Both the position numbers and the translations under genes were made by a program. This document shows, one piece after another, positions 1 to 64,000 of a DNA stretch of 64,000 nucleotides. Source of the DNA: a virus (taxonomy: Duplodnaviria > Caudoviricetes); the IMG/VR virus record IMGVR_UViG_3300037484_000235, positions 128,001 through 192,000 of that record; one strand, written 5' to 3'. Below the pieces are notes generated by a model. That model did no database searches. It was not told where the DNA came from and saw nothing but the letters and a program-made list of their open reading frames with translations. Numbering within the stretch: the stretch's first letter is position 1; every line of letters starts with the position of its first letter.

Positions 1-135
1 ATACACACATTTCAGCGTGGTAAACGTGCGGGTCAGGTAGTCAAGAAGGGGCTCCTTTACAGAGAGTCCGATCGGTTCTTCCGCTGGTCTCTAGTTCCAC
101 CTGAGCTTTAACACGTAACCCAATTCATAGGTCTA

Positions 136-1461
136 ATGATGTCTACAGAGAAAAAGCCGCCAGCATCTACCAAGAAGTCCAAGATCGTTCCCGCCAAGAA
201 TCTCAGTGCCCTTACAAGGGCCCGAGCGGCTCTCAAGGTGGTGTTGAAGGAGGACCATGTCACTCCGCTGTCAGACAACATCTTCAAGACCTCGATGCCT
301 CACATCCCTACGGGGTCACTTATCATTGACTATTTGATTGGTGGGCGCCCAAATCAGTTTGGGGTTGCACCGTGTCCTGGGACACCTAGAGGCCGTATCC
401 TCAACCTCTATGGGAATCCGGGTGCTGGAAAGACAACTCTTGCACTCACGACCGCAGCTTCGATCTGCAACGTGGGGGGCACGTGCGTGTATATTGACTG
501 GGAAAATGAGGTGGAGCCGAGATATGCTGCGGCCCTCGGAGTTCCGGTGCAGGACGAGTCGCGATTCCTCCTCATGCAGCCCAACACGATGGAAGAGGGC
601 ATGAAGATCATGGTCCAGATGGCGAGTGAGGGTGTGGACCTCATTGTCGTAGACTCTGTCGGAGCAGGTGTACCCGAAGACCTTTACAACCGTGCCGTGG
701 ATGATGAGGGCAAGGTTACCCGAATCGGTCTGGTGGCAGCGAAGTGGAGCCAGTTCCTCCCCAAGTTCAAGTCCCTAGCGGCTAAGTCCAATACAGCTGT
801 CATTGGTATCTCCCAGCTTCGTAAGACCATCGACAAGTCTGGACACGGTCCGGACTCCGCTGCTCAGGGTGGGGAAGCGTGGAAGTACTACTCCGCCGTT
901 CGAATGATGCTTCGCGTCTACTCGAAGGATAAGGTCAAGCAGTTCAATGCCATTACTGGCAAGCCGGAAGACATTGTGGTGGGCACAACTGTTGTCGCCA
1001 AGCTGGACAAGTGCAAGGTGAGTGACAGCGTTCACCACGAGCAGAAGTTCTACCTCAAGAGCGGTAAGGGGATTGACAACAACCGATCCGTCGTAGACCT
1101 GGCCGTGACCTACAAGATCATCACCAAGAGTGGGTCTTGGTATGAGTGGCCAGCAGCTCCGGGAGGTTCGATCCGTGGACAGGGTATGGACGGGGTGATC
1201 AAGTTGATTTCTGAGAGAAAGGGTGCACTACAGACTCTCTTCTCCCAGGTCATCCCCAAGCTTACGTCTACGCCTACGGCAGAACAGCTTGCCTCCCTCG
1301 AAGAGGAAGAGGTGTCTGATGACATCTTTGAGGGAATCGTGCCGGCTACAAAGGCCCAGACGGAAAAGACAGGCGATGCCTCTCTGGATGAAGCGGAAGA
1401 TGAAGATCTTCCGGCTGCGTTCCGAACGGAACTGGAGCCAGAGTCCGAAGAGAACGACTGA
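136..1461 (+). CDS. recA: RecA/UvsX-family recombinase with acidic C-terminal tail
   Basis: Walker A GNPGAGKTT, IDWENEVEPRYAAALGV, Walker B LIVVDSVGA, ISQLR and GGEAWKYYSAVRM all match RecA core motifs. Confidence 0.95.
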   Translation: MMSTEKKPPASTKKSKIVPAKNLSALTRARAALKVVLKEDHVTPLSDNIFKTSMPHIPTGSLIIDYLIGGRPNQFGVAPCPGTPRGRILNLYGNPGAGKTTLALTTAASICNVGGTCVYIDWENEVEPRYAAALGVPVQDESRFLLMQPNTMEEGMKIMVQMASEGVDLIVVDSVGAGVPEDLYNRAVDDEGKVTRIGLVAAKWSQFLPKFKSLAAKSNTAVIGISQLRKTIDKSGHGPDSAAQGGEAWKYYSAVRMMLRVYSKDKVKQFNAITGKPEDIVVGTTVVAKLDKCKVSDSVHHEQKFYLKSGKGIDNNRSVVDLAVTYKIITKSGSWYEWPAAPGGSIRGQGMDGVIKLISERKGALQTLFSQVIPKLTSTPTAEQLASLEEEEVSDDIFEGIVPATKAQTEKTGDASLDEAEDEDLPAAFRTELEPESEEND

Positions 1462-1473
1462 AAGGGCTCCCGC

Positions 1474-1504
1474 ACCCCCTGCAAAAGAGGGTGCGAATTG
1501 GAAC
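1474..1504 (+). repeat. Copy 1 of a 31-bp intergenic hairpin-like repeat (ACCCCCT-N7-RGGGTGYGAATTGGAAC)
   Basis: 24/31 identical to 29689-29719; core CCCCTGCAAAAGAGGGTG is 16/18 identical to 34921-34938. Confidence 0.7.
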
Positions 1505-1508
1505 AAAC

Positions 1509-2735
1509 ATGCCTTTCAGCATCCGGGTCCGTGATTTTCAGAGCATCGAGGACGCTACTATTGAAGTGGCTGGCCTCACCGTTGTCACTGGCCAGAACAA
1601 CGGAGGCAAGACGGCCCTAATCCGTTCTGTCTTCGGAGCCTTCACTAACGCTCGTGGAACCAAGTTCGTTCGTCACGGAAAGGACAGCACCCAAGTGGGG
1701 CTGTCCTTTTCGGACGGGCGGTCCCTCCTTTGGGAGAAGGGGGAGAAGGTCAACCGATATGAGCTTGACGGGAAGAAACTCAATCGAGTCGGACAGGGTG
1801 TGCCACCTGAGATTGAGACTCTGGGTGTAACCGCTGTTGAGGCGGCTGGAGTCGAACTGTGGCCGCAGTTTGCCCATCAGTTTGTTGGGCAGGTCTTTCT
1901 TCTCGACAAGCCCGGTTCCCTCCTTGCTGAGGCCGTGGCCAATGTGGACAAGGTGGGGGTGTTGAATGAAAGTCTTCGGCTTGCGACTTCTGATCGGAGA
2001 TCCGCAGCCTCCGAACTCAAGGTTAGACTTGAGGATGTAGGGAAGATCGAGGATTCACTTCTTCGGTTCGGGGGCCTGGATGAGGCGGTATCCCATGTCC
2101 GGAAGGTTGGCGTGATTCAAACGCAAACAGTTGAGGATCAAAAATCTCTAGACCTGGTCCTAGAGGTAAGAACTCGATGGGTTTCGCTCACGGGGGCGAG
2201 GAAGGCTCTCCTCCCGGTGCGCACGCTCCCCACAGTGGATGAAGCTCTTGTAGGACGGGTCGGAAAGATGCAGAAGGCCATTGAGTGGGCTGTTCCGATC
2301 TCGATTCGGGTAAAGAGAGTCCTGGTGGAGAGAGAGCGGGCTGCGCTTGCGGCCAAGGCAGCGAGGTCTGTGGTCCTTCCGGACCCACAGCCCATTGCAG
2401 AAGCCCACCAGTGCCTGGGGATGACCCAAGCACTCTCTTCTAGGGTCCAACGAGCCAAGAAGGAACGGGACCAGGCGTCTGGTGCGGCCACGGCTGCCAA
2501 GGGAATGGTCCTCCCTGACCCACAGCCGGTCCGGGACGCCCTCCAGAGATTGGAGGCAGCCAAGGCCATGTCTAGAAAGCTGGCAGCCCTACGAGGCACG
2601 GTGGACGACTTGCGGGCCACCCTTGCCAAGACCCAGGCCGCACACTCCGATTCCGCGGTATGGGTAGAGTCTCTCTTCAACGAGGCCGGTCAATGTCCCT
2701 TCTGTGGAGCTGCGCATGAAACAAGCTGTAGTTAG
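1509..2735 (+). CDS. Rad50/SbcC-like ABC-ATPase, N-terminal half (Walker A, coiled coil, Zn hook)
   Basis: IRVRDFQSI start, Walker A TGQNNGGKT, long Ala/Arg-rich coiled coil, ends in CPFCG; no signature or Walker B motif. ATG 1509 preferred over the track start. Confidence 0.85.
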   Translation: MPFSIRVRDFQSIEDATIEVAGLTVVTGQNNGGKTALIRSVFGAFTNARGTKFVRHGKDSTQVGLSFSDGRSLLWEKGEKVNRYELDGKKLNRVGQGVPPEIETLGVTAVEAAGVELWPQFAHQFVGQVFLLDKPGSLLAEAVANVDKVGVLNESLRLATSDRRSAASELKVRLEDVGKIEDSLLRFGGLDEAVSHVRKVGVIQTQTVEDQKSLDLVLEVRTRWVSLTGARKALLPVRTLPTVDEALVGRVGKMQKAIEWAVPISIRVKRVLVERERAALAAKAARSVVLPDPQPIAEAHQCLGMTQALSSRVQRAKKERDQASGAATAAKGMVLPDPQPVRDALQRLEAAKAMSRKLAALRGTVDDLRATLAKTQAAHSDSAVWVESLFNEAGQCPFCGAAHETSCS

Positions 2736-2961
2736 CCTGGCTGTAATCCTCACCCTTAGTGGCTGCCCACAACTGCCTCCGCCAAGCGGATGTGAACCCC
2801 GTGCGTCAACATGCCTAGAAGATAGACCATACATCTGTTCAGGTACGCAGAGGTGGACTCCTGTAGGAGATACAACCTGTGCCGCAGTGGGCGCGGTTTG
2901 CTGCATGACGGCAGAGGCGGTTCATGCGTGTGTTCCCCAGTCCATCTGTATTGGAGAGTGA
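2716..2961 (+). CDS. Small Cys-rich lipoprotein
   Basis: MKQAVVSLAVILTLSG-C lipobox, then several further Cys in a short mature part. Confidence 0.75.
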   Translation: MKQAVVSLAVILTLSGCPQLPPPSGCEPRASTCLEDRPYICSGTQRWTPVGDTTCAAVGAVCCMTAEAVHACVPQSICIGE

Positions 2962-2964
2962 CCC

Positions 2965-3567
2965 ATGACTGACCTCAACAAGATAGCTCAGACTTTCTCC
3001 GCTCACATGTGCTCGAAGTTTGGAGCCACGGTCCACCACAAGGAAGACGCCACCGAGATGAAAGCCATCGCTTGGGGGATGGACCTTGGACGTTGGGCGG
3101 GAATCGGCGGGCTCGCATCGAGTTCCGACTTCATGACCCACTACACGACGACGATCGGCACGGCGATCTACATGCCGGAGTCACATCGGAGTCGGCCCCT
3201 CACGTTCATTGAGGTCTTGACCCACGAGTGCCAGCACGTCTTGCAGTTCAAGGAGTCGGGGATCAAGTTCGCGTGGCTCTACCTTAAGGAGCCAGAGGCC
3301 CGGGTCAAGTACGAAGTGGATGCCTATGCAGCGGGGGCCGCGATTCAACAGTGGTTCACTGGAACTCTTGATGGGTCCGATCGAATCGTGTCTCTGCTGG
3401 TGGCTGGGTACCATCTTCGTCAAGAGGATGCGGACCTTGCAGCGGACATGCTCAAGTCACACTTGGTGTCCCTCAAGAATGGGATTGTGATGGCTGGGTC
3501 CGCCCGTGAGGCAATCGCCTTTTTCAAGGAAAACTATCCAGAGCTGTATGGGACTGTTCGCCAGTAA
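2965..3567 (+). CDS. Putative zinc metallopeptidase (HExxH)
   Basis: LTHECQHVLQ and a downstream YEVDAYA Glu ligand motif. Confidence 0.6.
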   Translation: MTDLNKIAQTFSAHMCSKFGATVHHKEDATEMKAIAWGMDLGRWAGIGGLASSSDFMTHYTTTIGTAIYMPESHRSRPLTFIEVLTHECQHVLQFKESGIKFAWLYLKEPEARVKYEVDAYAAGAAIQQWFTGTLDGSDRIVSLLVAGYHLRQEDADLAADMLKSHLVSLKNGIVMAGSAREAIAFFKENYPELYGTVRQ

Positions 3568-3583
3568 GGCGTAACAACTCACC

Positions 3584-5683
3584 ATGACTGACTCTCCTTG
3601 GGTGCTGCATCACGAAGACTGTCTGGTAGCAATGGCATCTATGGAGTCTGATTCCATGGATGCCATCGTTTGTGATCCTCCGTATGAATTATCGAACGAC
3701 GGCAAGGCAAGCCCCTACAGGGTCTTTGCGGAATTCATGTTCCCACAGGATGCGAAGATCAATCCCATGCTTGGAAGCGAGGACGAGCTTCCTTTCCTCG
3801 TAAATGAGGTTCTTCAATTGCGTGGTATTGGCGTTGTCCCAACTCCAGCGACCCCCGTGCCAGTAAGTTCCGTGACACTCGATGACGAGGCGTCTCACGG
3901 GGACGAGGATATCAAAAACGCATGTGAATGTGCCATTCCCTCGACGAATACTGACTTGAGTGAGAAGGTCGAATCCGAGAGTGCGAAGTACTTGGGCTGC
4001 TTTGCTTTCGAACTTGCTGACTTTGGATCCCTCTGTCAAACGCTTGATTGCGTCGGCGCGGGCTTTATCTCTGGCGGTCTCGGGATAGGGTTTCGGATTA
4101 GCCCTGCGAGTGCACCAAGCCTTCTTGGATGCTGCGATGCGATCTACAATAGCGACCATGGCGTAGGGGGCCGAGACGATGCGCTTACGCAACTTGTAGG
4201 CATGCTCTCGCGAGCAGAACATGTCCCCGTGACGAGACTTCACTTGACACGGGGATCGTTGGAATGTTTTGCCACAGACAGCGCACTGGTATTCCTTGCT
4301 GTTTTCCTTCTCAGTGGCGCGAAGTTGGTACGAGCAGATGCGGCTGCAAGTCGTTTGCCTTCCATGCTTGAGACGCGTCGGATCCGCGTTGTAGATGCGA
4401 TGACAAACAGGGCACTCACGTTCGACTTGGTCCTTCATCCAACAACCATAACATCATTCGGATTTATGGGCAAGGAGTGGGATGGCCAGAAGGTGGCTTT
4501 CAATGTGGACCTGTGGAAAGAGGCTCTGCGTGTCGCAAAGCCTGGTGCCTATCTCCTCGCGTTTGGCGGGACACGAATGGTTCATCGTCTTGCATGTGCG
4601 ATTGAAGACGCAGGCTGGGAGATTCGTGACACAATCGCGTACATGTACGGTGTTGGATTTCCAAAGAGTCTTGACGTAAGCAAGGCGATCGATAGAGAAT
4701 TGGGGGTCCCCCAAGAAGTGTCCGGCAAGGGTCAAGCAGTTGACCGTATTGCGTTGGACTACGGTGGCGCAACAGGTAAAGCAAAGAATGGACTCAAGTC
4801 TGAGTTTTCCACGAGCAGCGAGTGCAATACGGATGCAGCCAGTCAATGGGTTGGTTGGGGCACTGCGCTCAAGCCAGCCCACGAGCCGATCATCTTGGCG
4901 CGTAAGCCTCTGATCGGCACGGTCGCCGCGAACGTGCTTGCACACGGCACAGGTGGGATCAACATCGACGGGTGTAGGATCGCTGGGTCTGTTCCAAGTG
5001 TGACTGGGCAGGGGTTTAAGACTGGCAAGTACGGTGGACAGATTGGACGTGGTGATCCTACACTTACTGGGCAAGCGTGGGAAGGTAATAAGGATGGGCG
5101 TTGGCCCGCGAATGTGGTTCTTGGCTGCGCGTGCGAAACGCCGCACGAGCCTGACTGCGCAGTGGCACTGCTAGACGCGCAGACTGGCACTCTTGGGAGT
5201 TCTTACCGACCAGATAGGGCCCCCCTAAAGTCCATGGGATTTTACGGTGGAAATGGGGAAGCTGTTAGGGATGGATTTGATGACGTAGGAGGAGCTTCCC
5301 GATTCTTCTACTGCGCCAAAGCCTCGCGCTCGGAGCGCACGCACGGCGGACAGGTAGTCAATCTACACCCCACCGTCAAACCCATCTCACTCATGAGGTG
5401 GCTCTGCCGATTGGTGACCCCTCCCGGAGGAACCGTCCTTGATCCCTTCACGGGCTCTGGCTCCACTGGAGTAGCTGCTATCCTCGAAGGATTCCTCTTC
5501 GTCGGCTGTGAGAAGGAATCGGAGTCCGTCGAGACATCCAGGTCACGACTTGAAATGGCTACCCTCGTCGCAACCGGTGGTGTCAAGAACCCCTGGGAGG
5601 ATGATCCACGGGAGCCTACTACCGTGAAAGATACTCTGCCCATTTCCTCGATTGAAGACCTGTTTGGCTTCGGGGATGCGTAA
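3584..5683 (+). CDS. Beta-class amino (probably N6-adenine) DNA methyltransferase with a 256-codon in-frame insertion
   Basis: DAIVCDPPYEL...GFMGKEWD...LRVAKPGAYLLAFGGTRMVHRL...HPTVKP...VLDPFTGSGSTG; motif IV before motif I gives the beta order. Confidence 0.9.
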   Translation: MTDSPWVLHHEDCLVAMASMESDSMDAIVCDPPYELSNDGKASPYRVFAEFMFPQDAKINPMLGSEDELPFLVNEVLQLRGIGVVPTPATPVPVSSVTLDDEASHGDEDIKNACECAIPSTNTDLSEKVESESAKYLGCFAFELADFGSLCQTLDCVGAGFISGGLGIGFRISPASAPSLLGCCDAIYNSDHGVGGRDDALTQLVGMLSRAEHVPVTRLHLTRGSLECFATDSALVFLAVFLLSGAKLVRADAAASRLPSMLETRRIRVVDAMTNRALTFDLVLHPTTITSFGFMGKEWDGQKVAFNVDLWKEALRVAKPGAYLLAFGGTRMVHRLACAIEDAGWEIRDTIAYMYGVGFPKSLDVSKAIDRELGVPQEVSGKGQAVDRIALDYGGATGKAKNGLKSEFSTSSECNTDAASQWVGWGTALKPAHEPIILARKPLIGTVAANVLAHGTGGINIDGCRIAGSVPSVTGQGFKTGKYGGQIGRGDPTLTGQAWEGNKDGRWPANVVLGCACETPHEPDCAVALLDAQTGTLGSSYRPDRAPLKSMGFYGGNGEAVRDGFDDVGGASRFFYCAKASRSERTHGGQVVNLHPTVKPISLMRWLCRLVTPPGGTVLDPFTGSGSTGVAAILEGFLFVGCEKESESVETSRSRLEMATLVATGGVKNPWEDDPREPTTVKDTLPISSIEDLFGFGDA
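3689..4438 (-). CDS. Zn-ribbon plus Vsr/DUF559-like PD-(D/E)XK homing-type endonuclease, nested antisense inside the methyltransferase
   Basis: CPVC..CSRIC and CAVC..FCSREH repeats, then SKFESKAAQVL...FDILV...LVIECHGTYWHG...LRILWEHE; protein-like composition, unlike the + strand reading of the same DNA. Confidence 0.9.
   Translation of the reverse strand: MKDQVERECPVCHRIYNADPTRLKHGRQTTCSRICSYQLRATEKENSKEYQCAVCGKTFQRSPCQVKSRHGDMFCSREHAYKLRKRIVSAPYAMVAIVDRIAASKKAWCTRRANPKPYPETARDKARADAIKRLTEGSKVSKFESKAAQVLRTLGFDLLTQVSIRRGNGTFTCVFDILVPVRRLVIECHGTYWHGGRWSWDNANTTQLKNLIYEERKLVLASKHGIDLRILWEHEFRKDPVGACLAVVR
3692..4459 (-). mobile_element. 768-bp frame-preserving antisense endonuclease insertion element
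   Basis: Removing 3692-4459 restores the contiguous methyltransferase motif DPPYEL-GFMGKEWD; the element is the endonuclease ORF plus 21 nt. Confidence 0.8.
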
Positions 5684-5691
5684 GGTACATC

Positions 5692-5964
5692 GTGTCAGAC
5701 ATGAAGACCCGAATCGAAGTTGCGATCAAGAAGCGCGATGAATTGAATGCTCAGAAAGAGCGCATGCTTGGCCGACTAGAAGAGGCCGAGAAGAATCTCG
5801 AAGCTCTTCGTACTGAGTGTCGCGCAAAGAATGTGGATCCAGACAGCCTGGATGACACTGTTTCCAAACTAGAGAAGGGTCTAGCAGATTCCCTCACCGC
5901 ATTGGAATCCCAAATTGTAGTGGCAGAGAATGCCATCAAACCGTACACACAACCGCAAGAGTGA
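5692..5964 (+). CDS. Small coiled-coil protein
   Basis: Heptad-like Leu/Glu/Lys pattern over 90 aa; its stop overlaps the next start (GTGA). Confidence 0.7.
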   Translation: MSDMKTRIEVAIKKRDELNAQKERMLGRLEEAEKNLEALRTECRAKNVDPDSLDDTVSKLEKGLADSLTALESQIVVAENAIKPYTQPQE

Positions 5965-7115
5965 GTCCCAACATGATTTTCAGCGTATCCAAGCGTGATT
6001 TAGAAACCGCTCTTAAGGTGGTCAAGAGCACTGTCTCCATGGGTGGCAGTGACATCTCTTCCCATTACCTCTTTCGGCAAACGGAAGCTGGGTCTAAGTC
6101 TCTAGAAATTCTTTCCTATGATGGGAGGGTCTTCGCATCATGCCCCGTAGTGGCATCCTTTGAGGAAGAGGGCAAACCATTCACTGTAGAGGCGAAGCGC
6201 GTCCACGCCTTACTTGAGGCCGTGGCTGATGATGCAGTGTTGAAGGTTTCAAGTGTTGGGGTTGGTGAGGTCACCATTAGCGCTGGTCGCGGGAAGAACA
6301 CCTTCGCCAGCCTTGATCCGGATCTTTTCCCCTACTGGGATGAGGTTCTTGGTCTGTCCACAAGGACTGCGACCCTTCCCGCAGATCGCCTCAATGAGGC
6401 CCTCACACACGCCAAGGCATTCATCTACGACCAGGAGTCCAAGGCGCCGCAACTGTGCGTGGCAGAGTTCCGGAAGGGATGCCTATACTCGACTGACCAG
6501 ATGGCTATGAGTGTCGTCAAGGTTTCTGGCATGGAAGAGTCTGCAATCCGTATCTACGGCAAGGATTGTGGGTCTATCGTGAGCTTCTTGGCTACCTTCA
6601 AGGACTCTCCTGTTGAAATTTGGGAGGAAGATCGGGCCATGTTTCTCAAGCGTGCCGACGGGGCTGTTCTCGGCGAGAGCAGGAACGCCAATCGATTCCC
6701 GGACATCGCAGTAGACTGGACCATTGAGGATGATCATTGGATTGATCTCCCTAAGGTGGAGGTTGCGAATGCGGTGAAGTTCCTTGCCGCCGGAGCCAAG
6801 TGGGAGGAAACCAAAATCAAGATGATCGTGGGGGACGGAAACGTAACGCTACTCATGGACGCAGCGAACGGGAAGCCCATCTCCTTGGAGGTAAAGGCCA
6901 TTGGACAGGGGTTCAAGAGTGTAGATGCGCCTTCTCTTCCCAAGGATGGATTTCCGATTTCCAAGATCTATGTCTTGAATCTCTTGGAGCACCACTCGGG
7001 TGAGACCATTCGATTCGGTATCTCGAAGAAGGGCAAAGGGGGCTGGATTCGTGTGAAGGATGAAAGGGGTCCTGACACCTATCTCACCACTGTGGCCTGG
7101 TTGAAGGCATCCTAA
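5961..7115 (+). CDS. dnaN: DNA polymerase III beta-like sliding clamp
   Basis: 384 aa, FSVSKRDLETALKVVKSTV N-terminus, three-domain beta-clamp pattern including LYSTDQMAMS (ATDxxRL-like); lies near a DnaX-like loader. Confidence 0.75.
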   Translation: MSPNMIFSVSKRDLETALKVVKSTVSMGGSDISSHYLFRQTEAGSKSLEILSYDGRVFASCPVVASFEEEGKPFTVEAKRVHALLEAVADDAVLKVSSVGVGEVTISAGRGKNTFASLDPDLFPYWDEVLGLSTRTATLPADRLNEALTHAKAFIYDQESKAPQLCVAEFRKGCLYSTDQMAMSVVKVSGMEESAIRIYGKDCGSIVSFLATFKDSPVEIWEEDRAMFLKRADGAVLGESRNANRFPDIAVDWTIEDDHWIDLPKVEVANAVKFLAAGAKWEETKIKMIVGDGNVTLLMDAANGKPISLEVKAIGQGFKSVDAPSLPKDGFPISKIYVLNLLEHHSGETIRFGISKKGKGGWIRVKDERGPDTYLTTVAWLKAS

Positions 7116-7140
7116 GGCAGCCACCCGAAAAGGTGCTGAA

Positions 7141-7773
7141 TTGATCGAAGATCGATTGAGACTTTTGACCGAGGAAACTTCACGGATCCTCGGTCGTAGG
7201 GATGCTGCACAAGATAGTCTGAAAGCTGCTCGTGTGGCTTCTCAGGCGTTGACAGATCGTGTGGAGCTTCTTGACCTCGTGGCGATCCTGATCCGATCCC
7301 TCATTGACATGGAGATTACCGAGGGGGTAAAAGCCATCGAGACTCTTCAGACTGAGGGATTGCGCGCTGTTTTTGACGACCAAGAGATCAGCGTCCGTGC
7401 TGAGGTAGAGATTCTTCGAGGGAAGGTGAGTGTCTCTCTAGTCACTCTTCAGAAGAAAGAGAATGGGGACATGATCGAGGGTGGGAGCCTTGAAGGATTC
7501 GGTGGGGCTGTCTCCACAGTTCAATCGGTTCTTCTTCGACTGGCTCTTATCATACGGCGTGGGTTACGCCCGGTACTGTTTCTAGACGAGAGTTTACCGG
7601 CCTTTGACGAGCGGTACGTTCTGAACATGGCTTCGTTCCTGAAGACCTTGTGTGCTCGGATGGGTGTGGATATCCTCCTCGTGACACATAACCCTGTTCT
7701 GGTGGAGGCAGCGGATCGTGCCTACCGAATTCGTCGAGAACACGGACATTCCTCTTTCCACAAGATCCGGTAA
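7141..7773 (+). CDS. Rad50/SbcC-like ABC-ATPase, C-terminal half
   Basis: Coiled coil, signature-like FGGAVSTV, Walker B and D-loop FLDESLPAFD, H-switch LLVTH; no Walker A; TTG start. Confidence 0.85.
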   Translation: MIEDRLRLLTEETSRILGRRDAAQDSLKAARVASQALTDRVELLDLVAILIRSLIDMEITEGVKAIETLQTEGLRAVFDDQEISVRAEVEILRGKVSVSLVTLQKKENGDMIEGGSLEGFGGAVSTVQSVLLRLALIIRRGLRPVLFLDESLPAFDERYVLNMASFLKTLCARMGVDILLVTHNPVLVEAADRAYRIRREHGHSSFHKIR

Positions 7774-7779
7774 CCTCCA

Positions 7780-8616
7780 ATGAAGTCCGAAGGACAGATC
7801 AAGCACAAGCTCTCCCAGGTTCGCTTCAGACACCTGAAGCGAGAGCTGCGTACGGGCCTGTCTCGGAAGTCTTTGAACTGCCAGTTCAATGGGACGGTTG
7901 ATCTTCCTGGTAGGGCCTGCCTCGGGGTGTGTCTTTACAAGGCAGAAGATCCATCTGTCTGGAACGGGGGTGCCTGCGATGAGTCCATTAGCGACCGTGC
8001 TTCCAGGTGCCCACTCTTTGAGTGCCTAAACACGAAAGATCTCATCCGGGATGAGTTCGACTCTTTCTTGGAGAAGGCAGACCGGGCTCAAATCGCAGCC
8101 AGGTACCCAGACATGGCAGCTCTTCTGTGGGCCCTTGACCTTGAGAAGGCAGAGGACATTCCAGGGCTCGAAGAGGAAGATGACGAGCAGTATGGGGTGC
8201 CGCCACCGGAGCCTGAGGTGCCCCACAGTTTCGGGCTTGTGGGTGGCCGTGTCGTCGTGGTCAATGTCCCGGCCTCCCTGCTCTCCAAAGAGTCCCCTCT
8301 GCCCAACACCCCTCTGTCGGAGCACGAGAGGGCACTCTATGAGCATGAGATGGCACTCTCCCCGGAGTCTCGGGCCCTCCTCCAAGAGGGGATTGCCGAC
8401 GTTCGTAAGGGGCAAGTCCGCGTCATGTCCCCGGATGAACTTGAGGGAGACCTTGCGAGAGTCGAACCTTGGGTGGCGATTCCAACTCCGGTCCCACCCG
8501 TTATGACTAGTATTGGTACCTACACTGCCTCTATCAAAGACACCCCCAAGCGGAGTCTTTGGTCAAAGCTGATTCAGATTTGGTCTTATCTCGTGAGGGT
8601 CTTCCGACATGAGTGA
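7780..8616 (+). CDS. Hypothetical protein (Cys-containing N-half, acidic/Pro-rich C-half)
   Basis: 278-aa ORF tightly packed in the operon. Confidence 0.6.
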   Translation: MKSEGQIKHKLSQVRFRHLKRELRTGLSRKSLNCQFNGTVDLPGRACLGVCLYKAEDPSVWNGGACDESISDRASRCPLFECLNTKDLIRDEFDSFLEKADRAQIAARYPDMAALLWALDLEKAEDIPGLEEEDDEQYGVPPPEPEVPHSFGLVGGRVVVVNVPASLLSKESPLPNTPLSEHERALYEHEMALSPESRALLQEGIADVRKGQVRVMSPDELEGDLARVEPWVAIPTPVPPVMTSIGTYTASIKDTPKRSLWSKLIQIWSYLVRVFRHE

Positions 8617-9139
8617 CCTTGTTCAAGTTCTTCTTCTGCCTCCGTCGGCCTCCAACAAGGCACCTATGATGATCGAGGTTCCGGTCAATGGGGGAGGGGG
8701 ACCTTTCCTTGTCAGTGGGATTCGACAGGAGTGGGTTTGGATATCGAATGCCAAGACTGGAATCCTAAGAGCCGCAGTTCGTCCGGGACCGGTTCCAGAT
8801 GACATTTTCGTTCGGATCGTAACTGAGATTGCAGCCCGTGGTACCAAGAATCTGTGGGAGAACTGCTACCCGTACACAGATGTTGGGCTCAGTGGAGCTG
8901 TTGAGTACGTCACATCGTTTGGGATCAAACAAGTCGAGGCGCTTGTCCCTAAAGATTCAACACTTTCGGTACCGGGGGGAGTAACTCTTTCCGAGTCCGA
9001 ATGGATACCACAGGGCAGAGCAGTAGTGATCCCATTGGACCGCACCTATCTCGGAATGATTGGGGTGTTGGGCGCGGAGTATCACATGGTAGTCATTCAC
9101 AACCCCAGTCGAGGGATGGCGGTTCTAGGAATCTGGTGA
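8609..9139 (+). CDS. Hypothetical protein
   Basis: 176-aa ORF overlapping both neighbours by a few nt. Confidence 0.6.
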   Translation: MSDLVQVLLLPPSASNKAPMMIEVPVNGGGGPFLVSGIRQEWVWISNAKTGILRAAVRPGPVPDDIFVRIVTEIAARGTKNLWENCYPYTDVGLSGAVEYVTSFGIKQVEALVPKDSTLSVPGGVTLSESEWIPQGRAVVIPLDRTYLGMIGVLGAEYHMVVIHNPSRGMAVLGIW

Positions 9140-9864
9140 CACCCATCGCGTCGTGGTTGGTGAACCATTTCCAATCCCTGTCCCTCTCTGAAGAGGCTGA
9201 GGGATACTTGTTGGGTCGTGGGGCTACCCCAGAGGCGATTCAGAGGTTGGGATTTGTGGAATGGGCTCCTGCCGTTACAGAGTCACCAAGTACCATGTTC
9301 AAAAAACGGTACCGAGCACGGGGTGAGTCTCTGTCTGGTATGCTCGCGTACCCACTTCGTTCTCCAGCCGGAGACTTGATTGGATTTGAAGCCCGGTCCA
9401 TGGAAGTGAAGTTGATCAGTGAGTTTCGAACGCCAGAGGCTGAGTGGAATCCGGTCCTGGTCAATGCACCGGAGGCCGCCAGAAAGCTTTGGGCGGGAGG
9501 CTCAATCTGGATCACTGAGGGCGTGTTTGACGAGCTGGCATTGGAGCTGGTAGTGCCTGTAGAGGACGTGGTCATCTCTACGCTCCGGGCTGGGATCTCA
9601 AGAAGACACGTGGACTTCATCTCCAGATTTTGTCGGAATCGAGTCTACATGGTCTACGATAATGATGAGACAGGGCGTAAGGCTACTCTCGGTTGGAAAG
9701 ATGCAACGACCGGGAAGTACAGGATGGGGGCCCTAGATCTTTTTCGGAAGGCTGGTATCCCTGTCATTGACTTTCGGTACAGAGGCAAAGATCCCGGTGA
9801 GGTCTGGTCTTCAGGTGGGATTCGTAAACTGCGGAATGTGTTTCTGATAGGAGCTAACAAATGA
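9136..9864 (+). CDS. DnaG-like primase core (Toprim), no Zn-binding domain
   Basis: IWITEGVFDELAL and VYMVYDNDETGRKA Toprim motifs, KDPGE end; GTG 9136 overlaps the upstream TGA. Confidence 0.8.
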   Translation: MTPIASWLVNHFQSLSLSEEAEGYLLGRGATPEAIQRLGFVEWAPAVTESPSTMFKKRYRARGESLSGMLAYPLRSPAGDLIGFEARSMEVKLISEFRTPEAEWNPVLVNAPEAARKLWAGGSIWITEGVFDELALELVVPVEDVVISTLRAGISRRHVDFISRFCRNRVYMVYDNDETGRKATLGWKDATTGKYRMGALDLFRKAGIPVIDFRYRGKDPGEVWSSGGIRKLRNVFLIGANK

Positions 9865-10379
9865 GCAACGATGTATGGGAAGCGGGCCAAGACGTACGTG
9901 ACATTATGAAGTACCATGTCGCCAACAATCACCCCAGTCTGGCGTCGGTGGACAAGGACATTGCGATCCTTTTCCGGAGCAAGGCAGCAAAGAGGGGCGG
10001 ACAGGTAATCCTTGGCACGAGTCGTAAGGCACCCCCGATCCTCGATGTGCTCGGGAAGGGTGACTACAAGTTCATCCTGGAGATTGGATCCGATGAATGG
10101 GCTCTTCTCTCGGAAGCTCAGAAGTCGGCACTCATCGATCATCTGCTCTGCGCATGCAAGGTTGAAGAGGACCCGAAGAGCGGGGAGCTGAAGTTCAGCA
10201 TCGCCCCCCCTGACGTCCAGTTCTACTGGGACGAGCTGTCCCGTCATGGTGACTGGCGTCCACGCCCTCAGCAGGAAGCGGGCGCTAGTATGGATCTCGA
10301 AGAGATGATCGGAAGCAAGGGCAAGAGCAAGCCCACCGATGCAGCCTCTGACATGGTTTCCGACGACCTAGACGCTTGA
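9861..10379 (+). CDS. Phage metallopeptidase-like protein with a degenerate metal site
   Basis: HPSLASVDKDIAILF...DYKFILEI..EW..LSEAQKSALIDHLLCAC...IAPPDV pattern; DHELxH appears as DHLLCA. Confidence 0.55.
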   Translation: MSNDVWEAGQDVRDIMKYHVANNHPSLASVDKDIAILFRSKAAKRGGQVILGTSRKAPPILDVLGKGDYKFILEIGSDEWALLSEAQKSALIDHLLCACKVEEDPKSGELKFSIAPPDVQFYWDELSRHGDWRPRPQQEAGASMDLEEMIGSKGKSKPTDAASDMVSDDLDA

Positions 10380-10423
10380 GTCTGGTCCAACTTTGCGTGG
10401 GACCTTCACGCGGATAGGAAATT

Positions 10424-11785
10424 GTGTCCTTAGATACGAAGTACAGGCCGCATACGTACGACGGGGTTCTGGGCCAGACCAGTACGGTTCAGATCCTTCG
10501 TCAGTATGTGAAGTCAGGGGCCGGATTCTCTCAGTCGTACCTCTTCGCGGGCCCGTGGGGCAGCGGTAAGACAACGATTGCGAGAGTCCTTGCCAGGTCG
10601 CTTCTTTGTGCGTCCCCTGTTGACGGGGCCGCCTGCGACCAGTGTGTTTCGTGTCAGTCGATCCTCATGGGGGGTTCCTCCGAGAACTTCTTTGAGATCG
10701 ACGCCGCTACGAACAGCGGGAAGGACTCAATCCGCAAGATCGTGGATGAAATCCAGTACTCCACCTTCTCTGGAAACCGCCGATTGTATCTTTTCGACGA
10801 GAGCCACCGTCTCTCGACTGACGCACTAGACGCGCTTTTAAAACCAATGGAAGACTGTGTCCCTGGTTCCCAGGACAAATCTCTAGTCTGTATCTTCTGT
10901 ACGACAGAGCCAGAAAAGATGCGGGCAACCGTTCTTTCTCGGTGCGCCCCAGCGTTCGTCATCAAGCCTGTCACCCCTGATCAGATCCGAGACCGGCTTG
11001 TGGTTGTATGCGACTCGGAGGGAATCCCCTACGAGATTGACGCCCTCAAGCTCATAGGTGAGTTGACGGAGTGTCACATCCGAGACGCCCTAAAAGCAGT
11101 AGAGGGCGTCTCGATGCTTGGGATGGTGGACAAGGTGAACGTAGCCAAGTACCTGCATTTGGACTCACACCTTCTTGTCCTTGACATCCTAAGTCTGATT
11201 CTCAATGATCTTCCAGGGGCCCTCCGTAAAACCTCTGAGCTTTTGGCGATGACGAGTCCAACGACTTGCTACGAGAGTCTTACTGACATGGCGATGCTGG
11301 CCTATCGTGTCGGTATAGGGGCAGCCACACCCCCAAGCTACCTGAGTGTTCAGACCGTTCAGGAAATCGGAACTGGGGTGGGAGCGCGGTTGCTTTCCTA
11401 CGCAAGCCGATTTTCATCACGTCCAGGAAGGCCCTCAGCTTCGATGCTTCTGTGTGATGTGGCTCAGCTCCATCAAGAGGCCGTGGCCCCGCTTCCATTC
11501 CATTCTGTTGCTCAAAATCCTGTGACACCTGAACGCGTGGGTAATGTAAAGCTGGACAAGCCACAGATGGTGGATGGCGTGTACGTTGATCCACGAGCCA
11601 TTAACCAACCAACTGAGACTGTCGTAGCCACTGCGCCCCCTTCCGAGCTTTCACCCTTGGTGTTCTTTGATCTTGTGCGGAAACGCGCAACCGAGCTGAA
11701 GGAATCGCAACAGGATGGACGTTCGGGACAAGATGACTTGGGTAGCTCTGGAGCTAACCAAAGCGGGGGAGCTGAAGGCGATTGA
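10424..11785 (+). CDS. dnaX: DNA polymerase III gamma/tau-like clamp loader
   Basis: KYRP...VLGQ, Walker A GPWGSGKTTIAR, Zn cysteines, EIDAATNSG, FDESHRLS, TTEPEKMRATVLSRC. Confidence 0.92.
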   Translation: MSLDTKYRPHTYDGVLGQTSTVQILRQYVKSGAGFSQSYLFAGPWGSGKTTIARVLARSLLCASPVDGAACDQCVSCQSILMGGSSENFFEIDAATNSGKDSIRKIVDEIQYSTFSGNRRLYLFDESHRLSTDALDALLKPMEDCVPGSQDKSLVCIFCTTEPEKMRATVLSRCAPAFVIKPVTPDQIRDRLVVVCDSEGIPYEIDALKLIGELTECHIRDALKAVEGVSMLGMVDKVNVAKYLHLDSHLLVLDILSLILNDLPGALRKTSELLAMTSPTTCYESLTDMAMLAYRVGIGAATPPSYLSVQTVQEIGTGVGARLLSYASRFSSRPGRPSASMLLCDVAQLHQEAVAPLPFHSVAQNPVTPERVGNVKLDKPQMVDGVYVDPRAINQPTETVVATAPPSELSPLVFFDLVRKRATELKESQQDGRSGQDDLGSSGANQSGGAEGD

Positions 11786-12317
11786 AGGCACACTAGCCTC
11801 TACTCTTTGCGCCAGTTTGTGTGTTCCTGAGTCCTATCCTGTTTTTGTCCCTTACGCCTCTTACTCAAAGGGCGGCAGGAGTGTCTCAGTCCGACTCATA
11901 GAGGGCTACGCCTTCGTTGGTTCCGGGTTGGAGGAAACAAAGTATTTTGCATTGGAGCGCGGACCGTACGTGGGGCGCGTGATGTCTTCTAGGGGCGCCC
12001 ACAACATGCGCGTTCTTCAGACGGTTCCGGACCAGCGTATTCAGGCATTGATGACTCAGTTGCGGGAGCAAGTGGCTTCTGATCTGGAGATCGGAACGAA
12101 TGTTCGGATCACTGGCGGAAACTACTTGCACCTGGAAGGTGTCATTGTGGACTTGACCGATGACAGAGCTGCGGTCAGGATAAAACTTAGATCTCGTGAT
12201 GTGGTTGCTTTTCTACCGAAGGTTTTCATTGACGCGGTTACCGATGCGGCAGAAGATAGTGTTGAGATTGACGCCCTTGACGTAGCTATTGGTCCGGAGT
12301 TCATCCCGGAAGACTAG
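11715..12317 (+). CDS. NusG/RfaH-like transcription elongation factor (NGN plus KOW)
   Basis: WVALEL...VFVP...LIEGYAFV NGN-like segment; KOW IGTNVRITGGNYLHLEGVIV. Confidence 0.7.
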   Translation: MDVRDKMTWVALELTKAGELKAIEGTLASTLCASLCVPESYPVFVPYASYSKGGRSVSVRLIEGYAFVGSGLEETKYFALERGPYVGRVMSSRGAHNMRVLQTVPDQRIQALMTQLREQVASDLEIGTNVRITGGNYLHLEGVIVDLTDDRAAVRIKLRSRDVVAFLPKVFIDAVTDAAEDSVEIDALDVAIGPEFIPED

Positions 12318-12332
12318 GATTACAGGCCCCTC

Positions 12333-12938
12333 ATGAATAGTCCATCCAGTGCATCATCTAATGGGTCTTTGAGCCCTACCTCCATTTTTTCAGAAGAGGA
12401 CTCACTTTCCTTTTTTGGGTCTGTTTTCACGGAACCCGATGAAGACGACCTCAAGATGATGGAGAAGGTCCGCCTAATGTTGGACCTGTTGCCCCCAGTT
12501 GAGGCCGATTTCGTTGAGATGTACTTCTTCAAGCACATCAAGCAAACTGACATAGCGTCAATCTTTAACGTCAGCCAACCAACAGTCTGCTATCGGTTGT
12601 ATCGAGCCATTGACCGCATCAAGTTCCTTCTGATCCTGCCCAAGGTCGATACAATCAAGATGAGATCTGATCTCTCCCAGTTCATGTCCGATCCAATGGA
12701 CATAGACATCATGATGCACATGTACGAGACTACATGCCAGAGTGAGAGCGCAAAGCGTCTCAATGTCTCTCAGGGATTGGTTCGACACCGATTCATCCGG
12801 TCGATCAAAAAGATGCAGAACTTTGAGTCAATGCAGCTCTATTTTGGCATTTTCTCGATGATTGCTAGCAATCTGAACATCATGCGTGAGGTTCGCCGTC
12901 GTAAGAGTTCGGACAGCATAGATTGCGTGATCGACTGA
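12333..12938 (+). CDS. Tandem sigma70-region-4-like HTH protein
   Basis: MYFFKHIKQTDIASIFNVSQPTVCYRL and TCQSESAKRLNVSQGLVRHRF; no region-2 motif seen. Confidence 0.6.
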   Translation: MNSPSSASSNGSLSPTSIFSEEDSLSFFGSVFTEPDEDDLKMMEKVRLMLDLLPPVEADFVEMYFFKHIKQTDIASIFNVSQPTVCYRLYRAIDRIKFLLILPKVDTIKMRSDLSQFMSDPMDIDIMMHMYETTCQSESAKRLNVSQGLVRHRFIRSIKKMQNFESMQLYFGIFSMIASNLNIMREVRRRKSSDSIDCVID

Positions 12939-13010
12939 CCCCCTGTGGATTGATCTGACGAGTCTCTCGGTTAAGTACCCTATCCGCCGCAATGGTGAAG
13001 GGTATAACCT

Positions 13011-13328
13011 GTGAAGTCAGAAGTCAGAATCGCCATGGCACATACGGTTGCAAACCGTTGGCTGGACGAGATATCCAAGAAAGAGTACCGCTTCTCCGTC
13101 TTCCCTGGTTCGGGAAAGACTGAGATGGATGTTCGTCTCTTGGCCGGTAGCCTTCGATCTTGGCGTGATGGGAATACCAAGATTGCTTCAGTGCCCCTTG
13201 CATCTGATTTGGGTGTGAGGGAATCCGTCAACAACTCGATTGAGGTCTGGTCTTCGGATTGCGACACGCTTCGAAAGCTGTCGTCTTGGATGGAGTCCAA
13301 GGGCTTCGAAACTAATTTCATCTGGTGA
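13011..13328 (+). CDS. Hypothetical protein, first gene of the structural region
   Basis: 105-aa ORF with RIA|MAHTVANRW motif; start may be ATG 13035. Confidence 0.6.
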   Translation: MKSEVRIAMAHTVANRWLDEISKKEYRFSVFPGSGKTEMDVRLLAGSLRSWRDGNTKIASVPLASDLGVRESVNNSIEVWSSDCDTLRKLSSWMESKGFETNFIW

Positions 13329-13332
13329 ACTC

Positions 13333-13761
13333 ATGGCACTTACCAGGGAAATTTTCGACTTCACCTACCGATCCGGATCCGCCGGAACGTACTACTACTT
13401 CACGATCTCCCAGGACTCAACGGGTGGGATTTCGCTCAAGAACGTCCAGACTCCGAATGGTCGGATCATCGACTCTCAGACCGGGCTGCCACAATCGGTT
13501 GTGTCCGATATTGACGCTGCCATCATACAGGTGGAGAACTTCGTGGCTCAAACCAGCGCAGTAAATGGAACACTCAGCTTTGTGGCTCAGACGAGCCAAA
13601 GCGTGACTTTCGCTACCCCCTTTGCAGGGACGACCTACCGGGTGCAGTTGGCACTGGCCGACTATATCCCGGCTCGGGTAATCTCTAAGCTTACGACCGG
13701 ATTCACCGTAGAATTGGGCGTGAGCTACACAGGAGACGTCGGGTACGACGTTTTTGTCTGA
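13333..13761 (+). CDS. Putative virion protein, beta-rich C-terminal domain
   Basis: ATG 13333; QSVTFATPF..TYRVQL...TGFTV resembles the C-terminus of the next ORF. Confidence 0.6.
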   Translation: MALTREIFDFTYRSGSAGTYYYFTISQDSTGGISLKNVQTPNGRIIDSQTGLPQSVVSDIDAAIIQVENFVAQTSAVNGTLSFVAQTSQSVTFATPFAGTTYRVQLALADYIPARVISKLTTGFTVELGVSYTGDVGYDVFV

Positions 13762-13779
13762 GATGGATAGGAGAATTCG

Positions 13780-14967
13780 ATGACTCAGGCTCCTTTCCAA
13801 TCGGATGGTCTGCGGATTGAACCCGGCTCCGGGCAGACCCTCACGATCCTCAGGGATGCTGCTACGGGCTCGCTGCGGTTCGTGGACACCCTCGTTCCGT
13901 CCGGGATCAACCTCCTGGACATCTCGGGCTTCAACGCGATCACAGGGGCTCTGGTGGTCGGTCGGGCCGGCACCGGCGCCAAGTACACGACGGTGCAGTC
14001 CGCTATCGATGCGGTTTCCGCTGCCGCTAGTGCGGCAAACCCCTACACAATCTTTGTTCTTCCCGGTGTTTACCTGGAAAATCTCATCATTGAGAAGGAC
14101 GGGATCGCGATCGTTGCGTTGGGACAGGTTTCCATCGTAGCTGTAACAGCAACTCCGACCATCACAATTCAGGCGGGTGTGTCGACGACTCCCCTGACGA
14201 CTCTTTTTCAGGGGATCAAGATCCAAACGTCCAACGCGGGCTTGGAGTGCGTGCTGATTTCTGGTGGTGCAGCGTCCACCGTCGGCAGCGGTGGGATCGT
14301 CTTCAAGGATTGCAACTTTGCGGCCCTCGGCGTCGGCTCGTACACCGTGCGGGCTGACACCGTGAACTCGGTAGCTCTCTACGGGTGTCGGTCGGACGAG
14401 AGTGCGGTTACCGCTGTGCAGAAGGCCGTGCAGTGCGCGTCCTACCTCATCTCGGGGGGAACGGCACCCGCCACGCAGTTGGATTACACTACTGCGCTAC
14501 CTCTTCCGGCAACGGCTGGTTCCGTCTACTCGATTGAGGACTGCCGAACCGTGGGGAACGTGCTCTCGACTCTCACGAGCGGGGGCTCCCTTGGAATCAA
14601 GGGGTGCCTCACGGTCGGAAACGTCACCCTCAACGGGAACCGCACAGGACTCATTCAGTCTTCCACGGTGGGCAACATCACTGTGGGCGGGACTTCCGCC
14701 ATGACCCTGGTTTCCTCGAAGAGGGGAACGGCTGCGGGGGCTGGTACCCTGGACGAGCCTCTTACGGGGTCTACAGGGTTCATTGGGAGCGCCAGCGAAG
14801 CGGTGCTGTTCTCTGTTCTCCGGCCAAATGCCACCTACGGGGTGGTGCTGGATACAGGGAGCTTGGACCCTGTTGCTGTCACCCCCAAGGCCAACTCCGG
14901 ATTCACGATTAGCTTTGGGATTATCGTGCAGACTACCACTGTTTACTGGTCCGTTTTTGGCACCTAA
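13780..14967 (+). CDS. Virion/tail-associated protein with a pectin-lyase-like beta-helix
   Basis: KYTTVQSAIDAV...IFVLPGVYLENL motif; G/S/T/V-rich. Confidence 0.6.
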   Translation: MTQAPFQSDGLRIEPGSGQTLTILRDAATGSLRFVDTLVPSGINLLDISGFNAITGALVVGRAGTGAKYTTVQSAIDAVSAAASAANPYTIFVLPGVYLENLIIEKDGIAIVALGQVSIVAVTATPTITIQAGVSTTPLTTLFQGIKIQTSNAGLECVLISGGAASTVGSGGIVFKDCNFAALGVGSYTVRADTVNSVALYGCRSDESAVTAVQKAVQCASYLISGGTAPATQLDYTTALPLPATAGSVYSIEDCRTVGNVLSTLTSGGSLGIKGCLTVGNVTLNGNRTGLIQSSTVGNITVGGTSAMTLVSSKRGTAAGAGTLDEPLTGSTGFIGSASEAVLFSVLRPNATYGVVLDTGSLDPVAVTPKANSGFTISFGIIVQTTTVYWSVFGT

Positions 14968-15020
14968 TCTGTCACCCGCTTTGATTCCACTATAGGACTC
15001 CGGTAGCAAAGAGATTGAAC

Positions 15021-15560
15021 ATGAGCACTTTCTGGGATGAACTGACGCAAGGGATGCACAAGGAGGCGTCGTCTTTGGACGCTCATCTTGGCGGACGTGT
15101 GCGCTCTGAGGGCATCCGCAATCTAACGGATAAGTTCCGGGCTGCTAACGCCCTGGACCTGACTGCCGGTGCAGGAACTCGTGTGTCCTTCGCGGACAAC
15201 CTTGGTGCTCTCATCTCGTACCCAGATCCCCCACAGGGTGGGTCCGAGGGCACCGTGGTTACCGTGCGGTCGGCTTCTGGGGACGTGACTCACGTAGACA
15301 GTCTCATGTTCGTGAAGTGGGATAACGGTTCATTCATGCCCGTGCACGCCGAGCACCTACGTCGTGCGTCCGACACGCGGATTGCATCGTCCTACTCGAT
15401 CCGGGTCTCGTCTTTGGGGGACCTCACGGATTTCATGAAGACTTCGAGTGAAGACCTGGTTCACAAAGCCACCAAGGACTTGTGGGCCGTGAAAAATGTC
15501 GGCGGTGAGTATCTCATCGAGCGTCTCTTTGATGAGACAGGGGCTCCGCTAAAGGTATGA
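15021..15560 (+). CDS. Putative internal head protein (SH3-like segment)
   Basis: KEA and RIA sites; GTVVTV...FVKWDNG; TATAG at 14991 and an ATG with upstream purines. Confidence 0.55.
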   Translation: MSTFWDELTQGMHKEASSLDAHLGGRVRSEGIRNLTDKFRAANALDLTAGAGTRVSFADNLGALISYPDPPQGGSEGTVVTVRSASGDVTHVDSLMFVKWDNGSFMPVHAEHLRRASDTRIASSYSIRVSSLGDLTDFMKTSSEDLVHKATKDLWAVKNVGGEYLIERLFDETGAPLKV

Positions 15561-16144
15561 CCAACATGCGCAAAGCGAGTCCAGAGCGGGTAGCCAAGCG
15601 TGCGATGATTCGCACGGCGGGTGAAGTCCGTTTCATCAAGGACAAGAGCAATGACGCCAGCCAGTGGGCGTGGAATGACTCCGGTCCTCAAGAGCGGAAG
15701 ATCACTCCGGACTTCGCGTTCAATCCCAAGAACACCAAGCCCCTAGCGAAGGTGTTGCGCTCTACGAATGCCTCTCTGGGTCATGCGATGGCGGCCTATG
15801 CGCTCTTCACGAAGTTGAAGTCGGCGGACATCTCTCCGGATGGCGCACTCGGCGGCAAGGGTTACATCCAGAAGATCGCAGAGATGCGTCGGGCATACAT
15901 GAACTTGGTCGAGGCGCTCTCTGCGCTTTCTGACACGCTCTACGATGAGATCCGGGCCCCACACTGGGCTGCAATCTCTCGGCAGGAAGATCCTGAGGAC
16001 CGCGAAGAGGTAGAGCAGATCGTTGAAGATGCTGTCGATATCAAGGCGGACCCAGAGGGCTGGGCTGAGGATCAAGAAGAGCAGATGGACGAGGAGAACG
16101 CCAACATCACGAAGCGTGCCTCTTTTAAACCGAGGGTCCGCTGA
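15557..16144 (+). CDS. Putative internal head protein
   Basis: RKAS-PERVAKRA, RTAG, KRAS; acidic C-terminal part. Confidence 0.55.
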   Translation: MTNMRKASPERVAKRAMIRTAGEVRFIKDKSNDASQWAWNDSGPQERKITPDFAFNPKNTKPLAKVLRSTNASLGHAMAAYALFTKLKSADISPDGALGGKGYIQKIAEMRRAYMNLVEALSALSDTLYDEIRAPHWAAISRQEDPEDREEVEQIVEDAVDIKADPEGWAEDQEEQMDEENANITKRASFKPRVR

Positions 16145-18303
16145 TGTCAAAATCTTCTCAACTACCGGATGGTGGACACATGCCAACCCTTGGCTCCAAC
16201 TACATGATGGACGGCTTCGACTTCGACTCAGAGTACGGGGACGGGCCGGATGCTGCCCGCAAGGATCCGGAGCTTCCTCGTTCGTCTCGGGGACTTGCGG
16301 GTCTTCCCGATGGATTCATGGGTAGAGACGAGCCGGAGGAAGAGTTTGACTTCCGGATGGTTGAGGGCGGCGACGAGCACGGTCTTGGCGATTTGAGCGA
16401 GATGTTCAAGGAGGCGACCCCTCTCATGGACTTGGCGTGGCTTGAGAGTGCAGAGCAAGATCCTGCCCGTCTTCCTGAGTCCATCAATCAGATCGAGCCC
16501 ACTCTCTCGGATCTCTACCAGACGGAGTTCGCGGATGTTCCTGGAACCGGGACCGTCAATGAGCTTGAGCAGGCGTGGGGCGTGAATCGTCGCACAGACG
16601 GACAGAATATTGTCCCCAACATCGTGTATCCGCGTCCGGTTACGGGACCGACCTCGGCGCTGCCACAGGACTTGCATCGAACCGTTGTGGCCCATGCCAT
16701 GCGGAAGTCTGCCTTTGGGGAGAGCTTCGAGAATATCACGCGTGATGTTCTGGCATTCTTCGGGGATGACATCTCGAAGGTTCAGGGGACACCGGCGTTC
16801 AAGAAGTTCTCTGCGGCTATCCGCTCAGTCCGTGCTGAGCACGGTCTGGTGGGCAACGTCTACGTGCGGGACTCCGCTTTCCCAGGACTTCACACAGGGA
16901 AGTGGGACGCCGCGATCAAGCGTAGGTGTGCATCCGCCAGGTACATCCTGACGAGTCCTGGGTCCAAGATCTCGGCCCTACAGAACTACATTGGCAAGCA
17001 GGTTGTGACCTCGATCCCTTGGGGCGAAGCCCTTGACCACTATCGCCCCATGATTGAGGCAAGCGGCAAGCGCATCGCCTCTGGGGACCCACGCAAGGCC
17101 CTCCAGGCGGCCTTCACGCAACAGGCTCCTCAGACACGTCGCGGGGCAACCACTTTCCCCACTCATGAGATGCCAACGGTTTCCAGCAAGGAGGCGCATG
17201 AAGCGTTCTCTAAGGCACCAACACAAGAGCGTGGCGTCATCTCGCGAGATGACGGGCATGCAGCCCAGGCCAAGAATGCCAGCGGGAGAATCGACCGCTG
17301 GGTGAAGGCGGGGCTGGTCACTGCAACAAGAGTGGCTCAGATTCGAGCACAGGTCTTGGATCCCTCGGACCTTCTTCGCACAGTGGCTTCTGAGATCTCG
17401 TCTACCAAGAAGGCTGCCTACACTGGCGTCGGGCTTGAGGCCAACAAGGCTCGTGAGTTCGTGACCACGAAAGACGCAGCTTGGACCTCCGATCAGAACA
17501 AAGAGATTGATCGGGTTGTCCTGGAGCGCGCACGCGCAGTAGTCGCCAACCTCGTGACCTCTGGGAAGATCTCGCAGCAGAATGCCAACACGGTCCTGAA
17601 GGTGTCCAGTGCGGAAGGGATGCTCCGTCTTGCGGCCAAGTACGTCGCAGGTCCGAAGTCCGCAGACTACAGTGGCACATCCTTTCAGGCAAACGTAGCA
17701 ACGAAGAAGGCTCAGGACATGAGCCCCATTCTCCCGATTGAAGTGCGGAAGCTTCTTCGTTGGGCTTCTGTCCAGATGAACGAGGGTGCTGCGGGCAAAG
17801 ATCTGGACTACTTGCTGTCTGCCAGGTTCTCGAATGAACTCCGCAAGACGGCTTCTGAACCCCTCACCCAGCTCCGCAAGAAGCACGAGGGCCTATCTGG
17901 TCACATGTATGTCGACGCGAGCGCTTATGCGTCCACGACAGGTACAGAGGGGTGTGATAAGGGTGCCCTTATCCACCGGGCAAACCAGCTCAAGATGGTC
18001 TTGGGGATGGATCGTTGTGCCTCGTGCGTTTCGAACGTCGAGTCACACTGCCAGAAGTACAGCAAGGTGATCGTTTCTGCAATCCCAGAGAAGCAGGCCA
18101 ATCGGTACCAGACGGAGATGATCCGCTTGGCAAATGCTAGTGACTCTGAGACCACAGCCTCCTTCTTCACCTCTCAGGGTGAGGGTGGATACGACCTACA
18201 GAATGAGGTGCTTGACAACATTGAGTATGACAGCACCCCACCTGTTGAAGAACTCGGCGGGATTCTCTTCGACGGTTTGACCCTAGACGCTGACGAGGAG
18301 TGA
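16144..18303 (+). CDS. Large putative head-associated protein
   Basis: 719 aa with many K/R-x-A sites; internal echo HGLVGNVYVRDSAF / HEGLSGHMYVDASAY; Cys cluster near the C-terminus. Confidence 0.6.
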   Translation: MSKSSQLPDGGHMPTLGSNYMMDGFDFDSEYGDGPDAARKDPELPRSSRGLAGLPDGFMGRDEPEEEFDFRMVEGGDEHGLGDLSEMFKEATPLMDLAWLESAEQDPARLPESINQIEPTLSDLYQTEFADVPGTGTVNELEQAWGVNRRTDGQNIVPNIVYPRPVTGPTSALPQDLHRTVVAHAMRKSAFGESFENITRDVLAFFGDDISKVQGTPAFKKFSAAIRSVRAEHGLVGNVYVRDSAFPGLHTGKWDAAIKRRCASARYILTSPGSKISALQNYIGKQVVTSIPWGEALDHYRPMIEASGKRIASGDPRKALQAAFTQQAPQTRRGATTFPTHEMPTVSSKEAHEAFSKAPTQERGVISRDDGHAAQAKNASGRIDRWVKAGLVTATRVAQIRAQVLDPSDLLRTVASEISSTKKAAYTGVGLEANKAREFVTTKDAAWTSDQNKEIDRVVLERARAVVANLVTSGKISQQNANTVLKVSSAEGMLRLAAKYVAGPKSADYSGTSFQANVATKKAQDMSPILPIEVRKLLRWASVQMNEGAAGKDLDYLLSARFSNELRKTASEPLTQLRKKHEGLSGHMYVDASAYASTTGTEGCDKGALIHRANQLKMVLGMDRCASCVSNVESHCQKYSKVIVSAIPEKQANRYQTEMIRLANASDSETTASFFTSQGEGGYDLQNEVLDNIEYDSTPPVEELGGILFDGLTLDADEE

Positions 18304-18305
18304 TC

Positions 18306-19301
18306 ATGCAACCATGCGCGCCACGAAAGTTCAACATCCTCGTTGCGGCTCTCAAAACGCCGAGTGACCCGAGTCGCGGTACGATTGGAAATCCCACAGT
18401 TTCACGTACTGGATTCACCCTTCAACAGACAGTCCTGGAGAATGGGACCACCCGCATTGGTGGTCCCGTCACCAAGCCACCTGCGGTGGGTGCCGCAAAT
18501 CACACTGCGGCGATCAAGGTCGTGACCGCACTTTACTTTGACCCATTGGCCAAGACCGCATCCACCGGTACCCTGACTTTTGGTGGGGCACCTGTTGCTG
18601 CTGAGACCGTCACGATTGGTGGCAAGCCCTACACGTTCCGAGCGGTCATCGACGGCGCGTCAGTAGACGGAGACGTTTTGAATGAAGTGGCGGCGACAGA
18701 CGCTCTCGACAACCTGATTGCAGCCATCATGCTGGGTGCCGGTGGTGGGGTGAAGTATGCAGCAGCAATGACCCTATCACCTACCGTGACGGCTGCTGCC
18801 GGTGCTGGTGACACCATGGTGGCTACCGCCAAGGTATTGGGTGACGCCGGAGCTGTGGGTACAACTTCTACTGTGACTCTTGGGACTTGGGCTGCGATCA
18901 CTCTTACGGGGCAGACTGACGGGACACCACCGCCTTTCTACTTCAAGGATGAGATTGCGATCTTCGACCGATACGTTACAGCTGGCGAGGAGTTTGGTTC
19001 TGGATTGGGCACAGGGATTGGACCTGTTGCAACGATTGCGACTCAGCTGGCCACTGCGCTCAATGCCTTTTCGGATCTTGAGGCGACGGCTGTGGCGGAT
19101 ACCGTGTACATCACGTCGCTTCGGCCCGATGCAACCATGCCCATCAAAGTGACGAACGACGAGAGCACTGTTTTGGGTGGCTTGTTCTTCACGGTGTATG
19201 GTCCAGGAGCGGTTCTTCTGTCGGTTACCCCAAAGTACCGACAGACGTACTTCGTCCCGAAGACTGCAAAGACTCAATCGCCTCCAGTGTCCCTTCCATA
19301 A
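18306..19301 (+). CDS. Virion structural protein carrying a ~120-aa module shared with 51272-52324
   Basis: TLTFGGAP..ETVTI.GK.YTFRAVI.GASVDGDVLN...ALDNLIAAI.LGAG module. Confidence 0.7.
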   Translation: MQPCAPRKFNILVAALKTPSDPSRGTIGNPTVSRTGFTLQQTVLENGTTRIGGPVTKPPAVGAANHTAAIKVVTALYFDPLAKTASTGTLTFGGAPVAAETVTIGGKPYTFRAVIDGASVDGDVLNEVAATDALDNLIAAIMLGAGGGVKYAAAMTLSPTVTAAAGAGDTMVATAKVLGDAGAVGTTSTVTLGTWAAITLTGQTDGTPPPFYFKDEIAIFDRYVTAGEEFGSGLGTGIGPVATIATQLATALNAFSDLEATAVADTVYITSLRPDATMPIKVTNDESTVLGGLFFTVYGPGAVLLSVTPKYRQTYFVPKTAKTQSPPVSLP

Positions 19302-19330
19302 GAGGGGAGGAGGCACCTAGGTGATGACCC

Positions 19331-20074
19331 ATGAGTGGTGGCCCAGAGATCGATGATGTAGATGATGCCATGAATGTGGCAAACGAGACGGCTGCAAACA
19401 GACCTGTGGTTGCCAGGATAGTCAAGGGATTCGTTGTCCCAGATGGGGCACGTCGAGTTCGGGTGACAGACGAGAAAAGCAAATGTTGTTGGCGTAGTCT
19501 GGATGAAGTTCTCAACTCTGACGTTCTTGATTTGACACCCCAGGGTCAACCTCAATGGATGTTTGGTGCGGTGGGTCGTCCTAAACAACACCGAACCATA
19601 AGCGAGGTTGCGGATCCAGTATCCGAGCTTGTTGGGAACCTGATGGTCATCAAACAGGCCAACCTCCGATCGGATTCTGTGACCCTCGCCGCCGAGTCCA
19701 CCCCTGAATCACCGGAGGTGCTCAATCAGGTGATCCTGGCCATTGCGGAAGAAGCAGCGAGTCTTCGATTTGAACGGCAAGAAGCTGAGCGCAAGGGGGT
19801 GGACACCTCCGTATTTTCCATGCGTAGAGTCCAAGCCCTTAAGGCCATTGGGGATACGTGGATAAAGCGCAAGGAGCAGATTCAACAACAATCTGTGGAC
19901 ATGGATAGCCCAGCATTCAGTGAACTGTTCAGGTTTATCAGTGAGACGTTCGCTAAAGCCATGGAAGCTGCGGGTGTTCGTCAAGAACTGTCGGACACTG
20001 TGTTTGCCCAGTTTTCAAAATTGCTCAATGAGGATGATTGGAAGACGGAAGCAAAATCCAGGATGACGAAGTAA
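19331..20074 (+). CDS. Possible terminase small subunit
   Basis: Helical 247-aa ORF immediately upstream of the large terminase; positional inference only. Confidence 0.35.
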   Translation: MSGGPEIDDVDDAMNVANETAANRPVVARIVKGFVVPDGARRVRVTDEKSKCCWRSLDEVLNSDVLDLTPQGQPQWMFGAVGRPKQHRTISEVADPVSELVGNLMVIKQANLRSDSVTLAAESTPESPEVLNQVILAIAEEAASLRFERQEAERKGVDTSVFSMRRVQALKAIGDTWIKRKEQIQQQSVDMDSPAFSELFRFISETFAKAMEAAGVRQELSDTVFAQFSKLLNEDDWKTEAKSRMTK

Positions 20075-20080
20075 GTTCCA

Positions 20081-21922
20081 ATGAGTCTTGGAAACCTCGC
20101 TATGTCAGGTGCTCGGGCCGCCTCTACGGGGTTCAAGTCCAGACCCATTGCCACTATCACGGAGTTCATCGAGGAGTCGTGGGGACTCTCGATGCGGCTC
20201 TTCCCTGTGCAGAAGGTCATCCTCAAAGCCCATTATGGCATTGAGTTGGATGACAAGACTCCGTTTCAGATCTCCGATTGGCGTCGAGAGAAGTTCATGC
20301 AGGTGACTGAAAAGCAGTACCTGGAGTATCTTTTCAACGAGGGTCGGTCGAACATCAAAGAGGTCATCCCGGGGGACGACCGCCGAGAGATGATCCTTTC
20401 AGTGGGCAGACGCAGCGGGAAAACTACAATCAGTGCCTGTGTTGCTGCCTACGAGACGTACAAGCTGATCAGCAAGGGAGACCCACAGGGGTACTACGGT
20501 CTCCCAGCTTCCAACATGATCCAACTGATCTCTGTCGCTACAGACAAGGAACAGGCTGGATTGCTCTATCAAGAGGTGTCGGGACATTATCGAGGGTGCG
20601 CTTTCTTTGCGCCCTACACTGCCAACAACACACTGTCCTACGCTCGTTTCCAGACGCCAAAGGACGTGGAACGCTACGGGCCTTACGTTGAGAATCCAAA
20701 CGCTAAGGCGACCATCAAGATTACGTTCCGTTCCTGTATTGCAAAGGGGTTGCGTGGTGCCGGTAACATCGTCGTCATTCTAGACGAGGTGGCCCACTTT
20801 ACGGACAAGGGACAGTCATCTGCGGATGCTGTTTACAACGCGGTTGTCCCCTCTACGTCTGCGTACTCTCCGAAGGACATAAATGACACACGGGTCCCGA
20901 CGGGTCCAGTTGAAGCCCGCGTCATCCTGATCTCGTCCCCTCTTGGACGTCAGGGCCTCTTCTACAAGCTCTTCCAGATGGGGATGGGCGGCGGGAACGT
21001 CGGTAAGAACATGCTTTGTATCCAGGCGCCGTCCTGGGAAGTGAACCCGACAATCCCAGCCTCCGAGTTCGAGAAGAACTACCTCAAGGATCCCGCAGTC
21101 TTCTTCACAGAGTATGGCGGCGAGTTCACCGATCGTACTAGAGGTTGGCTTGAACGAGAAGAGGATCTGATCATTTGCATAGATCCCAATATGCGTCCTC
21201 AGTTGCGTGGGATTCCACGTAAACCGCATTTCCTTGGGTTGGACTTGGGTCTCAAGGGTGACGGTACAGCCATCGCAGTTGGACACGTTGACGACTCAGG
21301 GAAAATCAAGGTGGACTTGGTTGATCAAATCAAGGCGGGTGAGGGAAAATACGTTGATGTGGAGCGTCTGGATTTCGACACGGTGGCAGACTGGGTTAAG
21401 GAAATAGGGGACAGATTTTACCTCGTCGAAGGACTCTTCGACCAACACATAGGAATCCCCTTGGAACAGGCCCTCGCGAAGAGAGGGATGTCTCAAATGA
21501 AGTCCTATCTTCCTACGAAGGTACTGACATCCCAGATATTCCAGAACTTCAAAGATATGCTTTGGGATAAGAGGCTCCTTCTTTACGACTTCCCAATCAT
21601 ATCCCCAGAGAAACATTGCACTTACATTCTTGAGCTTCTGGAGCTTCAAGCACGTTATCATTCGAAGTACATTACGACCGTTGAGGCACCGGCTGTCGAT
21701 GGGAAACACGACGACTTGTCGGACGCCTTGGTACGAATGGTGTGGGTTGCTTCCAATCGGTTGAACAAGCAACCTCATATTGCACGATCTGGGATGCAAG
21801 GCCCCGCTAGCCCGTTTGGGTCTATGGCCTCCGCTCGTAAGAGGCTCCTTCGTAGCGGGAGTCACGAGTCAAGGATGGTTCCCAGAGGAAACTCCAGGGG
21901 ACCAAGAGGACGCACACGGTGA
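20081..21922 (+). CDS. terL: Terminase large subunit
   Basis: Walker A VGRRSGKTT, Walker B VVILDE, coupling motif ISSP, nuclease FLGLDLG...DGTA and GKHDDLSDAL. Confidence 0.95.
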   Translation: MSLGNLAMSGARAASTGFKSRPIATITEFIEESWGLSMRLFPVQKVILKAHYGIELDDKTPFQISDWRREKFMQVTEKQYLEYLFNEGRSNIKEVIPGDDRREMILSVGRRSGKTTISACVAAYETYKLISKGDPQGYYGLPASNMIQLISVATDKEQAGLLYQEVSGHYRGCAFFAPYTANNTLSYARFQTPKDVERYGPYVENPNAKATIKITFRSCIAKGLRGAGNIVVILDEVAHFTDKGQSSADAVYNAVVPSTSAYSPKDINDTRVPTGPVEARVILISSPLGRQGLFYKLFQMGMGGGNVGKNMLCIQAPSWEVNPTIPASEFEKNYLKDPAVFFTEYGGEFTDRTRGWLEREEDLIICIDPNMRPQLRGIPRKPHFLGLDLGLKGDGTAIAVGHVDDSGKIKVDLVDQIKAGEGKYVDVERLDFDTVADWVKEIGDRFYLVEGLFDQHIGIPLEQALAKRGMSQMKSYLPTKVLTSQIFQNFKDMLWDKRLLLYDFPIISPEKHCTYILELLELQARYHSKYITTVEAPAVDGKHDDLSDALVRMVWVASNRLNKQPHIARSGMQGPASPFGSMASARKRLLRSGSHESRMVPRGNSRGPRGRTR

Positions 21923-22179
21923 CTAATCGGACAGCCAAGGATGATCCCATCAGGGCAGATTACAGGATCTTGAAGAAGATCCTGGAGTCCTCTTCGTTTA
22001 AGGTGGTTCACCTGCCGGAGGAGTACGACCTAATCCTTTCTGTGTTCAAGAGAGCCGGGGGGAGCTGGGAGAATCTCTTTGATGGATCTTCGGGTGACAT
22101 ACATCTGCTCAAGAAGATCGCCAAGATCGCTTTCAAGCACAAGTATCTGACTCCCGCTCCAGTGTGGGATCCCCGGTAA
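21919..22179 (+). CDS. Hypothetical protein
   Basis: 86-aa ORF coupled to terL (GTGA overlap). Confidence 0.6.
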   Translation: MTNRTAKDDPIRADYRILKKILESSSFKVVHLPEEYDLILSVFKRAGGSWENLFDGSSGDIHLLKKIAKIAFKHKYLTPAPVWDPR

Positions 22180-22191
22180 GGTATCCAGACC

Positions 22192-22515
22192 ATGAGCCGT
22201 CTTCGCATTCAACTATCCAAGTCTGACATCGACAGGAAGGTAGCTACCGCTATGGAGTCGGCGGAGCGCCTCATCCTGTCAACTTTGCGGAGTTGTGAGG
22301 TTTACATGCGGACAACCGAAAATCCTCAGGAATCTCGACGGGCTCGGATTGTGGTTCGGGATTTGAAAAGAGCCCTGGGATCTGTCACTGGAGTTCGCAG
22401 AGTTAGCTCAATCTATGACGCTGGGGACCCTGACTTGGAAGTGGATCCAGCTCCGAAGCTGCGACCCGCCGCTTCTCCTATTGCAGCCCCAGTAAGAGCA
22501 CCTGAATCCACATGA
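22192..22515 (+). CDS. Hypothetical protein
   Basis: 107-aa ORF coupled to the portal (ATGA overlap). Confidence 0.6.
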   Translation: MSRLRIQLSKSDIDRKVATAMESAERLILSTLRSCEVYMRTTENPQESRRARIVVRDLKRALGSVTGVRRVSSIYDAGDPDLEVDPAPKLRPAASPIAAPVRAPEST

Positions 22516-24212
22516 GAACAAGCAAACAAGCACAGAACGCGGACGCGCGTGAGGTCCGGAAAGTTCCGAAGCGGGCGAACGTCGAAACGGGGCGCCCTCG
22601 GCGCATTATGACTAGCTCGCTTCGATCGAAGGTAGCATTTCCACAATCCGGTGGAACGATTGGGGCAAGTGGTGGAAACTTCTACTCTCCAGAGCTATCC
22701 ACTGACTTCCTAGAACTCCCGCAATCAGCGGACGAGAAGCGGAATTACTACCGATTCTTCTACACTTCGGATCCTTTCGTAGGGCAGGCAGTAGACCTCC
22801 ATACGGAGCTGCCCCTCTCGAAGATTCGGCTGGGGCACCCCAAGGCCAAGAACAGAGAGATTGCAGATGCCTCACTGGCTTTCTGCACGGCATGGTCCAA
22901 GAAGGTTGGCCTTTTGCACCGGATGATTGAAATCGTCCACGAATACAATCTCCTCGGGGAGGTCTTTGTCTTCTGTGAAGACAACTCCCCTGACATGCCT
23001 GATGAGATCGAGAATGAACTAATCCGTGAGATCGACGAGTCAGGGCACCCTGTAGAACGTCAGAAGCGTCGCACAGATTGGGCTGAGCGAACTTCCAAGT
23101 GGCTCAAAAAGAACTACCTCGGCTGGTCTGCTATCCGTGTTCTGCCACCCGAGCAGATTCACATGGAAGGCTTCCCATTCACGGATGAAAAGCTCATTGA
23201 GTTGATCCCAGACAGCAAGACCAAGGACGTGATTGCCCGTGGCGACTCGGGTGACATCTACGCCTCCAGAGTCGTTGAATCCATGCCCTCTGAGGTTGTC
23301 TCATCTATTCGCAGTGGCGGAAATATCCCCCTCAATACTGACCCAAATGCTGGTAGTTTCGTTTACTACATGGCCAGGAAGAAGTCACAGTACGAGCCCC
23401 GTGGACACTCGATTCTTGAGCGCTGCATGCGAGTTCTTGTCTACCGAGATAAGTTGAGACAGGCACAAACTTCGATTTCGTCTCGGCACATGACGCCCAT
23501 CCGGCTCATCTGGGCAGAGGATGCAGCGGCCACAGACGTGGATTTGATTCGAGAACAGGTTGAGCTAGCTCTTCAAGACCCAGACTACTCAATCATCACC
23601 AACTTTGAAGTTCACTGGGAAGAGATGGGAAGTCAGCAACGCCTTCTGGAGTTGACGGGCGAATACGAGATGACCGATCGGCAGTTGTATGCTGGATTGG
23701 GTGTCACGGAGTCCCTTCTGTCCGGGGAATCAAGTTACTCCGGTGACCGGATCAACCTGGAAGTGATCAACACTCGGTATATGCTTCTGAGGGAGGTTCT
23801 TCAAGACATGATTGAGAACAACTTCCTCCGTCCGATGTGCGCACGTATGGGGTTCATCGAAAAGGATGACGACGGCAACGAGACTGTGATTGTACCTACT
23901 CTGTCGTTCACTCGACTTGCTCTGCGGGATAACGCGGACACATTCGACGCCCTCTTCAACCTTTACCAGAAGGGCTCTCTGGATATCGATACCATCTTGG
24001 ATCTTCTGAACATCGATCCCCACACCACGGCTGAAAAGCTCAAGCGGGACATGTTCACGCCCAATGACAGCAAGTTCAATGACGTGCTCGGAGCGATCTA
24101 CACTGAAGTCGGACGCGCCCTGGCAGAGAACAGCGATGTAGCCGAGAAGGTCGCCAAGGCCCTCGGTTTGAAGTACGAGAAACCAGCTGAAAAGGAAGAG
24201 GGGAGATTCTAA
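22512..24212 (+). CDS. Portal protein
   Basis: 566 aa between terminase and protease; FFYTSDPFVGQAVDLHTELP, RGHSILERC..LVYRDKL and LYAGLGV..SLLSGE pattern. Confidence 0.85.
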   Translation: MRTSKQAQNADAREVRKVPKRANVETGRPRRIMTSSLRSKVAFPQSGGTIGASGGNFYSPELSTDFLELPQSADEKRNYYRFFYTSDPFVGQAVDLHTELPLSKIRLGHPKAKNREIADASLAFCTAWSKKVGLLHRMIEIVHEYNLLGEVFVFCEDNSPDMPDEIENELIREIDESGHPVERQKRRTDWAERTSKWLKKNYLGWSAIRVLPPEQIHMEGFPFTDEKLIELIPDSKTKDVIARGDSGDIYASRVVESMPSEVVSSIRSGGNIPLNTDPNAGSFVYYMARKKSQYEPRGHSILERCMRVLVYRDKLRQAQTSISSRHMTPIRLIWAEDAAATDVDLIREQVELALQDPDYSIITNFEVHWEEMGSQQRLLELTGEYEMTDRQLYAGLGVTESLLSGESSYSGDRINLEVINTRYMLLREVLQDMIENNFLRPMCARMGFIEKDDDGNETVIVPTLSFTRLALRDNADTFDALFNLYQKGSLDIDTILDLLNIDPHTTAEKLKRDMFTPNDSKFNDVLGAIYTEVGRALAENSDVAEKVAKALGLKYEKPAEKEEGRF

Positions 24213-24485
24213 ATGAAACTCAAGATTACACGTCCAGATGGAACGCTCATTGAGGCAGAGGGCACCGTTGAGGAGTGCGAGCGTTTGATGGGGGCACCGC
24301 TCCCGATCAAGTACGTCTTTACTCCTATTCAGATTACGGTGCCGGTGTACCCACAACCGATCCCGATTACGCCACAGTATCCGATGTATCCAATCAATCC
24401 TGTGTACCCCTGGAATCCGGAACCCTGGTATGTCCCAACGTGGACAGTGACTTCGTCGGCGGACATTACACTGACGGCAGACTGA
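24213..24485 (+). CDS. Small protein with a Pro/Tyr/Trp-rich tail
   Basis: MKLKITRPDG...PVYPQPIPITPQYPMYPINPVYPWNPEPW. Confidence 0.6.
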   Translation: MKLKITRPDGTLIEAEGTVEECERLMGAPLPIKYVFTPIQITVPVYPQPIPITPQYPMYPINPVYPWNPEPWYVPTWTVTSSADITLTAD

Positions 24486-24514
24486 CCTTTTCTAGGCTAT
24501 AGTGGGCGGATGTC

Positions 24515-24814
24515 ATGACCACACTTCGAAATCGTGTAATCCGCCTCGCCCACAACAAGCCTGAACTCAGGGCTGCGCTGCTTCCGATTTTGAAGGAGGC
24601 AATCTCGAAGGAAGATGCTAAGAAGACGAGGGTGTCTGATACTGCAATCCGTACCGCCTACTATAAGGCGAGTGACGGTCTGGGTGCCCTGGTAGACGCA
24701 GTACGTGATGAGCCTGCCACCGGTAAGGACGCCAAGCTGAAGAAGGCTGTGGCGGATGCCAAGGCTGCTTTTGACAAGGTCGACGAGGCGCTGAAGCCGT
24801 ACGCTTGGGACTGA
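24515..24814 (+). CDS. Putative head-cargo protein with a shared N-terminal leader
   Basis: MTTLRNRVIRLAHNKPELRAALLPILKEA matches the leader of 40965-41582. Confidence 0.7.
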   Translation: MTTLRNRVIRLAHNKPELRAALLPILKEAISKEDAKKTRVSDTAIRTAYYKASDGLGALVDAVRDEPATGKDAKLKKAVADAKAAFDKVDEALKPYAWD

Positions 24815-24867
24815 GTCGGGCGGCTGGCGGTTCTGTCACTATCGCAATCCCTCTGGTAAGACCCCAG

Positions 24868-25584
24868 ATGCTTACTCGACGCATTGCAGCGGACCTCTTG
24901 CCCATCATGCATCCCCTCTACAATCTGAGGGAGATTTGCAAGCAGTCTGCTTTGCTAGAGGATCACCTCAACAACGAACAGAAGCGTTGTGAGGATTGCA
25001 TTCGGAAGCACTTCCTGACTATCGAGGCTCTGTTGGAGGAGGCCCTCTCGCTTGACACCAAGCAGAAGTGGTTTGACCTCATTGAAGGCAAGCCCGAGCT
25101 GGTGCGGGAACTTCAAGAGAAGTGGATTGACGGTGGGGACATGTCCGAGATTGCTCAGGGGTTACGCGAACTCCGCAAGGATTTTGCTCCCGTGTGCTTC
25201 GATCTCCGAGAGATGACCGAAGAGTCTAGACTGGCATCGGGTCGGATGACTCTTGCTTCGCACGTGGCTGACGTGCACTTCGAGCGTACAACGCACAACG
25301 CTATCGACTTTGGGCGAAAGATCTCTCCTGGTGGATTTGATTTCACCAAGAAGACGCCACCCAGGGATCTTCTCAATCTAGTTGGGGAGCTACAGGAAGT
25401 CGCCAAGCTCTTTGACAGGGGCCTACTTCAGGGAAAGCCGGGTTCAAGCCGGAAGGTACTGGAGTTGGCTGGTTTGATCTCCAATGGGGACATGGAGAAA
25501 GCCCTGAGGCTCGCGAAGAGTCTGACCGACCTCCCAGGTCTCCCACCGGATCTGTTTGCGACCCTGTATCGGTATGGGGACTGA
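24868..25584 (+). CDS. Putative head-cargo protein
   Basis: ATG 24868; RRIAA and SRLAS sites separating two helical domains. Confidence 0.55.
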   Translation: MLTRRIAADLLPIMHPLYNLREICKQSALLEDHLNNEQKRCEDCIRKHFLTIEALLEEALSLDTKQKWFDLIEGKPELVRELQEKWIDGGDMSEIAQGLRELRKDFAPVCFDLREMTEESRLASGRMTLASHVADVHFERTTHNAIDFGRKISPGGFDFTKKTPPRDLLNLVGELQEVAKLFDRGLLQGKPGSSRKVLELAGLISNGDMEKALRLAKSLTDLPGLPPDLFATLYRYGD

Positions 25585-25590
25585 CGCGTC

Positions 25591-28500
25591 ATGTTCTATA
25601 CTAAACTGGCAGTGTTCGATTTCGATAAGACGCTGTTTCTCAGCCCAGAGAAGCCGACGTGGTGGGAGGGTGGTTGGTGGGGGAACCTGAATTCCCTCCA
25701 CACGCCATGCGTTCCGGAACGTCCATCCTCGGACTGGTGGAACGAGTCTGTCGTCAATGCCGCAAAGCAGGCGATCAGCAACCCAGAAGTGCTGGCAGTG
25801 CTCCTCACGGGTCGTATTCCGAAGTTCTCTCTTCGGCTCAAAGAACTGTTGGGACAAGTAGGGTTGCACTTCGATCACCCTCCGTACATGGCGACCGGGG
25901 GTCCCACTGAGTCCTTCAAGATGAAGGTCATCAAAGATCTTCTCGATTCGAACCCCACCATTCGTGGCGTAGCCATCTGGGAAGACCGTGCCAATCACCT
26001 TCGGATGATGTCCGACTGGGTGGAGTCCAACGGGAGAGCCTGTACCCCCCACCTCATCACGGTCTCTTCTCACGAGTCGGATTGCAGGCCCACCAAGTCT
26101 GCGAAGTTCAAGTCCAAGAAGAAGATCAAGACCAAGGACGGCGATGATACCACGGTGTATGAGTACTCAGAGCGCCAGGTCTCAAATCGGAACAACCAGA
26201 AGGCAGAGCGTGTTGAGAAGCTCCGCAAGGACATTTCGAGTCTTAGGTCCAAGGTCAACAAGGACATCGCCTCAAAGGAGCCTGAGACTCGTCTATCGGC
26301 CCTAGCGGTCGCTCTGCTCGACGAGACGTGCGAACGGGTAGGGAACTCGGGTAGCGCAGCGGACGGCCATTTTGGAGTCACTGGGTGGCTCGTGAAGCAC
26401 CTCTCCTTCAAGGGTGGCGAGGCCACGTTCACCTACGTCGGGAAGTCCGGGGTCAAGCACGAGAAGGTCGTGTCCAAGGCGCCTGTCGTGAAGGCCCTCA
26501 AGCAGCTCGTTAAGGGCAAGGCCAAGGGCGACCTCATCCTGGAGCAGGACGGATTTTCGGTCAAATCTGAGGCTGTGAACGCCTACTTGAAGACTTTCGA
26601 GATCACTGCGAAAGACATCCGTGGGTTCCGAGCCAATCAGGAGATGTGCAAGGCTCTGCGAGAGGCCCGGAGAGAGGGCCCGGACCTTCCACACGCTCGG
26701 AAGAAGCGCGATGAGATTCTTAAGGGGGAGTTCAAGGACGCCCTCGAAGAGGTGGCGGAGATCGTGGGTCACACTACTTCGATCCTTCGAGAATCCTACC
26801 TAGTGCCCGGATTGGAGGATTCGTACGTAAAGGATGGGACCATTCTTGCGACATTCAAGGGTGCCTCGTTAGAGCATGAGGCAACGAAGACAGACTCGGA
26901 AAAAGAGGATGAAACTGTTTCGGATCTCATCAAGCCAAATCCCAAGAAGAAGCCACCACGTGAGGACTTGAAAAAGCATCGGGTAGACTTGGGCGACGAT
27001 GATTTGAACACGGAGGATGACGACCTCTCTCGCAACTACAAGAAGGTTGCGGTCCGTGTGGCTATGGCTGTCAGGGTCTCGACTCGGTATCTTCTGAGTG
27101 ACTTTGCAGAGGACTACGAGAAGTCGAAATCCGATGAGAACGAGACCTCCAAGAAGGAAGACGCCTCTTTTCTGGAAGCCGTTGAAGGGAAGACATTCAC
27201 GTCTTCTAAATCAAAACTGAAGGTTCAGTTTGGTAGCTTGCCGCCAGAAGACCAGGCTGAAATTCGTGCAGCTTGGAAAGAGCACCAGTCCAAGTCTGAC
27301 GATAAAGCGAAGACTGAGAAGGAAGACTCCGACGAAGAAGAGCAGGGACGCGTCAAGGAAGTGAAGGGCGGCCTTCGGGAGAAGGCAAAGGCCTTGGAGG
27401 ATTCCCCTGCTTTCGATGATGAGACAGGAGATCAGGTTGGGGAGGTTCTAGACTCTATCCTCAGCACGATGCCAGAGAGTGACGCTTCGGAGTTCGTGGA
27501 TTCGATCGTCTCGGCTCGTGATGCGGGCATTGATTCCCTGGCCAAGGGGAAGTCCACGGCCAAGAACCCACCGGACAAGGCGAGCCTTGATCGGGACGTC
27601 TCGAAGTACAATAAGCTGGACTCCAAGATTGAGAGTTACCAGCGGGACTTGGACTCTGGGCGCGTCTCGGAAGAGAAGGCCAAGTCAATCAAGTCCAAGA
27701 TTGAGTCTCTCTCCAAAGATCGTGATGAGGCCCGTGCCGAGCTTCAAAAGAGTTTCACCAAGTTCTACACCCATGCTGCGTTGCAATCTGCGATGCGGAA
27801 TCCGATGACCTACGTCAAGGATGCGAAGAAGCCTCTCGACAAGAGCAGCGTGGGAGATCGAGCCAGTGCTAGCATTGAGCGTTTCAGTGGTCTGACCTCG
27901 GAAGACCGGGTTGAGACTGCGAAGAATTTCAAGAAGGTCATGAAGAAGTCTCAGGACAGGGTCACTGAGCTAGAGCGGAAGCTCACCTCAGGTGAGGCTG
28001 GGGACGAAGATCAGCGCGCAAAGGACCAAGCGGAGCTGGAAGAGACGAAGAACAGAGTCGAGTATCTCGACGCTGATTGGAGATCTTTGGAAATCTCCTC
28101 CATCATCAATGGTGACGAGAAGTCGGAGTCCCGAATCCCCAAGGGTAGTGGAGTGCTCATTAAGGCCCTTCACGATAGCGGGCAGGACGTATCCGAAATC
28201 GTGGCGGCCGGGATAGGTATTCACGGGGTGCCTCCTGAAAAGGAAGTGATCTCCAATCTACTTCGTCGGATGAAGCCTGATCAGATGGAGACGGCCCTCA
28301 AGGAAGTGGACCCCTCTGGGAAACTGGCAGAGTCGTGGCGGAAAATCTACGATGCTGATGACAGCTCGGACTACGTTTGGCCTATCAGTGCCATCAAGGA
28401 CAAAGAGCAACGTGGTAAGATCGAGAACGCTCACGATGTGTTTGTTCAAATGCTCACGGGCGTTGTGATTGAGGATTCGAAGAACACGAGTCCCACGGAT

Positions 28501-28965
28501 CCAAGTGAGGGTCCACCTAAGAAGAACAAGTCTAAGGCGGAACCTAGTGAGGTTGAGGGGCCTGAGGAAGAAGAGACGCCTCAGTACGAGAGCCCTATGG
28601 CTGAGGCCATTGGAAAGATGGTAGATTTGGACATAGATACAGGCACTTCCGCCAAGAAGGTGGCTGCCAAATTCACAGCATTCCAATTGGAGAACAAGGC
28701 TAAGGAAGCCAGTCTAAAGGCTGAAAGGGCGCTTGCTTCTGTGGGTCTCACAAAGCAGGACATTGGTCCTTACATGCTCAGTGCCTCAGAGATTTACACA
28801 CGAGCTGCGGAGCTATCGGTCAAGTTTGGTTTCAAGCAAGAACGGTTAGTGCACGCAATCAAGTTCTATCAAGAGAACGCCACTAAAGGTGAGCGTTTGA
28901 TGGGCTTGGCTGTCAAGTCTAGATTTGGGGAATACGGGAGGGGTGAGTCAGAGATTCGCGTTTAG
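25591..28965 (+). CDS. Polyprotein: HAD (Swiss-Army-Knife RNA-repair-like) phosphatase, type IB topoisomerase and a long charged helical domain
   Basis: VFDFDKTLFLSP (HAD DxD); TopIB pentad R(CERVGN), K(YVGKSG), R(KDIRGF), H(VGHT), Y(RESYL). Confidence 0.85.
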   Translation: MFYTKLAVFDFDKTLFLSPEKPTWWEGGWWGNLNSLHTPCVPERPSSDWWNESVVNAAKQAISNPEVLAVLLTGRIPKFSLRLKELLGQVGLHFDHPPYMATGGPTESFKMKVIKDLLDSNPTIRGVAIWEDRANHLRMMSDWVESNGRACTPHLITVSSHESDCRPTKSAKFKSKKKIKTKDGDDTTVYEYSERQVSNRNNQKAERVEKLRKDISSLRSKVNKDIASKEPETRLSALAVALLDETCERVGNSGSAADGHFGVTGWLVKHLSFKGGEATFTYVGKSGVKHEKVVSKAPVVKALKQLVKGKAKGDLILEQDGFSVKSEAVNAYLKTFEITAKDIRGFRANQEMCKALREARREGPDLPHARKKRDEILKGEFKDALEEVAEIVGHTTSILRESYLVPGLEDSYVKDGTILATFKGASLEHEATKTDSEKEDETVSDLIKPNPKKKPPREDLKKHRVDLGDDDLNTEDDDLSRNYKKVAVRVAMAVRVSTRYLLSDFAEDYEKSKSDENETSKKEDASFLEAVEGKTFTSSKSKLKVQFGSLPPEDQAEIRAAWKEHQSKSDDKAKTEKEDSDEEEQGRVKEVKGGLREKAKALEDSPAFDDETGDQVGEVLDSILSTMPESDASEFVDSIVSARDAGIDSLAKGKSTAKNPPDKASLDRDVSKYNKLDSKIESYQRDLDSGRVSEEKAKSIKSKIESLSKDRDEARAELQKSFTKFYTHAALQSAMRNPMTYVKDAKKPLDKSSVGDRASASIERFSGLTSEDRVETAKNFKKVMKKSQDRVTELERKLTSGEAGDEDQRAKDQAELEETKNRVEYLDADWRSLEISSIINGDEKSESRIPKGSGVLIKALHDSGQDVSEIVAAGIGIHGVPPEKEVISNLLRRMKPDQMETALKEVDPSGKLAESWRKIYDADDSSDYVWPISAIKDKEQRGKIENAHDVFVQMLTGVVIEDSKNTSPTDPSEGPPKKNKSKAEPSEVEGPEEEETPQYESPMAEAIGKMVDLDIDTGTSAKKVAAKFTAFQLENKAKEASLKAERALASVGLTKQDIGPYMLSASEIYTRAAELSVKFGFKQERLVHAIKFYQENATKGERLMGLAVKSRFGEYGRGESEIRV

Positions 28966-29068
28966 TTCCTTATGGGAGTCACTATCGGGTAGGGTGCATT
29001 GTACCCAACTAGGAATCATCGTCTGAGGCCCCGATATAGATTTCGAGGGTCTGCACCGGAGGAAATCC

Positions 29069-29665
29069 ATGACCGTTCGCAGCAAAAAGGCAACTGTACA
29101 GGGCGCTCGGCGGGTAACTGCCGGACTCGACAACTTCGCTTCGCTCTTTCAGAGCAATCACGAAGCTCTCGGGATTCCACAGAAGGTAGCGATGGATTTC
29201 GCACTTCGCTGTGACATGCTATCTGACGCTATCGAGCGTGGATTTAGCATTAGGAACGCGGCCTTCGATCCATCTTCGATCGGCAAGGAAGTTCCAGGTC
29301 CGCTGGTCTCTGACTCGAACAACCCATTCATGACTGGTGAGTTCACTCAGGAGCGTTTCAATGCTCTTGCTCAGAAGCAGATGAGCGGAGAACTTGCGTC
29401 GAACGCCGCCGGTCAGACAGCTGATCCCAAGCTCGCGGCATACGTTGCCAAGGAAGCTGCCAAGCTTGCCTTCACGATCCTCAAGGACCGTGCAGCAAAG
29501 CAGGCCGCTGAGAAGGCTGATGAGCCCAAGGAGGAAGAGGCTCCCAAGAAGGAAGCCAAGAAGTCCGAAGACGATGCAGAGACCAAGGACGATGAGTCCA
29601 AGGAAGACGAGTCCGAGGAAGCTGATAAGTCGGCTTCGTCTTTCGGTCTCTTCGATTCGAAGTAA
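29069..29665 (+). CDS. Putative internal head/scaffold-like protein with an acidic tail
   Basis: KKAT, RVTA, RNAA, KLAA and KSAS sites; EEAPKKEAKKSED block shared with the scaffold. Confidence 0.65.
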   Translation: MTVRSKKATVQGARRVTAGLDNFASLFQSNHEALGIPQKVAMDFALRCDMLSDAIERGFSIRNAAFDPSSIGKEVPGPLVSDSNNPFMTGEFTQERFNALAQKQMSGELASNAAGQTADPKLAAYVAKEAAKLAFTILKDRAAKQAAEKADEPKEEEAPKKEAKKSEDDAETKDDESKEDESEEADKSASSFGLFDSK

Positions 29666-29688
29666 CCCCTTACGATCTTTCGTGCCCG

Positions 29689-29719
29689 ACCCCCTCGCTA
29701 AAGGGGTGTGAATTGGAAC
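29689..29719 (+). repeat. Copy 2 of the 31-bp intergenic repeat
   Basis: ACCCCCTCGCTAAAGGGGTGTGAATTGGAAC, 24/31 identical to 1474-1504. Confidence 0.7.
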
Positions 29720-29735
29720 GAAGGGAGCATTCGAA

Positions 29736-30323
29736 TTGAAGCGAAAGGGAAACTACGCTGACTTTCAGGCACGGGCTTCTGCCTTTTCGGTGGGAGACCG
29801 TGTATACGCTATGGCCGGAGGCAATCCGGCTTTAGGCGGAACTGTCGTTGCAGTGTTTCCTGCAATCGGAATGGTCGATGTGCAACTCCCTCACGGTGCC
29901 GTTCGGTATCCTGTGGAAGATCTTGCCATAGATACATCCGATAACTTCGAGAATCTCACGGACTACCAAGCCGATTCCGTTCCCGGTGGCACCCCCACCG
30001 TTTCGGTTCCTGGTGGTCCGGATACTCTTGCGAAGGACGTGCGAGACCCCCTTACTCAGGAGTTCCTTGACCGTGAGGCGAGTGCAAGCCGCGTCCTAGA
30101 GGCGTACGTCAAGACAGCACTCTATTGGAATGCTCCTGACCGCAAGTACCGCATGTGTAAGGTGGACTTGGCGGCTGGTGTTCCTTCGTGTCCCCGATGC
30201 GAAGGTACTCCCCTACGCAAGGTGATTTACAAGCGTGAGGATGGCCGCAACGAGAAACTCCATGCGTGTCCAGAGTGTCTTTTCATGATCAAGAGCAGTG
30301 ACATCATCGGAATGGAAGGGTGA
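29736..30323 (+). CDS. KOW/SH3-like plus Zn-ribbon putative head protein
   Basis: FSVGDRV...GTVVAV...MVDVQ; CPRC..CPEC; REAS-ASRVLEAY and VKTA; TTG start uncertain. Confidence 0.55.
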   Translation: MKRKGNYADFQARASAFSVGDRVYAMAGGNPALGGTVVAVFPAIGMVDVQLPHGAVRYPVEDLAIDTSDNFENLTDYQADSVPGGTPTVSVPGGPDTLAKDVRDPLTQEFLDREASASRVLEAYVKTALYWNAPDRKYRMCKVDLAAGVPSCPRCEGTPLRKVIYKREDGRNEKLHACPECLFMIKSSDIIGMEG

Positions 30324-30326
30324 GTC

Positions 30327-31844
30327 ATGCCTTTCATGCGATATGCTAATGCCCGTTCAATCAACCCTCGCGTACAGGGGACGGCTTGGGACAACATTCG
30401 TATTGCCTCTGGCAAGCCACGGATGGATCGAAGTCTTGTAGACCAAGCCAGTAAGATTCTCAAAGCAGAGTTTGACCCGTCCAAGTTCTTGCTCACGCAT
30501 GCCACAATCGTTGCAAGCGTGGATACGATCCCTGGACCTAGCACAAGGCTCGGGGCCGTCACTGAGGACGGTAAGAAGATCGTTCGCAAGACAGCTAACT
30601 ACCGCATCAAATCCGGTTGTGATCGGTATGCAAATAACAATCTTGATGCGTGGGCACGATCGGTTCTTCTCAAGTCCTACAAAACATTCATCGGAGCAAA
30701 CTCTTTCGTTGAACACGTTCAGATTCAAGAGATGTCCAAGGGGCGCATCATTGACGCTGTGGCACGGGACATCGGAGATTCGGTCTACGTAGACATTCTG
30801 ATTGCCAATGACCGGAAACACGCGAGTCTGATCAAGGACATCGAGAGTGGAAAACTTTCCACTCTGAGCATGGGATGCAGTATAGATGGCTCGACGTGCA
30901 CGAAGTGCGGTCATTGGGCTGCCGATGAGACAGAGTTCTGCGACCATGTCCGCCATGAGAAGGGCAACACCTTCTATGGTGAGGATGGGCAAAAGTATCG
31001 GGTAGCAGAGCTTTGCGGTGACGAGAGCCTTGACCCCACTGGCGGGGTAACATTCATCGAGGCCTCTTGGGTTGAGACACCTGCGTTCACAGGTGCCGTT
31101 GCCCGGAACGTTCTCACTGTAGATTCCAAGTCCGAGAAAAAGGCTGCCAAGAGGATCCAGACAGTGTTCGAATCACCATCCCCACAGGTCAATCCTGCGG
31201 CCATGAAAAAGGCTGCTTTCGATTTGTCGGCAGATATGTTTGATGAGGAGCCGGAGACTCCTAATGAACTCCCAGTAGAGAAGCCGGAAGCCCCGGCTGA
31301 GACCCCGTCTGATGAGACCCCTGCGGCACCGGCCACAAAGGAGCCATCGGCCCTATCTGGGATCCAGGATGACCTCAAAAAGTTCGTTCTGGATTCGGTT
31401 CAAGATCAGTTGAAGTCAGAATTGGAGAAGTCGAAGATCAGGGATCAGGCGGGCCTACCATCTTCCGATGCCCCCAATGACACTGTGGTCAAGCAAGCTC
31501 GGGTTCAACGTAGAGCGGGGATGAAGAGGGCGTACAGTGCTTCTCTTCGGGAAATCCTTGCTACGTCTGGAACGGATGCTGATTTGATGAATCGAGTAGC
31601 CACCCTTAATATGGAAATCGGGATCCAAGTTCCCGTTTCTGTCTATAGAGGAGCGCTAAAGGTTGGAGCCCGAAATTCTTATCGGGATGTCAATCTGTTT
31701 CTGAGAGCTGCTTCAAAAGCTCTTGGACATCAACCTACCCCCAACGAGGCGCGAACGATGATTCGTCTGGCGTCCCTGTTGGAGGCACATCGGTACACTC
31801 GGCGTCACGCCGACCAGAATCGTTCGAAGGAGAATCTCAAATGA
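30327..31844 (+). CDS. Prohead maturation protease with an acidic/helical C-terminal extension
   Basis: HATIV, NNNLDAW, FVEH, TLSMGC..C..CG, FIEASWVETPAF; lies between portal and scaffold. Confidence 0.75.
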   Translation: MPFMRYANARSINPRVQGTAWDNIRIASGKPRMDRSLVDQASKILKAEFDPSKFLLTHATIVASVDTIPGPSTRLGAVTEDGKKIVRKTANYRIKSGCDRYANNNLDAWARSVLLKSYKTFIGANSFVEHVQIQEMSKGRIIDAVARDIGDSVYVDILIANDRKHASLIKDIESGKLSTLSMGCSIDGSTCTKCGHWAADETEFCDHVRHEKGNTFYGEDGQKYRVAELCGDESLDPTGGVTFIEASWVETPAFTGAVARNVLTVDSKSEKKAAKRIQTVFESPSPQVNPAAMKKAAFDLSADMFDEEPETPNELPVEKPEAPAETPSDETPAAPATKEPSALSGIQDDLKKFVLDSVQDQLKSELEKSKIRDQAGLPSSDAPNDTVVKQARVQRRAGMKRAYSASLREILATSGTDADLMNRVATLNMEIGIQVPVSVYRGALKVGARNSYRDVNLFLRAASKALGHQPTPNEARTMIRLASLLEAHRYTRRHADQNRSKENLK

Positions 31845-33139
31845 CCCGACGCGTGCGCATGACATGGTCCGATAAGAAGGCTTCGGCCGCTCCGGCAACC
31901 CCTCAGGGAGAGTCTGATCATCCTGCTACGCAGCCTGATCCAGAGGCCGACGACTACATGAATGGTAGTCCCTCTTCGTGGGCAGAAGACCCAACGAAGG
32001 GTCCCTACGGCCAGTCGGCAGCTCCATCTATGCCAACTGAGGCAGGTGGACACCCAGCATCGAAGGCTGCTTCGCGTGACGTCAGGGCGGCCATGGAGCA
32101 CAAGGCTAGCAAGTGCATTCGTGTCGCTCAGTCGATGCTTGGCCGTAAGGCAAGCGTAGACATGATCGAAGATCAGGCTCTTGACCTCATGAACCTCACG
32201 GATCGTCAGATTCAAGCGATGCTCACACGTATCGCTGTGGACGAAGATGAGACCGAGGAAGAGGATGAGGACGTAGCGGAGCCTGTCGCTGCCAAGAAGG
32301 CAGACGACGAGTCCGAGGACGAAGAGGAAGATGAGGTGGAAACAGCAGCCAAGAAGGCCGCTCACTTCACTCGCCTTGCTGCCTTCTGGACGGATGCAGC
32401 CAAGAAGTCCGCCAAGAAGTCTGAGGACGAGGATGATGAGGATGAGGATGAGAAGATCCTCACCGCCATGCTCAAGGAAGAGTCCAAGAAGGCTGCTCGC
32501 AAGTCCGCCAAGAAGTCTGAGGACGAGGATGAGACCAAGGACGAAGAGGCTCCCAAGAAGGAAGCTAAGAAGTCTGAGGACGAGACCGAGACCGAAGACG
32601 AAGAGGCCCCCAAGAAGGAAGCCAAGAAGTCTGAGGACGAGACCGAGACCGAAGAGTCTGAGGACAAGGCGGACAAGACAGCCTGCGGCGAAGACGAAGC
32701 GCTTCTAGCCAGCATGGTTGCGGACATGGACTCGCCAATGGCCGACGACATGGATCCAATGGACGACATGGACCCAATGGACCCCATGATGGATGATCCA
32801 ATGGCTCTCATGGACTCCGATGACATGGGTATGAGCGACGACGACATGGGCCTTCTTTACGGAAGCCGCTTTGCCAAGAAGTCTGAGGGCGACGAGCCCG
32901 ATGGCGACGAAGCAGAGGAGCCAAAGAAGGAAGAGCCGAAGAAGGATGAGGCCAAGACGGCTGCTTCCAGGACCGCTGCGGCCAAGCGCACCGCTGCACT
33001 CAAGCCACAGCCCCGCCTGGCATCAACAGGCGTTCGCACCCTCGGTACGGTCACCAAGACCGCATCTTCGACAGAGATCACTGACCTCTCAAAGCTTTGG
33101 GAGTCCGCTCCTGATGTATCGAAGGTATTTGGGAACTGA
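31841..33139 (+). CDS. Capsid scaffolding protein (acidic, low complexity)
   Basis: E/D/K-rich repeats, MDPMDD repeats, dense KxA sites, LSKLWE C-terminus; located before the decoration and capsid genes. Confidence 0.75.
   Translation: MTRRVRMTWSDKKASAAPATPQGESDHPATQPDPEADDYMNGSPSSWAEDPTKGPYGQSAAPSMPTEAGGHPASKAASRDVRAAMEHKASKCIRVAQSMLGRKASVDMIEDQALDLMNLTDRQIQAMLTRIAVDEDETEEEDEDVAEPVAAKKADDESEDEEEDEVETAAKKAAHFTRLAAFWTDAAKKSAKKSEDEDDEDEDEKILTAMLKEESKKAARKSAKKSEDEDETKDEEAPKKEAKKSEDETETEDEEAPKKEAKKSEDETETEESEDKADKTACGEDEALLASMVADMDSPMADDMDPMDDMDPMDPMMDDPMALMDSDDMGMSDDDMGLLYGSRFAKKSEGDEPDGDEAEEPKKEEPKKDEAKTAASRTAAAKRTAALKPQPRLASTGVRTLGTVTKTASSTEITDLSKLWESAPDVSKVFGN
32390..32665 (+). repeat. Tandem (A)KKSEDE(DET) coding repeats in the scaffold
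   Basis: Repeated CAAGAAGTCTGAGGACGAG and GAGGCYCCCAAGAAGGAAGC units. Confidence 0.85.
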
Positions 33140-33175
33140 TTTCCCGCAACAAAATAGCCTAAAAGGCTGATCGTG

Positions 33176-33215
33176 AGGGGCTGTGCGAAAAAATCGCACG
33201 GCCCCTTTCGTTTTT
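33176..33215 (+). terminator. Rho-independent terminator after the scaffold gene
   Basis: 13-bp stem AGGGGCTGTGCGA/TCGCACGGCCCCT with an A5 loop, then TTCGTTTTT. Confidence 0.75.
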
Positions 33216-33342
33216 CCGCTAATAGCAATCACTTATACTGACAGGGCAATGATTGCCAGGTCCCACTCACAAGGTGTGGGTGGAGTTCTAGGTCACGATC
33301 CAACACCACTCCCCGAACAGGGAGCAAGACAGGAGCAAGGCT

Positions 33343-34023
33343 ATGCCATTGCTTGGACAGGCGAGCGGTGGGTGGACGGAAAGCTCTTCAGCTCTGAGGA
33401 TTCTCCACGTCGGTATTCGCAATACCGTCGGAGTCCTCTCGGATGACGCGTTTCGTCAGGTAAATCCACCCATCACGAGCACCGCAGGAACAGTCAGCAC
33501 ATCGCCCGGAGCCCTCACTGAGGTCTTCGGAGTCCTCTCGGGTTCGGTCGCGTTCACGCGTCCAGACGCGGGAACCAACCACATCGGCGGTCCCGTGAAC
33601 GTCGCTGTGTCCGGTGTGACCGCAGCACAGGCGCTCAACACGCGCCCACTTGGTTGCTTCATCAACAACGCCGCAGGAAACCCCTACGAGAACCTCCCAG
33701 CGAGCGCCTCGAACAAGGGTCCCTACGTCGCCGCGATGGGCACGTACGGAAACCGTCTCTACGAGACGCAGCTGCTTCAGGCAGCGGCCCCTCTCGGCCA
33801 GGGCGACGCGATCCCCTACCTCACCGGACAAGAGCTGATCTCGTCGATGAACGGGTATCTCATGCCACGCGGGTACGACAACGCAGGTGCGTTCGTCTCC
33901 CTCGACATCGCGACGATCGCGATTGAGCCCGAGAACGGCACGGCGGTTTCGCACCTCCTTGGCGTCCTCAAGATGGTCCCTGACTCCGTAATGACCGAAC
34001 TCGTCTACGACGCTCGCGTCTGA
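33343..34023 (+). CDS. Head decoration/cement protein
   Basis: Directly upstream of the major capsid gene, strongly biased codons; paralogous to 46598-47170. Confidence 0.65.
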   Translation: MPLLGQASGGWTESSSALRILHVGIRNTVGVLSDDAFRQVNPPITSTAGTVSTSPGALTEVFGVLSGSVAFTRPDAGTNHIGGPVNVAVSGVTAAQALNTRPLGCFINNAAGNPYENLPASASNKGPYVAAMGTYGNRLYETQLLQAAAPLGQGDAIPYLTGQELISSMNGYLMPRGYDNAGAFVSLDIATIAIEPENGTAVSHLLGVLKMVPDSVMTELVYDARV

Positions 34024-34034
34024 GGAAACCAGCC

Positions 34035-34913
34035 ATGACCACCACAGTCAACAACGCCGTCAAGCAGAAGATCATCAGCGACTACCTCAAGACAGCTTCG
34101 GGCCGTAACAAGCTCGCAGCGTCGATGACGCAGCCGCTCCGCACTCGCCGCGACTACATGAGCGTCGGTCGCAAGACCTTCCTCGTGGAGCAGCTCCCCG
34201 ATGGTGCGCTTCCGATCTACGACAAGGACCCGGACGTCACCGCGTTCGTGGTCGGCGAGGAAGGCGAGAACATCCTCGCCATCACCAAGCCACGCCGTGT
34301 GATCTTCCCGCTGTTCGAGATCGCATCGAACCCGGAAATCCCACTCACGCAGATCAAGGAGCGTCGCTTCGATCTGATCGAACGCGCCCAGGATCTTGCG
34401 CGTGCGCAGATTCAGGCAGCAGAAGACGAGCGTGTCTTCGCAGTGCTTGACGCAATCGCAGTCAACGGATTCGACTCGCTTCCCGGCGGGACGAACGCTG
34501 ACATCCCGGTCATCGCACCGATCACCGGCGCGGTACTCGCAGACGCCTTCTCGCTCATCGAGCGCCACGACCTTCGGGTTGCTCGCGTTTACATGAACGC
34601 GCGGGACTACGCGGATATCCGCAAGTTCGGTCGGGACATCCTGGACATCGAGTCCCAGGCCACCCTGCTCAAGACCGGACTTCAGGCCACCCTCTGGGGC
34701 GCCCAGGTCATCACGAGCCGTCTCGTCCCCGTCGGCACCGTGTACGTGTGCTGCGAGCCCGAGATGTTTGGACGCATTCCCGTACGTACGGAACTCACGG
34801 TCCTGTCTGCCGACGACCCGAAGGCCCGCACGATTGGATTTTCGGTCTTCGAAAATTTGGGCATCGGCGCATACAACCCACGTGGGTTGGTCCGACTCAC
34901 GATCACTCGCTGA
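34035..34913 (+). CDS. Major capsid protein (probably HK97 fold)
   Basis: 292 aa after protease, scaffold and decoration; strongest codon bias in the window; followed by a terminator; IQAAEDERVF and LWGAQVITS patterns. Confidence 0.85.
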   Translation: MTTTVNNAVKQKIISDYLKTASGRNKLAASMTQPLRTRRDYMSVGRKTFLVEQLPDGALPIYDKDPDVTAFVVGEEGENILAITKPRRVIFPLFEIASNPEIPLTQIKERRFDLIERAQDLARAQIQAAEDERVFAVLDAIAVNGFDSLPGGTNADIPVIAPITGAVLADAFSLIERHDLRVARVYMNARDYADIRKFGRDILDIESQATLLKTGLQATLWGAQVITSRLVPVGTVYVCCEPEMFGRIPVRTELTVLSADDPKARTIGFSVFENLGIGAYNPRGLVRLTITR

Positions 34914-34941
34914 TCGTAAACCCCTGTAAAATAGGGTGACT

Positions 34942-34982
34942 GAGAGGCTCGGTTCCGAGAGGGACCGGGCCTCTCGTCTTTA
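34942..34982 (+). terminator. Terminator after the major capsid gene
   Basis: GAGAGGCTCGGTTCC-GAGA-GGGACCGGGCCTCTC followed by GTCTTT. Confidence 0.75.
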
Positions 34983-35031
34983 ACTCGCTGGGATCGGCCC
35001 AGTCCAGAAATACTTTCCGATCCTTATAGCT

Positions 35032-37626
35032 TTGGCCTCGTCCTGTGTTATGGTACCGATAATCACCGACGGGGCATACTACTTGGAAACCTCTCCGAAG
35101 AACTCCCCTAACAAGGGGTGGGCAAAACAGAATGGGCTTGATAGTAATCTTCTCAGGACTCTCTATGAGGAGATGACAGACAAAGAGATTGCGATTCGCT
35201 ATGCAGTGAGTGACGCCTTGATTTCCTACTACCGTAGGAAATGGGGCATCCAAACAAAGACGACCCGACAGAGGGTTGATAAGTCTCGGGTAGGTCAACC
35301 GACTCTGGATGACCTGACACCTGTCACCCTAGCGGACCTTTATGCGCAGATGGGTGATCGACAGGTTGCCAAGCTCTACGGGGTCCAAAAGCCTGCCATC
35401 ACAAGACTCAGACAGAAGTGGGGTATCTCAGCGCTGTCTAAGGGGGATCGCTCCGCAAATCAGTCAACTGGATTCACTGAGGTCCAGAAAGAGGCATGCG
35501 TTGGTACCCTTCTTGGGGATGGGCATCTCCTTGAGCGTGGGGTTCTGAAAGTCACCCACTCACAGGCTCAACTTCCCTACTTGATGAGGCTTCATGCTTT
35601 TCTAGCCCCCCATGTTCTCCCGATCTTCTACGAGGAGAAAGACATGGTGGAGAGCGGGCAGGTCGCCTACGCTTTCGGGTTTCGGACAGTGCAACACCCG
35701 TGGCTTGCAACCCTACGTGGTCTTTTTTACCCAGAGGGTCGAAAGGTGTTTCCGGAGGCTGTCCTATCGGCTCTTTCCCCACGATCCCTAGCTTACTGGT
35801 ATTGGGACGACGGGCATCTTGACTCCGGATTGCCCTCATTTGCGCTTGGTAACATTACAGAGTCTGAGGCTAATAGGGTGGCTCAACTCGTTGGTGAACG
35901 ATTCTCTTTGGACACCTACGTGAAGCCGCAATCCACGGAGACATGCAAGCTCCTTGGCATTAGAGCCCGTACCGCTGACGTGTTATTCTACCTGATCCGA
36001 GAGTTTGCGACGGTCGATCTCCTTTACAAAATGCCACAGAAGCATTGGCCACCTGGGATGGTCCCTAAGGTGCTTCCTTTGACCAAGGAAGCTCACGCCC
36101 TACCCGCCCCCTTAGTAGAGAGGTGTAGCGGATGGGGGAGCCTCAGTGAGGACCAGCGTGCAACCTTGTTGACTGATCTGGAGCAACACTGGCATACGAT
36201 TGGATTTCCTCACCCAGAGCCAAGACCGGAAGAGATTGGTGTGATTCACGCACTCAATCACACCCAGGTCATCCAGGATGGTGTAGTCAAGAACAGACAG
36301 GTTGGGCAGGCAACGTGTCATGCTTTTGCACCACATATCTGGAAAGCACGGTCCTATGGCGCGTCGTCAAGCCCGGATGACATCTTCCAGGATCCAACGC
36401 TTCTACAACAGGCATTCAAGTTGTGCCTCAATGGAGGGGGGATACCTAACGGCGCACGACTCAGAGGGGTTCTCAGGCTCCTTAGGCGATCTGGCGTCTA
36501 CAACTTTCGCCCATCAGCAGCTAAGGCGCTCACTGACCGTTACTGTCGTGTTGGGGGGACTGTGTGGGATCCGTGCGCTGGTTACGGGGGCCGCCTTCTG
36601 GGTGTAGCGCTCTCATCCGCCCTTCCCCATTACATCGCGTGTGAGCCCCAGAGCGAGACCTACACCCGACTTCACCATCTCCGGGATTGGGTTGACTCCT
36701 ATGTTCCTGGGGTTGCTTCCAGGGTGTCACTTCACAATGTACCTGCTGAGGAATTCGACGTTCCAACAGGAGTTGATATGGTGCTTACCTCCCCTCCTTA
36801 TTGGAAGCGGGAAACATACGGGAATGAGCCAACTCAATCCGGAATTCGTTACCCTACTTATGCAGCATGGTTGGAAGGATTTTGGAGGGTGGTGCTCACA
36901 AAGTCTGTACAGGCCCTACGCCCTGGGGGGTGGTTGGTACTCAACGTAGACAACTTCAAGATCGGGGGACAAGAGTACGGTCTCGTGGGAGACACAACCT
37001 TGCTCGTAAGGGGGTTTGGTTTCGGGGAACCAGATGTGTTGCGGTACGCGATGCCAGCCCCTGGAGACTCAGATAACGCTGAGTATGTTCTATGTTGGCC
37101 AAAGGCAGGTGTTTCATCCCAGGCGGTTCCAGTTGAGCCGATCAATGTGTCCTCGTGTTCTGGGTGTGGCAAACCGACACCGTTCTCACAGCTTTTAGGC
37201 GGGGAATGTAGTCGGTGCCGAACATTGAAGGGCGTAACAGTCGTGTGTGAGGGATGCGGGAAGCCTTTTGTGTCTCTCCGGTCTGGGACACGATTTCATA
37301 ACGAAGCCTGTTATGCTAGATTCAAACGACGGAAGTATCGGGAGGCAAATCCAGCAAAGACTTCTCGCACGTTCACCTGTGTGACTTGCGAATCCACATG
37401 GGAGACTGATCTGCATGGGAATTTCCATACTTGTCCTACGTGCCGTGAAGCCGCTGAGGTAGCAGGTCGAACGAAGATTTGCGTCTATCGGCACTGTGGC
37501 AAGTCTTTCGTGGATACATCTCCGAAGAACGGGATGAAGTTCTGTGCTCCTGAGTGTGGTAGACGGGAAAAGATGTTCAGATGTGGGAAGGCTATGGACG
37601 AGTCTTACTTCCGAGTCCGGGCGTGA
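35032..37626 (+). CDS. Fusion: 2 HTH, LAGLIDADG endonuclease, amino-DNA methyltransferase and multiple Zn ribbons
   Basis: GTLLGDGHL...YWYWDDG (LAGLIDADG_2-like); FRPSAAK..VWDPCAGYGGR (motif I) and TSPPYW (motif IV); 7 CxxC-type pairs at the C-terminus. Confidence 0.85.
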   Translation: MASSCVMVPIITDGAYYLETSPKNSPNKGWAKQNGLDSNLLRTLYEEMTDKEIAIRYAVSDALISYYRRKWGIQTKTTRQRVDKSRVGQPTLDDLTPVTLADLYAQMGDRQVAKLYGVQKPAITRLRQKWGISALSKGDRSANQSTGFTEVQKEACVGTLLGDGHLLERGVLKVTHSQAQLPYLMRLHAFLAPHVLPIFYEEKDMVESGQVAYAFGFRTVQHPWLATLRGLFYPEGRKVFPEAVLSALSPRSLAYWYWDDGHLDSGLPSFALGNITESEANRVAQLVGERFSLDTYVKPQSTETCKLLGIRARTADVLFYLIREFATVDLLYKMPQKHWPPGMVPKVLPLTKEAHALPAPLVERCSGWGSLSEDQRATLLTDLEQHWHTIGFPHPEPRPEEIGVIHALNHTQVIQDGVVKNRQVGQATCHAFAPHIWKARSYGASSSPDDIFQDPTLLQQAFKLCLNGGGIPNGARLRGVLRLLRRSGVYNFRPSAAKALTDRYCRVGGTVWDPCAGYGGRLLGVALSSALPHYIACEPQSETYTRLHHLRDWVDSYVPGVASRVSLHNVPAEEFDVPTGVDMVLTSPPYWKRETYGNEPTQSGIRYPTYAAWLEGFWRVVLTKSVQALRPGGWLVLNVDNFKIGGQEYGLVGDTTLLVRGFGFGEPDVLRYAMPAPGDSDNAEYVLCWPKAGVSSQAVPVEPINVSSCSGCGKPTPFSQLLGGECSRCRTLKGVTVVCEGCGKPFVSLRSGTRFHNEACYARFKRRKYREANPAKTSRTFTCVTCESTWETDLHGNFHTCPTCREAAEVAGRTKICVYRHCGKSFVDTSPKNGMKFCAPECGRREKMFRCGKAMDESYFRVRA

Positions 37627-38034
37627 ATGTCAGTTGAAGTGCGTAAGGGTGCTATGGCCACCAAACCAGAAACTCCAAATCAGTTTGATGCATGGGCGGC
37701 TCCCCGTTCCAAGTTCACTCCCTCCGTGGAGGAGGCAAAAAAGAACAGTGGGATTGAACAGGTCTCTAAGGGGTATGCCGACCTGATAGCCGCAGGAATC
37801 CCGATTGCCATGAGGATCTGTGAGGAGAGGGGGAGAGTGACCTCTGTTGAAGTGGAAGCGGAGATGTTGTCAGACTCTCGTTATGCATCGAGGATGGCTG
37901 AAATCCCGGTGGGGGAAACTACGCCCGAGAGACGTTGGCTGGGGCATATCTTCCAGAGAGGTGGTTGGAAGCGTTTTGGCTACGAACCAACTGGATCTCA
38001 TGGCCGCCCTGTGTCCATCTGGAAACGTGCCTGA
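37627..38034 (+). CDS. Hypothetical protein
   Basis: 135-aa ORF; start may be ATG 37654. Confidence 0.6.
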   Translation: MSVEVRKGAMATKPETPNQFDAWAAPRSKFTPSVEEAKKNSGIEQVSKGYADLIAAGIPIAMRICEERGRVTSVEVEAEMLSDSRYASRMAEIPVGETTPERRWLGHIFQRGGWKRFGYEPTGSHGRPVSIWKRA

Positions 38035-38069
38035 CTGGGTCGGTGGCGCCCCTATCATTCTCCTAACGT

Positions 38070-38255
38070 ATGCAAGATGAGGATGGGAAGCCGCCAGACC
38101 CACGATGGATTCGTGCAGTAGACATCGTCTCTTGTGTGATTGTCTGCGCCTTTGCCCTCGCCGGTCGTTACAAGATCGCAGATAGCATTGACGACTTCAT
38201 GCACCCAGTGCTCGTCAGGGCCCGGGCCCGTGCTCGTGCAAGGAGGACTACGTGA
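38070..38255 (+). CDS. Small membrane protein
   Basis: One hydrophobic segment AVDIVSCVIVCAFALAG. Confidence 0.5.
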   Translation: MQDEDGKPPDPRWIRAVDIVSCVIVCAFALAGRYKIADSIDDFMHPVLVRARARARARRTT

Positions 38256-38431
38256 CCGTGATTACGCGTTCCCAAAAAGCTGCGGATGCTGCGGTGGTTG
38301 TGGTCGATGCTGCACGCCGCCTGATACACAACAGGCATAAGGAGGGGCTCCCACGCGCCACAGAGATTGCTTTGTATGATGCACTAGAGCAGGCGGTGTT
38401 GTTCTATGAGGAGTGCAGGTCGGTAACGTAG
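38252..38431 (+). CDS. Small hypothetical protein (59 aa, below the track cut-off)
   Basis: GTG overlapping the upstream TGA, AGGAGG SD; MTVITRSQKAADAA... Confidence 0.55.
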   Translation: MTVITRSQKAADAAVVVVDAARRLIHNRHKEGLPRATEIALYDALEQAVLFYEECRSVT

Positions 38432-38453
38432 AGCAACCCGTACAGGAGCCCTC

Positions 38454-39023
38454 ATGGATTTCATCAAGAGCTGGAAGTTCGCTGTGATCGTGTTCGTTGT
38501 CATCGCCTCATTTGCCATCGTGGGTGTGATTTACGGGGTGGCTACACACACCGAACCCGGCCTCATGGAAGATGCCCCTCAATGGCGTCCTACTGATTTT
38601 CCACTGGCCACCTGTCAGCGGGCCTATGTGTCTGGCGCCACAACAGGTATTGATGTCCAAAAGGCGATCCAGACAATCAACTCCCGTTTGGGATTTCAGG
38701 CTTTCGTTAGCTCGGACTCTTCGTGCCGGGTGGACATCACTCTGGGTGTGCCTGCGGAGATGGGGTGGATGGACCCGGGTGGTGACGCCCGATTCACCGA
38801 CAGCATGAACACCATGCGGTGCGAGGTTCGGACCTCAAACGTACAGGGTGAGCTTCTGGGCCTGGTTCTACAGCACGAGCTTGGCCATTGCTTGGGTCTG
38901 GCTCATGATGACTACGAACAGAGCATCATGCGTCGGGTGCAGAACCACACCGTCCGTGGGTTGCCCCCGTGGATTTCAGACTCGGACAAGAGCCTTCTCG
39001 TGGGTCTTTACGGTCCAAGGTGA
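38454..39023 (+). CDS. Membrane-anchored matrixin/metzincin metalloprotease
   Basis: N-terminal TM helix; HELGHCLGLAH (HExxHxxGxxH) plus Met-turn SIM. Confidence 0.85.
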   Translation: MDFIKSWKFAVIVFVVIASFAIVGVIYGVATHTEPGLMEDAPQWRPTDFPLATCQRAYVSGATTGIDVQKAIQTINSRLGFQAFVSSDSSCRVDITLGVPAEMGWMDPGGDARFTDSMNTMRCEVRTSNVQGELLGLVLQHELGHCLGLAHDDYEQSIMRRVQNHTVRGLPPWISDSDKSLLVGLYGPR

Positions 39024-39178
39024 TGGGGTCGACTCAGAAACCCGCAATCGACACCAGCATGGCCATACCCACACATGAGGGGATCCGTATCTCAGTGCCT
39101 ATGGGGACCTTAATGCTGAGGTTTGACGTGCGTGAGTTGGTCCTACGCCTTACGATTCAACGGCTGAATCGGATGTGA
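39023..39178 (+). CDS. Possible small protein (51 aa)
   Basis: ATG overlaps the upstream TGA; MGSTQKPAIDTS... Confidence 0.35.
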   Translation: MGSTQKPAIDTSMAIPTHEGIRISVPMGTLMLRFDVRELVLRLTIQRLNRM

Positions 39179-39180
39179 TC

Positions 39181-39516
39181 TCAGTCGTCGTCGTCGTGTC
39201 GTGACTGGACTCGGACCCTACGAGCGCGGATCCTGGCTGACTTTCGGGTGATGGCGCGGGCGACGGGGTCTGGGTACTCGGGGTTCAGTCGCACCTCTCG
39301 ATCAACGGTGGCGGTGATGTTGCGGTGAGCGCGGTCGCCATTGTCGATGAGGTCCATGGATTCACACCATTTCCAGGCGGCCCACTCGTTCGCTTGGAGT
39401 GGGGTGGTGTACTCATCGATCAATTCGGGTTCGTGGGACATGACGAAGGCTTCCCCGATAGCTTCGAGGATTTCTTCAAAGCGCTCGTCAGTGACAGTGG
39501 ATTCCGAGATTGTCAT
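39181..39516 (-). CDS. Hypothetical protein (counter-oriented)
   Basis: 111 aa, GAGGAG SD, ATGA coupling to the upstream minus ORF. Confidence 0.7.
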   Translation of the reverse strand: MTISESTVTDERFEEILEAIGEAFVMSHEPELIDEYTTPLQANEWAAWKWCESMDLIDNGDRAHRNITATVDREVRLNPEYPDPVARAITRKSARIRARRVRVQSRHDDDD

Positions 39517-39908
39517 GGCGTCTCCTCGTAGTTGTAGCGTAGTGCCCAGGCTTCATCTTCGTTCGATCCAACATCAGCATGGTGCTTGTCGAACGCATAG
39601 CGGTTCTCGTAGGCAGCAAGGATTTGTTCCTCCTTACGCTGCTGCTCTTCGCCCCAGTGCGTCCCGTAGAACTCGGATCGGAAGTCATCCCACGCCTTGT
39701 CTTCCTCGCGTCCACGAGCTGAGCGCAGGCGGTCGCCCTTCTCGCGCCGCCCCTTAGCGACGACTTTGAACGTATTCAGGGGGACGCGGGCGAAGTGCTC
39801 GCAGTCGCACACCCAGCAGTAGTCCACGGCCTTCCCCAGCTGCGTACAGCCGTTCGGGTTGTGGACGGTAGGAACGTTGGCGCCCCATCGAGTCGTTGCG
39901 TTAGTCAT
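39513..39908 (-). CDS. Hypothetical protein with CxxCxC (counter-oriented)
   Basis: MTNATTRW...YCWVCDCEH; ATG 39908 preferred because the longer track ORF overlaps the tmRNA. Confidence 0.65.
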   Translation of the reverse strand: MTNATTRWGANVPTVHNPNGCTQLGKAVDYCWVCDCEHFARVPLNTFKVVAKGRREKGDRLRSARGREEDKAWDDFRSEFYGTHWGEEQQRKEEQILAAYENRYAFDKHHADVGSNEDEAWALRYNYEETP

Positions 39909-40033
39909 GCCTGAGAGACGCCCGGCCATTTGGGTTCCTGACAGAGACGGGGAACTTTTTGATCGGTCCGGTGATTTAGTGGTTGCACTCCGTTCTGGGT
40001 GGGCGTAAGAGCCTGGGGATAGGAAGTACCAAC

Positions 40034-40418
40034 GGGCTCGAAAGGTTTCGACAGGGAGGTGAAGAGAGAGGGTGCGCGCCTTGGTCGGTCGAAGGGCCAA
40101 GTAAAAAATCGACCTACGACAGCTGCCAACGATAACAGCTACGCTCTCACGGCAATCGCCGCGTGAGCCGTTCGCGGAGAGAGTTTCTCAGGTAGATCTC
40201 TTCGCGAGCGTAAAAGGAATCTGAGAGAACCTCGGGCCAGACCATCGAGGCTAAACATGGCGGTGACGGATAGACTCTGGGAAACCAAGAGCCTACCCGG
40301 TGGAAGGGCGCCAGGGACCGCAAGCCTACCGTAAGTGGCTTGGAATCCTGGAGACGCGCGTGGTGCCTGATCTTTAGTAATCGCTCTGGACGTGGTTTCA
40401 ATACCACCGAGTCCACCA
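40034..40418 (+). ncRNA. ssrA: tmRNA (one-piece), tag peptide ANDNSYALTAIAA
   Basis: 5' GGGCTCG pairs with 3' CGAGTCC-ACCA with a G3.U alanine-identity wobble; GGTTTCGAC near the 5' end; T-arm GTGG-TTTCAATA-CCAC; tag ORF at 40125-40166. Confidence 0.92.
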
Positions 40419-40426
40419 GTGGGGTA

Positions 40427-40462
40427 GGGGTAGGGGGTCAGCGTACACTGACCCCCTACCCC
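40427..40462 (+). other. Perfect 15-bp GC-rich hairpin 3' of the tmRNA
   Basis: GGGGTAGGGGGTCAG-CGTACA-CTGACCCCCTACCCC; no U-tract. Confidence 0.8.
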
Positions 40463-40490
40463 CAAGGAACCCTGCCCAAAGTCCACCACA

Positions 40491-40949
40491 TTGAACACCA
40501 CACCCTACTCGGAGAAGCTCCTCGTTCAGGCACTGGGCGTGGTCCTTTGCAGTGGGATTGTATTCAAACAGAACGCTCGTCCCAGGTTCCTCAAGAATCC
40601 GGCCACCGGGACGAATCTTGAGCTTGACGTGTACCTTCCAAAGCTGCGTCTGGCTTTTGAGGTGCAGGGTCCGCAGCACCGCAAGGATGCCCAGCAGGTG
40701 GCTCGGGATGCCCTCAAGGCGGGTCTGGCGGAGGCCCGTGGGGTCAAGGTCATCCCCTTGCGCCTCGACGAGCTACGGGCTGATGGTGTGTGGCGGTGCC
40801 TTCATGCGAGGGCCCGGGAGATCGGTGTCTCCCCGTGGAAGGTTGTGCAGCCGCTCGGGTTCATCCGTGAAGGGATGCAGCTTCAACACGAGGCTGCGAC
40901 CAAGTACACCGCTCACCTTCTTGAGAAGTACGGACCGTTAGAAGTCTGA
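40491..40949 (+). CDS. Free-standing PD-(D/E)XK (Vsr/DUF559-like) endonuclease
   Basis: RPRFLKNP.TG.NLELDVYLPKLRLAFEVQGPQH...RD..K; start uncertain (TTG). Confidence 0.75.
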   Translation: MNTTPYSEKLLVQALGVVLCSGIVFKQNARPRFLKNPATGTNLELDVYLPKLRLAFEVQGPQHRKDAQQVARDALKAGLAEARGVKVIPLRLDELRADGVWRCLHARAREIGVSPWKVVQPLGFIREGMQLQHEAATKYTAHLLEKYGPLEV

Positions 40950-40964
40950 TAGTCCGCCAATGGC

Positions 40965-41582
40965 ATGGCGTCCCTCAGGTCCAAGGTGATTCGACTAGCA
41001 CACTCCCGGCCGGAGCTTCGCCCGGCTCTTCTTCCTCTGTTGAAGGCGGCTTCCGAAGAGGAGAACGAGAGTGAGGCGCAGGCCAGGGCTATTCTAGAGA
41101 AGAACCTGGAGCCCCTCAAGAGAGGCTTCTGGAAGCCCCCACACAATCTGGCCCTCAACTTTGCACTGATGGGCGCGAACCTGTGGACGTTCACCATCCT
41201 CCCGCTCTTCTGGAAGAAGCAGGGTTATCGGGCTGACCTCAACGGGATTGTGATCCAACCCCTCTGGCGGTCCGTGCAGAGTGGCACCACCCTCGGGTAT
41301 AGGAATACGTCGGGATTTGCTATCCTGACTCCTGATGTTGCCCAGAGCATCGTGAGTCTGATTGGACGGGCGGAGTCAATCCAGGACACAGTCCGGGAAG
41401 AGCTTCGGCTCATCGAGACTCACTTCGGGATTGAGATTCCAAGTCAGATCAAGACGTCCCTTGCATCTACCGACATGCTGAAGGTTGCAAAACGCCGTTG
41501 GCGTGTGGACACCCTCAAGCTCAAGAAGCGCCTCATCCCATTTGATGGCAGCAAGCCTAGAGACCTGGGCTCGTTCGATTGA
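40965..41582 (+). CDS. Putative head-cargo protein with the shared leader
   Basis: MASLRSKVIRLAHSRPELRPALLPLLKAA-S. Confidence 0.7.
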   Translation: MASLRSKVIRLAHSRPELRPALLPLLKAASEEENESEAQARAILEKNLEPLKRGFWKPPHNLALNFALMGANLWTFTILPLFWKKQGYRADLNGIVIQPLWRSVQSGTTLGYRNTSGFAILTPDVAQSIVSLIGRAESIQDTVREELRLIETHFGIEIPSQIKTSLASTDMLKVAKRRWRVDTLKLKKRLIPFDGSKPRDLGSFD

Positions 41583-41613
41583 ACCAACCTCGCGTCGCAT
41601 AGGACCCTCAAAA

Positions 41614-41937
41614 ATGGCTACTCTCTCAAGCTCTGCTTCTCTTCGACTTGCTGATGATACGAGCAGGACAATGCTCTTGCCCATTTCCACTGACGCTGGT
41701 GCTGCTGCACTCGTTGTGTCGGTGCGTTTCGGTCCATTCGTTCCTGGAGATCCCATCATCGTCGTATCTGACGCGGCGTTTCACATGGTAGCTGGCACCG
41801 TGACGATTGATGCGACCGTCGCAAGTCCAAAATTCCTCGCAGGGCTCTATGCTTTTACGATGCCTGATGATTGCACCCACGTGGCGATGATCCAGTCTGT
41901 AGCTGGTGCTGCGGTTGGCCAAGCATACCGTGGCTGA
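41614..41937 (+). CDS. Small beta-rich putative virion protein
   Basis: ATG 41614, 107 aa. Confidence 0.5.
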   Translation: MATLSSSASLRLADDTSRTMLLPISTDAGAAALVVSVRFGPFVPGDPIIVVSDAAFHMVAGTVTIDATVASPKFLAGLYAFTMPDDCTHVAMIQSVAGAAVGQAYRG

Positions 41938-41949
41938 GCGAAGAGAACC

Positions 41950-43395
41950 ATGCCCTCTTTCATCGACACTGCCCTCCGCCGTTACGCGTCTGGTTTTTCC
42001 GCGCGTAGTTCCGGGAATGGGCGTCGGCCGGGGCGTGGCTCGCGCAGGGGCGGGGGCTGGGGAGTCAATCCTTCGCTGCTCGACGCCCTATTCGGCGACG
42101 GTAGTGGTCCGCGCGTGTTGCACGTCACTGGCGACAGCACGTCCAACGATCCGATCGACTGGGCGTACAAGCTCGGCGTGCTGCTGGCCGCTCACCGGCC
42201 TGACTACGCCCTTCACTACGCCTTGTGGAACGCCGCCTCGCAGCGAATGGGGTCAACGGCGCAACTACAGAACCCGTCTGGTGCCGCGCGAAGCAGCGCT
42301 CTAGGCAGCACGGCGGCAGCGCGATTCAATGCGACGATCAACACCACCGCACTCGTCGATCTCGATGTGCGAGTGAAGCTCGCGGCCACGGACTGGACCC
42401 CGGCCGCGATTGCTGCGGTGTGTGGTGCTGACGCAGCCGACCCAAATCGTTTGTTCTGGTTTCAGATCCTGACGAACGGCAAGCTACGACTCTCGTGGTT
42501 TCCTCTGGGCACCAACGCCTCTGCGATCAATGTCGACTCAACCATAGCGACTGGCGTCGCCGATGGCACTGCCAAAGTCATCCGCGCGACGCTCGACGTT
42601 GACAACGGCGCCGCCGGATACACCGTCACGTTCTACACGAGCGCGACCAACAACTCGTGGGTGCAGCTCGGCGATCCGGTCGTCGGCGGCGCCCCAACGA
42701 ATCTGCACGGAGTCGCAGCGAGTAATCTCACCGTGGGTGGACGAGGCACCACCAACGGCGTGCCCGGCGTGTACTACTGGGCCGAGGTGCGGGACTCCAT
42801 TGACAGCGTGGGGGTGACGGCGCTGTGGGACGCGAGCGACTATGCTGGCAGCGGGACCATTACGGGCGTCGCGGGCGAGACATGGACGCCAACGGGTAGT
42901 CCCGTCACGACAGGTGCCTTTGCACTGCGCGTGATCAACGCGTCGCAAGCTGGCCAGACGTCAGTTGGGTGGGCCACGTCGCCCGCTTTTGAGGGCGGAC
43001 ACCCCGTCGCACCGGCTGTCCATCTCGTGAATCTTGGACACAACGATGGCGCGGCGGTAGACATCGTGAACTATACAGCACTCATCGACGATCTCGTGAC
43101 GCGCTGGCCGTCCGCAACTCGTGTACTCGTGCGGCAAAATGATCAGCCTCCGACGGCCGCAAATCCCACGGAGCACGCGATTCGGCAAGAGTTGATTCGC
43201 TCCCTCGCGGTGTCACGGCGATACGAGCTGCTCGACGCTGATGCCTCGCTGCGATCATACACGGCGGGCGACTGGACGACCGATCTCATGGAGGATTGGG
43301 CGGGCGGCAATGTGCACATGAATGCTGCGGGCGGGACTTGGATCGCAGCCACCTTTGGCGCGCGTTTTGTGGCACCTCGGGTGTTTGTACCATGA
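41950..43395 (+). CDS. SGNH/GDSL hydrolase interrupted by a LamG/ConA-like domain
   Basis: VTGDSTS (block I), VNLGHND (block III), DW.GGNVHMNAAG (block V); the insert has LDVRVK..ATDW, FWFQI..NGKLRL and LTVGG. Confidence 0.7.
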   Translation: MPSFIDTALRRYASGFSARSSGNGRRPGRGSRRGGGWGVNPSLLDALFGDGSGPRVLHVTGDSTSNDPIDWAYKLGVLLAAHRPDYALHYALWNAASQRMGSTAQLQNPSGAARSSALGSTAAARFNATINTTALVDLDVRVKLAATDWTPAAIAAVCGADAADPNRLFWFQILTNGKLRLSWFPLGTNASAINVDSTIATGVADGTAKVIRATLDVDNGAAGYTVTFYTSATNNSWVQLGDPVVGGAPTNLHGVAASNLTVGGRGTTNGVPGVYYWAEVRDSIDSVGVTALWDASDYAGSGTITGVAGETWTPTGSPVTTGAFALRVINASQAGQTSVGWATSPAFEGGHPVAPAVHLVNLGHNDGAAVDIVNYTALIDDLVTRWPSATRVLVRQNDQPPTAANPTEHAIRQELIRSLAVSRRYELLDADASLRSYTAGDWTTDLMEDWAGGNVHMNAAGGTWIAATFGARFVAPRVFVP

Positions 43396-43443
43396 CCCCA
43401 CACACGACGATCAACGCCTGACAATTTCAAGGAAACTAGGACC

Positions 43444-44526
43444 ATGACCACCACCAAGATTGCAATGCCTCGCGAGCGCCACTTCTCCTACAACGACCCC
43501 AAGGCTCCAGGGTCTCCGTGGGGTTCAACTCAGTCGCTTTACGATCATCCCACACTGCGGGGCGTCCGTATCGTGAGCACAGCAAGTCATGGTGGTATGG
43601 GTATCGCGGGTGGTATTGCCCGCAAGGTGCTCTCTCCGGCTGCGTACAAGATCGGGGAGAAGTACGGTGGGTACGTTTGGTTTGAAGAGGACGTTGGGAT
43701 CAGCATCCCCTACTACGAGCACCCTGAGTGGTATCCGCTCCTGGTGGGGAAGCCACTTACGGATGCTGTGAAGATGGACCTGGAGCGTAGTATCCGCCAA
43801 TCGTACCCTCGGTACTTCAAGATGCGGGAAGAGGGCTACAAGCTTCCTGAAGCACTTCGGGTCGGTGACACCCTCCGTGTCATTCTGCCAATCCATCTCT
43901 CTCGTGGACCTGGGCTTGCGGTTGGGGATTTGCTTTTGGTCACGAAGCTGACTGCCACGTATTTCTACGCATCGTCGCCCACAAGGACGAGCTTGCGGAT
44001 CAAGCTCCCTGTTGGGTACTACCTGGGTGCAACTGGGTGGGGCACCACGGAAGACAAGATCTACGTAGAAAAGGTGCCAAGCCCAGCTCGGGTCGCTGCC
44101 CTTAAGCTATCTGGAAGGAAGGAGAAGCCGCCAGAGACGCATGCTGTGCGCATGGAAAAGATCCTCAAGGATTTCGACAAATCAGTAGCCAAGCGCTGGC
44201 CTGGTGTAAAGCATGAGAAGGCGTCCTTTGGAAAGATTGAGGATGACACACCGATCATGCCTTGGGTAGTGGCGCAGTCTGTTATCGAGGAGGCCCAAAA
44301 GGAAACGGGGGCCTCGTTGAATGTCCGTAATCTAGTGCGGAGTCTCTCAACTCGGGCACAGACCACCTACGAGCACAATGAGGATTTTCGTAAGAAGGTC
44401 CGTGGTCGTGGGGACTCTGGTCGTGATACTCTCTATGCTTTTATGCGACACTGGCTAGCAGCCTACCTTAAGAAAGAGCAACCCGACGTCTTTCGAAAGC
44501 TTCCAGGTGACTGGTTTTCAAGGTAG
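43444..44526 (+). CDS. Multidomain protein, N-terminal DUF7007-like domain
   Basis: SPWGSTQ...IVSTASHGGM...WFEED; TKIA and RVAA sites. Confidence 0.55.
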   Translation: MTTTKIAMPRERHFSYNDPKAPGSPWGSTQSLYDHPTLRGVRIVSTASHGGMGIAGGIARKVLSPAAYKIGEKYGGYVWFEEDVGISIPYYEHPEWYPLLVGKPLTDAVKMDLERSIRQSYPRYFKMREEGYKLPEALRVGDTLRVILPIHLSRGPGLAVGDLLLVTKLTATYFYASSPTRTSLRIKLPVGYYLGATGWGTTEDKIYVEKVPSPARVAALKLSGRKEKPPETHAVRMEKILKDFDKSVAKRWPGVKHEKASFGKIEDDTPIMPWVVAQSVIEEAQKETGASLNVRNLVRSLSTRAQTTYEHNEDFRKKVRGRGDSGRDTLYAFMRHWLAAYLKKEQPDVFRKLPGDWFSR

Positions 44527-44580
44527 GTAAGGCAACCTTGGTAGAGTATCCCCGGAGACACAACCTCCGGAGGCTCTGCA

Positions 44581-45750
44581 ATGGCTGCTGATACCGCTGA
44601 GATCAAATTCGTTCCTGGGACGTTCCAGTCATTTCGAACTACCACCAAGATTCACCTTGGGAAGATCATCAAAGACCTCAAGTTAGGTGATGTCGTCCAA
44701 TTTGATGGACAGACACTCAAGGTCGAAGGGGTGGATTACGCCTACCCAGAGTTCCGAGCTGCTTTCAAAGCTGGTGTCGGCTGGGCTGTTCCAGAAGTGG
44801 ACAACATCTCAAGCTACACGGCCAAATCCACGGATGCAAAGGTGCGTCCCGCTCTGGATTCCAAGAAGAATCAAGGTAAACACGTTCCCATCACGGTCTC
44901 CGATGATGAGAAGGATGTTGGCCCGGCTCGTCGTGTGGTCAAGGCGGATGATCCAGACGAGGCAAAGGTGGTCGGCTCCTTCAGTAAGAAGATCCAGAAC
45001 ATGGATGACGTAGAGAAGCCTGTTGGTCCGTCGACCAAGAGAGCAATGGAAGTGAAGTCTGACTCAGTCGGCAACGAGGATGCTGTCACCGTTGGGAAGA
45101 TTCGTACTCCCGCAGTGATGAAGACAGTGGTCTCTGATGGGGCGCAAGCAGCTCGCGAGGCTGCAAGGCTTGATGAGGTCCCACCGCCCAGAGCTATTCT
45201 CAACTCCCCAAAGGGTGAGATTCACGCGGCCGAGTCCGAGGATGTGGGGTCGATCATTGACTCCCTCAATCCGGAAGACCACGCACGTATGGTGCGGGAT
45301 CAGCGCAAGGCACAGCCCCCCAAGACGGAAGCGCAAGACCACGGGTCTGTGGATTGGGCAAGTCAGGTGGCAGAGGCCAGACAGATTCTGGCAGAAGATG
45401 CACGCAGGTGGGAGGCAAAGGTGGCAGAGGCCAGACAGATTCTGGCAGAAGATGCACGCAGGCCGGCAGTAACAACAGCCTCTCCTGTTTCTGTAAGGAA
45501 GGAAGCCCCCAAGCACCCACGAACCCGCCCGGTTACAGTCGAGGAAGTCATTATGCGGGGAACTGACATCGACCTTGGTGACGGGGTCATGTGGGACAAG
45601 AATCTTCATTGGAAGACGCGGGCCAAGATTGCGGCCGAGCAGTACAGGGATAACCCGAAGATCTTGGCGGCTATTCGCCAAGCGGAGTCCCCAGCGGTGA
45701 ACGCCCTGATCTCCGAACGCATCACGGCCATCACTGGCAAAGCGGCCTAA
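44581..45750 (+). CDS. Hypothetical protein with an internal 18-aa duplication
   Basis: 389-aa ORF; VAEARQILAEDARR occurs twice. Confidence 0.65.
   Translation: MAADTAEIKFVPGTFQSFRTTTKIHLGKIIKDLKLGDVVQFDGQTLKVEGVDYAYPEFRAAFKAGVGWAVPEVDNISSYTAKSTDAKVRPALDSKKNQGKHVPITVSDDEKDVGPARRVVKADDPDEAKVVGSFSKKIQNMDDVEKPVGPSTKRAMEVKSDSVGNEDAVTVGKIRTPAVMKTVVSDGAQAAREAARLDEVPPPRAILNSPKGEIHAAESEDVGSIIDSLNPEDHARMVRDQRKAQPPKTEAQDHGSVDWASQVAEARQILAEDARRWEAKVAEARQILAEDARRPAVTTASPVSVRKEAPKHPRTRPVTVEEVIMRGTDIDLGDGVMWDKNLHWKTRAKIAAEQYRDNPKILAAIRQAESPAVNALISERITAITGKAA
45365..45462 (+). repeat. Perfect 44-bp direct repeat, 54-bp period
   Basis: AGGTGGCAGAGGCCAGACAGATTCTGGCAGAAGATGCACGCAGG at 45365 and 45419. Confidence 0.95.
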
Positions 45751-45816
45751 TAGGGCTCGTTCGGTAACTCTCGGATAATGTTGGCAGGTGAGGAGCACCT
45801 TGCTTCTCCAGCCAAC

Positions 45817-46590
45817 ATGAAACGAACTAAGACAGCTTCGAGTCAGGTCGCATGGTCCCTTCTTGCGGAGGGTGTGACCCAGGCTCGTGTAGACATCCAT
45901 CGTTTGAGGCTCTTGATCGATAGAGCACAAGCCATGGTCGAGAAGTCCGAGGAACGAGAGCACATTTGGCAGGTGGCAGGTGACGTGATTCAGGGGATCC
46001 CTGATACGTTGTCCTCTGCGGAACGTGCTCTTGATCGAACCTCCTACGCCCTATCCGTTATGGGAGAGGATTTCCTACGTGGCAGATTATCATTTGATGA
46101 TCGTGCCAGAGTCGATGGCGCCGTGAAAACTTCCCCGTTCTCAGGAAATCGTGGGAAGGACTCAATGGCGTCCAGGGTAGCCCGTCGGTATCTTCTGGTT
46201 CAGGGTGTTGGTGGGAGGGGCTCAATGGAGTCCCGGGTGTCTCGCCGATACCTTTTGGCTCAGGGTGTTGCCCCAAGCGCAGAGGCCTACTTCTTCCACA
46301 ATCCGGAAATGAGGGAGGTCAGGCAACTCAGTGAGTCCAAAGCTATCTCTAATGACACCGGTGTGGCCGTCAATACGGTAAAGGGGTTGGAGTCTCCGGA
46401 TAGAACTGTATCCAAGGCACGTAGTGAGTCAAACAAGGCTCCGCCTACTCCGGATCAGATCAAGAGGATGCCAGGGGGTGCTGAGTTCTCCACTCTCAAT
46501 CGGTTCCTTGTGGAGACAGGACAGCCTGGGGTTCACGGTGTACCCGAAGGTCATTGGGAAGTCCCTAAACACCCTAAGTTGAAGCGGTGA
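45817..46590 (+). CDS. Putative head-cargo protein with a duplicated SRVxRRYL helix
   Basis: MKRTKTA-SS; MASRVARRYLLVQG and MESRVSRRYLLAQG. Confidence 0.6.
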   Translation: MKRTKTASSQVAWSLLAEGVTQARVDIHRLRLLIDRAQAMVEKSEEREHIWQVAGDVIQGIPDTLSSAERALDRTSYALSVMGEDFLRGRLSFDDRARVDGAVKTSPFSGNRGKDSMASRVARRYLLVQGVGGRGSMESRVSRRYLLAQGVAPSAEAYFFHNPEMREVRQLSESKAISNDTGVAVNTVKGLESPDRTVSKARSESNKAPPTPDQIKRMPGGAEFSTLNRFLVETGQPGVHGVPEGHWEVPKHPKLKR

Positions 46591-46597
46591 GGCCCTT

Positions 46598-47170
46598 ATG
46601 TCTACCGCAATGAATCTCACAAGCAATGAACTCGATGTCCTCAAGGCGGGAGGCAGGCTTGCAGCTACGGCTGGTCCTCTTCTTCGGGCAAGTGGTTGGC
46701 GTGCAGGTCAGTGGGTCATGTACGCCACAACCCAATCCCCTCCTGTGTCTGAGTTCACCGTTGAGAAATCCAACGGAATCTACGCGGCCGGATTCATCCT
46801 GTGCGAGAGTGAAAACTATTCTGACCCCAGGCGCTCCACGTACCGAAACTACACGTCCTATCAGAACGCTGGTTCCTTTGCTTCGGCTTCGTCCGGAGCT
46901 AGCGTCATCACTATTCTGACGGACGGCGGGCGATATCTCTTTCAGCTTTACGAGACAATCGCCCTGGACGCCTTTGGGGTTCGAACCGGTGGGCCCGCAA
47001 TTTACAGCGTGAATCAGCAGCTCAAGGTCAGTGAAAACGGGATTCTCTGCCAGGATCTGGATGCCTCTCTTATTTTGGCTACGGGCGGTACCAGTGTGAT
47101 TGAGGTGGGTGTGTGCAGCAAGGTGCCAACTACCGATGATCCGCGTCTTGGGCTGGACAATCAGTTCTGA
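46598..47170 (+). CDS. Paralogue of the head decoration protein
   Basis: QLYET...YSVNQQLKVSENGIL...VGVCSKVP aligns with RLYET...YLTGQELISSMNGYL...LGVLKMVP. Confidence 0.6.
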   Translation: MSTAMNLTSNELDVLKAGGRLAATAGPLLRASGWRAGQWVMYATTQSPPVSEFTVEKSNGIYAAGFILCESENYSDPRRSTYRNYTSYQNAGSFASASSGASVITILTDGGRYLFQLYETIALDAFGVRTGGPAIYSVNQQLKVSENGILCQDLDASLILATGGTSVIEVGVCSKVPTTDDPRLGLDNQF

Positions 47171-47177
47171 GTACACC

Positions 47178-49214
47178 ATGCGTGAGATCGTCCTCAAATG
47201 TGCGGACCTTAGCCCACCACTGGGAACAGGGGGTCCGTGCCGAATTGTGGATCGTATCCTCAGGGAGAAGCTCCGTCCGGATGCGAGAGAAGAGCTGATT
47301 TCGATCGTTGAGAACGACCAGTCTCTTTCTAATCCACAGGCTGATGAGATCTATGACCCTCTGGCCGAAAGGGGTCCGCACCCATTTAGCCAGTTCGTAC
47401 TGACGCCTCACGCGCAATATCGTATGGATTTGCGGGGGGTGACGGTCAAGGATTTGAAGGAGTCCCTCCTCAGATTCATGGTCCAGGTCCAAGAGTGGAA
47501 GAGAAAGAATGATCCGCGCTATGCCCAGCTGACTCAGGCTGGCAGCTCCAAGATCTCATGGGAAGACCCAAGGAGTGGGCTGTTCTTTGTCTTTGGCTTC
47601 GGCCGTCATGACGGGACCCCAACGTTGATCACCACCTATTGGAAAGGGGAAAGAGATCCATCCATCCCATCCGAGGGTTGCCAATCCAGACAGGCTGGGC
47701 ACTCCGCTCCAGCTGGTGGACTCTTCGGGATCCAGACCTTCATAAGTGAGAAGCCCGCGAAGGGTATCGAAGACCCTTCTGGGGACTCAATCTACCATCC
47801 CCCTGGAGAGTCGCCTAAGTCCGATCGGGACAGGGCAAAGCCGCAGCGTACGGATACCAAAGATAACCTCACCAAGCATCCACCTAAGCCCCCAGTGTTC
47901 AACACCCCGGGACCTTCTGAACCTGGGAACCCCCCCATCAAGGTTAGGTCCCCAGGAACTCCTGGTGAGGAGTATGGGCACCCCTACAAAGAGAACGTCT
48001 ACCCTCGTCGTACGGAGGGATCGTTTGCCATGGACTTGGATGAGGTAGCGGATACCCTGAGATTGGCTGGGTTGTATCCTTCGTTCTCCCAGAGACAGCA
48101 CAAGCAAAAGGGTCAAGCGAAAAGGTACTACCAGAGGTATTACAGGGCGCACAAGGGCCGAGCCAAGACAAAGGCGAAGCGCAGATACAAGAGGATTCAC
48201 AACAGCCCGGCTTTCAAGCGTCGTCGACGACTGCGCAATAATCCGAAGTTCAAGAATCGATTTCGTAGGCTGCCAGCAGGTGGGGCACGTTCTACATCGG
48301 AACGCGCAAAGAACTATCGCAAACGCGCCATGGATCCAATGAGCTTTTTCCACCTTTCCTTGGGGTGGGGTGACGTCATTGACTTCAACGATGAGGGTGT
48401 GGTTGTGCACCTGGACGGTGAGAATGAGGATCCTCTTACGGTTCCCCTTCAGACATTCATTCGTGGTGCAGTATTTGAGTCCGAAGAGACTACGGACGCT
48501 TTCTTCAACACTATCGATGAAGTGTACGGGGCGCCAGACCCACGTGCTGTGGTCACTGCATTCTACAGGGAAACCTTTACCCCTGGTTACAACATGGATC
48601 CGGGTGATGGGGTCCGAGACCTTGGCCTTCCTGGTCCGGAAGACGTTGAGAATCTAGGCTTCTACGAAGACAAGCACGATAAGCGGGCCCCAGGTCACAA
48701 GCTTGACATCCGGGAATTTGATGGTGGCGGAGGCTCCGCTAAGGTCATCCCTTCTGGGCATGACTTTGCCAACAAAGAGGCTTCAAGAGTCCCGTCAGCT
48801 GTTCGAGTCGCCAAACGACTTGCAGAGATGCTTGAGGAGACTTCTGGGGCAGTGATTCAGAGGTCCACTTCAATCCATCCCAAGGGAAAGAGGTTTGACC
48901 CTAAGAACTCAATGTTCTCTTTCTCGGTTCCGGGGTCTGGTGGGAAGACCTACACAGTGAGGATCAAGGTCATCCGCAAGGGCAATGCCACGAAACTCTC
49001 GAAGATGCACCTTCTGGTGTCGTGCTCTTGCGAGTTCTGGCGATGGCAGGGACCCGAACACCATGCGATGAAAGAGAACTACCTTTATGGAAAGCCTCGT
49101 GGAACGGCTTCAATCCCACATATCATGGATCCAAAAGGCAAGCATAGGGTGTGCAAGCACCTAGCCGCATGCCTCAACTCGATCAAGGAATGGGAACTGG
49201 CCGCCCCCCGGTAG
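47178..49214 (+). CDS. Polyprotein: DUF4258/RelE-like domain, very basic segment and SWIM Zn finger
   Basis: TPHAQYRMDLRGV...LITTYW; KRYYQRYYRAHKGRAKTKAKRRYKR...; VSCSCEFW...CKHLAA; ATG 47178. Confidence 0.65.
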   Translation: MREIVLKCADLSPPLGTGGPCRIVDRILREKLRPDAREELISIVENDQSLSNPQADEIYDPLAERGPHPFSQFVLTPHAQYRMDLRGVTVKDLKESLLRFMVQVQEWKRKNDPRYAQLTQAGSSKISWEDPRSGLFFVFGFGRHDGTPTLITTYWKGERDPSIPSEGCQSRQAGHSAPAGGLFGIQTFISEKPAKGIEDPSGDSIYHPPGESPKSDRDRAKPQRTDTKDNLTKHPPKPPVFNTPGPSEPGNPPIKVRSPGTPGEEYGHPYKENVYPRRTEGSFAMDLDEVADTLRLAGLYPSFSQRQHKQKGQAKRYYQRYYRAHKGRAKTKAKRRYKRIHNSPAFKRRRRLRNNPKFKNRFRRLPAGGARSTSERAKNYRKRAMDPMSFFHLSLGWGDVIDFNDEGVVVHLDGENEDPLTVPLQTFIRGAVFESEETTDAFFNTIDEVYGAPDPRAVVTAFYRETFTPGYNMDPGDGVRDLGLPGPEDVENLGFYEDKHDKRAPGHKLDIREFDGGGGSAKVIPSGHDFANKEASRVPSAVRVAKRLAEMLEETSGAVIQRSTSIHPKGKRFDPKNSMFSFSVPGSGGKTYTVRIKVIRKGNATKLSKMHLLVSCSCEFWRWQGPEHHAMKENYLYGKPRGTASIPHIMDPKGKHRVCKHLAACLNSIKEWELAAPR

Positions 49215-49224
49215 AGTGTTCTGT

Positions 49225-49611
49225 ATGCCAATCTATGAGTACAACTGCCCAAAGTGTAAGTCTGAGTTCGAGCGCGTGTTGCCCCTTGCTCAGTACCTGA
49301 GTCGGCAGAAGTGTGATTGCGGGGCTGTGGCGAAGAAGGTCATCCCATCCTCTGTGGGCGTCATTTTCAAGGGTGATGACTGGGTTAGCAAGGCCAACCG
49401 GGTCAATGGCCAGATGGCCAAGAAGAACCGCAAACTCGATGCCCGCCAAGCCGAGCGGAAGAGGGACGGGGCAGGGGTGTCCTTGGTTCCGAACGTCGGT
49501 GGGGAGTCTGTTCGGACTTGGTCCGACGCACAAAAGCTCGCAGCCTCAAAGGGCAAGAACGCCGCTTCCTACGCACCAAAGGTGCGCGAAGAGCAATCAA
49601 AGCGTCGTTGA
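49225..49611 (+). CDS. FmdB-family Zn-ribbon protein
   Basis: MPIYEYNCPKCKSEFE...CDCG...FKGDDW. Confidence 0.85.
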   Translation: MPIYEYNCPKCKSEFERVLPLAQYLSRQKCDCGAVAKKVIPSSVGVIFKGDDWVSKANRVNGQMAKKNRKLDARQAERKRDGAGVSLVPNVGGESVRTWSDAQKLAASKGKNAASYAPKVREEQSKRR

Positions 49612-49641
49612 CTTCCCGATATTTCTTTGTAGGGGACTCCC

Positions 49642-50400
49642 ATGACACGTCAACGAGACATCCCATCCATCCAGTACCGCAGCCCCGGCGTCCTCAACAT
49701 GACGCTGCCCCAGGTTGCGAACAACATCGAGTACTACGAGGTTCGAGGGGCAGCCCGTCTCGTCGATGCCTATGGACCCGTAGCAGGTGTCCCAGGATTT
49801 GGGGCACTTCCAATGTTCCGTGTTGCGAATGGTGGGGACTTCCGGTCCCCAGCCATTCACGCAAAGAAGCTCTCCATCGAGGAGTCCAATCGAAAACTGA
49901 CGAGGATGGTCATCGACCTAGATGACTACGCAACCCCTGTTGTCGTGGGCGCTTCGTACCTGGCGAGCGACGAAGTGACCTCGTTTCTTCGGGTAGCCGC
50001 GTTCGACCATGTCACGGGTCTTTTTCTGGCAGAGGGGCCGATCGTGTGCGTCCCTCCCTACGACTTCTTCTCCACGAAGGGTCCAATCTTCACAGTCACT
50101 GCCAAAGCCCCCAACCTGGCTACAGGGGCTTTCCCTGGGGCGGTCCCTCCGGACTCCCTGCCTTCAACGGTCATGAATTTCATGCTCCCGGCGTACACCT
50201 CGACGATCTCCGTTACGAACCTGGAGGCCGCTGGTGGCCCCGCCTTGTTTGTCTCTTTCCACCCGGGCGTGCCTCCAACTGTGGTCATGCCGACCCAAGA
50301 GATCTCACTCACGGGAGCAGGATCCCCCGAGTTCTTTGTGGCATCCCCCAGTGGAAACCCTTACTTCACCGTCAGGTGCGCAGTCGTGAATAGCGCGTAA
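49642..50400 (+). CDS. Putative virion structural protein
   Basis: 252 aa, beta-rich, in the structural cluster. Confidence 0.55.
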   Translation: MTRQRDIPSIQYRSPGVLNMTLPQVANNIEYYEVRGAARLVDAYGPVAGVPGFGALPMFRVANGGDFRSPAIHAKKLSIEESNRKLTRMVIDLDDYATPVVVGASYLASDEVTSFLRVAAFDHVTGLFLAEGPIVCVPPYDFFSTKGPIFTVTAKAPNLATGAFPGAVPPDSLPSTVMNFMLPAYTSTISVTNLEAAGGPALFVSFHPGVPPTVVMPTQEISLTGAGSPEFFVASPSGNPYFTVRCAVVNSA

Positions 50401-50507
50401 TCGAAGATTGCTCCGTTAGTGGGTTTATGGAACCCACTCTACGGAGAGAGCAACAGTTCTCATTTTTCACCCCGCCAATGCGGCGGGTTCATCTCAGGGA
50501 GATCCTA

Positions 50508-51197
50508 ATGCCTTTCATTTGCAAGCGCCGCGCAGACATCCAGAACGGGGTTCTTCAGATCACCGACTTCTGGCCCAACGCTTCCCAGCGAAATCAGAGC
50601 ATTGATCCGATTGCTCAGGGCCCCCGTTACATCAGCGCACCGGTGACTGCAACCGTTTCCCTGGGTACCACGGGTGGCAACGAGCGCCATCTTCTGGCCG
50701 CTGCCACCGGCCTTGCTGCATACCTCATCGCGAACGTTCAGGTTGGCGCAGCGGGTCCAGCACTCACCCCGACTCAAGCCAACACGGCGGCTGCGGCACT
50801 CATCGCGGCCATGGTTGCAGGGGCCACCATGGATCTTGCGGCGATTAACGTCATCCTCAACGCCACGATCGCTACCGCAGACCTCACTGCGAACACCTCG
50901 ACCGGAACGGTCATGGACGTGCTCCGAGTTCTTTCTGGCGCTACATACACAGTTCCCGCTGGCACTGTCGTCCAGATCAACGCAGGCGCGGATTTCTTCC
51001 CACAGGTGGGCCCAGCCGCTTGGAATGCCGCGAACTTCGACTACGATTCCTACAAGGACATCCTGGTTGCGGACACGTCTTTCTACATCTCGCTTGCTGA
51101 GGGCCAGATCAATGGATTCTCGGGCACAGCTTTCAGCTACCTGGGTGTCGTAGGTCCCGCAATCGTCGTGTACGACAACACGGGTGTGGTTCTCTGA
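50508..51197 (+). CDS. Virion protein, paralogue A
   Basis: MPFICKRRADIQNGVLQITDFWPNASQRNQSIDP...YDNTGVVL; ATG 50508 with GGGAG SD. Confidence 0.75.
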   Translation: MPFICKRRADIQNGVLQITDFWPNASQRNQSIDPIAQGPRYISAPVTATVSLGTTGGNERHLLAAATGLAAYLIANVQVGAAGPALTPTQANTAAAALIAAMVAGATMDLAAINVILNATIATADLTANTSTGTVMDVLRVLSGATYTVPAGTVVQINAGADFFPQVGPAAWNAANFDYDSYKDILVADTSFYISLAEGQINGFSGTAFSYLGVVGPAIVVYDNTGVVL

Positions 51198-51271
51198 TTT
51201 TGAGGGGTTCCCACGACGTGTTGGGAACCCACTCGGGAAATAAGTTACTAGGTCAAACCCAGGAGTAGAAG

Positions 51272-52324
51272 ATGCCTTTCATTTGTATGCGCCGAACAGA
51301 CATTCCGGAAGGGGTCCTCCAGGTCACCGACTTCTGGCCCAATGGTTCCCAGAGGAACCAGTCCATTGACCCGATGCCCCAGGGTCCCCGCTACCCACAC
51401 ATGCCGTCGTCAAGCACGGTTGTGCTGAGCAGCACGGGTGCCACTCAGAGGTATCTTGCAACAGCCCAGTCGGGCCTTGCAGCGTATCTCATTGCGAACG
51501 TGGAGGCTGCGAACCTTGCGGCTCTCACGCCCGCACAGGCAGACACGATTGCTGCATCCCTCATCGCTACGATGCGGGCAGCCGGTGCGGTAACTGCCAC
51601 AGCGATCAACACAGCCCTTACGCTGGCTGCTGGTGTGGCTTCTACGGCTGTTCTAACGTTCGGCGGCGCTCCCGTCAACAACGAGACAGTCACGATCAAC
51701 GGCAAGGTCTACACCTTCCGAGCGGTCATCAACGGTGCGTCCGTAGACGGTGACGTTCTGAACACCCTTGTCGCGTCTACTGCGCTCGACAACCTGATCG
51801 CAGCCATCAACCTTGGCGCAGGTGTGGGTGTTACCTACGCCACGGCCATGACGCTTCACCCCACGGTGTCCGCTGCTGCTGGCGCAGGCGACACGATGGT
51901 GGCTACGGCCAAGGTTCGCGGCTTGGCTGGTGATGCACTCACCAACGCCACGAACGTAACCCTCGGTGCATGGGCTCCTGTCGGTACCTTCACGGGCGGT
52001 CTGGATGCCTCCCTTACCGCTGGTAACTCGACCGGAACGGTCATGGATGTGCTTCGCGTTCTCGCGGGTGCAACCTACACGGTTCCCGCCGCCACCATCG
52101 TTCAGGTTGTGGTTTCGACGTTCAACCCGCAGGCCGGTCCTGTGGCATGGAACGCCGCAAACTTCGACTACACGACCTTCAAGGAGATCCTGGTCGCGGA
52201 CTCGTCTTTCTACATCAGCCTTTACCAGGGGCAGATCAGTGGATTTGCGGGCGTGGGCTTCCACTACCTTGGTGTTACAAGTCCAGCGCTTGTTGCCTAT
52301 GATAACACGGGTGCGGTTCTCTGA
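51272..52324 (+). CDS. Virion protein, paralogue B, with an inserted ~120-aa module
   Basis: MPFICMRRTDIPEGVLQVTDFWPNGSQRNQSIDP...YDNTGAVL. Confidence 0.75.
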   Translation: MPFICMRRTDIPEGVLQVTDFWPNGSQRNQSIDPMPQGPRYPHMPSSSTVVLSSTGATQRYLATAQSGLAAYLIANVEAANLAALTPAQADTIAASLIATMRAAGAVTATAINTALTLAAGVASTAVLTFGGAPVNNETVTINGKVYTFRAVINGASVDGDVLNTLVASTALDNLIAAINLGAGVGVTYATAMTLHPTVSAAAGAGDTMVATAKVRGLAGDALTNATNVTLGAWAPVGTFTGGLDASLTAGNSTGTVMDVLRVLAGATYTVPAATIVQVVVSTFNPQAGPVAWNAANFDYTTFKEILVADSSFYISLYQGQISGFAGVGFHYLGVTSPALVAYDNTGAVL

Positions 52325-52352
52325 GTCCTAGTTCAGGTTAGGTTCTCAGCGG

Positions 52353-52388
52353 TCGGGCCTCTCACGGTATAGTCCGAGAGAGGCCCGA
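52353..52388. other. Intergenic hairpin with TATAGT in the loop
   Basis: TCGGGCCTCTC-A-CGG-TATAGT-CCG-A-GAGAGGCCCGA. Confidence 0.65.
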
Positions 52389-52394
52389 ACTGTT

Positions 52395-52625
52395 TTGGAA
52401 GACACAACCTACCGTACAAGTGATATGTATTTCAGCGCCTTTTTAAGGGTTGCTGGGGTCAAGTTCTTGGACTCAGTTCGTGAGGGGGGTCGGATCTTCT
52501 TCCTCTTCGAGAACGGGGAGGGCATCCGAGACCTGAAGAGGGAGTACTTCAATCGGACAGCCAAGGTGAGTGCCTTGGATTACGCGGACGAAATTCGCAA
52601 CATGAAGGCCATGATTCACCAGTGA
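52395..52625 (+). CDS. DUF5659-like small protein
   Basis: YRTSDMYFSAFL..AG...FFLF...Y...V.ALDY..EIRNMKAMI pattern; TTG start uncertain. Confidence 0.5.
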   Translation: MEDTTYRTSDMYFSAFLRVAGVKFLDSVREGGRIFFLFENGEGIRDLKREYFNRTAKVSALDYADEIRNMKAMIHQ

Positions 52626-52698
52626 GTCTATAGACCTTGGTATGCAGTAGGGGTGGTAGCTCACCCCTCCAAAATCGAGACAGTAAGAGGATACCTAA

Positions 52699-53112
52699 AT
52701 GGCGAACGCTTTGTACGACACAGGAAGAGCTGCTTTTCTGAATGCCGGTGTAAACTGGACTGCGGATAACATCAAGGCTGTCCTTGTGGACACGGCCCTT
52801 TACCCTCTCTTCAATATCAACACAGACGCCTTTCTGTCGGACATCCCGGCTGGGGCACGTATCGCGATTTCTGGGAACTTCGCTGGAAAGACCAGCGCTG
52901 CCGGGGTAGCCGATGCCACCGACTTGACATTTACGGCAGTGGGCCCCGCTGCCTCTGTGGAAGCCCTTGTCATTTACAAGGACACTGGGGTTGAGGGGAC
53001 AAGCCAACTCATCGCGTACATTGATGTTGCAACGGGACTCCCTGTGACACCCTCTGGCGGAGATATCCTCGTCGTTTGGGATTCAGGGGCGTCGAAGATT
53101 TTCAAGCTGTAA
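52699..53112 (+). CDS. Minor tail/virion structural protein
   Basis: MANALYDTGRAAFL...IKAVLVD...LIAYID...GLPVTP.GGDI.V.W...KIFKL, a pattern I recall from other phage virion proteins. Confidence 0.7.
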   Translation: MANALYDTGRAAFLNAGVNWTADNIKAVLVDTALYPLFNINTDAFLSDIPAGARIAISGNFAGKTSAAGVADATDLTFTAVGPAASVEALVIYKDTGVEGTSQLIAYIDVATGLPVTPSGGDILVVWDSGASKIFKL

Positions 53113-53135
53113 CATCTTCATGTAGGGTGTGACCC

Positions 53136-53354
53136 ATGATCCAACCAACAGGCATTGGGAGTTCCGAGTCGTTCGGACTAGCCCAATTGGATCAGGAGAT
53201 CACTTTCACCACACCACTGGTGAGTGGCATGGGGGCCAGAACTGAGCCCATCGCCTCTTCAGATCAGTTCATTTACACGACCGGAATTCCAAGTGCCGAG
53301 GTTTTCGGTTCTCAGATCCAAACTCCTGTGGGTCTGGTGTCCAGATTCTTTTGA
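53136..53354 (+). CDS. Small protein made of GIxSxExFG repeats
   Basis: PTGIGSSESFG and TTGIPSAEVFG. Confidence 0.6.
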   Translation: MIQPTGIGSSESFGLAQLDQEITFTTPLVSGMGARTEPIASSDQFIYTTGIPSAEVFGSQIQTPVGLVSRFF

Positions 53355-53366
53355 TGAGCTGAGGAA

Positions 53367-56300
53367 ATGACTATATTCAACATAGCCGCCGACGCTACCT
53401 GGGATGACGCCGCTTTTGCGACACGAGCAGGCAATGACACCTATACGCTCATCGCCACAGCAGCCGCCAAGCTCACGCTGACCATCGACACAGACACCCG
53501 GTATTGCGAGAACTCTGACGCCACGAAGGGCGCCATGGGCAACGTCAACCTTTCTGGCGGCGGAGTGCCCACAGCCGGACTCTGCGGCGAACTCCTGATC
53601 GACGGCTCGAAGGTCCGGCTCATCCCCTACGACACTGGTGCTGGATTGGTTCCTGCGTACCCAACCGCGATCACACAGGGTGGTGTGTCCGCTGTGTTTC
53701 TTGGGGTTTGGAGCGCGTTCAATGTGGCACCGACCGCCGCTGGTGCAGCGATGCCACTCACGGGCTACATCAAGGTCAAGAATGTCACCGGTGGCGTGTT
53801 CGCAGCGGGGGCTCTGGGTGGCATCGGAGCAAATGCCACGGGCGCTGATACAGTTGGTTGGATTGAGGTCGTGGGGACAGAAGCTTTAACTCTTACGGCA
53901 AACGGAAATAACAAGTTGAACATTCAAGGAGAATGGTTCGAGCATAGCACATTGGTTACAACTGGATTGTCCGGCAGCACATATCAGCTTCCAGCTTCAC
54001 TGGCGAACACTTACTTCGGCGGAGTGTGGGTTGAGACTGCGGCTGCATCTGGCGTCTACGATTTCTATCCCTCGGCCGGGTCTCTCGTCGCCGCTAACTC
54101 AGTCGCGTCCGATGCTGTGCGGGGGAAGATCTGTTGGATCTCCTCGCAAGGGCTCGTGCGTCTGGGATCGGATGGAACGAACACCAACGGGTATTTGCCA
54201 GTCGTTGGTTGTAAGATCCGTATTCCAAACATTATTACACTAAACTCGGTTGCAGCGGCGTCAGTAAATGCCGTGCCTAATGCGACCATCACACAAAGAT
54301 TCGAGACGGCATTTACGGCCGCTGGCATTGTAGACATCAACAGGGTAACGGGGGCTTGGTACTTCAACTTCCAACAGGCAAGGTCACTTACTATCCAAAA
54401 CTCGTCGTTTCTGGACGGGATTTCTGTGGTCGAGATTGGCTCTCCCTTCACCCTGACACAGGTGGGAGTGGCGCCATCCCTGGCAGGCACTACGGCTCCG
54501 GTGCAGTTCGTGGTCAATCGTTTTGGAGGAACCGTCACCGATTGCTGCTGGGTCAAGCCTACGCACGTGGCCTCGGTGCCTGCGGTGCTTATGACGAATT
54601 GCTCCGGCATCGACTTCGTTCGAGACCGAGTTTTCTATCTTGCCGAACGAACGCTGGCCACGGCGCACACGCACACGATCACTAGCTGTGATGACTGCAC
54701 CTGGACCGATTGCACGTACGGCACCAGCGACATGCTGTTTCAGTATTCGTACGATCTGACGATAACAGATCTCATCTGGTACGACGTTCTGTACGGACGG
54801 ACGCCTGGCGTGACCAACGCCAACGGCATCTTCAGCATTGGTGTAGGCACCCACGACTGCCTCTTCGATGGCCTGAGCTTCGGCGGACTAGAGGCGGTAG
54901 CACCGGCGAGTCACATTTGGAATATGCCAGCCGTGAGACCGGCCCGCATCACAATCCGCAACGTCGGCACCCCGGCAGCCCCCTTGGACCTGGGCGGTCC
55001 GACCGTAGAGGATGTGTCCTGGACCAGGGTCACCACGACAGCGACAATCACATCGGTGGGCCACGGCCTTCAAACTGGTGACTCGATCTATGTGAGCATC
55101 TCCAGTGTCCCCGCTGCAATCATTCTCGGGCTCAAGCTCAGCACAGTCATCCGGCTCACGGACGACACGTTCACGATTACTTGCCTGAATGCAGGGGCCG
55201 CTAGCGGAACACTGTCCTACAATCTCGCCATTACCAACAACGCATTTCCGATGAATGGGTCGGCGAACGGAATAGAGAGCATTGTTGTCCAGCGAGTCTA
55301 CCTCAGAGGTGCCAAGACCTCCTGTCTCCCGCTCATGCTCAACGATCAATGGGGATTTGTTCTCGACAACGTGTGGGGGAATGAGTGGAACCCCTGCCTG
55401 CCGACGTCCAACAACATGGCAGCCAGGGGCATGCTTGGCAGCCCCACGCTTGCAGCTCAAACGGCAGTGCGGGGTACCCACTGGATCGATGGGTTCAATA
55501 GCCGATTGTCCCCGACAACAACCGCTCAAGCGTGGACCCGAGTCACTACCACAGCGACGGTCACGAGTGTCGGACACGATCTGCACACAGGAGACGTTAT
55601 CCACGTTACAGCCTCTAGCGATGAAGCAGCGATCACACTGCTCAATGCCGCTGCCACACAGACTGTCACGGTCATCGACAGCAACACCTTCACGATCGTG
55701 TGTCTCAATGCAGGCGCTGCGGCAGGCACCCTAGACTACGAAAATCTTAGCGGCTTTGTTGGTATGCAGATGAATGAGTGGAGTGCAGAAACCGTGGCAC
55801 AGGTCTCGATTGACGCGGGCACTCCAAGATTTACAAACGTGGGCACAATCTCCATGCCAACGGTCGGCGATCAGGTTACCTGGACAATGCCTGATTATTG
55901 CCTGGGGCACACCGCATTCCCGGACGTGATCCCTTGGAGCACCATCACCCAAGCAAACTGGGCGAACTTCGACTGGCAATATCAGATTGACAAGAACGAT
56001 GGGGCCGGATTCAGTGGTTGGAAGAACGCACTCTACAACCAGACGGGCGACACCACTCTTGGTGGGTTCACGATCTTCAACATCCCCGACACGAGTCAGC
56101 TAGCCGTCGGTGACTATGTCTTTCGCAGCAACGCACCCACGTTCACCTTTGGTGTGAACGCTAAGATCGTTTCGATTGACAGCCCCACGCAGGTGACACT
56201 AGACCAGGCAAATGCGCAGACCGCAGTTGGCATACCAATATTGTTCCGCCAGTATCCCAATGAGGTGTTGGATGCGCAGCTCGGTTTCAAGCTGAAGTTT

Positions 56301-56450
56301 CGGTGTACTACGTGTGCAGCAAACACTGTGCTACAGGCGTTTTTTGCTCTCCGCACTTCGAGCACGGCGGTGAGCAGGGCTCTCCAGTATCCTCTGATCC
56401 CGCCAGGCCCATACGGACTGTCTGACCCTGGGGTCACTTACATCAGCTGA
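53367..56450 (+). CDS. Tail fibre/spike-like protein with a beta-helix region and a duplicated HGL..GD module
   Basis: 1027 aa, G/T/A/N-rich; WTRVTTTAT.TSVGH.L.TGD...DTFTI.CLNAGAA.GTL.Y occurs twice (~55020 and ~55533). Confidence 0.7.
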   Translation: MTIFNIAADATWDDAAFATRAGNDTYTLIATAAAKLTLTIDTDTRYCENSDATKGAMGNVNLSGGGVPTAGLCGELLIDGSKVRLIPYDTGAGLVPAYPTAITQGGVSAVFLGVWSAFNVAPTAAGAAMPLTGYIKVKNVTGGVFAAGALGGIGANATGADTVGWIEVVGTEALTLTANGNNKLNIQGEWFEHSTLVTTGLSGSTYQLPASLANTYFGGVWVETAAASGVYDFYPSAGSLVAANSVASDAVRGKICWISSQGLVRLGSDGTNTNGYLPVVGCKIRIPNIITLNSVAAASVNAVPNATITQRFETAFTAAGIVDINRVTGAWYFNFQQARSLTIQNSSFLDGISVVEIGSPFTLTQVGVAPSLAGTTAPVQFVVNRFGGTVTDCCWVKPTHVASVPAVLMTNCSGIDFVRDRVFYLAERTLATAHTHTITSCDDCTWTDCTYGTSDMLFQYSYDLTITDLIWYDVLYGRTPGVTNANGIFSIGVGTHDCLFDGLSFGGLEAVAPASHIWNMPAVRPARITIRNVGTPAAPLDLGGPTVEDVSWTRVTTTATITSVGHGLQTGDSIYVSISSVPAAIILGLKLSTVIRLTDDTFTITCLNAGAASGTLSYNLAITNNAFPMNGSANGIESIVVQRVYLRGAKTSCLPLMLNDQWGFVLDNVWGNEWNPCLPTSNNMAARGMLGSPTLAAQTAVRGTHWIDGFNSRLSPTTTAQAWTRVTTTATVTSVGHDLHTGDVIHVTASSDEAAITLLNAAATQTVTVIDSNTFTIVCLNAGAAAGTLDYENLSGFVGMQMNEWSAETVAQVSIDAGTPRFTNVGTISMPTVGDQVTWTMPDYCLGHTAFPDVIPWSTITQANWANFDWQYQIDKNDGAGFSGWKNALYNQTGDTTLGGFTIFNIPDTSQLAVGDYVFRSNAPTFTFGVNAKIVSIDSPTQVTLDQANAQTAVGIPILFRQYPNEVLDAQLGFKLKFRCTTCAANTVLQAFFALRTSSTAVSRALQYPLIPPGPYGLSDPGVTYIS

Positions 56451-56471
56451 GTCCTAGAGAGAGCAATCCAA

Positions 56472-56993
56472 ATGTCTGTACGCCGCAACGCCACCCTCAC
56501 CGTAAGCTTCAAGGCTGTTGACCCAACTCTTCGTCCCTACCGAAAGAGCGGGCTCGTTATTGCCAACACTGACATTTGGATCAGTAAGGACGGTGGGAAT
56601 TTCGCCAACGCTACCAATGGGGCTACAGAGCTGACGGGTGTTTTGGGTCGGTACAGCATCGTGCTGACGGCGGCCGAGATGGATGCCTCATGGGTGCACA
56701 TCGTCGTCGTCAAGGCGGGCATGGACGATGCGGATATGGTGCTGGGTACGGCAGGCTCCCCCAGTGGCCAGGCCATCGCTGGAACCCTTACTACCTCTAC
56801 GTTCACTTCTGATCGTGCTGAGGCCACAGACGATTACTGGAAGGACGCCATTGTGCTGTTCACTAGTGGGGGACTCGCTGGTCAGGTCAAGAAGGTCTCG
56901 GCATACACAGGCGTCAGTAAACTCTTCACTGTAAACGGGGCATTTACGGCAGCGCCTGTAAACGGCGACCGTTTCATCCTGATTAACATTTGA
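56472..56993 (+). CDS. Putative tail/virion protein
   Basis: ISKDGGNFAN...GRYSIVLTAAEMD; DDYWKDAIVLFTSG.LAGQ. Confidence 0.65.
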   Translation: MSVRRNATLTVSFKAVDPTLRPYRKSGLVIANTDIWISKDGGNFANATNGATELTGVLGRYSIVLTAAEMDASWVHIVVVKAGMDDADMVLGTAGSPSGQAIAGTLTTSTFTSDRAEATDDYWKDAIVLFTSGGLAGQVKKVSAYTGVSKLFTVNGAFTAAPVNGDRFILINI

Positions 56994-57076
56994 ATGGCTA
57001 TCGATCTCACTACTTCATAGGTAGAGTCACCGTTCTGTAAGGTCCCTTCTACCTCTGAGGGAAGTAAGCAGACTAG

Positions 57077-60000
57077 ATGTCTCGGATTCTCTTTGAGTTC
57101 TTTGGTGCGGATGAGGTCAAACCCTCTAGTATCGCCAGTGGAGAGGCGTTCGGCACAGCTACAATCGTTTTCGTTGTCCAACCTACTGGAATTGCCAGTG
57201 CAGAGGCATTTGGTGCGGCCTCAGTCGTTCTTGTTGTCCAACCATCTAGCATCCTCAGTGCAGAGGTGTTTGGGGCTGTACAACTCAATCAGACCCTGTA
57301 CTTCACTGGAATTGCCAGTGCAGAGGCATTTGGAACCACTACATTTGGTTCTTTTATCATTCCGCTTGGGATCCCAAGCGGGGAGTCCTTTGGGATTCTC
57401 TCTCTGCAACCGGCCCACATCCAGAGTGCTCCGGCACTCTTTGATGGGTACTTGCTGCGTGGGGCAAAGACCTCTCCCACCAACGCAACCACGAGTGCTC
57501 CGGCAGACTCTGGTGTTGCCAGGGACGTCACTGCGATTGACGCTGCGTTGTATCCGAGTGGCCAGCCTGCGTTGGTTGAAGCGCGTGGAGATCAGTACCG
57601 GTCTGCTGTGCTTCTGGGATCCACTCAGGCGGAGCAAGAGTTCCTTGTTTGGGCTGCGAACACGGGCACCCTCACAACTCTTGAGGGGGCGGCTTGGGCC
57701 GTGTCTGATGGGGTGGGGAGGATCCCACAAGGGTCTATCCCGGTTCTGGATACGACTTCTCCCACAGGACAGTCCACGGACGGGTCCTCTCGTGTCATCG
57801 TCACGGATGATGGTGGTAGAGACATTGCGGGGGTGGTATCTATCACGGTTGTTCGTGGGGACAGCCCGACTGTCTACACACTCACTTTGGTGGGCGGGGA
57901 TTTCTCGTTTGTGGCGGGCTCGGGAGCCCTCAATCTCTTGCCGACGGCAAACACGTTGGCTGCGACGCAGCCCGTCTCGCCCTCAGCCCCTGCGTTCTCC
58001 ACGGTGCGCGGAGATCAAGTCACCGCAATCTCCTACTGGGTAGCAGCGGCCCGCTTCTGGTGGACCAGAAACGACACCTACGCCCACCGCTTTGGGTGGA
58101 ACGGGGCGACCTCCAAATGGGAGCCCTACCGTGGTAGTGCTCCCCACCTGCTCGGGAAGCTCTCATCTGATGGACGGGAGTACACCCTGGACCCGCGCCC
58201 TACGGCCTCCGTAGGGTCTTTGCTTCCAGGATCTAGCCTGGGGGACTCCTACGCTATGGTCCGCCTAGGACCGTCCCCAGATGCCACCAGTTACCCTGTC
58301 GCAAGCCGGACCGTGGGCGATTACTCAGGCATCCTGGTCGTACCGGACACGCTGGCGAACACCGCCTACAACTTCGCGAGCACCTCACCGCCTTTGGCTG
58401 GTGTTCTTGGGGCGGGTGCCGGGAAGATCGTCTGGAACCCGGCCCTCATCCAGACCTACGAGGGGCTGGATGTTTGGTACATCCCACGGACGTTCACCGA
58501 GAAGTCATCGGGTGTCATCGGCACCGTACTCGACGCACAGACCACAGCCCTTTACCTGGCCCCAGTACCTGGACCAGGGGAGCGACCCATCGTGCGCCTT
58601 GGAAATCGGCAACCACTCACGGTGCTGCCGTTCGACACTGAGGCGGCACTATCTGCGGCGACGGTCCTTGAGGGTGAGGTGGGTTTCGCGCTCTCTACGG
58701 GCAGGATCAAGCTTTCCACGGCAGACATCTTGAAGGCGGATCCTGGCACGCGTGCCGTACCAAATTCAAGCTTCGACAAGCTCTACCTGGGGGCAATCGT
58801 TCGGTACGATGGGGTCACCCTCAATCTGTACCCACAGCCCCTCAAGGCTCCGGTGCTTCTCGTCGATGGTGCGGGGCTGCCCGTCTCTAGCTACGACCCT
58901 GCGCAGGAAGTTTTCATCCCCAATGCAGAGACGCTTCCCGCGCTGGGCGCTTCAGGCATTCTTCAAGTGCCCGATGGTTTGGGGAACCCTCCGGTTGTTG
59001 GGGCAGTTGCCCCACGTCCCGGGAACTCCGGCCTGATTCGAAAGCTCTCCTCGGGTATCGGTGATGCGATCCTCTTTACGGACGGGAGGGCTGTCACCAA
59101 GATCACCACGGTTTCGTTCGAAGATGAGCTTCCAACAGACGCATTCCGCGTACCGGGAGACGTTGCCTACGTAGCCTTGGAGAAAAGGGCCGGTACAGGC
59201 TCTCTCGTTATGTTCGGGAGTGTGCCCCGCAAGCAGCTTACGGGAAAGCCTGTCTACTTCCGTCAGGGCGAGTTTGTCCCGTCCGGATACGCGGATAGTG
59301 CCCGGCTCTTCTCCCGTCTACAGGACACGTTCGTTCTGGACGGGACCGAGATTCTCAAGTTCCGTGTGGGTGCGGTATCCGTCACATGGGTAGCAAGTCC
59401 ACTCGGTGCTGGCACATGGACTGCGGCTCAGGTTGCGGCCAACATCAACACCGCAATCACGATCACTGGCGCACCGGGATCGTGCTACGTTCTCTCAGGC
59501 AGGTTGGTGATTGCCCACAACGACCTTGTGAACGGACTCGTGAGCATCGGGTTCGGAACCAATGGGATCTGGGATCTCACGGGGTGCAGGGCACTGGGGT
59601 TCATCCCAGGATGGGTGGCCTCCCCACCAGGGGGAGATCAGAGCGCAACAGACTTGAACTGGCTTCCTGATTACGGTGGGGAGTTGGGTTTCTACCGGAG
59701 TCCCAGGGATATCGATGGATCTCAGGGCCTTCCAGATTACCAGGACAAGTACAGGGTCGATGAACGGACCCTCACTGAGAACATCAATCCAGTCCCCTAT
59801 CAGTTCCTTGACTTCCCACCTCGGGAGGACATCGCGGGTTACGACGAGGGTGTGTTCTTCACGTTGTCCGCTGCGGGTGCACCTGGAATCGCACCGGTGG
59901 CCGATATGCCACTCCTTCCTTGGGTGGACGTGCAGTACCGCTTCGAGGACAAGAAGTTCGCCTGGTTGGCCTCAGGCGGCAGTACAGGGCAGATCCTCTC

Positions 60001-63000
60001 CCCTGTGGCCGGGATCAATCTTGGTGCGGCAGGGATCGTTCCGGACAGCCTCATTGCCCCACTCAATGGGTTTGTGCGTGTCTCCGAAGGCGGCCCTCTT
60101 CAGTACCTGGAGCCGGACGTGGATTTCCTTCTGCCGAACTCCGGTGGAACGGGAGAGGCCACCCTCATCAATCGTGTTGGGGAACTCAAGCTCTCGGGCG
60201 CTCGTGGTCACTTCACGGCTGGGACAAGCACACTCACGGACACGAGCATCAGCTTCGCTGGTGTTTCGGTTGGGGATCGGCTCAAGGTCATCTCGGGGGA
60301 TGCCCTGGGATCGTATCTTGTCTCGTCTGTCCCCAATCCCACTTCGCTGGTGGTGAGCCCCAACTTCCTCGTGGGTGATGCGGGCAAGAACGTCTCTTAC
60401 GAAGTGTACCAGGGCGTTGCTCCGGGTGTTGTGGATGAGGCTCTCGTGGCGGATGTGGTCTTTCAGGACTTCAACCACCTTGCGTCTGAGCCCTTCGAGA
60501 TTCGGGTACTCACTCGTTTGGGGACCGCAGGTGGTTCACTTGCACCTGCCAATGCCTCTAAGGACATTGAGCGTGGGCGCCCCATCTTCGCACGCATCTC
60601 CCAGGTGGGTATAGACCTCCCACTCACGTTGCTCACGCAGTCCGATTTGGGCGTGGTGGCAAATGGCTCTTTGAGCGTTCCCACAGTGGGGGCCCGCTTC
60701 ACATCGGGCGCATTCAATCTGAGGATCGGAACCCAGGAGTTCACCCAGGGTATCGAGCTTCTCCCAGTGGCCGCCTTCTCCCCGAGCCCCGCGAACATCG
60801 AGTACATCAACACGGGCATCAATGCTGGTGACTTGAAGTTCAGCGCTGCGCTACTTGATGAGTACCAGTCTGCAACTGTTCTCTATGTCGAGACTCTCCT
60901 TCCGGCTGCGGACCTACTCTCTGGTCAGGCGGAAATCGATCCAGACTCTGGGTCCCTCTCACTCTCCCAAATCGATCTCACGGCGGGGTCTGGCAGTCCT
61001 GTCTACTTTGTGTCCCAACTTTCCACAGAGGGCACCACAGACGTAACTGCAAATCCCATCCTTGGGTCGTTCACGTTCCTAGCCAATCCGATCCAAGCAT
61101 CCCAGCTTGTGGAGGCGGTCTACTACAGGGCTGTCCCCAACTCCGGGGATCTGTTCCTAGATGCCGATGGGAACCCCGTCCAGATGCGGGAGTTTCTCCC
61201 TCTCTACATTCGGGCGGAAGTGGCAACTCGGATTTCGAGTCAGCTCTATGCGTTCAATCCAACGGGACGCACTGTTGACCAGATCGTGGATCCTGTTGTC
61301 TACACGGGATCTAGGCAGCAGACTTATGGCGCCCCTAGTGGGTGTTCGATCGACTTCAATCGGAATACGATTTCGATCAACTCCGAAGTCTCCGAAGCCA
61401 CGAACGTCACCATCTCGTACGCGGTGTATGAAGCCTTTGGAGGGGAGACTTCCTATAGCGTGTCGCTGCCACCTGTGTGGCGCCCACCGTTCCGAATCGA
61501 CAAGAATCAGACCCAGTTCCTTCTGGATACGAACCGGACAAGTGACCTGCTTGCGGGCAAGGTTCTGCGCGTGGGGTCATTCACCACCTATGTCCGAAGT
61601 GCTACCTACGACGTCATCAGTGACACAACTCTGGTCACAGTCTTCCCGTCTTCGGTCTACGGGGCTGGGTCGCTCAATCCAGGAGTAAATGCACTCTCTC
61701 TTCTCACTGATCGAACGGTCGCAGTTACAGTAGACCCCTTCGGTGTGCCCGTATCTGTGCCTGGGTCGGATCCAGGCTTCCTGCCAACCATGGCGCAGGC
61801 ATTCACCCTGGCTTCAACCCCACACTTTGAGACGGTCACTAAGGGTCAGGTCGAGATCAAGTTCGATGGAGATCTCACCCAGTATGCCGTTGCAGGGCAT
61901 CTCCTCGAACTGTTCGGGAAGCCCTTCGCAATCGTGAAGTCCGTCTTCTCTCAGGACGGCCGGGTCACAACGGTATCCGTCAGTTCTCCCTTCCCAGAAG
62001 ATTTCGTGTGGTCCTCTGGCCTGTTGGATACAGCAGCCCGAATCTCGGTACGCCCAATCTATCCAGAGGGGGCAACCCAGTTCTTGGGGGCCGGTGGGTT
62101 CCTTTCCAGTGAGCCTTACGAAGTCGTGCTCTTCGGAGAAACTGACGACTCCGGGAACACACTCCCAGGACGAACTCTCGTATCGGGTCAGGACTACAAC
62201 TTCCTCGAAGGTAACGGGAGTCTGGCATTCATTCAGCCGCATCAGGCGGGGTTCGCCGCCGGTCAGAAGCTTCTTTTTGCCCGGACTGACGTACAACAGA
62301 TTGGCCCCAAGATGTCTCTGGGGCACGTTCAGTACCCACGAGTTTCTTCGAGCTTCCTGTACGTGGACCCGCCTTCCGCTCAGAATGGGCGTGAGGGTGG
62401 TGTTTTGCAGGGCACGTACACCTTTGAGAGTCCCGACGCGTTCTACGTGCGCGCGGTTCCCCTACTCACGTACGTGGGTGAGGTGTCCCTGGATATCCAG
62501 AAGGAAGCCACTGCCCAAGACCCTGCTAAGGGCCCGACGTATTCGAGTGGTGCGAGCAAGCTCAACTCTGACTATGGGCGTATGGGGCTGGTATCCGAGA
62601 GCCAGAATCTTGTGGACCGGGACCGGGCTGCCCGCACGTTCCTCGGCTTCTACAATGCAGTTGTCTCGTCGTTCGAACAGATCGAAGAGACGCTCAATGG
62701 GGCCTTTGTTGGTGAGCGTGATGGTAAGCTCCGCCTCTACGTAGGCAAGGGAGACCCATGGGTTCCGCCCGGCTACGAGGATGAGATCACAGGTGCTCTG
62801 AATCCTCGTGTGCTCTGGTTCGATGCTTGGATGTCCGCCCGCCAGGGACTTCCAACGATCCGCCTCATCGCAACAGACCCCGTCACGGATCCCCTCAACA
62901 CCACCACGGACGCAAACGGCCGTCCTGTCGGATCGTTCCAGGACTCGTCGGGATTCCACGCACTCACAGACTACCAGGACATTCTCATCAAGAACGATGT

Positions 63001-64000
63001 GGATGACGTGGTGCTTGTCACCCGGAATAATGTCCAACGCAAGATCGCTGGATTTATCCACTTCAAGGTCACTGCCACTGGCCTGTTCTCTCAACTGAGC
63101 GAGGCCAATCCGTTCTCCCGGCTGTTCCCTGAGCGCACGTCTGGGTTCACGACCCTCGGACCTGGACTCGACGGTGACGAGACTCTCGGAAACCCGGGTG
63201 TCTACTCGGCTGGAAAGTTCGGACTGGATCCCCTCGGGTTCCTCTTCGGGTCATCCTTCTCGTCTCGATCCACGACGGGAACTGTCATCGGAACCCTGGA
63301 GAATCCGGTCCTCGGAACAATCCAGAACATCCTGGGTGTCAAGGCCCGGGACCGTCTCGCGCGTGCTCGTATCTGGTCGTACTCTGCAACGGGATTCCCC
63401 GAAGTGGATGTGCTCTCGACGGGCCTCCCGAGCTTCATCGCAACCCCACTACCACTGGTGGACTTCCCCATCCTTTCGGACACGGGTCTTCCGGACACCT
63501 CGCAGCTTGCCTCACAGAGCATCACTCCTCTGCCAACAGGGTTCAACGATCTCCTCACCGGAGACCCTGACCTGCACACCCCACCGTTTGCCTCGGGGGC
63601 TCAGCTCGCACTCGGATACCCCAAGGGCAATGCAACCGAGCTTGGATATGCAGACCCCACAACCATCATTCCCGTGGGTGCGTCGTTCCGGTACGCTGGC
63701 GTCTTCGTAGACCAAATCCTCAAGGGGTGTGTCATCACCCTCAAGAGCAAGAACACTGCGGGGGCGGACGTGCCTGTCACGGATCCTACCCTGCTATTGG
63801 CGTTGACCGGGGCCATGTCGGGAGACCCCGTCAACCCAGAACGTGGCGACACTCTGTTTGTGGTCCCAGGAACAGGCAGCGTACTTCCTGTCACCGCCGA
63901 TCCACCAACGATTGCACAACTTCAATCGTTCACAGCGGCACTTCCAGGGTACCGCACAGGCACGGACTTCAACTACACGCCACGTACCGGTGAGATCACC
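57077..64000 (+). CDS. Giant (>2300 aa) tail/baseplate-type structural protein, 3'-truncated by the window
   Basis: ATG 57077 MSRILFEFFG...; the same frame reads as coherent protein at spot checks (AAARFWWTRND ~58050, PVAGINLGAAG ~60002, TDFNYTPRTGEIT at the end); the track lists no ORF in this frame, consistent with no stop. Confidence 0.85.
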   Translation, partial: MSRILFEFFGADEVKPSSIASGEAFGTATIVFVVQPTGIASAEAFGAASVVLVVQPSSILSAEVFGAVQLNQTLYFTGIASAEAFGTTTFGSFIIPLGIPSGESFGILSLQPAHIQSAPALFDGYLLRGAKTSPTNATTSAPADSGVARDVTAIDAALYPSGQPALVEARGDQYRSAVLLGSTQAEQEFLVWAANTGTLTTLEGAAWAVSDGVGRIPQGSIPVLDTTSPTGQSTDGSSRVIVTDDGGRDIAGVVSITVVRGDSPTVYTLTLVGGDFSFVAGSGALNLLPTANTLAATQPVSPSAPAFSTVRGDQVTAISYWVAAARFWWTRNDTYAHRFGWNGATSKWEPYRGSAPHLLGKLSSDGREYTLDPRPTASVGSLLPGSSLGDSYAMVRLGPSPDATSYPVASRTVGDYSGILVVPDTLANTAYNFASTSPPLAGVLGAGAGKIVWNPALIQTYEGLDVWYIPRTFTEKSSGVIGTVLDAQTTALYLAPVPGPGERPIVRLGNRQPLTVLPFDTEAALSAATVLEGEVGFALSTGRIKLSTADILKADPGTRAVPNSSFDKLYLGAIVRYDGVTLNLYPQPLKAPVLLVDGAGLPVSSYDPAQEVFIPNAETLPALGASGILQVPDGLGNPPVVGAVAPRPGNSGLIRKLSSGIGDAILFTDGRAVTKITTVSFEDELPTDAFRVPGDVAYVALEKRAGTGSLVMFGSVPRKQLTGKPVYFRQGEFVPSGYADSARLFSRLQDTFVLDGTEILKFRVGAVSVTWVASPLGAGTWTAAQVAANINTAITITGAPGSCYVLSGRLVIAHNDLVNGLVSIGFGTNGIWDLTGCRALGFIPGWVASPPGGDQSATDLNWLPDYGGELGFYRSPRDIDGSQGLPDYQDKYRVDERTLTENINPVPYQFLDFPPREDIAGYDEGVFFTLSAAGAPGIAPVADMPLLPWVDVQYRFEDKKFAWLASGGSTGQILSPVAGINLGAAGIVPDSLIAPLNGFVRVSEGGPLQYLEPDVDFLLPNSGGTGEATLINRVGELKLSGARGHFTAGTSTLTDTSISFAGVSVGDRLKVISGDALGSYLVSSVPNPTSLVVSPNFLVGDAGKNVSYEVYQGVAPGVVDEALVADVVFQDFNHLASEPFEIRVLTRLGTAGGSLAPANASKDIERGRPIFARISQVGIDLPLTLLTQSDLGVVANGSLSVPTVGARFTSGAFNLRIGTQEFTQGIELLPVAAFSPSPANIEYINTGINAGDLKFSAALLDEYQSATVLYVETLLPAADLLSGQAEIDPDSGSLSLSQIDLTAGSGSPVYFVSQLSTEGTTDVTANPILGSFTFLANPIQASQLVEAVYYRAVPNSGDLFLDADGNPVQMREFLPLYIRAEVATRISSQLYAFNPTGRTVDQIVDPVVYTGSRQQTYGAPSGCSIDFNRNTISINSEVSEATNVTISYAVYEAFGGETSYSVSLPPVWRPPFRIDKNQTQFLLDTNRTSDLLAGKVLRVGSFTTYVRSATYDVISDTTLVTVFPSSVYGAGSLNPGVNALSLLTDRTVAVTVDPFGVPVSVPGSDPGFLPTMAQAFTLASTPHFETVTKGQVEIKFDGDLTQYAVAGHLLELFGKPFAIVKSVFSQDGRVTTVSVSSPFPEDFVWSSGLLDTAARISVRPIYPEGATQFLGAGGFLSSEPYEVVLFGETDDSGNTLPGRTLVSGQDYNFLEGNGSLAFIQPHQAGFAAGQKLLFARTDVQQIGPKMSLGHVQYPRVSSSFLYVDPPSAQNGREGGVLQGTYTFESPDAFYVRAVPLLTYVGEVSLDIQKEATAQDPAKGPTYSSGASKLNSDYGRMGLVSESQNLVDRDRAARTFLGFYNAVVSSFEQIEETLNGAFVGERDGKLRLYVGKGDPWVPPGYEDEITGALNPRVLWFDAWMSARQGLPTIRLIATDPVTDPLNTTTDANGRPVGSFQDSSGFHALTDYQDILIKNDVDDVVLVTRNNVQRKIAGFIHFKVTATGLFSQLSEANPFSRLFPERTSGFTTLGPGLDGDETLGNPGVYSAGKFGLDPLGFLFGSSFSSRSTTGTVIGTLENPVLGTIQNILGVKARDRLARARIWSYSATGFPEVDVLSTGLPSFIATPLPLVDFPILSDTGLPDTSQLASQSITPLPTGFNDLLTGDPDLHTPPFASGAQLALGYPKGNATELGYADPTTIIPVGASFRYAGVFVDQILKGCVITLKSKNTAGADVPVTDPTLLLALTGAMSGDPVNPERGDTLFVVPGTGSVLPVTADPPTIAQLQSFTAALPGYRTGTDFNYTPRTGEIT

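Follow-up and report, generated by a model that had tools for sequence, protein, structure and literature searches.

The usual view is that homing endonucleases can invade genes without destroying them only by means of an intron or an intein, and introns are a common vehicle for them. Among the closest described systems is ShiLan, a hidden insertion in DNA methylase genes that about ten mycobacteriophages are known to carry; it encodes an HNH endonuclease on the strand of the host gene, in a frame shifted from that of its host (Gosselin et al., 2023, PMC9957025; Arsenault et al., 2025, PMC11855218). Inteins that carry antisense LAGLIDADG or Vsr-like endonucleases have been reported in actinophages, in genes for DNA polymerase, minor capsid protein, terminase and thymidylate synthase (bioRxiv 10.1101/2025.01.02.630785); antisense endonucleases in inteins are attributed there to Gorbalenya (1998). 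As for the nuclease itself, the EDxHD/Vsr-like group includes the "fractured gene" endonucleases (Dassa et al., 2009) as well as I-Bth0305I (Taylor et al., 2011, PMC3239194), a group I intron enzyme with NUMOD/HTH N-terminal modules.

The element analyzed here lies in a 64,000-nucleotide stretch of a jumbo phage genome (positions 128,001 to 192,000 of IMG/VR record IMGVR_UViG_3300037484_000235; hereafter the window), inside a DNA methylase gene. It has in common with ShiLan a PF01555-type phage methylase as host, a host frame without stops, absence from close homologues, a full homing-type endonuclease in another frame, the lack of an intron or intein signature, and a patchy spread in which the insert diverges less than the host gene; for both, translation of the host through a passenger that loops out is proposed, as is leaderless expression. 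Unlike ShiLan, which has a different insertion site, the window element is on the opposite strand, codon-aligned, Vsr-like, positioned directly after motif IV and present in hundreds of environmental phage contigs, and for elements of its type statistics show that stop-complement codons have been purged. The 2025 ShiLan paper (PMC11855218) contains none of the words "antisense", "Vsr" and "DPPY". With the antisense-endonuclease inteins, one type of which was matched to 3R3P by HHpred and is Vsr-like, as the window nuclease is, our element shares an endonuclease opposite a host frame that must stay open; however, those inteins have splicing domains that excise the passenger, whereas the window element has neither a splicing domain nor space for one. 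The window nuclease shares with the EDxHD/Vsr-like family the Vsr-like catalytic fold, the Asp/His/His residues and the association with phage genes and homing, although in sequence it resembles Vsr only weakly (E about 1e-3) and, unlike I-Bth0305I, it has two Zn ribbons and neither intron nor intein around its gene. The initial annotation of the locus had spoken of an undescribed class of selfish element, which is overstated in view of ShiLan (PMC9957025, PMC11855218) and the antisense endonucleases in inteins (bioRxiv 10.1101/2025.01.02.630785); what is new in the literature searched is the combination of an antisense orientation, no splicing domain, a Vsr-like nuclease and a motif IV site, together with the scale on which it occurs.

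Our preferred reading, to which we assign a probability of roughly 0.8, is that the element is an active homing endonuclease gene (HEG) cassette, its antisense frame purged of stops and the methylase translated through the passenger, with no intron or intein involved. The nuclease would target the conserved motif IV coding sequence (DPPY-x-L/G-F-M-G-K, the slash marking the insertion point here and below) of beta-class phage DNA methyltransferases, and the cassette is antisense, codon-aligned and 3n long. Selection strips TTA, CTA and TCA from the nuclease gene, leaving a methylase mRNA without a stop, and the methylase would be made as one polypeptide with a passenger of roughly 256 residues that has no selected sequence of its own and is placed in the loop that follows the catalytic DPPY.

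Anatomy of the interrupted methylase gene

The host ORF matches Pfam PF01555 (N6_N4_Mtase) with E 7e-24, and its motif order is that of the beta class, with DPPY (motif IV) near the N terminus and FTGSGSTG (motif I) near the C terminus (Table 1). The best PDB matches of an AF2 model of the inserted methylase were CcrM (6pbd), M1.HpyAVI, M.BceJIV and M.RsrI, with M.PvuII also matched; the model is poor (mean pLDDT 57, the passenger patchy at 28-86) and cannot show a tolerated loop for the passenger. Reading the moderately confident passenger segments as a fold was considered and set aside; covariation in the alignment may come from the nuclease frame.

Table 1. Features of the methylase gene and its insert (positions within the window).
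Feature	Position	Strand	Evidence
Beta-class N6/N4 DNA methyltransferase (host gene), 699 aa, frame open across the insert	3584..5683	+	ORF list, Pfam PF01555
Hairpin with 16-bp stem, putative and possible transcript end	3632..3666		terminator scan
Motif IV codons D-P-P-Y-E-L	3674..3691	+	sequence
Homing endonuclease gene (HEG), 249 aa	3689..4438	-	ORF, Pfam Vsr, AF2/Foldseek
Insert, 768 nt, 256 codons in the methylase frame	3692..4459		not in nearest methylase relatives
Putative extended -10 (TG-n-TATGGT), 6 nt before the start codon ATG of the nuclease	4445..4453	-	spacer comparison
Probable right-hand co-conversion tract of methylase sequence carried with the nuclease gene	4460..4521	+	run X4 contig
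Putative -35 (TTGCCC), 17 nt upstream of the -10	4468..4473	-	spacer comparison

The anatomy of the insert can be read directly. It falls between Leu and Gly of DPPYEL/GFMGK, and its removal restores DPPYEL-GFM, as the initial annotation had described; this empty site is present in an uninserted homologue, gp100 of phage Buck (DPPYEL/GFMGKKWD), and, in the form DPPYxLxFMGK, in 103/119 of the nearest methylase relatives, while DNA similarity to mycobacteriophage methylases begins exactly at 4460. A shift of the insert boundary by 1-3 nt (a shared ATT) would give E-F-G-F instead of E-L-G-F. The minus-strand ORF is complete and takes up 750 of the 768 nt, with 21 nt (4439-4459) outside it, in agreement with the earlier account of a Zn-ribbon endonuclease plus almost nothing else. 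Its stop codon TAA is the complement of the host Leu codon TTA (3689-3691), so that the two frames are codon-aligned, again as first noticed. The nuclease gene was also said to be the only minus-strand gene in the first 39 kb, and it is indeed the sole minus-strand ORF chosen before 39 kb in a greedy ORF map. The putative hairpin lies inside the N-terminal coding region of the methylase; read along the minus strand, it comes 23 nt after the nuclease stop.

The nuclease consists of two N-terminal Zn ribbons and a C-terminal Vsr-like (EDxHD-type) domain. Its Pfam match to Vsr is weak (E 0.002), and its AF2 model (pLDDT 84.6) was matched by Foldseek to Vsr (1cw0/1vsr, E 1e-4) and to I-Bth0305I (3r3p, E 3e-3, TM 0.66 by target). 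An HMM alignment places D176, H189 and H194 on D51, H64 and H69 of Vsr (three residues aligned), and among 31 nuclease sequences D176, E187 and H194 never vary and H189 hardly does.

Such a compact insert bears on the ways in which the passenger might be removed. A non-canonical intein with an antisense endonuclease, spliced out of the protein as reported for some actinophage inteins, has in its favor the LAGLIDADG and Vsr-like precedents cited above, a first passenger residue that is usually Ser, and the open frame that an intein requires. Nevertheless, we judge it very unlikely, for the nuclease ORF leaves no space for splicing blocks, the C terminus of the passenger is SF, ST or SS rather than HN, the next residue is Gly rather than Cys, Ser or Thr, and the methylase frame is without protein-level selection (see below). 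A Pfam search at E up to 1 found no Hint/intein or other family in the methylase-frame passenger. Removal of the insert from the mRNA by a self-splicing RNA, whether group I, group II or unknown, strikes us as more improbable still. One source (PMC9548176), for the nuclear group I introns that it describes, provides a precedent in antisense endonuclease genes carried by some of them; yet an Rfam search at E up to 10 over 3300-4900 gave no match on either strand, and just 21 nt lie outside the ORF. The boundaries fit no better, as the insert ends lack both an exon-terminal U with an intron-terminal G and GUGYG...AY, and boundary slides of 1-3 nt were never intron-like. The earlier statement that there is neither an HN plus Cys/Ser/Thr junction nor room for a ribozyme stands on both counts.

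Stop-complement codons in the nuclease family

A recount agreed that none of the 17 Leu and 14 Ser codons of the window nuclease is TTA, CTA or TCA. These three codons together make up 1.67% of the codons in 43 window genes, and the chance of an open frame in this single window is about 0.015 over 249 codons and rises to 0.037 when the Leu and Ser content is taken into account. An unrelated window gene (34035-34913) is likewise open on its aligned antisense frame. The open frame in the window alone could be chance (P about 0.02-0.04) and is significant only through a comparative census.

The census was seeded on the nuclease protein and was consequently blind to the methylase frame. Loci were retrieved with a profile built from the alignment of the 31 nuclease sequences (a profile from a two-sequence alignment had found the known viral contig only, with no match in genome contigs), and the best 80 of 318 and the best 80 of 129 relatives yielded 88 distinct loci at 32-65% identity. 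The nuclease ORF is unbroken in 88/88. The initial annotation had proposed looking for depletion of TTA, CTA and TCA in inserted copies, and the depletion is pronounced: 75 of the 88 loci are without these codons, against 4.8 expected from local codon usage, a comparison in which summed probabilities overstate independence because the loci are phylogenetically related. Low-GC copies (GC 0.34-0.44), in which such codons are common, are among the stop-free loci. About 67 of the 88 share the methylase site of the window insert and its antisense, in-frame arrangement, and in these the three codons number 0 in 17,269 nuclease codons versus 511 in 25,931 (1.97%) in the rest of the methylase gene. 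The remaining two antisense frames of the census loci are open for just 5-100 codons. The aligned antisense frame is broken in 13/88 loci.

These broken frames, together with the single-window probability and the second open gene in the window, are what could be cited for an open frame that arose by chance, the methylase being a pseudogene broken by a free-standing endonuclease gene. We give this explanation hardly any credence, since the excess of stop-free loci, low-GC copies included, refutes it unless the census is biased. The same excess tells against RNA splicing, and with it against the removal by an unrecognized RNA mechanism that had been suggested at first, because splicing would make a stop-free frame needless.

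Divergence at codon positions 1, 2 and 3 of the nuclease frame is 0.39, 0.27 and 0.55, and amino-acid identity among copies is 55% in the nuclease frame versus 37% in the methylase frame; on these grounds, the nuclease frame alone behaves as a selected protein. The comparison shows a methylase frame that is simply kept stop-free across the insert, without selection on the protein. We count both the purge of stop codons and the identity of the protein-selected frame as shown by these codon comparisons.

Insertion site and mobility

The comparison of alleles with and without the insert, also proposed at the outset, places the junction in homologues at DPPYxL/GFMGK. Across the census loci, DPPYxL is found at the codon complementary to the nuclease stop, the Leu codon being TTA or CTA or else the following codon being TCA, and GFMGK lies 7-25 codons past the His codon (CAT) complementary to the nuclease ATG. 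In 29 inserted methylases collected by a protein search, there is no variation in DPPY, L, F275/M276 or W280/D281 and almost none in the H and K of HPTVKP, which fits a selected enzyme. A passenger peptide at residues about 35-290 occurs in 44 clusters (50% identity) of long methylases. Seven or eight homologues are located between methylase pieces and are not in frame, with the antisense frame still open (L047, L048/L051/L100, L058, L060, L079 and L039).

For these between-piece homologues, read-through of an intact methylase is no explanation. They lend some weight to the idea that the open frame keeps ribosomes crossing the insert, which would avoid downstream polarity or provide translational coupling, while the methylase itself may be inactive; in L100 the ATG of the antisense ORF overlaps the stop of the preceding methylase piece, and replication genes follow the window's methylase on the same strand. 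We nevertheless consider this idea unlikely, as DPPY and FMGK-type flanks are kept in the 29 inserted methylases and in about 67 in-frame loci, and polarity leaves the exact in-frame junction at a catalytic motif unexplained. We infer that the methylase retains its activity with the insert; the 256 extra residues, placed two residues past the catalytic DPPY, might inactivate it.

The insert is patchy on the methylase tree, with 12 changes needed, at least 4 of them on well-supported branches. Near-identical nuclease genes are found inside diverged methylases, and flank identity falls with distance from the insert: in the pair L025/L028, identity is 99% in the nuclease gene and 95%, 80% and 49% in successive methylase segments. 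Similarly, a groundwater-metagenome contig (run X4) that spans 3677-4692 has about 3% differences in the insert and 0 in the co-conversion tract of Table 1, followed by dense third-codon-position differences from 4522 on, and is dissimilar to the window left of 3677. The near-identical nuclease genes in diverged methylases and the decaying flank identity indicate that the nuclease cassette is actively homing, and the nuclease would be expected to cleave the empty site, for which the co-conversion-like gradients in the flanks are indirect evidence. Taken with the census and the codon-position test, these homing signatures strongly support the original proposal of a selfish element that spares its host through an open antisense frame, the 256-aa passenger being translated.

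With strong comparative statistics, the family shows that a nuclease gene can instead adjust its codon usage to keep the opposite strand open to translation, and nuclease identity down to 32% suggests that hundreds of environmental phage copies have long been doing so at the catalytic motif of a methylase. The locus family offers a clean natural case of selection on a non-coding property, three missing codons, of a coding sequence, as well as a simple experimental system for asking how much passenger sequence an enzyme can carry. The loop after DPPYxL may tolerate large insertions, with possible use in methyltransferase engineering. The element is also a warning for annotation, as gene callers either report a single long "methylase" and overlook the nuclease or do the opposite.

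Expression of the nuclease and related insertions

The nuclease is probably transcribed from its own opposite-strand promoter, whose -10 would lie within the 21-nt spacer and whose -35 would come from the host Gly-Lys codons. A -10-like hexamer is positioned exactly 6-7 nt before the start codon in 25/64 in-frame loci, and other in-frame loci have TATAAT 21-45 nt upstream, then GGAG. The candidate -35 is the antisense of the host Met-Gly-Lys codons in FMGK, and about 15 loci, distant subfamilies with a perfect TATAAT among them, have TTGCCC at a spacing of 16-17 nt. The match in the window is itself weak (TTGCCC/TATGGT, 8/12), and a generic sigma-70 scan of 3400-5000 gave no minus-strand site at threshold, the window site being below the cut. 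A -10 at 6 nt from the ATG implies that, in the window subfamily, the nuclease mRNA would be leaderless if the candidate elements are used as its promoter.

Same-strand ORFs of the ShiLan-type HNH kind are present at a second site of related methylases (L006 and L085). With somewhat less than even confidence, we propose jointly that read-through insertion is a general third niche for HEGs beside introns and inteins, used in this methylase family in both orientations, by several nuclease families and sometimes twice per gene, and that expression of the antisense Vsr-like lineage depends on correct insertion, through an insert-borne -10 and a host Gly-Lys -35 that would yield a leaderless mRNA. 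At a further locus (L002), a relative of the nuclease lies between what seem to be the two halves of a split intein in a gene for DNA polymerase III alpha.

Anatomy of the insert and its host methylase

The virus record to which the window belongs comprises 252,521 bases with a completeness of 57% (CheckV), which makes it a piece of a jumbo phage. Its interrupted DNA methyltransferase carries DPPY near the N terminus and FTGSGSTG near the C terminus, and structure comparison of the model matched the beta-class enzymes CcrM, M1.HpyAVI, M.BceJIV, M.RsrI and M.PvuII. The initial annotation had described a codon-aligned antisense endonuclease gene filling an in-frame insert after DPPY, and its description of the sequence proved right in all details. 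The extent of the insert agrees with the sequence (see the table); the nuclease gene ends in TAA, whose complement is the Leu codon TTA of DPPYEL; the codon count returned 17 Leu and 14 Ser codons, with TTA, CTA and TCA absent; and the ORF map picked no other minus-strand ORF before 39 kb. Two further ORFs resemble the halves, N-terminal and C-terminal, of a Rad50/SbcC-type ATPase, with about 4.4 kb, the methylase included, between them.

The nuclease has weak Pfam matches to Vsr and MTES_1575. Its AF2 model (pLDDT 84.6) resembles both Vsr (1cw0, 1vsr; E 1e-4) and I-Bth0305I in its catalytic domain (3r3p; E 3e-3; TM 0.66 by target), and in a profile alignment D176, H189 and H194 fall on Vsr D51, H64 and H69. 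Two Zn ribbons (CxxC...CxxxC) lie N-terminal to the nuclease domain, and the ORF is intact in all 88 homologous nuclease loci.

Features in the window and in homologous loci (L numbers, metagenome or viral contigs)
Feature	Sequence	Coordinates	Strand	Remarks
DNA methyltransferase ORF, 699 aa	window	3584-5683	+	PF01555 N6/N4, E 7e-24
Nuclease ORF, 249 aa	window	3689-4438	-	
Insert, 768 nt	window	3692-4459		just 21 nt outside the minus-strand ORF
Putative nuclease promoter	window	TTGCCC 4473-4468, 17 nt, TG-T-TATGGT 4453-4445, 6 nt, ATG 4438	-	from sequence
Hairpin, 16-bp stem	window	3632-3666		in methylase N-terminal coding region; 23 nt past nuclease stop (minus strand)
Putative Rad50/SbcC-type half ORFs	window	1491-2735; 7141-7773		N-terminal; C-terminal
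Capsid-like gene, 292 codons	window	34035-34913		unrelated
Region with nuclease gene out of frame with methylase pieces	L100	1788-4037		
Second large insertion	L006	1155-1580	-	before HPTVKP
Second large insertion	L085	1473-1991	-	after TALKPA
Region with second Vsr-like gene, 233 aa	L001	1616-2643		sense-oriented
C-terminal SAM-binding methylase piece, 109 aa	L001	1616-1945		separate ORF
Region with 317-aa Vsr-like gene between DNA polymerase III alpha ORFs	L002	2537-6806		

The stop-free antisense frame

On the window alone, the open methylase frame is not convincingly beyond chance. TTA, CTA and TCA, whose complements are stops in that frame, make up 1.67% of codons across 43 window genes, so that the probability of an open frame over 249 codons is ~0.015, rising to 0.037 once the numbers of Leu and Ser are taken into account. 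The capsid-like gene illustrates the chance level within the window, as it has none of the three codons and hence a fully open aligned antisense frame, with a 187-aa antisense ORF that has no meaning.

With the methylase-frame passenger as query, 29 long methylases were found to read through a homologous insert, and an exhaustive phmmer search gave 44 50%-identity clusters, with the passenger nearly always at residues ~35-290 of 480-880-aa proteins. Because such searches are biased and can detect open frames only, we ran a census that started from the nuclease protein (an alignment of 31 homologues) and so takes no account of the methylase frame, fetching the DNA loci of the best 80 of 318 metagenome relatives and the best 80 of 129 viral-contig relatives. 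Among the 88 distinct full-length nuclease genes in these best-80 samples (32-65% identity), 75 lack TTA, CTA and TCA, against 4.8 expected from local codon usage. In 67 of the 75, the aligned antisense frame runs on into a long ORF, with DPPYxL at the codon opposite the nuclease stop and GFMGK 7-25 codons past the His codon opposite the nuclease ATG. The three codons number 0 of 17,269 in these 67 genes versus 511 of 25,931 in the methylase outside the insert, and low-GC copies (GC 0.34-0.44) are equally free of them. The remaining two antisense frames are open for 5-100 codons only. In each of the other 13 homologues the frame is broken, by 1-21 such codons, so nothing intrinsic prevents the nuclease family from using them.

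A comparison of 23 close copies gave divergences of 0.39, 0.27 and 0.55 at the first, second and third nuclease codon positions, and amino-acid identities of 55% (nuclease frame) and 37% (methylase frame). The nuclease frame thus bears the mark of protein-level selection; the methylase frame lacks it, since its 'first' positions vary most, and the passenger is therefore selected for the absence of stops only. A local exception is found in the final 9 nuclease codons, adjoining DPPYEL, where third-position entropy is 0.82 bit versus ~1.35, perhaps reflecting a further constraint imposed by the methylase or by the DNA.

These results bear on how the host gene tolerates the insert. A group I or group II intron is very unlikely: Rfam gave no match on either strand at E up to 10, the boundaries of the insert do not fit, and with RNA splicing there would be no need to keep the frame free of stops. 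An intein is very unlikely too: the passenger has no Pfam match, ends in SF, ST or SS followed by Gly and lies in a frame without protein-level selection, and the nuclease ORF leaves splicing blocks no space. We infer that the inserted methylase is active, its model being too poor to judge activity. Room is left for the alternative that selection preserves ribosome transit across the insert rather than methylase activity, in favor of which 7-8 loci with the nuclease gene between methylase pieces still keep the aligned antisense frame open. In such loci (L100, L047, L048, L051, L058, L060, L079 and L039) the nuclease gene is out of frame with separate methylase pieces, and this frame stays open over 260-320 codons; the ATG of the antisense ORF of L100 overlaps the stop of the preceding piece.

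Mobility and the empty site

On a tree built from the C-terminal parts of 27 inserted and 116 empty methylases, the sister of the window's methylase is an empty allele. The distribution of the insert requires 12 changes, of which at least 4 fall on well-supported branches, a count that is indicative only as the two sets were sampled differently. Pair comparisons are stronger evidence of mobility. The nuclease genes of L025 and L028 are 99.1% identical, and their methylases past the junction 95% (first 60 nt), 80% (next 300) and 49% (beyond); successive values are 97.9% and then 93%, 78% and 55% for L106/L070, 96.9% and then 87% and 77% for L014/L011, and 88-91% and then 92-93%, 66-72% and ~55% for the L012, L087 and L088 pairs. 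Similarly, a groundwater-metagenome contig aligns to window 3677-4692 with ~3% differences in the insert, none in 4460-4521 and dense third-codon-position differences from 4522 on, and is unlike the window left of 3677. Recent homing with co-conversion over short tracts would be expected to leave such identity patterns.

Mycobacteriophage Buck gp100 is uninserted (DPPYEL/GFMGKKWD; TAC GAA CTG/GGA TTC ATG), and at the DNA level the window begins to resemble mycobacteriophage methylases exactly at 4460. DPPY-x-L-x-FMGK is uninterrupted in 103 of the 119 methylases closest to the window's C-terminal part (45-61% identity). A few uninserted relatives (P0076, P0079, P0091, P0138, P0162, P0164 and P0169) have a natural 28-34 residues between DPPYxL and FMGK (e.g., DPPYHLTTGKKG...), which suggests that the insertion site is a permissive, naturally variable loop.

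Putative promoter and related elements

A generic promoter scan upstream of the nuclease gene found no site. Comparison of the spacers between junction and nuclease start codon in 64 in-frame loci revealed a -10-like hexamer, often TG-extended, ending exactly 6-7 nt before the start codon in 25 of them, a geometry matching that of a leaderless mRNA. About 23 others have TATAAT 21-45 nt upstream of the start, followed by a GGAG-type ribosome-binding site. In ~15 loci, distant perfect-TATAAT subfamilies included, a -35 partner, TTGCCC, stands at 16-17 nt; it is the antisense of the host methylase's conserved Gly-Lys codons. A conserved promoter design for the nuclease gene may be proposed on this basis. 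The hairpin beyond the nuclease stop might be the end of an antisense transcript.

A patchy, unexplained in-frame insertion has been described in mycobacteriophage methylases (Gosselin et al., 2023, PMC9957025), and this insertion, the ShiLan domain, was shown to hide a same-strand, shifted-frame HNH endonuclease; no intron or intein was found, and the host gene was proposed to be read through, the passenger looping out, with leaderless translation (Arsenault et al., 2025, PMC11855218). The text of the latter study mentions neither antisense arrangements nor Vsr nor DPPY. Actinophage inteins contain antisense LAGLIDADG and antisense Vsr-like endonucleases (2025 preprint, 10.1101/2025.01.02.630785, where Gorbalenya, 1998, is cited for antisense LAGLIDADG in inteins). 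The present element joins both ideas, as an antisense endonuclease without a splicing domain; in addition, its nuclease is of the EDxHD/Vsr-like family (PMC3239194), it occupies the catalytic motif IV site, and it is abundant in environmental phages.

The second large insertions of L006 and L085 each hold a same-strand, out-of-frame HNH ORF of the ShiLan type, and thus one methylase gene can host two hidden nucleases in opposite orientations. In L001, the methylase is interrupted immediately ahead of its HPTVKP motif by the second Vsr-like gene. The DNA polymerase III alpha ORF ends in L002 resemble split-intein halves, a layout reportedly termed 'fractured gene' by Dassa and colleagues in 2009.

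Follow-up and report, generated by a model that had tools for sequence, protein, structure and literature searches.

P0001, a protein of 1124 residues encoded by a late gene in the head module of a huge uncultured phage, is, judged by its sequence, a member of a very large family of enzyme-carrying head-module proteins. Its gene lies between the portal and prohead protease genes (the latter 1.4 kb downstream) in the window, which is the whole 64,000-nucleotide stretch of DNA that was analysed and a fragment of the phage genome. The protein combines, in this order, an HAD phosphatase domain, a type IB topoisomerase (TopIB), a conserved charged module, an all-alpha domain and a tail, and full-length relatives with the same order were found on independent contigs (L003, 1038 aa; L004, 1078 aa; P0002; P0005). 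A first-pass annotation had placed the gene in a head module, and this setting is real, with genes for TerL, the portal protein, a head-maturation protease and the major head protein around it; taken as a whole, that annotation was partly confirmed in what it observed and partly supported in how it interpreted it. The head module had no match among GenBank phages by megablast, and the sole close relative found by tblastn was LR745208.1. For the class of the prohead protease, no PDB sequence match was obtained with either the single sequence or a 17-sequence profile. The features discussed below are as follows, with PSSM scores to be read against 9.7 bits, the 95th percentile of shuffles.

20081-21922: TerL, head module
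22512..24212, + strand: portal protein (phrog_16240, E 2e-34)
25591..28965, + strand: whole open reading frame of P0001 (1124 aa), single and uninterrupted
25591..26085, + strand: HAD_SAK_1 phosphatase domain, aa 1-165, with a PNKP-like 3'-phosphatase fold (Pfam PF10307)
26086..26112, + strand: HAD-TopIB junction, aa 166-174, containing TKSA (pLDDT 63 for residues 161-170)
26104..26865, + strand: type IB topoisomerase, aa 172-425, a short N-terminal beta-hairpin and the catalytic domain (Pfam PF01028)
26881..27105, + strand: conserved charged module, aa 431-505 (present in 136 of 150 representatives)
27040..27093, + strand: tag site 1, aa 484-501, two overlapping RVAxR[YFW] copies (PSSM 10.6 and 18.7 bits)
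27163..28485, + strand: lineage-specific all-alpha domain, aa ~525-965 (AF2 pLDDT 80-94)
28489..28650, + strand: disordered acidic/proline/lysine linker, aa 967-1020 (pLDDT < 50)
28654..28674, + strand: tag site 2, aa 1022-1028 (PSSM 13.2 bits)
28675..28962, + strand: extra C-terminal tail, aa 1029-1124, helical at low confidence and found in this phage only
30327..31844, + strand: head-maturation protease (phrog_18299, E 2e-14), its N-terminal ~260 aa conserved
34035..34913, + strand: major head protein, 292 aa, without a delta domain (phrog_2522, E 4e-50)

Two enzyme domains and the family that carries them

The N-terminal domain matches HAD_SAK_1 over residues 25-162 (E 1e-22; 81 bits against a curated cut-off of 25.6) and is modelled by AF2 with pLDDT > 90. 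Its catalytic motifs are present as I (DxDxT: D10, D12 and T14), II (T73), III (K110) and IV (the acidic pair E131 and D132), with motifs I-III kept in 23-27 of ~25 relatives and motif IV in 13-14 of 14. In Foldseek searches, Pnkp1 of the Pnkp1/Rnl/Hen1 RNA repair complex (4xrp/4xru) and T4 Pnkp (5uj0/2ia5) were among the best non-topoisomerase matches and the closest in fold to residues 1-165, at weak scores (E 4e-3 to 3e-2; TM by target 0.34-0.61). These proteins share with P0001 an HAD fold bearing the DxDxT nucleophile motif; they differ in that P0001 has no kinase or ligase, either fused or found nearby. The earlier assignment of the domain to the polynucleotide end-healing type is thus backed both by these fold matches and by its Pfam family, the name of which refers to RNA repair proteins. 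On the strength of its motifs and model, the domain looks like an active PNKP-like 3'-phosphatase.

The second domain matches Topoisom_I (PF01028) over residues 199-398 (E 5e-27; 95.3 bits against a curated cut-off of 23.7). Its catalytic pentad, R249, K285, R344, H394 and Y403, aligns to R130, K167, R223, H265 and Y274 of variola TopIB, and each of the 99 aligned relatives has all five residues, so that the pentad was correctly described as intact in the first-pass annotation. PDB sequence matches were 6z01, 2h7f and 2f4q, and fold matches were 3igc, 2h7f and 3m4a (Foldseek E 5e-13 to 1e-12; TM by target 0.57-0.62). By alignment and by predicted fold, this domain too appears to be active, as a TopIB of the poxvirus/bacterial type. 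The poxvirus enzyme (vaccinia/variola; 2h7f, 3igc, 1a41) is its best structural match (E 5e-13), with an identical pentad at a sequence identity of ~21-24%, and is a small viral enzyme packaged in the particle, whereas packaging of P0001 is putative. Moreover, the separate N-terminal DNA-binding domain of the poxvirus/bacterial TopIB type is absent from P0001, in which a lysine-rich beta-hairpin alone (aa 175-191, aligning to variola residues 67-79) precedes the catalytic domain, and the phage enzyme is fused to other enzymes and to a candidate head anchor.

The TopIB family is very large, with 3239 representatives (clusters at 50% identity) at E < 1e-3 and 628 at E < 1e-30. The best 150 of these range from 238 to 3381 aa; 136 carry the charged module and 26 an HAD domain, in varying order. 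More than 600 representatives fuse TopIB to other enzymes, with HAD, 2H, PAP2, CCA-nucleotidyltransferase and RNA-ligase domains arranged in shuffled order, and among 106 regions upstream of TopIB we found HAD_SAK_1 (19), 2H (17), PolyA_pol (13), PAP2 (9), DUF5661 (7), RNA_ligase (2) and ART-PolyVal (1). A fusion of portal and TopIB did not occur among the 120 best length-matched relatives. While the partner enzymes vary, the core of TopIB and charged module is a fixed head-module element across these uncultured huge phages. In most of 46 IMG/VR loci and in LR745208.1, a P0001-type gene lies between the portal gene and protease, scaffold-like and capsid genes. More than 40 related huge-phage contigs have the gene as a fixed part of their head module, and it keeps this position even where the phages diverge strongly (TerL 42-83% identical). 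A second layout occurs in ~20 loci, where TopIB is a stand-alone gene of 343-356 aa right after TerL, mostly overlapping the TerL stop codon. Full-text searching of the literature library consulted found no paper on the family, and nothing relevant turned up on phage virion TopIB.

A charged module and the motif at module limits

Downstream of TopIB, the charged module consists of acidic, basic-proline and again acidic stretches that lead into NYK and an amphipathic helix; it is predicted at pLDDT 55-77, with helices at residues 435-446 and 483-504. The first-pass annotation had described this region as an acidic linker ending at KKVA; its coordinates hold, though not its limit, as both the stretch and KKVA fall inside the conserved module. 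Comparison with relatives indicates that module limits do exist in P0001, because HAD is a separate 183-aa open reading frame in two other loci (L006 and L007) and because, in phages with a stand-alone TopIB, the charged module forms the N-terminus of a separate post-portal protein. Pfam searches of eight such module-headed proteins found no domains.

Where these limits are marked at all, the mark appears to be RVAxR[YFW] and not KxA. We counted 178 occurrences of RVAxR[YFW] in the 150 relatives against ~4 (4.3) in shuffles. The motif flanks domains or stands at protein ends, with 26 of 27 sites falling outside Pfam domains and 42 sites like tag site 1 placed at module ends in relatives, and none was found in TerL, portal, protease and major capsid proteins (~80,000 residues). 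In another locus (L028), a CCA enzyme encoded by a separate head-module gene carries the motif at its C-terminus, and in the layout with TopIB after TerL the motif begins an open reading frame of 129-135 aa upstream of TerL, a small product that had no match in PHROGs. At tag site 2, homology between P0001 and its relatives stops, and most aligned relatives end within ~25 residues past it. Alignment of the TopIB starts of 146 representatives showed the HAD-TopIB junction to be a degenerate copy of RVAA[KR][YF], the opener of TopIB in relatives; here the motif may be partly structural, because it runs straight into the domain-opening strand.

The first-pass annotation had proposed instead a polyprotein with domains bounded by KxA sites; in this model the prohead protease would cut P0001 after K-x-A at 26103, 26865 and 27051, freeing HAD, TopIB and the linker. 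The coordinates it gave are exact: TKSA (aa 168-171), FKGA (aa 422-425) and KKVA (aa 484-487) end at these three positions. A protease gene is indeed present in the head module, a 29-residue N-terminal leader is shared by at least ten other proteins of the genome, several of which have K-[EA]-A at the end of it, and both TKSA and FKGA are a few residues at most from true domain limits. However, P0001 contains 10 KxA sites against 10.3 +/- 2.9 in shuffles, and the closest relatives have unrelated residues or gaps in place of TKSA and FKGA. KKVA marks no boundary, falling within the RVAxR[YFW] motif and inside a conserved helix-forming segment, and P0001 lacks the leader, including its conserved context LLPLLK. 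No KxA cleavage motif kept in relatives was thus found at the domain limits, where a different motif recurs. Given the chance-level count and the lack of conservation in the closest relatives, we rejected KxA as a cleavage grammar and regard release of the domains by such cuts as very improbable.

Possible roles of P0001

We give an even chance to the reading of P0001 as polyvalent head cargo, by which a DNA-relaxing enzyme would be delivered together with RNA/DNA end-healing enzymes. The charged module, RVAxR[YFW] or both would be a putative address that brings P0001 into the procapsid, and the protein, either whole or cut at its junctions by the prohead protease, would exit with the DNA. Once inside the new host cell, TopIB might relax or handle an incoming DNA of several hundred kb, perhaps by analogy with the packaged poxvirus TopIB, which serves early transcription, while the HAD phosphatase would heal the 3'-phosphate ends that tRNA, other RNA or DNA bear after cutting by host nucleases. 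The first-pass annotation had also raised a counter to RNA-cleaving defences as an alternative use, with which the 2H, PAP2, CCA-nucleotidyltransferase and RNA ligase partners fit. Procapsid cargo, enzymes included, with a short address that is trimmed by the prohead protease is found in T4 Alt and IPI-III (with a capsid-targeting sequence) and in the inner-body proteins of phiKZ, and P0001 would follow this model. These have no sequence in common with P0001, and its putative address differs from theirs in being internal or terminal, and repeated.

The comparison extends to the polyvalent proteins of Iyer, Burroughs, Anand, de Souza and Aravind (2017, PMC5512222), which, according to that paper, are likely packaged when encoded among the virion genes of a phage. 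As described there, they resemble P0001 in bearing several unrelated enzymatic domains on one polypeptide, encoded among the virion genes of a portal-terminase phage, and they resemble its family in their mosaic domain order and in having a 2H phosphoesterase partner. P0001 itself has two or more unrelated enzyme domains that are mosaic in its relatives, and its gene stands among virion genes. Polyvalent markers occur in relatives (LPD1 in L025; ART-PolyVal in the one upstream region noted above) and not in P0001, in which Pfam found no LPD, MuF or metallopeptidase marker; for Phage_Mu_F there was no hit in Pfam at E up to 1, and none in PHROGs. TopIB is not among the domains treated in PMC5512222, because the word 'topoisomerase' appears once in its text, and neither an anchor module nor a flanking motif like those of the P0001 family was found by text searches of that paper.

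If P0001 and its relatives are loaded, the DNA of huge phages would enter the host along with a topoisomerase and enzymes that heal RNA/DNA ends. The packaged poxvirus topoisomerase would then have its counterpart in phages, and tRNA- or RNA-cutting defences would meet an answer prepared in advance. The flanking motif and anchor module would moreover offer a testable handle on how very large capsids take up chosen proteins, and could be used to tag foreign proteins for uptake into capsids.

Other roles were weighed against head cargo. In other phages of the family TopIB directly follows TerL, and therefore a role in packaging fits as well: the enzyme would act at the terminase-portal motor during head filling and relieve the twist that accumulates as a genome of several hundred kb is pumped in; it would have no task in the next host, and the phosphatase and other domains would be passengers. 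The constancy of TopIB among varying enzymes is consistent with this, as is the small open reading frame upstream of TerL that opens with the same motif. However, in P0001 and in relatives sharing its layout TopIB is part of a fusion with the post-portal module protein and does not stand beside TerL, the RNA-directed partners would have no obvious use there, and we know of no phage that needs a topoisomerase at its packaging motor; we therefore judge a packaging accessory unlikely. There is a similarly minor chance that both enzymes act late in the cytoplasm and are never loaded; the gene would then merely have its place in the late operon, and its product would owe the helical C-terminal part to an unrelated fusion. 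The C-terminal domain does lack a recognisable fold, and huge phages insert non-structural genes into structural blocks, which counts against head cargo. The lack in P0001 of polyvalent markers and of the 29-residue leader points the same way, as does the possibly structural part of the motif at the start of TopIB. Against a purely cytoplasmic role stand the constant position of the gene in very divergent phages, the constant fusion to a module that heads a post-portal protein, and the confinement of RVAxR[YFW] to such proteins.

The partner domains also raise the prospect of an RNA repair kit in which TopIB itself joins RNA ends (2',3'-cyclic phosphate and 5'-OH) alongside 2H, HAD, PAP2 and CCA-adding domains. 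TopIB works through a 3'-phosphotyrosyl intermediate with a 5'-OH as acceptor, and its use here would mend broken tRNAs with no need of ATP or a kinase. Vaccinia TopIB is able both to produce a 2',3'-cyclic phosphate at a ribonucleotide and to carry out joining to 5'-OH RNA. Most of the fused partners act on RNA ends, none is a polynucleotide kinase domain, and the 57% of the genome covered yielded neither RtcB nor an RNA ligase. However, neither sequence nor fold sets the domain apart from ordinary TopIB enzymes that act on DNA, and a few relatives do carry a classical RNA ligase; co-fused domains of polyvalent proteins, moreover, often have unrelated targets according to PMC5512222. Such a kit thus seems distinctly improbable. 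We hold about as little expectation of a broader, general scheme of modular capsid loading in huge phages, in which RVAxR[YFW] and the 75-residue module would mark enzyme cassettes for the procapsid, the motif would double as the protease cut points, and the load would be a tRNA/RNA repair kit with TopIB as its ATP-independent joiner; the marked cassettes would then occur as separate genes or fused.

The lineage-specific C-terminal region

The long helical domain that had been noted beyond 27051 is indeed helical in the predicted structure. Foldseek searches of this all-alpha domain in PDB and BFVD returned non-significant helical matches only (TM <= 0.15 by query), neither whole P0001 nor its C-terminal part matched PHROGs, and nothing in LR745208.1 corresponds to the C-terminal 645 residues. 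Homologues of the domain were confined to ~15 close relatives. All those found at full length are fusions with TopIB, and a protein of 551 aa on a 2.8-kb contig (P0152) consists of the all-alpha region alone.

Genomic setting and enzyme domains of the TopIB protein

P0001, the 1124-residue product under study, belongs to a huge phage that is represented here by a fragment, since the source record holds 252,521 bases at an estimated completeness of 57% (IMG/VR); the nearest GenBank relative is the uncultured phage LR745208.1 (485 kb). The first-pass annotation had placed the gene in the head module, and its neighbours bear this out. A G-rich stretch lies ~11-15 bases 5' of its ATG.

Head-module genes (window coordinates)
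20081-21922, large terminase
22512-24212, portal
between portal and P0001 ORF, three small ORFs
25591-28965 (+), P0001 ORF, uninterrupted, 1124 residues
between P0001 ORF and protease, two conserved ORFs (198 and 195 aa)
30327-31844, head-maturation protease
31841-33139, acidic scaffold-like protein
34035-34913, major head protein (292 aa)

Across related phages, the major head protein shows 86-99% identity, compared with 40-85% for terminase, portal, and protease, and its nearest cultured relatives are the capsid proteins of cluster C mycobacteriophages (28%). Directly after the capsid gene lies an 864-aa ORF (35032-37626) with PHROG matches to LAGLIDADG homing endonuclease, HNH endonuclease, and DNA methyltransferase. 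The phage genome also carries a tmRNA gene (40034-40418), whose unusual 13-residue tag peptide ends in AA.

P0001 holds two intact enzyme domains, HAD_SAK_1 (residues 25-162, E 1e-22) and Topoisom_I (residues 199-398, E 5e-27), as identified by Pfam; a PHROGs search with the protein returned no match. The intact R-K-R-H-Y pentad noted at first reading was confirmed, with R249, K285, R344, H394, and Y403 aligning by phmmer with catalytic R130, K167, R223, H265, and Y274 of variola TopIB (2h7f), and all five are invariant among 99 related TopIB domains. The HAD motifs (D10-x-D12-x-T14, T73, K110, and E131-D132) are kept in nearly all of ~25 related domains. AlphaFold2 modelling of residues 1-505 with 112 sequences gave a mean pLDDT of 89.7; both domains exceed 90, while the junction between them (161-170) falls to 63 and residues 421-505 reach just 55-77. 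With Foldseek, the TopIB part matched variola and Deinococcus TopIB (E ~1e-12) and the HAD part weakly matched Pnkp1 and the 3'-phosphatase domain of T4 Pnkp (E 4e-3 to 3e-2). Of the N-terminal DNA-binding domain of TopIB, the phage enzyme retains only a lysine-rich beta-hairpin.

The long helical domain described in the first-pass annotation was recovered as an all-alpha domain at ~525-965 (predicted pLDDT 80-94), followed by a disordered segment (967-1025) and weakly modelled helices in the final 100 residues. This domain had no fold match in the PDB or BFVD, and its homologues are confined to ~15 close relatives. Every full-length homologue found is fused to TopIB; P0152, a 551-aa protein on a 2.8-kb contig, consists of the C-terminal all-alpha region alone.

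A mosaic family with a constant position among the head genes

Among 1.84 billion representatives, searched exhaustively and without a profile, 3239 relatives scored E <1e-3, 628 of them <1e-30. The best 150 of these 3239 range from 238 to 3381 aa; 136 carry the charged 75-residue module found at residues 431-505 of P0001, and 26 carry HAD, which sits before, far before, or after TopIB. The family is a mosaic of fusions to RNA/DNA end-processing enzymes. Among 106 regions upstream of TopIB, Pfam identified HAD_SAK_1 (19), 2H phosphoesterase (17), PolyA_pol (CCA-type nucleotidyltransferase; 13), PAP2 (9), DUF5661 (7), RNA_ligase (2), and Ham1, GNAT, GGACT, and ART-PolyVal (1 each). Two TopIB-bearing relatives, P0214 and P0056, include fused Fe-Mn superoxide dismutase domains together with DUF5661 and PAP2; LPD1 was found in locus L025, and the 2806-aa TopIB protein of locus L009 contains a Pfam intein with LAGLIDADG. 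A PolyA_pol/CCA-type domain also stands alone, in a 547-aa frame, in the viral record outside the window (G000:C1:45866-46342, -); in other phages of the family it is either joined to the TopIB protein or encoded within the head module.

Comparison of the window ORFs with those of 46 loci from an IMG/VR scan (contigs of 7 to 513 kb) revealed two layouts. In layout a, that of the window, the portal is followed by small ORFs, the long TopIB protein, homologues of the two conserved ORFs (198 and 195 aa), and then the protease, scaffold-like, and capsid genes; in the long protein (500-2806 aa), TopIB stands between N-terminal domains and a C-terminal part that both vary. In layout b, TopIB has a gene of its own (343-356 aa) immediately after the terminase gene, in most such loci overlapping the terminase stop codon, and a separate post-portal protein (358-1310 aa) follows the portal. 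These post-portal proteins begin with a homologue of P0001 residues 431-505, so the module forms their head, and in layout a TopIB has been joined in front of it. The family has a constant position in the head module and a conserved putative anchor module. Several related phages (L005, L006, L009, L026, L027, L041, and others) have terminase, portal, and protease genes about twice the normal length (e.g. terminase 1060-1119 aa, portal 1095 aa, protease 913-1474 aa), which suggests inteins.

A specific flanking motif and the fate of the KxA sites

RVAxR[YFW] is a specific flanking motif of this family, with a fuller consensus of roughly S-A-x-R-V-A-A-R-Y/F/W-L. The pattern [RK][VIL]A.[RK][YFW] occurs at 178 sites in the 150 representatives, compared with 4.3 +/- 2.1 in shuffles.

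Location of the 178 motif sites
TopIB domain start, 75
module end, 42
within 30 residues of the C-terminus, 11
just before the module, 9
within 20 residues of the N-terminus, 8
HAD end, 4
elsewhere, 29

Of 27 weight-matrix sites in twelve relatives whose Pfam coordinates are known, 26 lie outside Pfam domains, usually directly adjoining them; locus L018 reads HAD, tag, 2H, tag, TopIB, module with tags, and C-terminal tag. The terminase, portal, protease, scaffold-like, and capsid proteins from these loci, ~80,000 residues in all, contain none. The motif does end a stand-alone tRNA nucleotidyltransferase encoded between portal and TopIB protein in L028, and in layout b it opens a conserved ORF of 129-135 aa that lies ~600 bases 5' of the terminase gene (e.g. 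L011:6947-7336, L016:7039-7431, and L026:5595-5993), at residue 9 or, in three loci, 15. This ORF matched no PHROG family.

A weight matrix trained on distant relatives (95th percentile of shuffles, 9.7 bits) located two sites in P0001, at residues 485-501 (10.6 and 18.7 bits), modelled by AlphaFold2 as an amphipathic helix (483-504), and at 1022-1028 (13.2 bits). Homology with relatives stops at the latter, and most aligned relatives end within ~25 residues past its counterpart. Elsewhere in the window, a 270-aa protein without a PHROG match (45778-46590) has a near-perfect copy near 46174, and ORF 16144-18303 carries the motif near 17626; several further ORFs of the viral record also bear the motif.

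The first-pass annotation had instead bounded the domains by KxA sites, and TKSA (~26103), FKGA (~26865), and KKVA (~27051) are present exactly where it placed them. TKSA and FKGA do lie a few residues at most from genuine domain limits, but the closest relatives have other residues or gaps there; KKVA lies inside the first motif site, away from any limit. With ten KxA occurrences in P0001 against 10.3 +/- 2.9 in shuffles, we set the KxA cleavage reading aside.

A 29-residue leader at the N-terminus (core LIRLAH..PELR..LLPLLK) is the probable source of the idea; ten or more proteins of the viral record that are otherwise unrelated share it, and in several of them it ends in K-[EA]-A. P0001 has neither this leader nor its conserved context. 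Leader-bearing ORFs lie at 24515-24814 and 40965-41582, with eight more outside the window, and in L001, L005, L006, and L015 the leader likewise begins different proteins. Distinct from RVAxR[YFW], it may serve in capsid targeting or as a propeptide.

Possible roles of the protein

We hypothesize, with confidence evenly divided, that P0001 enters the procapsid, is perhaps cut at its domain junctions by the neighbouring protease, and acts in the next host, where DNA entering the cell would be the target of TopIB and damaged nucleic-acid ends that of the phosphatase. There are three main alternatives. TopIB might work at the packaging motor, a role that the layout b position directly after the terminase gene would favour, or P0001 might be a plain cytoplasmic late enzyme. 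The partner domains suggest a further possibility, that TopIB belongs to a repair kit and acts there on RNA ends; neither RtcB nor an RNA ligase was found in the available part of the genome (an estimated 57%), and a stand-alone CCA-type enzyme is present.

Packaging of a TopIB has a known precedent in poxviruses, and polyvalent proteins are likewise already known. A full-text literature search found no TopIB-led, module-anchored, tag-flanked family in huge-phage head modules. The domain mosaic of the TopIB family follows the same pattern as polyvalent proteins (Iyer et al. 2017, PMC5512222), an account whose text names 'topoisomerase' once. There, packaging was argued to be likely for phage polyvalent proteins encoded among virion genes, and DdrB and DarA of phage P1 were cited as processed, packaged examples.

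Follow-up and report, generated by a model that had tools for sequence, protein, structure and literature searches.

Why would a predicted homing-type endonuclease and a predicted DNA methyltransferase (MTase) be translated as a single polypeptide next to the capsid gene of a phage? The window, the 64,000-nucleotide stretch of phage DNA that we analyzed, raises this question with a single open frame on the plus strand at positions 35032–37626, 864 codons long when counted from a TTG. The first methionine (residue 7 of 864) is the start in 24 of 24 aligned homologs, and the database protein P0002 is 858 aa long, so the real start is most likely the ATG at 35050, giving a fusion gene at 35050–37626 (+) that encodes 858 aa; residue numbers of domains and motifs are given on the 864-aa frame throughout. 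An AlphaFold2 model of the whole protein has a mean pLDDT of 90.2 and a pTM of 0.74. Between the major capsid gene and the start of the fusion gene lie 136 bp, which include a strong hairpin. The initial annotation, made from the sequence without database searches, had described one 864-aa reading frame with two helix-turn-helix (HTH) repeats, a two-motif LAGLIDADG domain, and MTase motifs, directly after the capsid gene. Translation, Pfam, and alignment bear out this description, and the upstream gene (34035–34913, +) encodes the major head protein (phrog_2522, E = 4e-50). The domain-architecture search that the annotation had proposed returned LAGLIDADG_2 and zf-CGNR above the Pfam cut-offs and N6_N4_Mtase as a weak match.

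Such an architecture could be an artifact, either an assembly chimera, as the initial annotation had allowed, or a frameshift joining two genes. More than 70 full-length homologs (41–89% identity) come from independent assemblies, on contigs of up to 528 kb, and the same unbroken architecture recurs in more than 70 independently assembled clusters, as well as in GenBank LR745208.1, which excludes the chimera. With an AlphaFold2 model that is confident across the domain junctions and low dN/dS in all domains, we consider an artifact of either kind vanishingly improbable. At the 50% identity level, 213 clusters match the protein at E ≤ 1e-30, and in dozens of the listed clusters one match spans both the nuclease and the MTase parts; judged by these matches, the fusion family is widespread among huge-phage contigs, hundreds of them. 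NCBIfam contains no family matched by the fusion protein, full-text literature searches turned up no account of a fusion between LAGLIDADG and MTase domains, and searching the literature for LR745208 yielded no paper. The public contigs that align to the region are pieces of 50–530 nt, too short to cover the capsid-fusion or the nuclease-MTase junction, and they showed no joints. The best public DNA dataset contains a quarter of the sampled words only, and no public RNA dataset is listed as containing the sequence.

Purifying selection acts on every domain of the fusion (dN/dS 0.05–0.11 by domain, and 0.05–0.15 over deep divergence, with synonymous sites saturated), with values of 0.058 for the LAGLIDADG domain, 0.049 for the MTase module, and 0.069 for the C-terminal zinc array. 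The GC content (0.536), GC3 (0.546), and codon-usage likelihood of the gene lie within the range of the genome's other genes, and we dropped a foreign origin by composition, since all three measures are ordinary for the genome.

The N-terminal half consists of DNA-binding repeats and a nuclease fold. Two tandem HTH repeats (35137–35451, +; residues ~36–140) are visible in the translation and alignment and are helical in the model; they are ~35 aa each, at roughly residues 38–76 and 97–135, and HTH_23 is recorded for several homologs. They are followed by a monomeric two-motif LAGLIDADG endonuclease domain (35473–36051, +), which matches Pfam LAGLIDADG_2 (PF03161) over residues 154–311 with 78.9 bits, well above the cut-off of 25; the genome search gave 82.6 bits, and a profile comparison matches the domain to I-SceI at E = 2.6e-27. 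Foldseek identifies a pseudo-dimeric alpha-beta-beta-alpha-beta-beta-alpha fold, matching 5a0m, 1r7m, and 6x1j (E ~1e-10, target-normalized TM 0.76–0.78), with a target-normalized TM of 0.76 for I-SceI and I-WcaI. The two catalytic aspartates, D163 in LLGDG (codon 35518–35520) and D260 in WDDG (codon 35809–35811), align to I-SceI D44 and D145, respectively, and are invariant across 66 homologs and kept in all four fused clades. By sequence and fold, the N-terminal half is most likely an active site-specific DNA endonuclease. We found no sign of an intein- or intron-encoded endonuclease: Pfam detects no intein/Hint family in the fusion protein at E ≤ 1, and Rfam detects no group I intron or other intron family at E ≤ 0.1 within positions 33000–45000.

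The central module (36067–37149, +) combines a helical N-terminal subdomain with a Rossmann core, as indicated by motifs, homologs, and fold. Motif I, DPCAGYGGR (residues 513–521; 36568–36594), and motif IV, TSPPY (residues 586–590; 36787–36801), are both invariant, and the latter fits [LIVMF]-T-S-P-P-[FY], which we take to be the PROSITE N4-MTase signature. Because of the TSPPY motif, we predict that the enzyme is probably an N4-cytosine or N6-adenine DNA MTase. The Pfam N6_N4_Mtase (PF01555) match of residues 581–645 is weak (16.1 bits, below the cut-off of 26.7), whereas relatives of the same module pass this model (41.9 bits in L106 and 46.3 bits in L053), and another, L031, passes PF02384 (26.4 bits against a cut-off of 20.4). 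The module also matches a PDB 2zie profile (E = 4e-10) and PADLOC MTase_II (5.7e-7), and residues 368–664 match a stand-alone 330-aa Vibrio phage "N-4 cytosine-specific DNA methylase" (E = 2e-23, 28% identity); 376–400-aa open reading frames likewise carry the module alone. Its domain model (pLDDT 95) is a class I Rossmann core whose best structural matches are the tRNA amino-MTases TrmN (Z 17.5, rmsd 2.2, 177 aligned) and Trm11 (Z 17.0). A fold search meant to single out a DNA MTase placed only generic class I enzymes and tRNA amino-MTases on top, and no family is excludable in this way. Motifs and stand-alone relatives together identify the MTase half as a predicted self-sufficient nucleic-acid amino-methyltransferase, and its sequence relatives and their annotations indicate that its substrate is likely DNA.

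The C-terminus (37150–37623, +) is an array of about four predicted zinc sites, two CxxC...CxxC ribbons and two CGNR-like fingers, with a Pfam zf-CGNR match at residues 813–848 and conserved cysteines. The initial annotation had counted about seven Cys pairs as ribbons. Its pair count is right, as seven of the eight Cys/His pairs are all-Cys, but eight pairs make about four zinc sites. The cysteines of the array are invariant or nearly so in the alignment, and 37472–37613 is homologous at the DNA level to the N-terminal zinc finger of a gene at locus L106 that encodes a zinc-finger MTase alone (ZN-MT). A reading of the C-terminus as HNH was rejected, with the phrog_1271 match limited to zinc-ribbon positions and no HNH family in Pfam.

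Comparison with related loci delimits a replaceable unit. The capsid gene is the conserved left flank: its protein is 80–99% identical in relatives (DNA ~80% identical), and its dN/dS is 0.02 against L002. DNA homology to relatives ends at 34913–34917, at the capsid stop codon, and such homology breaks define a cassette (34914–37626, +) comprising the intergenic hairpins and the fusion gene. In L085, homology resumes at 37780, and the gap is filled there by a 352-aa free-standing LAGLIDADG gene. The cassette in turn lies in a hypervariable island (34914–44580) that extends from the capsid gene to the next conserved block (44581–49214); the distance from the capsid stop to the homolog of 44581–45750 ranges from +200 bp (L117) to +9668 bp (the window). 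Folding of the sequence behind the capsid stop gives two hairpins (34922–34978, +), the second with a 15-bp GC-rich stem followed by GUCUUU and terminator-like. The region has a fold energy of -40.6 kcal/mol (z -5.4), which none of 200 shuffles equaled; a simple terminator-rule scan missed it. Other loci carry hairpins of their own just after the capsid stop. A promoter scan gave no promoter-like site upstream of the fusion gene. To look for a target site, we compared the final 63 nt of the capsid gene, plus the 70 nt that follow it, among fusion carriers, free-nuclease loci, and gene-free loci, and saw no difference between these classes.

Sorting 50 distinct capsid-seeded loci by what follows the capsid gene gives 21 without any such gene, 20 with a free-standing LAGLIDADG gene, 6 with the fusion, and 3 with ZN-MT. 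L088, L092, and L106 carry ZN-MT without a nuclease at the same site. All fused genes with enough upstream DNA lie within ~400 bp of the capsid stop codon, and on this locus comparison the capsid 3' flank is a hotspot. The LAGLIDADG tree and the MTase tree recover the same four fused clades, so far as sequence can tell placing the two halves as traveling together. On the flanking-gene tree, which is built from two adjacent genes only, the ZN-type fusion requires 16 changes for 20 rows (shuffled mean 17.8), of which the starred branches force at least 12. AU tests on the fusion tree reject the groups defined by this backbone tree (p = 3e-4 and 4e-11), groups that were picked after quick domain trees had been viewed. 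The scatter on the flanking-gene tree and the AU rejections point to lateral, site-specific spread, and the phylogenies argue that the fusion has moved between phage lineages at the capsid 3' site in old events. All transfers look old, and part of the scatter could also arise from old gains combined with many losses; the protein of the window is 89% identical to that of L002, and other members are at most about 75% identical. Decay products occur as well, including 390-aa truncations (L025, L027, and L028), an MTase deletion (L029), and, in LR745208, an additional LAGLIDADG module that is dead, its catalytic positions being occupied by N and R.

The reading we favor, and to which we give about an even chance, is a homing-type cassette in which the nuclease provides mobility and the fused, self-sufficient MTase is a passenger. 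Here the cassette would be a free-standing selfish element translated as one polypeptide. We infer that its nuclease half would cut the capsid-gene 3' flank of co-infecting, cassette-free relatives, that recombinational repair would then insert a copy of the cassette immediately downstream of the capsid stop codon, and that the MTase and zinc fingers would be fused cargo. By modifying phage DNA, for instance to protect it from host restriction, the MTase may benefit its carriers, and such a benefit would explain why the whole gene is under purifying selection and has not decayed. The proposal of a homing element beside the capsid gene, already made in the initial annotation, gains support from the I-SceI-like nuclease with intact catalytic residues, the hotspot site, and the conflict between the phylogenies of the fusion and its flanks. 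A cargo model alone leaves the fusion of the two halves across four clades unexplained.

An obligate toxin-antidote pairing would predict such a stable fusion, and this brings up a self-immunizing homing element, in which the fused MTase would methylate, in the carrier genome, the site that the nuclease itself recognizes. Co-divergence of nuclease and MTase as a unit in the four fused clades and equally strong purifying selection on both domains speak for it. The capsid gene, moreover, is extremely constrained (99% amino acid and 80% nucleotide identity, dN/dS 0.02), and therefore immunity by target mutation would be limited; the nuclease might then target an unmutable sequence in or next to the capsid gene while its own genome is spared, and the fusion would ensure that no nuclease is produced in the absence of its antidote. 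However, 20 of the 50 loci have a free-standing LAGLIDADG gene at the same site without any MTase, nuclease-only derivatives of a fused clade exist (L025–L028), the MTase module occurs without a nuclease both at this site and in unrelated phages, and a cassette inserted at its own target usually requires no extra immunity. Self-immunization is a possibility to which we give clearly minor weight. Neither half needs the other, because each occurs alone at the same site, and the MTase in unrelated phages too. A domesticated phage enzyme, no longer mobile, vertically inherited, and often lost or replaced, would account for the long purifying selection over deep divergence (with dS saturated), the ordinary codon usage and GC content, and the absence of recent transfer among the sampled members. 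WhiA, a LAGLIDADG-derived DNA-binding protein that has lost its catalytic aspartates, is a precedent. Unlike in WhiA, however, the catalytic aspartates are kept everywhere in the fusion family, the presence of the gene is unclustered on the flanking-gene tree, AU tests reject congruence, and the site is devoid of such a gene in ~42% of relatives, so that the gene is dispensable. We think domestication unlikely. It is similarly unlikely that the LAGLIDADG, HTH, and zinc modules have come to serve the phage, for instance in targeting the MTase or as a nuclease against host DNA, given that stand-alone homologs indicate an MTase module in need of no extra targeting domain.

The initial annotation had also suggested a single-chain weapon resembling restriction-modification (R-M), in which the nuclease would attack unmethylated host or competitor DNA at many sites and the MTase would mark the phage DNA. 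Nuclease and MTase do share one chain, as in Type IIG/IIC enzymes. I-SceI-type enzymes, on the other hand, recognize long, rare sites, a property that fits homing but not restriction across a genome. Insertion strictly after the capsid gene is a homing signature, and the nuclease has its own DNA-binding saddle, with no recognition domain shared with the MTase. Homing endonucleases do have a precedent as weapons, in that jumbo phage PhiPA3 is reported to encode, in an intron, a homing endonuclease that interferes with a competing phage (PMC11620839). On balance we rate a weapon of this type as improbable. The self-immunizing and weapon parts of the annotation thus went unsupported, as free nucleases persist without an MTase and the MTase occurs alone.

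Homing endonucleases are usually viewed as selfish nucleases with nothing attached, which decay after fixation. Here, LAGLIDADG nuclease and MTase have stayed fused, both intact and under selection, in several deeply diverged clades. Should the MTase be cargo, the family would be a clear natural example of a gene drive through which a possibly useful enzyme spreads among phages; should it be an antidote, homing nucleases would have a new principle of immunity, and restriction-modification would have a LAGLIDADG form. An epigenetically self-immunized gene drive, in which the MTase would methylate the long recognition site of the nuclease and so spare its own genome, is an outcome we regard as something of a long shot, but it would be the first LAGLIDADG-based R-M-like unit and a new solution to the self-cleavage problem. 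Either way, the family offers compact enzymes with predicted long-site recognition and a probable built-in DNA modifier, and it singles out the capsid 3' flank as a hotspot of recombination that shapes huge-phage genomes.

The closest known systems each share a part of this arrangement. I-SceI and I-WcaI have the same fold and family (PF03161), with both catalytic aspartates aligned, but they are ~230-aa proteins in mitochondrial group I introns, whereas the phage domain is free-standing, with two HTH repeats in front of it and ~520 aa of MTase and zinc fingers fused behind it. Type IIG/IIC R-M enzymes likewise join endonuclease and MTase in a single polypeptide. They are cellular defense genes with one shared recognition module and short sites, whereas the fusion is encoded by a phage, among structural genes and at a homing-type site, and each of its halves is also a complete protein alone. 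We know of no Type IIG/IIC enzyme with a LAGLIDADG nuclease, and literature searches for one found none. Free-standing phage homing genes (T4 seg/mob; ICP1 and others) also lie in intergenic space beside a conserved essential gene, at boundaries of genetic exchange and at the border of conserved and variable sequence, and are reported to cluster near capsid genes (PMC10448857). As in the fusion gene, DNA-binding repeats are at one end and the distribution is sporadic. By contrast, such genes consist of nuclease and DNA-binding domains only, the words methyltransferase and methylase being absent from that paper (PMC10448857), whereas the fusion carries an enzymatic passenger under long-term purifying selection. 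A physical coupling of a homing nuclease to a phage DNA methylase gene is also found in the ShiLan element, in which a DNA methylase gene of actinophages conceals an HNH endonuclease (PMC11855218); that HNH is read in another frame from an insertion within the methylase, which is of another MTase family, whereas the LAGLIDADG domain is in frame and forms the N-terminal half. The 330-aa methylase of Vibrio phage 2.058.O has the same motif order as the fusion, I then IV, with an SPPY-type motif, but is without nuclease, HTH repeats, or zinc fingers, and its gene lies among nucleotide-metabolism genes and not after the capsid gene.

The fusion ORF (35032–37626, + strand) is open across 864 codons; Met at residue 7 is the first residue in all aligned homologues and the database entry is 858 aa, making ATG 35050 the likely start. 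Pfam detected LAGLIDADG_2 at residues 154–311 (78.9 bits), a CGNR zinc finger at residues 813–848 and, below threshold, N6_N4_Mtase at residues 581–645, and PHROGs and PADLOC both label the protein "homing endonuclease" and "DNA methyltransferase". The initial annotation described the protein correctly, apart from its roughly seven ribbons, which are adjusted to about four zinc sites, formed by seven Cys pairs and one His/Cys pair. An AlphaFold2 model is confident along the whole length (pLDDT 90.2, pTM 0.74). A profile built from 66 homologues matched I-SceI (E 2.6e-27) and I-WcaI (E 6.6e-25), both also returned by Foldseek (target-normalised TM 0.76), and the nuclease domain belongs to the I-SceI family. 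In the HMMER alignment, D163 and D260 (864-aa numbering) fall on D44 and D145, the catalytic residues of I-SceI; both aspartates are invariant within the close family and retained in every fused clade.

The methyltransferase (MTase) module (residues 346–706) has motif I (DPCAGYGGR) and, about 66 residues further on, motif IV (TSPPY), both likewise invariant; this order is of the gamma type, permuted relative to PF01555. Nuclease and MTase both look active. The module has homologues among phage enzymes that are complete on their own, including a Vibrio phage protein of 330 aa annotated as "N-4 cytosine-specific DNA methylase" (E 2e-23), and so requires no extra recognition domain. Its top structural matches are TrmN (Z 17.5) and Trm11 (Z 17.0), two tRNA amino-MTases which likewise have an xPPY motif, so the fold alone does not discriminate between DNA and RNA. 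Sequence relatives point to DNA as the probable substrate: PDB 2zie matches the family at E 4e-10, PADLOC MTase_II matches the fusion MTase, and family members pass PF01555 or PF02384 cut-offs. A second, unrelated DNA methyltransferase lies at 3584–5683 (+, 699 aa; PF01555 85.8 bits summed in frame, PADLOC MTase_II E 2.3e-32), so the phage has at least two MTases. In one related locus (L004), a fusion with zinc fingers (1954–4545) is directly followed by a paralogous 720-aa zinc-finger MTase without nuclease (4549–6708), giving two related MTases in tandem. The C-terminal CGNR-like finger of the window's fusion (37472–37613) shares 72.5% DNA identity with the N-terminal finger of an MTase gene with two zinc fingers in L106 (8154–8295); the finger has been shuffled across to the opposite end of the MTase.

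The fusion family is real and widespread. A word-seeded search listed 80 proteins, about 70 of them full length (815–1230 aa), at 41–89% identity. Full-length homologues occur in JGI, ENA, NCBI and Logan assemblies, on contigs of up to 528 kb, and the recurrence of one architecture across these sources excludes an artefact, including the assembly chimera that the initial annotation had allowed for. When 1.84 billion cluster representatives were searched exhaustively with HMMER, 213 clusters matched at E≤1e-30, and in dozens of clusters among the matches listed a single match spans both halves. At least 472 IMG/VR stretches encode relatives. Full-text literature searches found no description of a LAGLIDADG-MTase fusion, and the family is apparently undescribed so far. 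The window covers bases 128001–192000 of its parent virus record (252,521 bp), which is 57% complete by CheckV, and is therefore part of a huge phage; its closest GenBank relative is LR745208.1, a 485-kb uncultured phage.

Directly upstream of the fusion lies the major head protein gene (34035–34913, +; phrog_2522, E 4e-50), whose 292-aa product is under extraordinary constraint, as seen in the window and in loci L082–L161: protein identity is 90–99% over hundreds of contigs while DNA identity is only about 80%, dN/dS is 0.02 against L002, the window's closest relative, and neighbouring genes are 35–65% identical. When the window is compared with its relatives, DNA homology stops at 34913–34917, the capsid stop codon, which is followed by a hairpin pair (−40.6 kcal/mol, z −5.4). 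Every fused gene with enough upstream DNA is found no more than about 400 bp from the stop codon of a capsid gene, and this site is a hotspot. We sampled 80 IMG/VR loci by capsid protein alone (each ≥90% capsid identity), a sample therefore unbiased as regards the fusion, and scanned the DNA 3' of the capsid gene with domain HMMs. After 15 of the 65 distinct loci were set aside for too little downstream DNA, 50 were classified: 21 had none of the scanned domains, 20 carried free-standing HTH-LAGLIDADG genes (up to three in tandem), six a LAGLIDADG-MTase fusion and three a zinc-finger MTase without nuclease. The next conserved block (window 44581–49214) begins between +200 bp (L117) and +9668 bp (window) past the capsid stop, and window 34914–44580 is therefore a hypervariable island. 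In L085, the place of the 2.6-kb fusion is taken by a free-standing LAGLIDADG gene that belongs to another clade and encodes 352 aa, and homology picks up again at the homologue of 37627–38034; the replacement is cassette-like.

The distribution and phylogeny of the fusion argue for lateral spread. On a backbone tree of only two flanking genes (33343–34023 and capsid; 86 rows), the zinc-finger-type fusion required 16 changes for 20 rows against 17.8 with shuffled labels, and thus is not clustered; well-supported branches alone force at least 12. Very close backbones carry unlike contents: a fusion in L107 versus three free nucleases in L105, a clade C fusion in L069 versus the zinc-finger type in L003, and a free nuclease in L122 versus none in L151. 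The three L105 genes (8003–11123), in tandem after the capsid gene, are all different, and the capsid-gene flanks of L105 and L107 are nearly identical. AU tests on a careful tree of 19 zinc-finger-type fusions rejected two backbone-dictated groupings (p 3e-4 and 4e-11), the tested groups having been picked after quick trees had been seen. LAGLIDADG and MTase domain trees give the same four fused clades, so the two halves travel together. The transfers are probably old, because members other than the window–L002 pair are deeply diverged, with saturated synonymous sites. Decay products occur as well: truncations in the fused clade that keep only the nuclease (L025, L027 and L028; L026 is cut off where its contig ends), a deletion inside the MTase (L029) and, in LR745208 (locus L001, 7803–11492), L012, L095 and L096, 1229–1230-aa fusions with an extra in-frame N-terminal HTH-LAGLIDADG module. 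With N and R at its catalytic positions, this module is the dead remnant of a second nuclease gene that had inserted after the capsid gene and ahead of the fusion.

A homing-type cassette with the MTase and zinc fingers as fused cargo is the best-supported reading, one to which we give an even chance. The HTH-LAGLIDADG half would cut site-specifically and so confer mobility into the capsid 3' flank, and the self-sufficient MTase with its zinc fingers would ride along, benefiting the phage most plausibly by protecting its DNA. Such a benefit would explain why the entire gene has long been kept under purifying selection; between the window and L002 (dS about 0.9), dN/dS is 0.11 for the HTH, 0.058 for LAGLIDADG, 0.049 for the MTase and 0.069 for the zinc fingers. 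Cargo or antidote is the key question here. That the fused MTase guards its carrier against its own nuclease would explain persistent fusion well, but free nucleases and MTase-only genes occur at the same site and neither half needs the other, leaving self-immunity unlikely. Somewhat less probable still is a domesticated enzyme of purely vertical descent, a reading at odds with the tree tests and with the fact that the gene is dispensable. We consider a restriction-like weapon acting genome-wide the most doubtful of these readings, since it fits poorly with long sites of the I-SceI type and with a fixed insertion site.

In genomic behaviour, the fusion resembles free-standing phage homing endonuclease genes, which adjoin essential genes at boundaries of exchange (PMC10448857), to which it adds a conserved in-frame MTase and zinc-finger passenger. 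It differs in nuclease, MTase and arrangement from the "ShiLan" element (PMC11855218), which couples an out-of-frame HNH nuclease with the gene for a phage methylase.

The island (34914–44580) also encodes a small Met-zincin-like peptidase (38454–39023; Peptidase_M10 E 3.5e-7), a GDSL-lipase/tail-fibre-like protein (41950–43395) and a DUF7007 protein (43444–44526), alongside several further ORFs with no family match. Within it lies a phage-encoded tmRNA gene (40034–40418, +; Rfam RF00023, 94.3 bits, E 3e-36), whose tag peptide by ARAGORN is ANDNSYALTAIAA. Part of this region (40033–40181) shares 71–79% DNA identity with L085 and L087, and the minus-strand ORFs overlapping the gene (39513–40100 and 40139–40501) are probably spurious.
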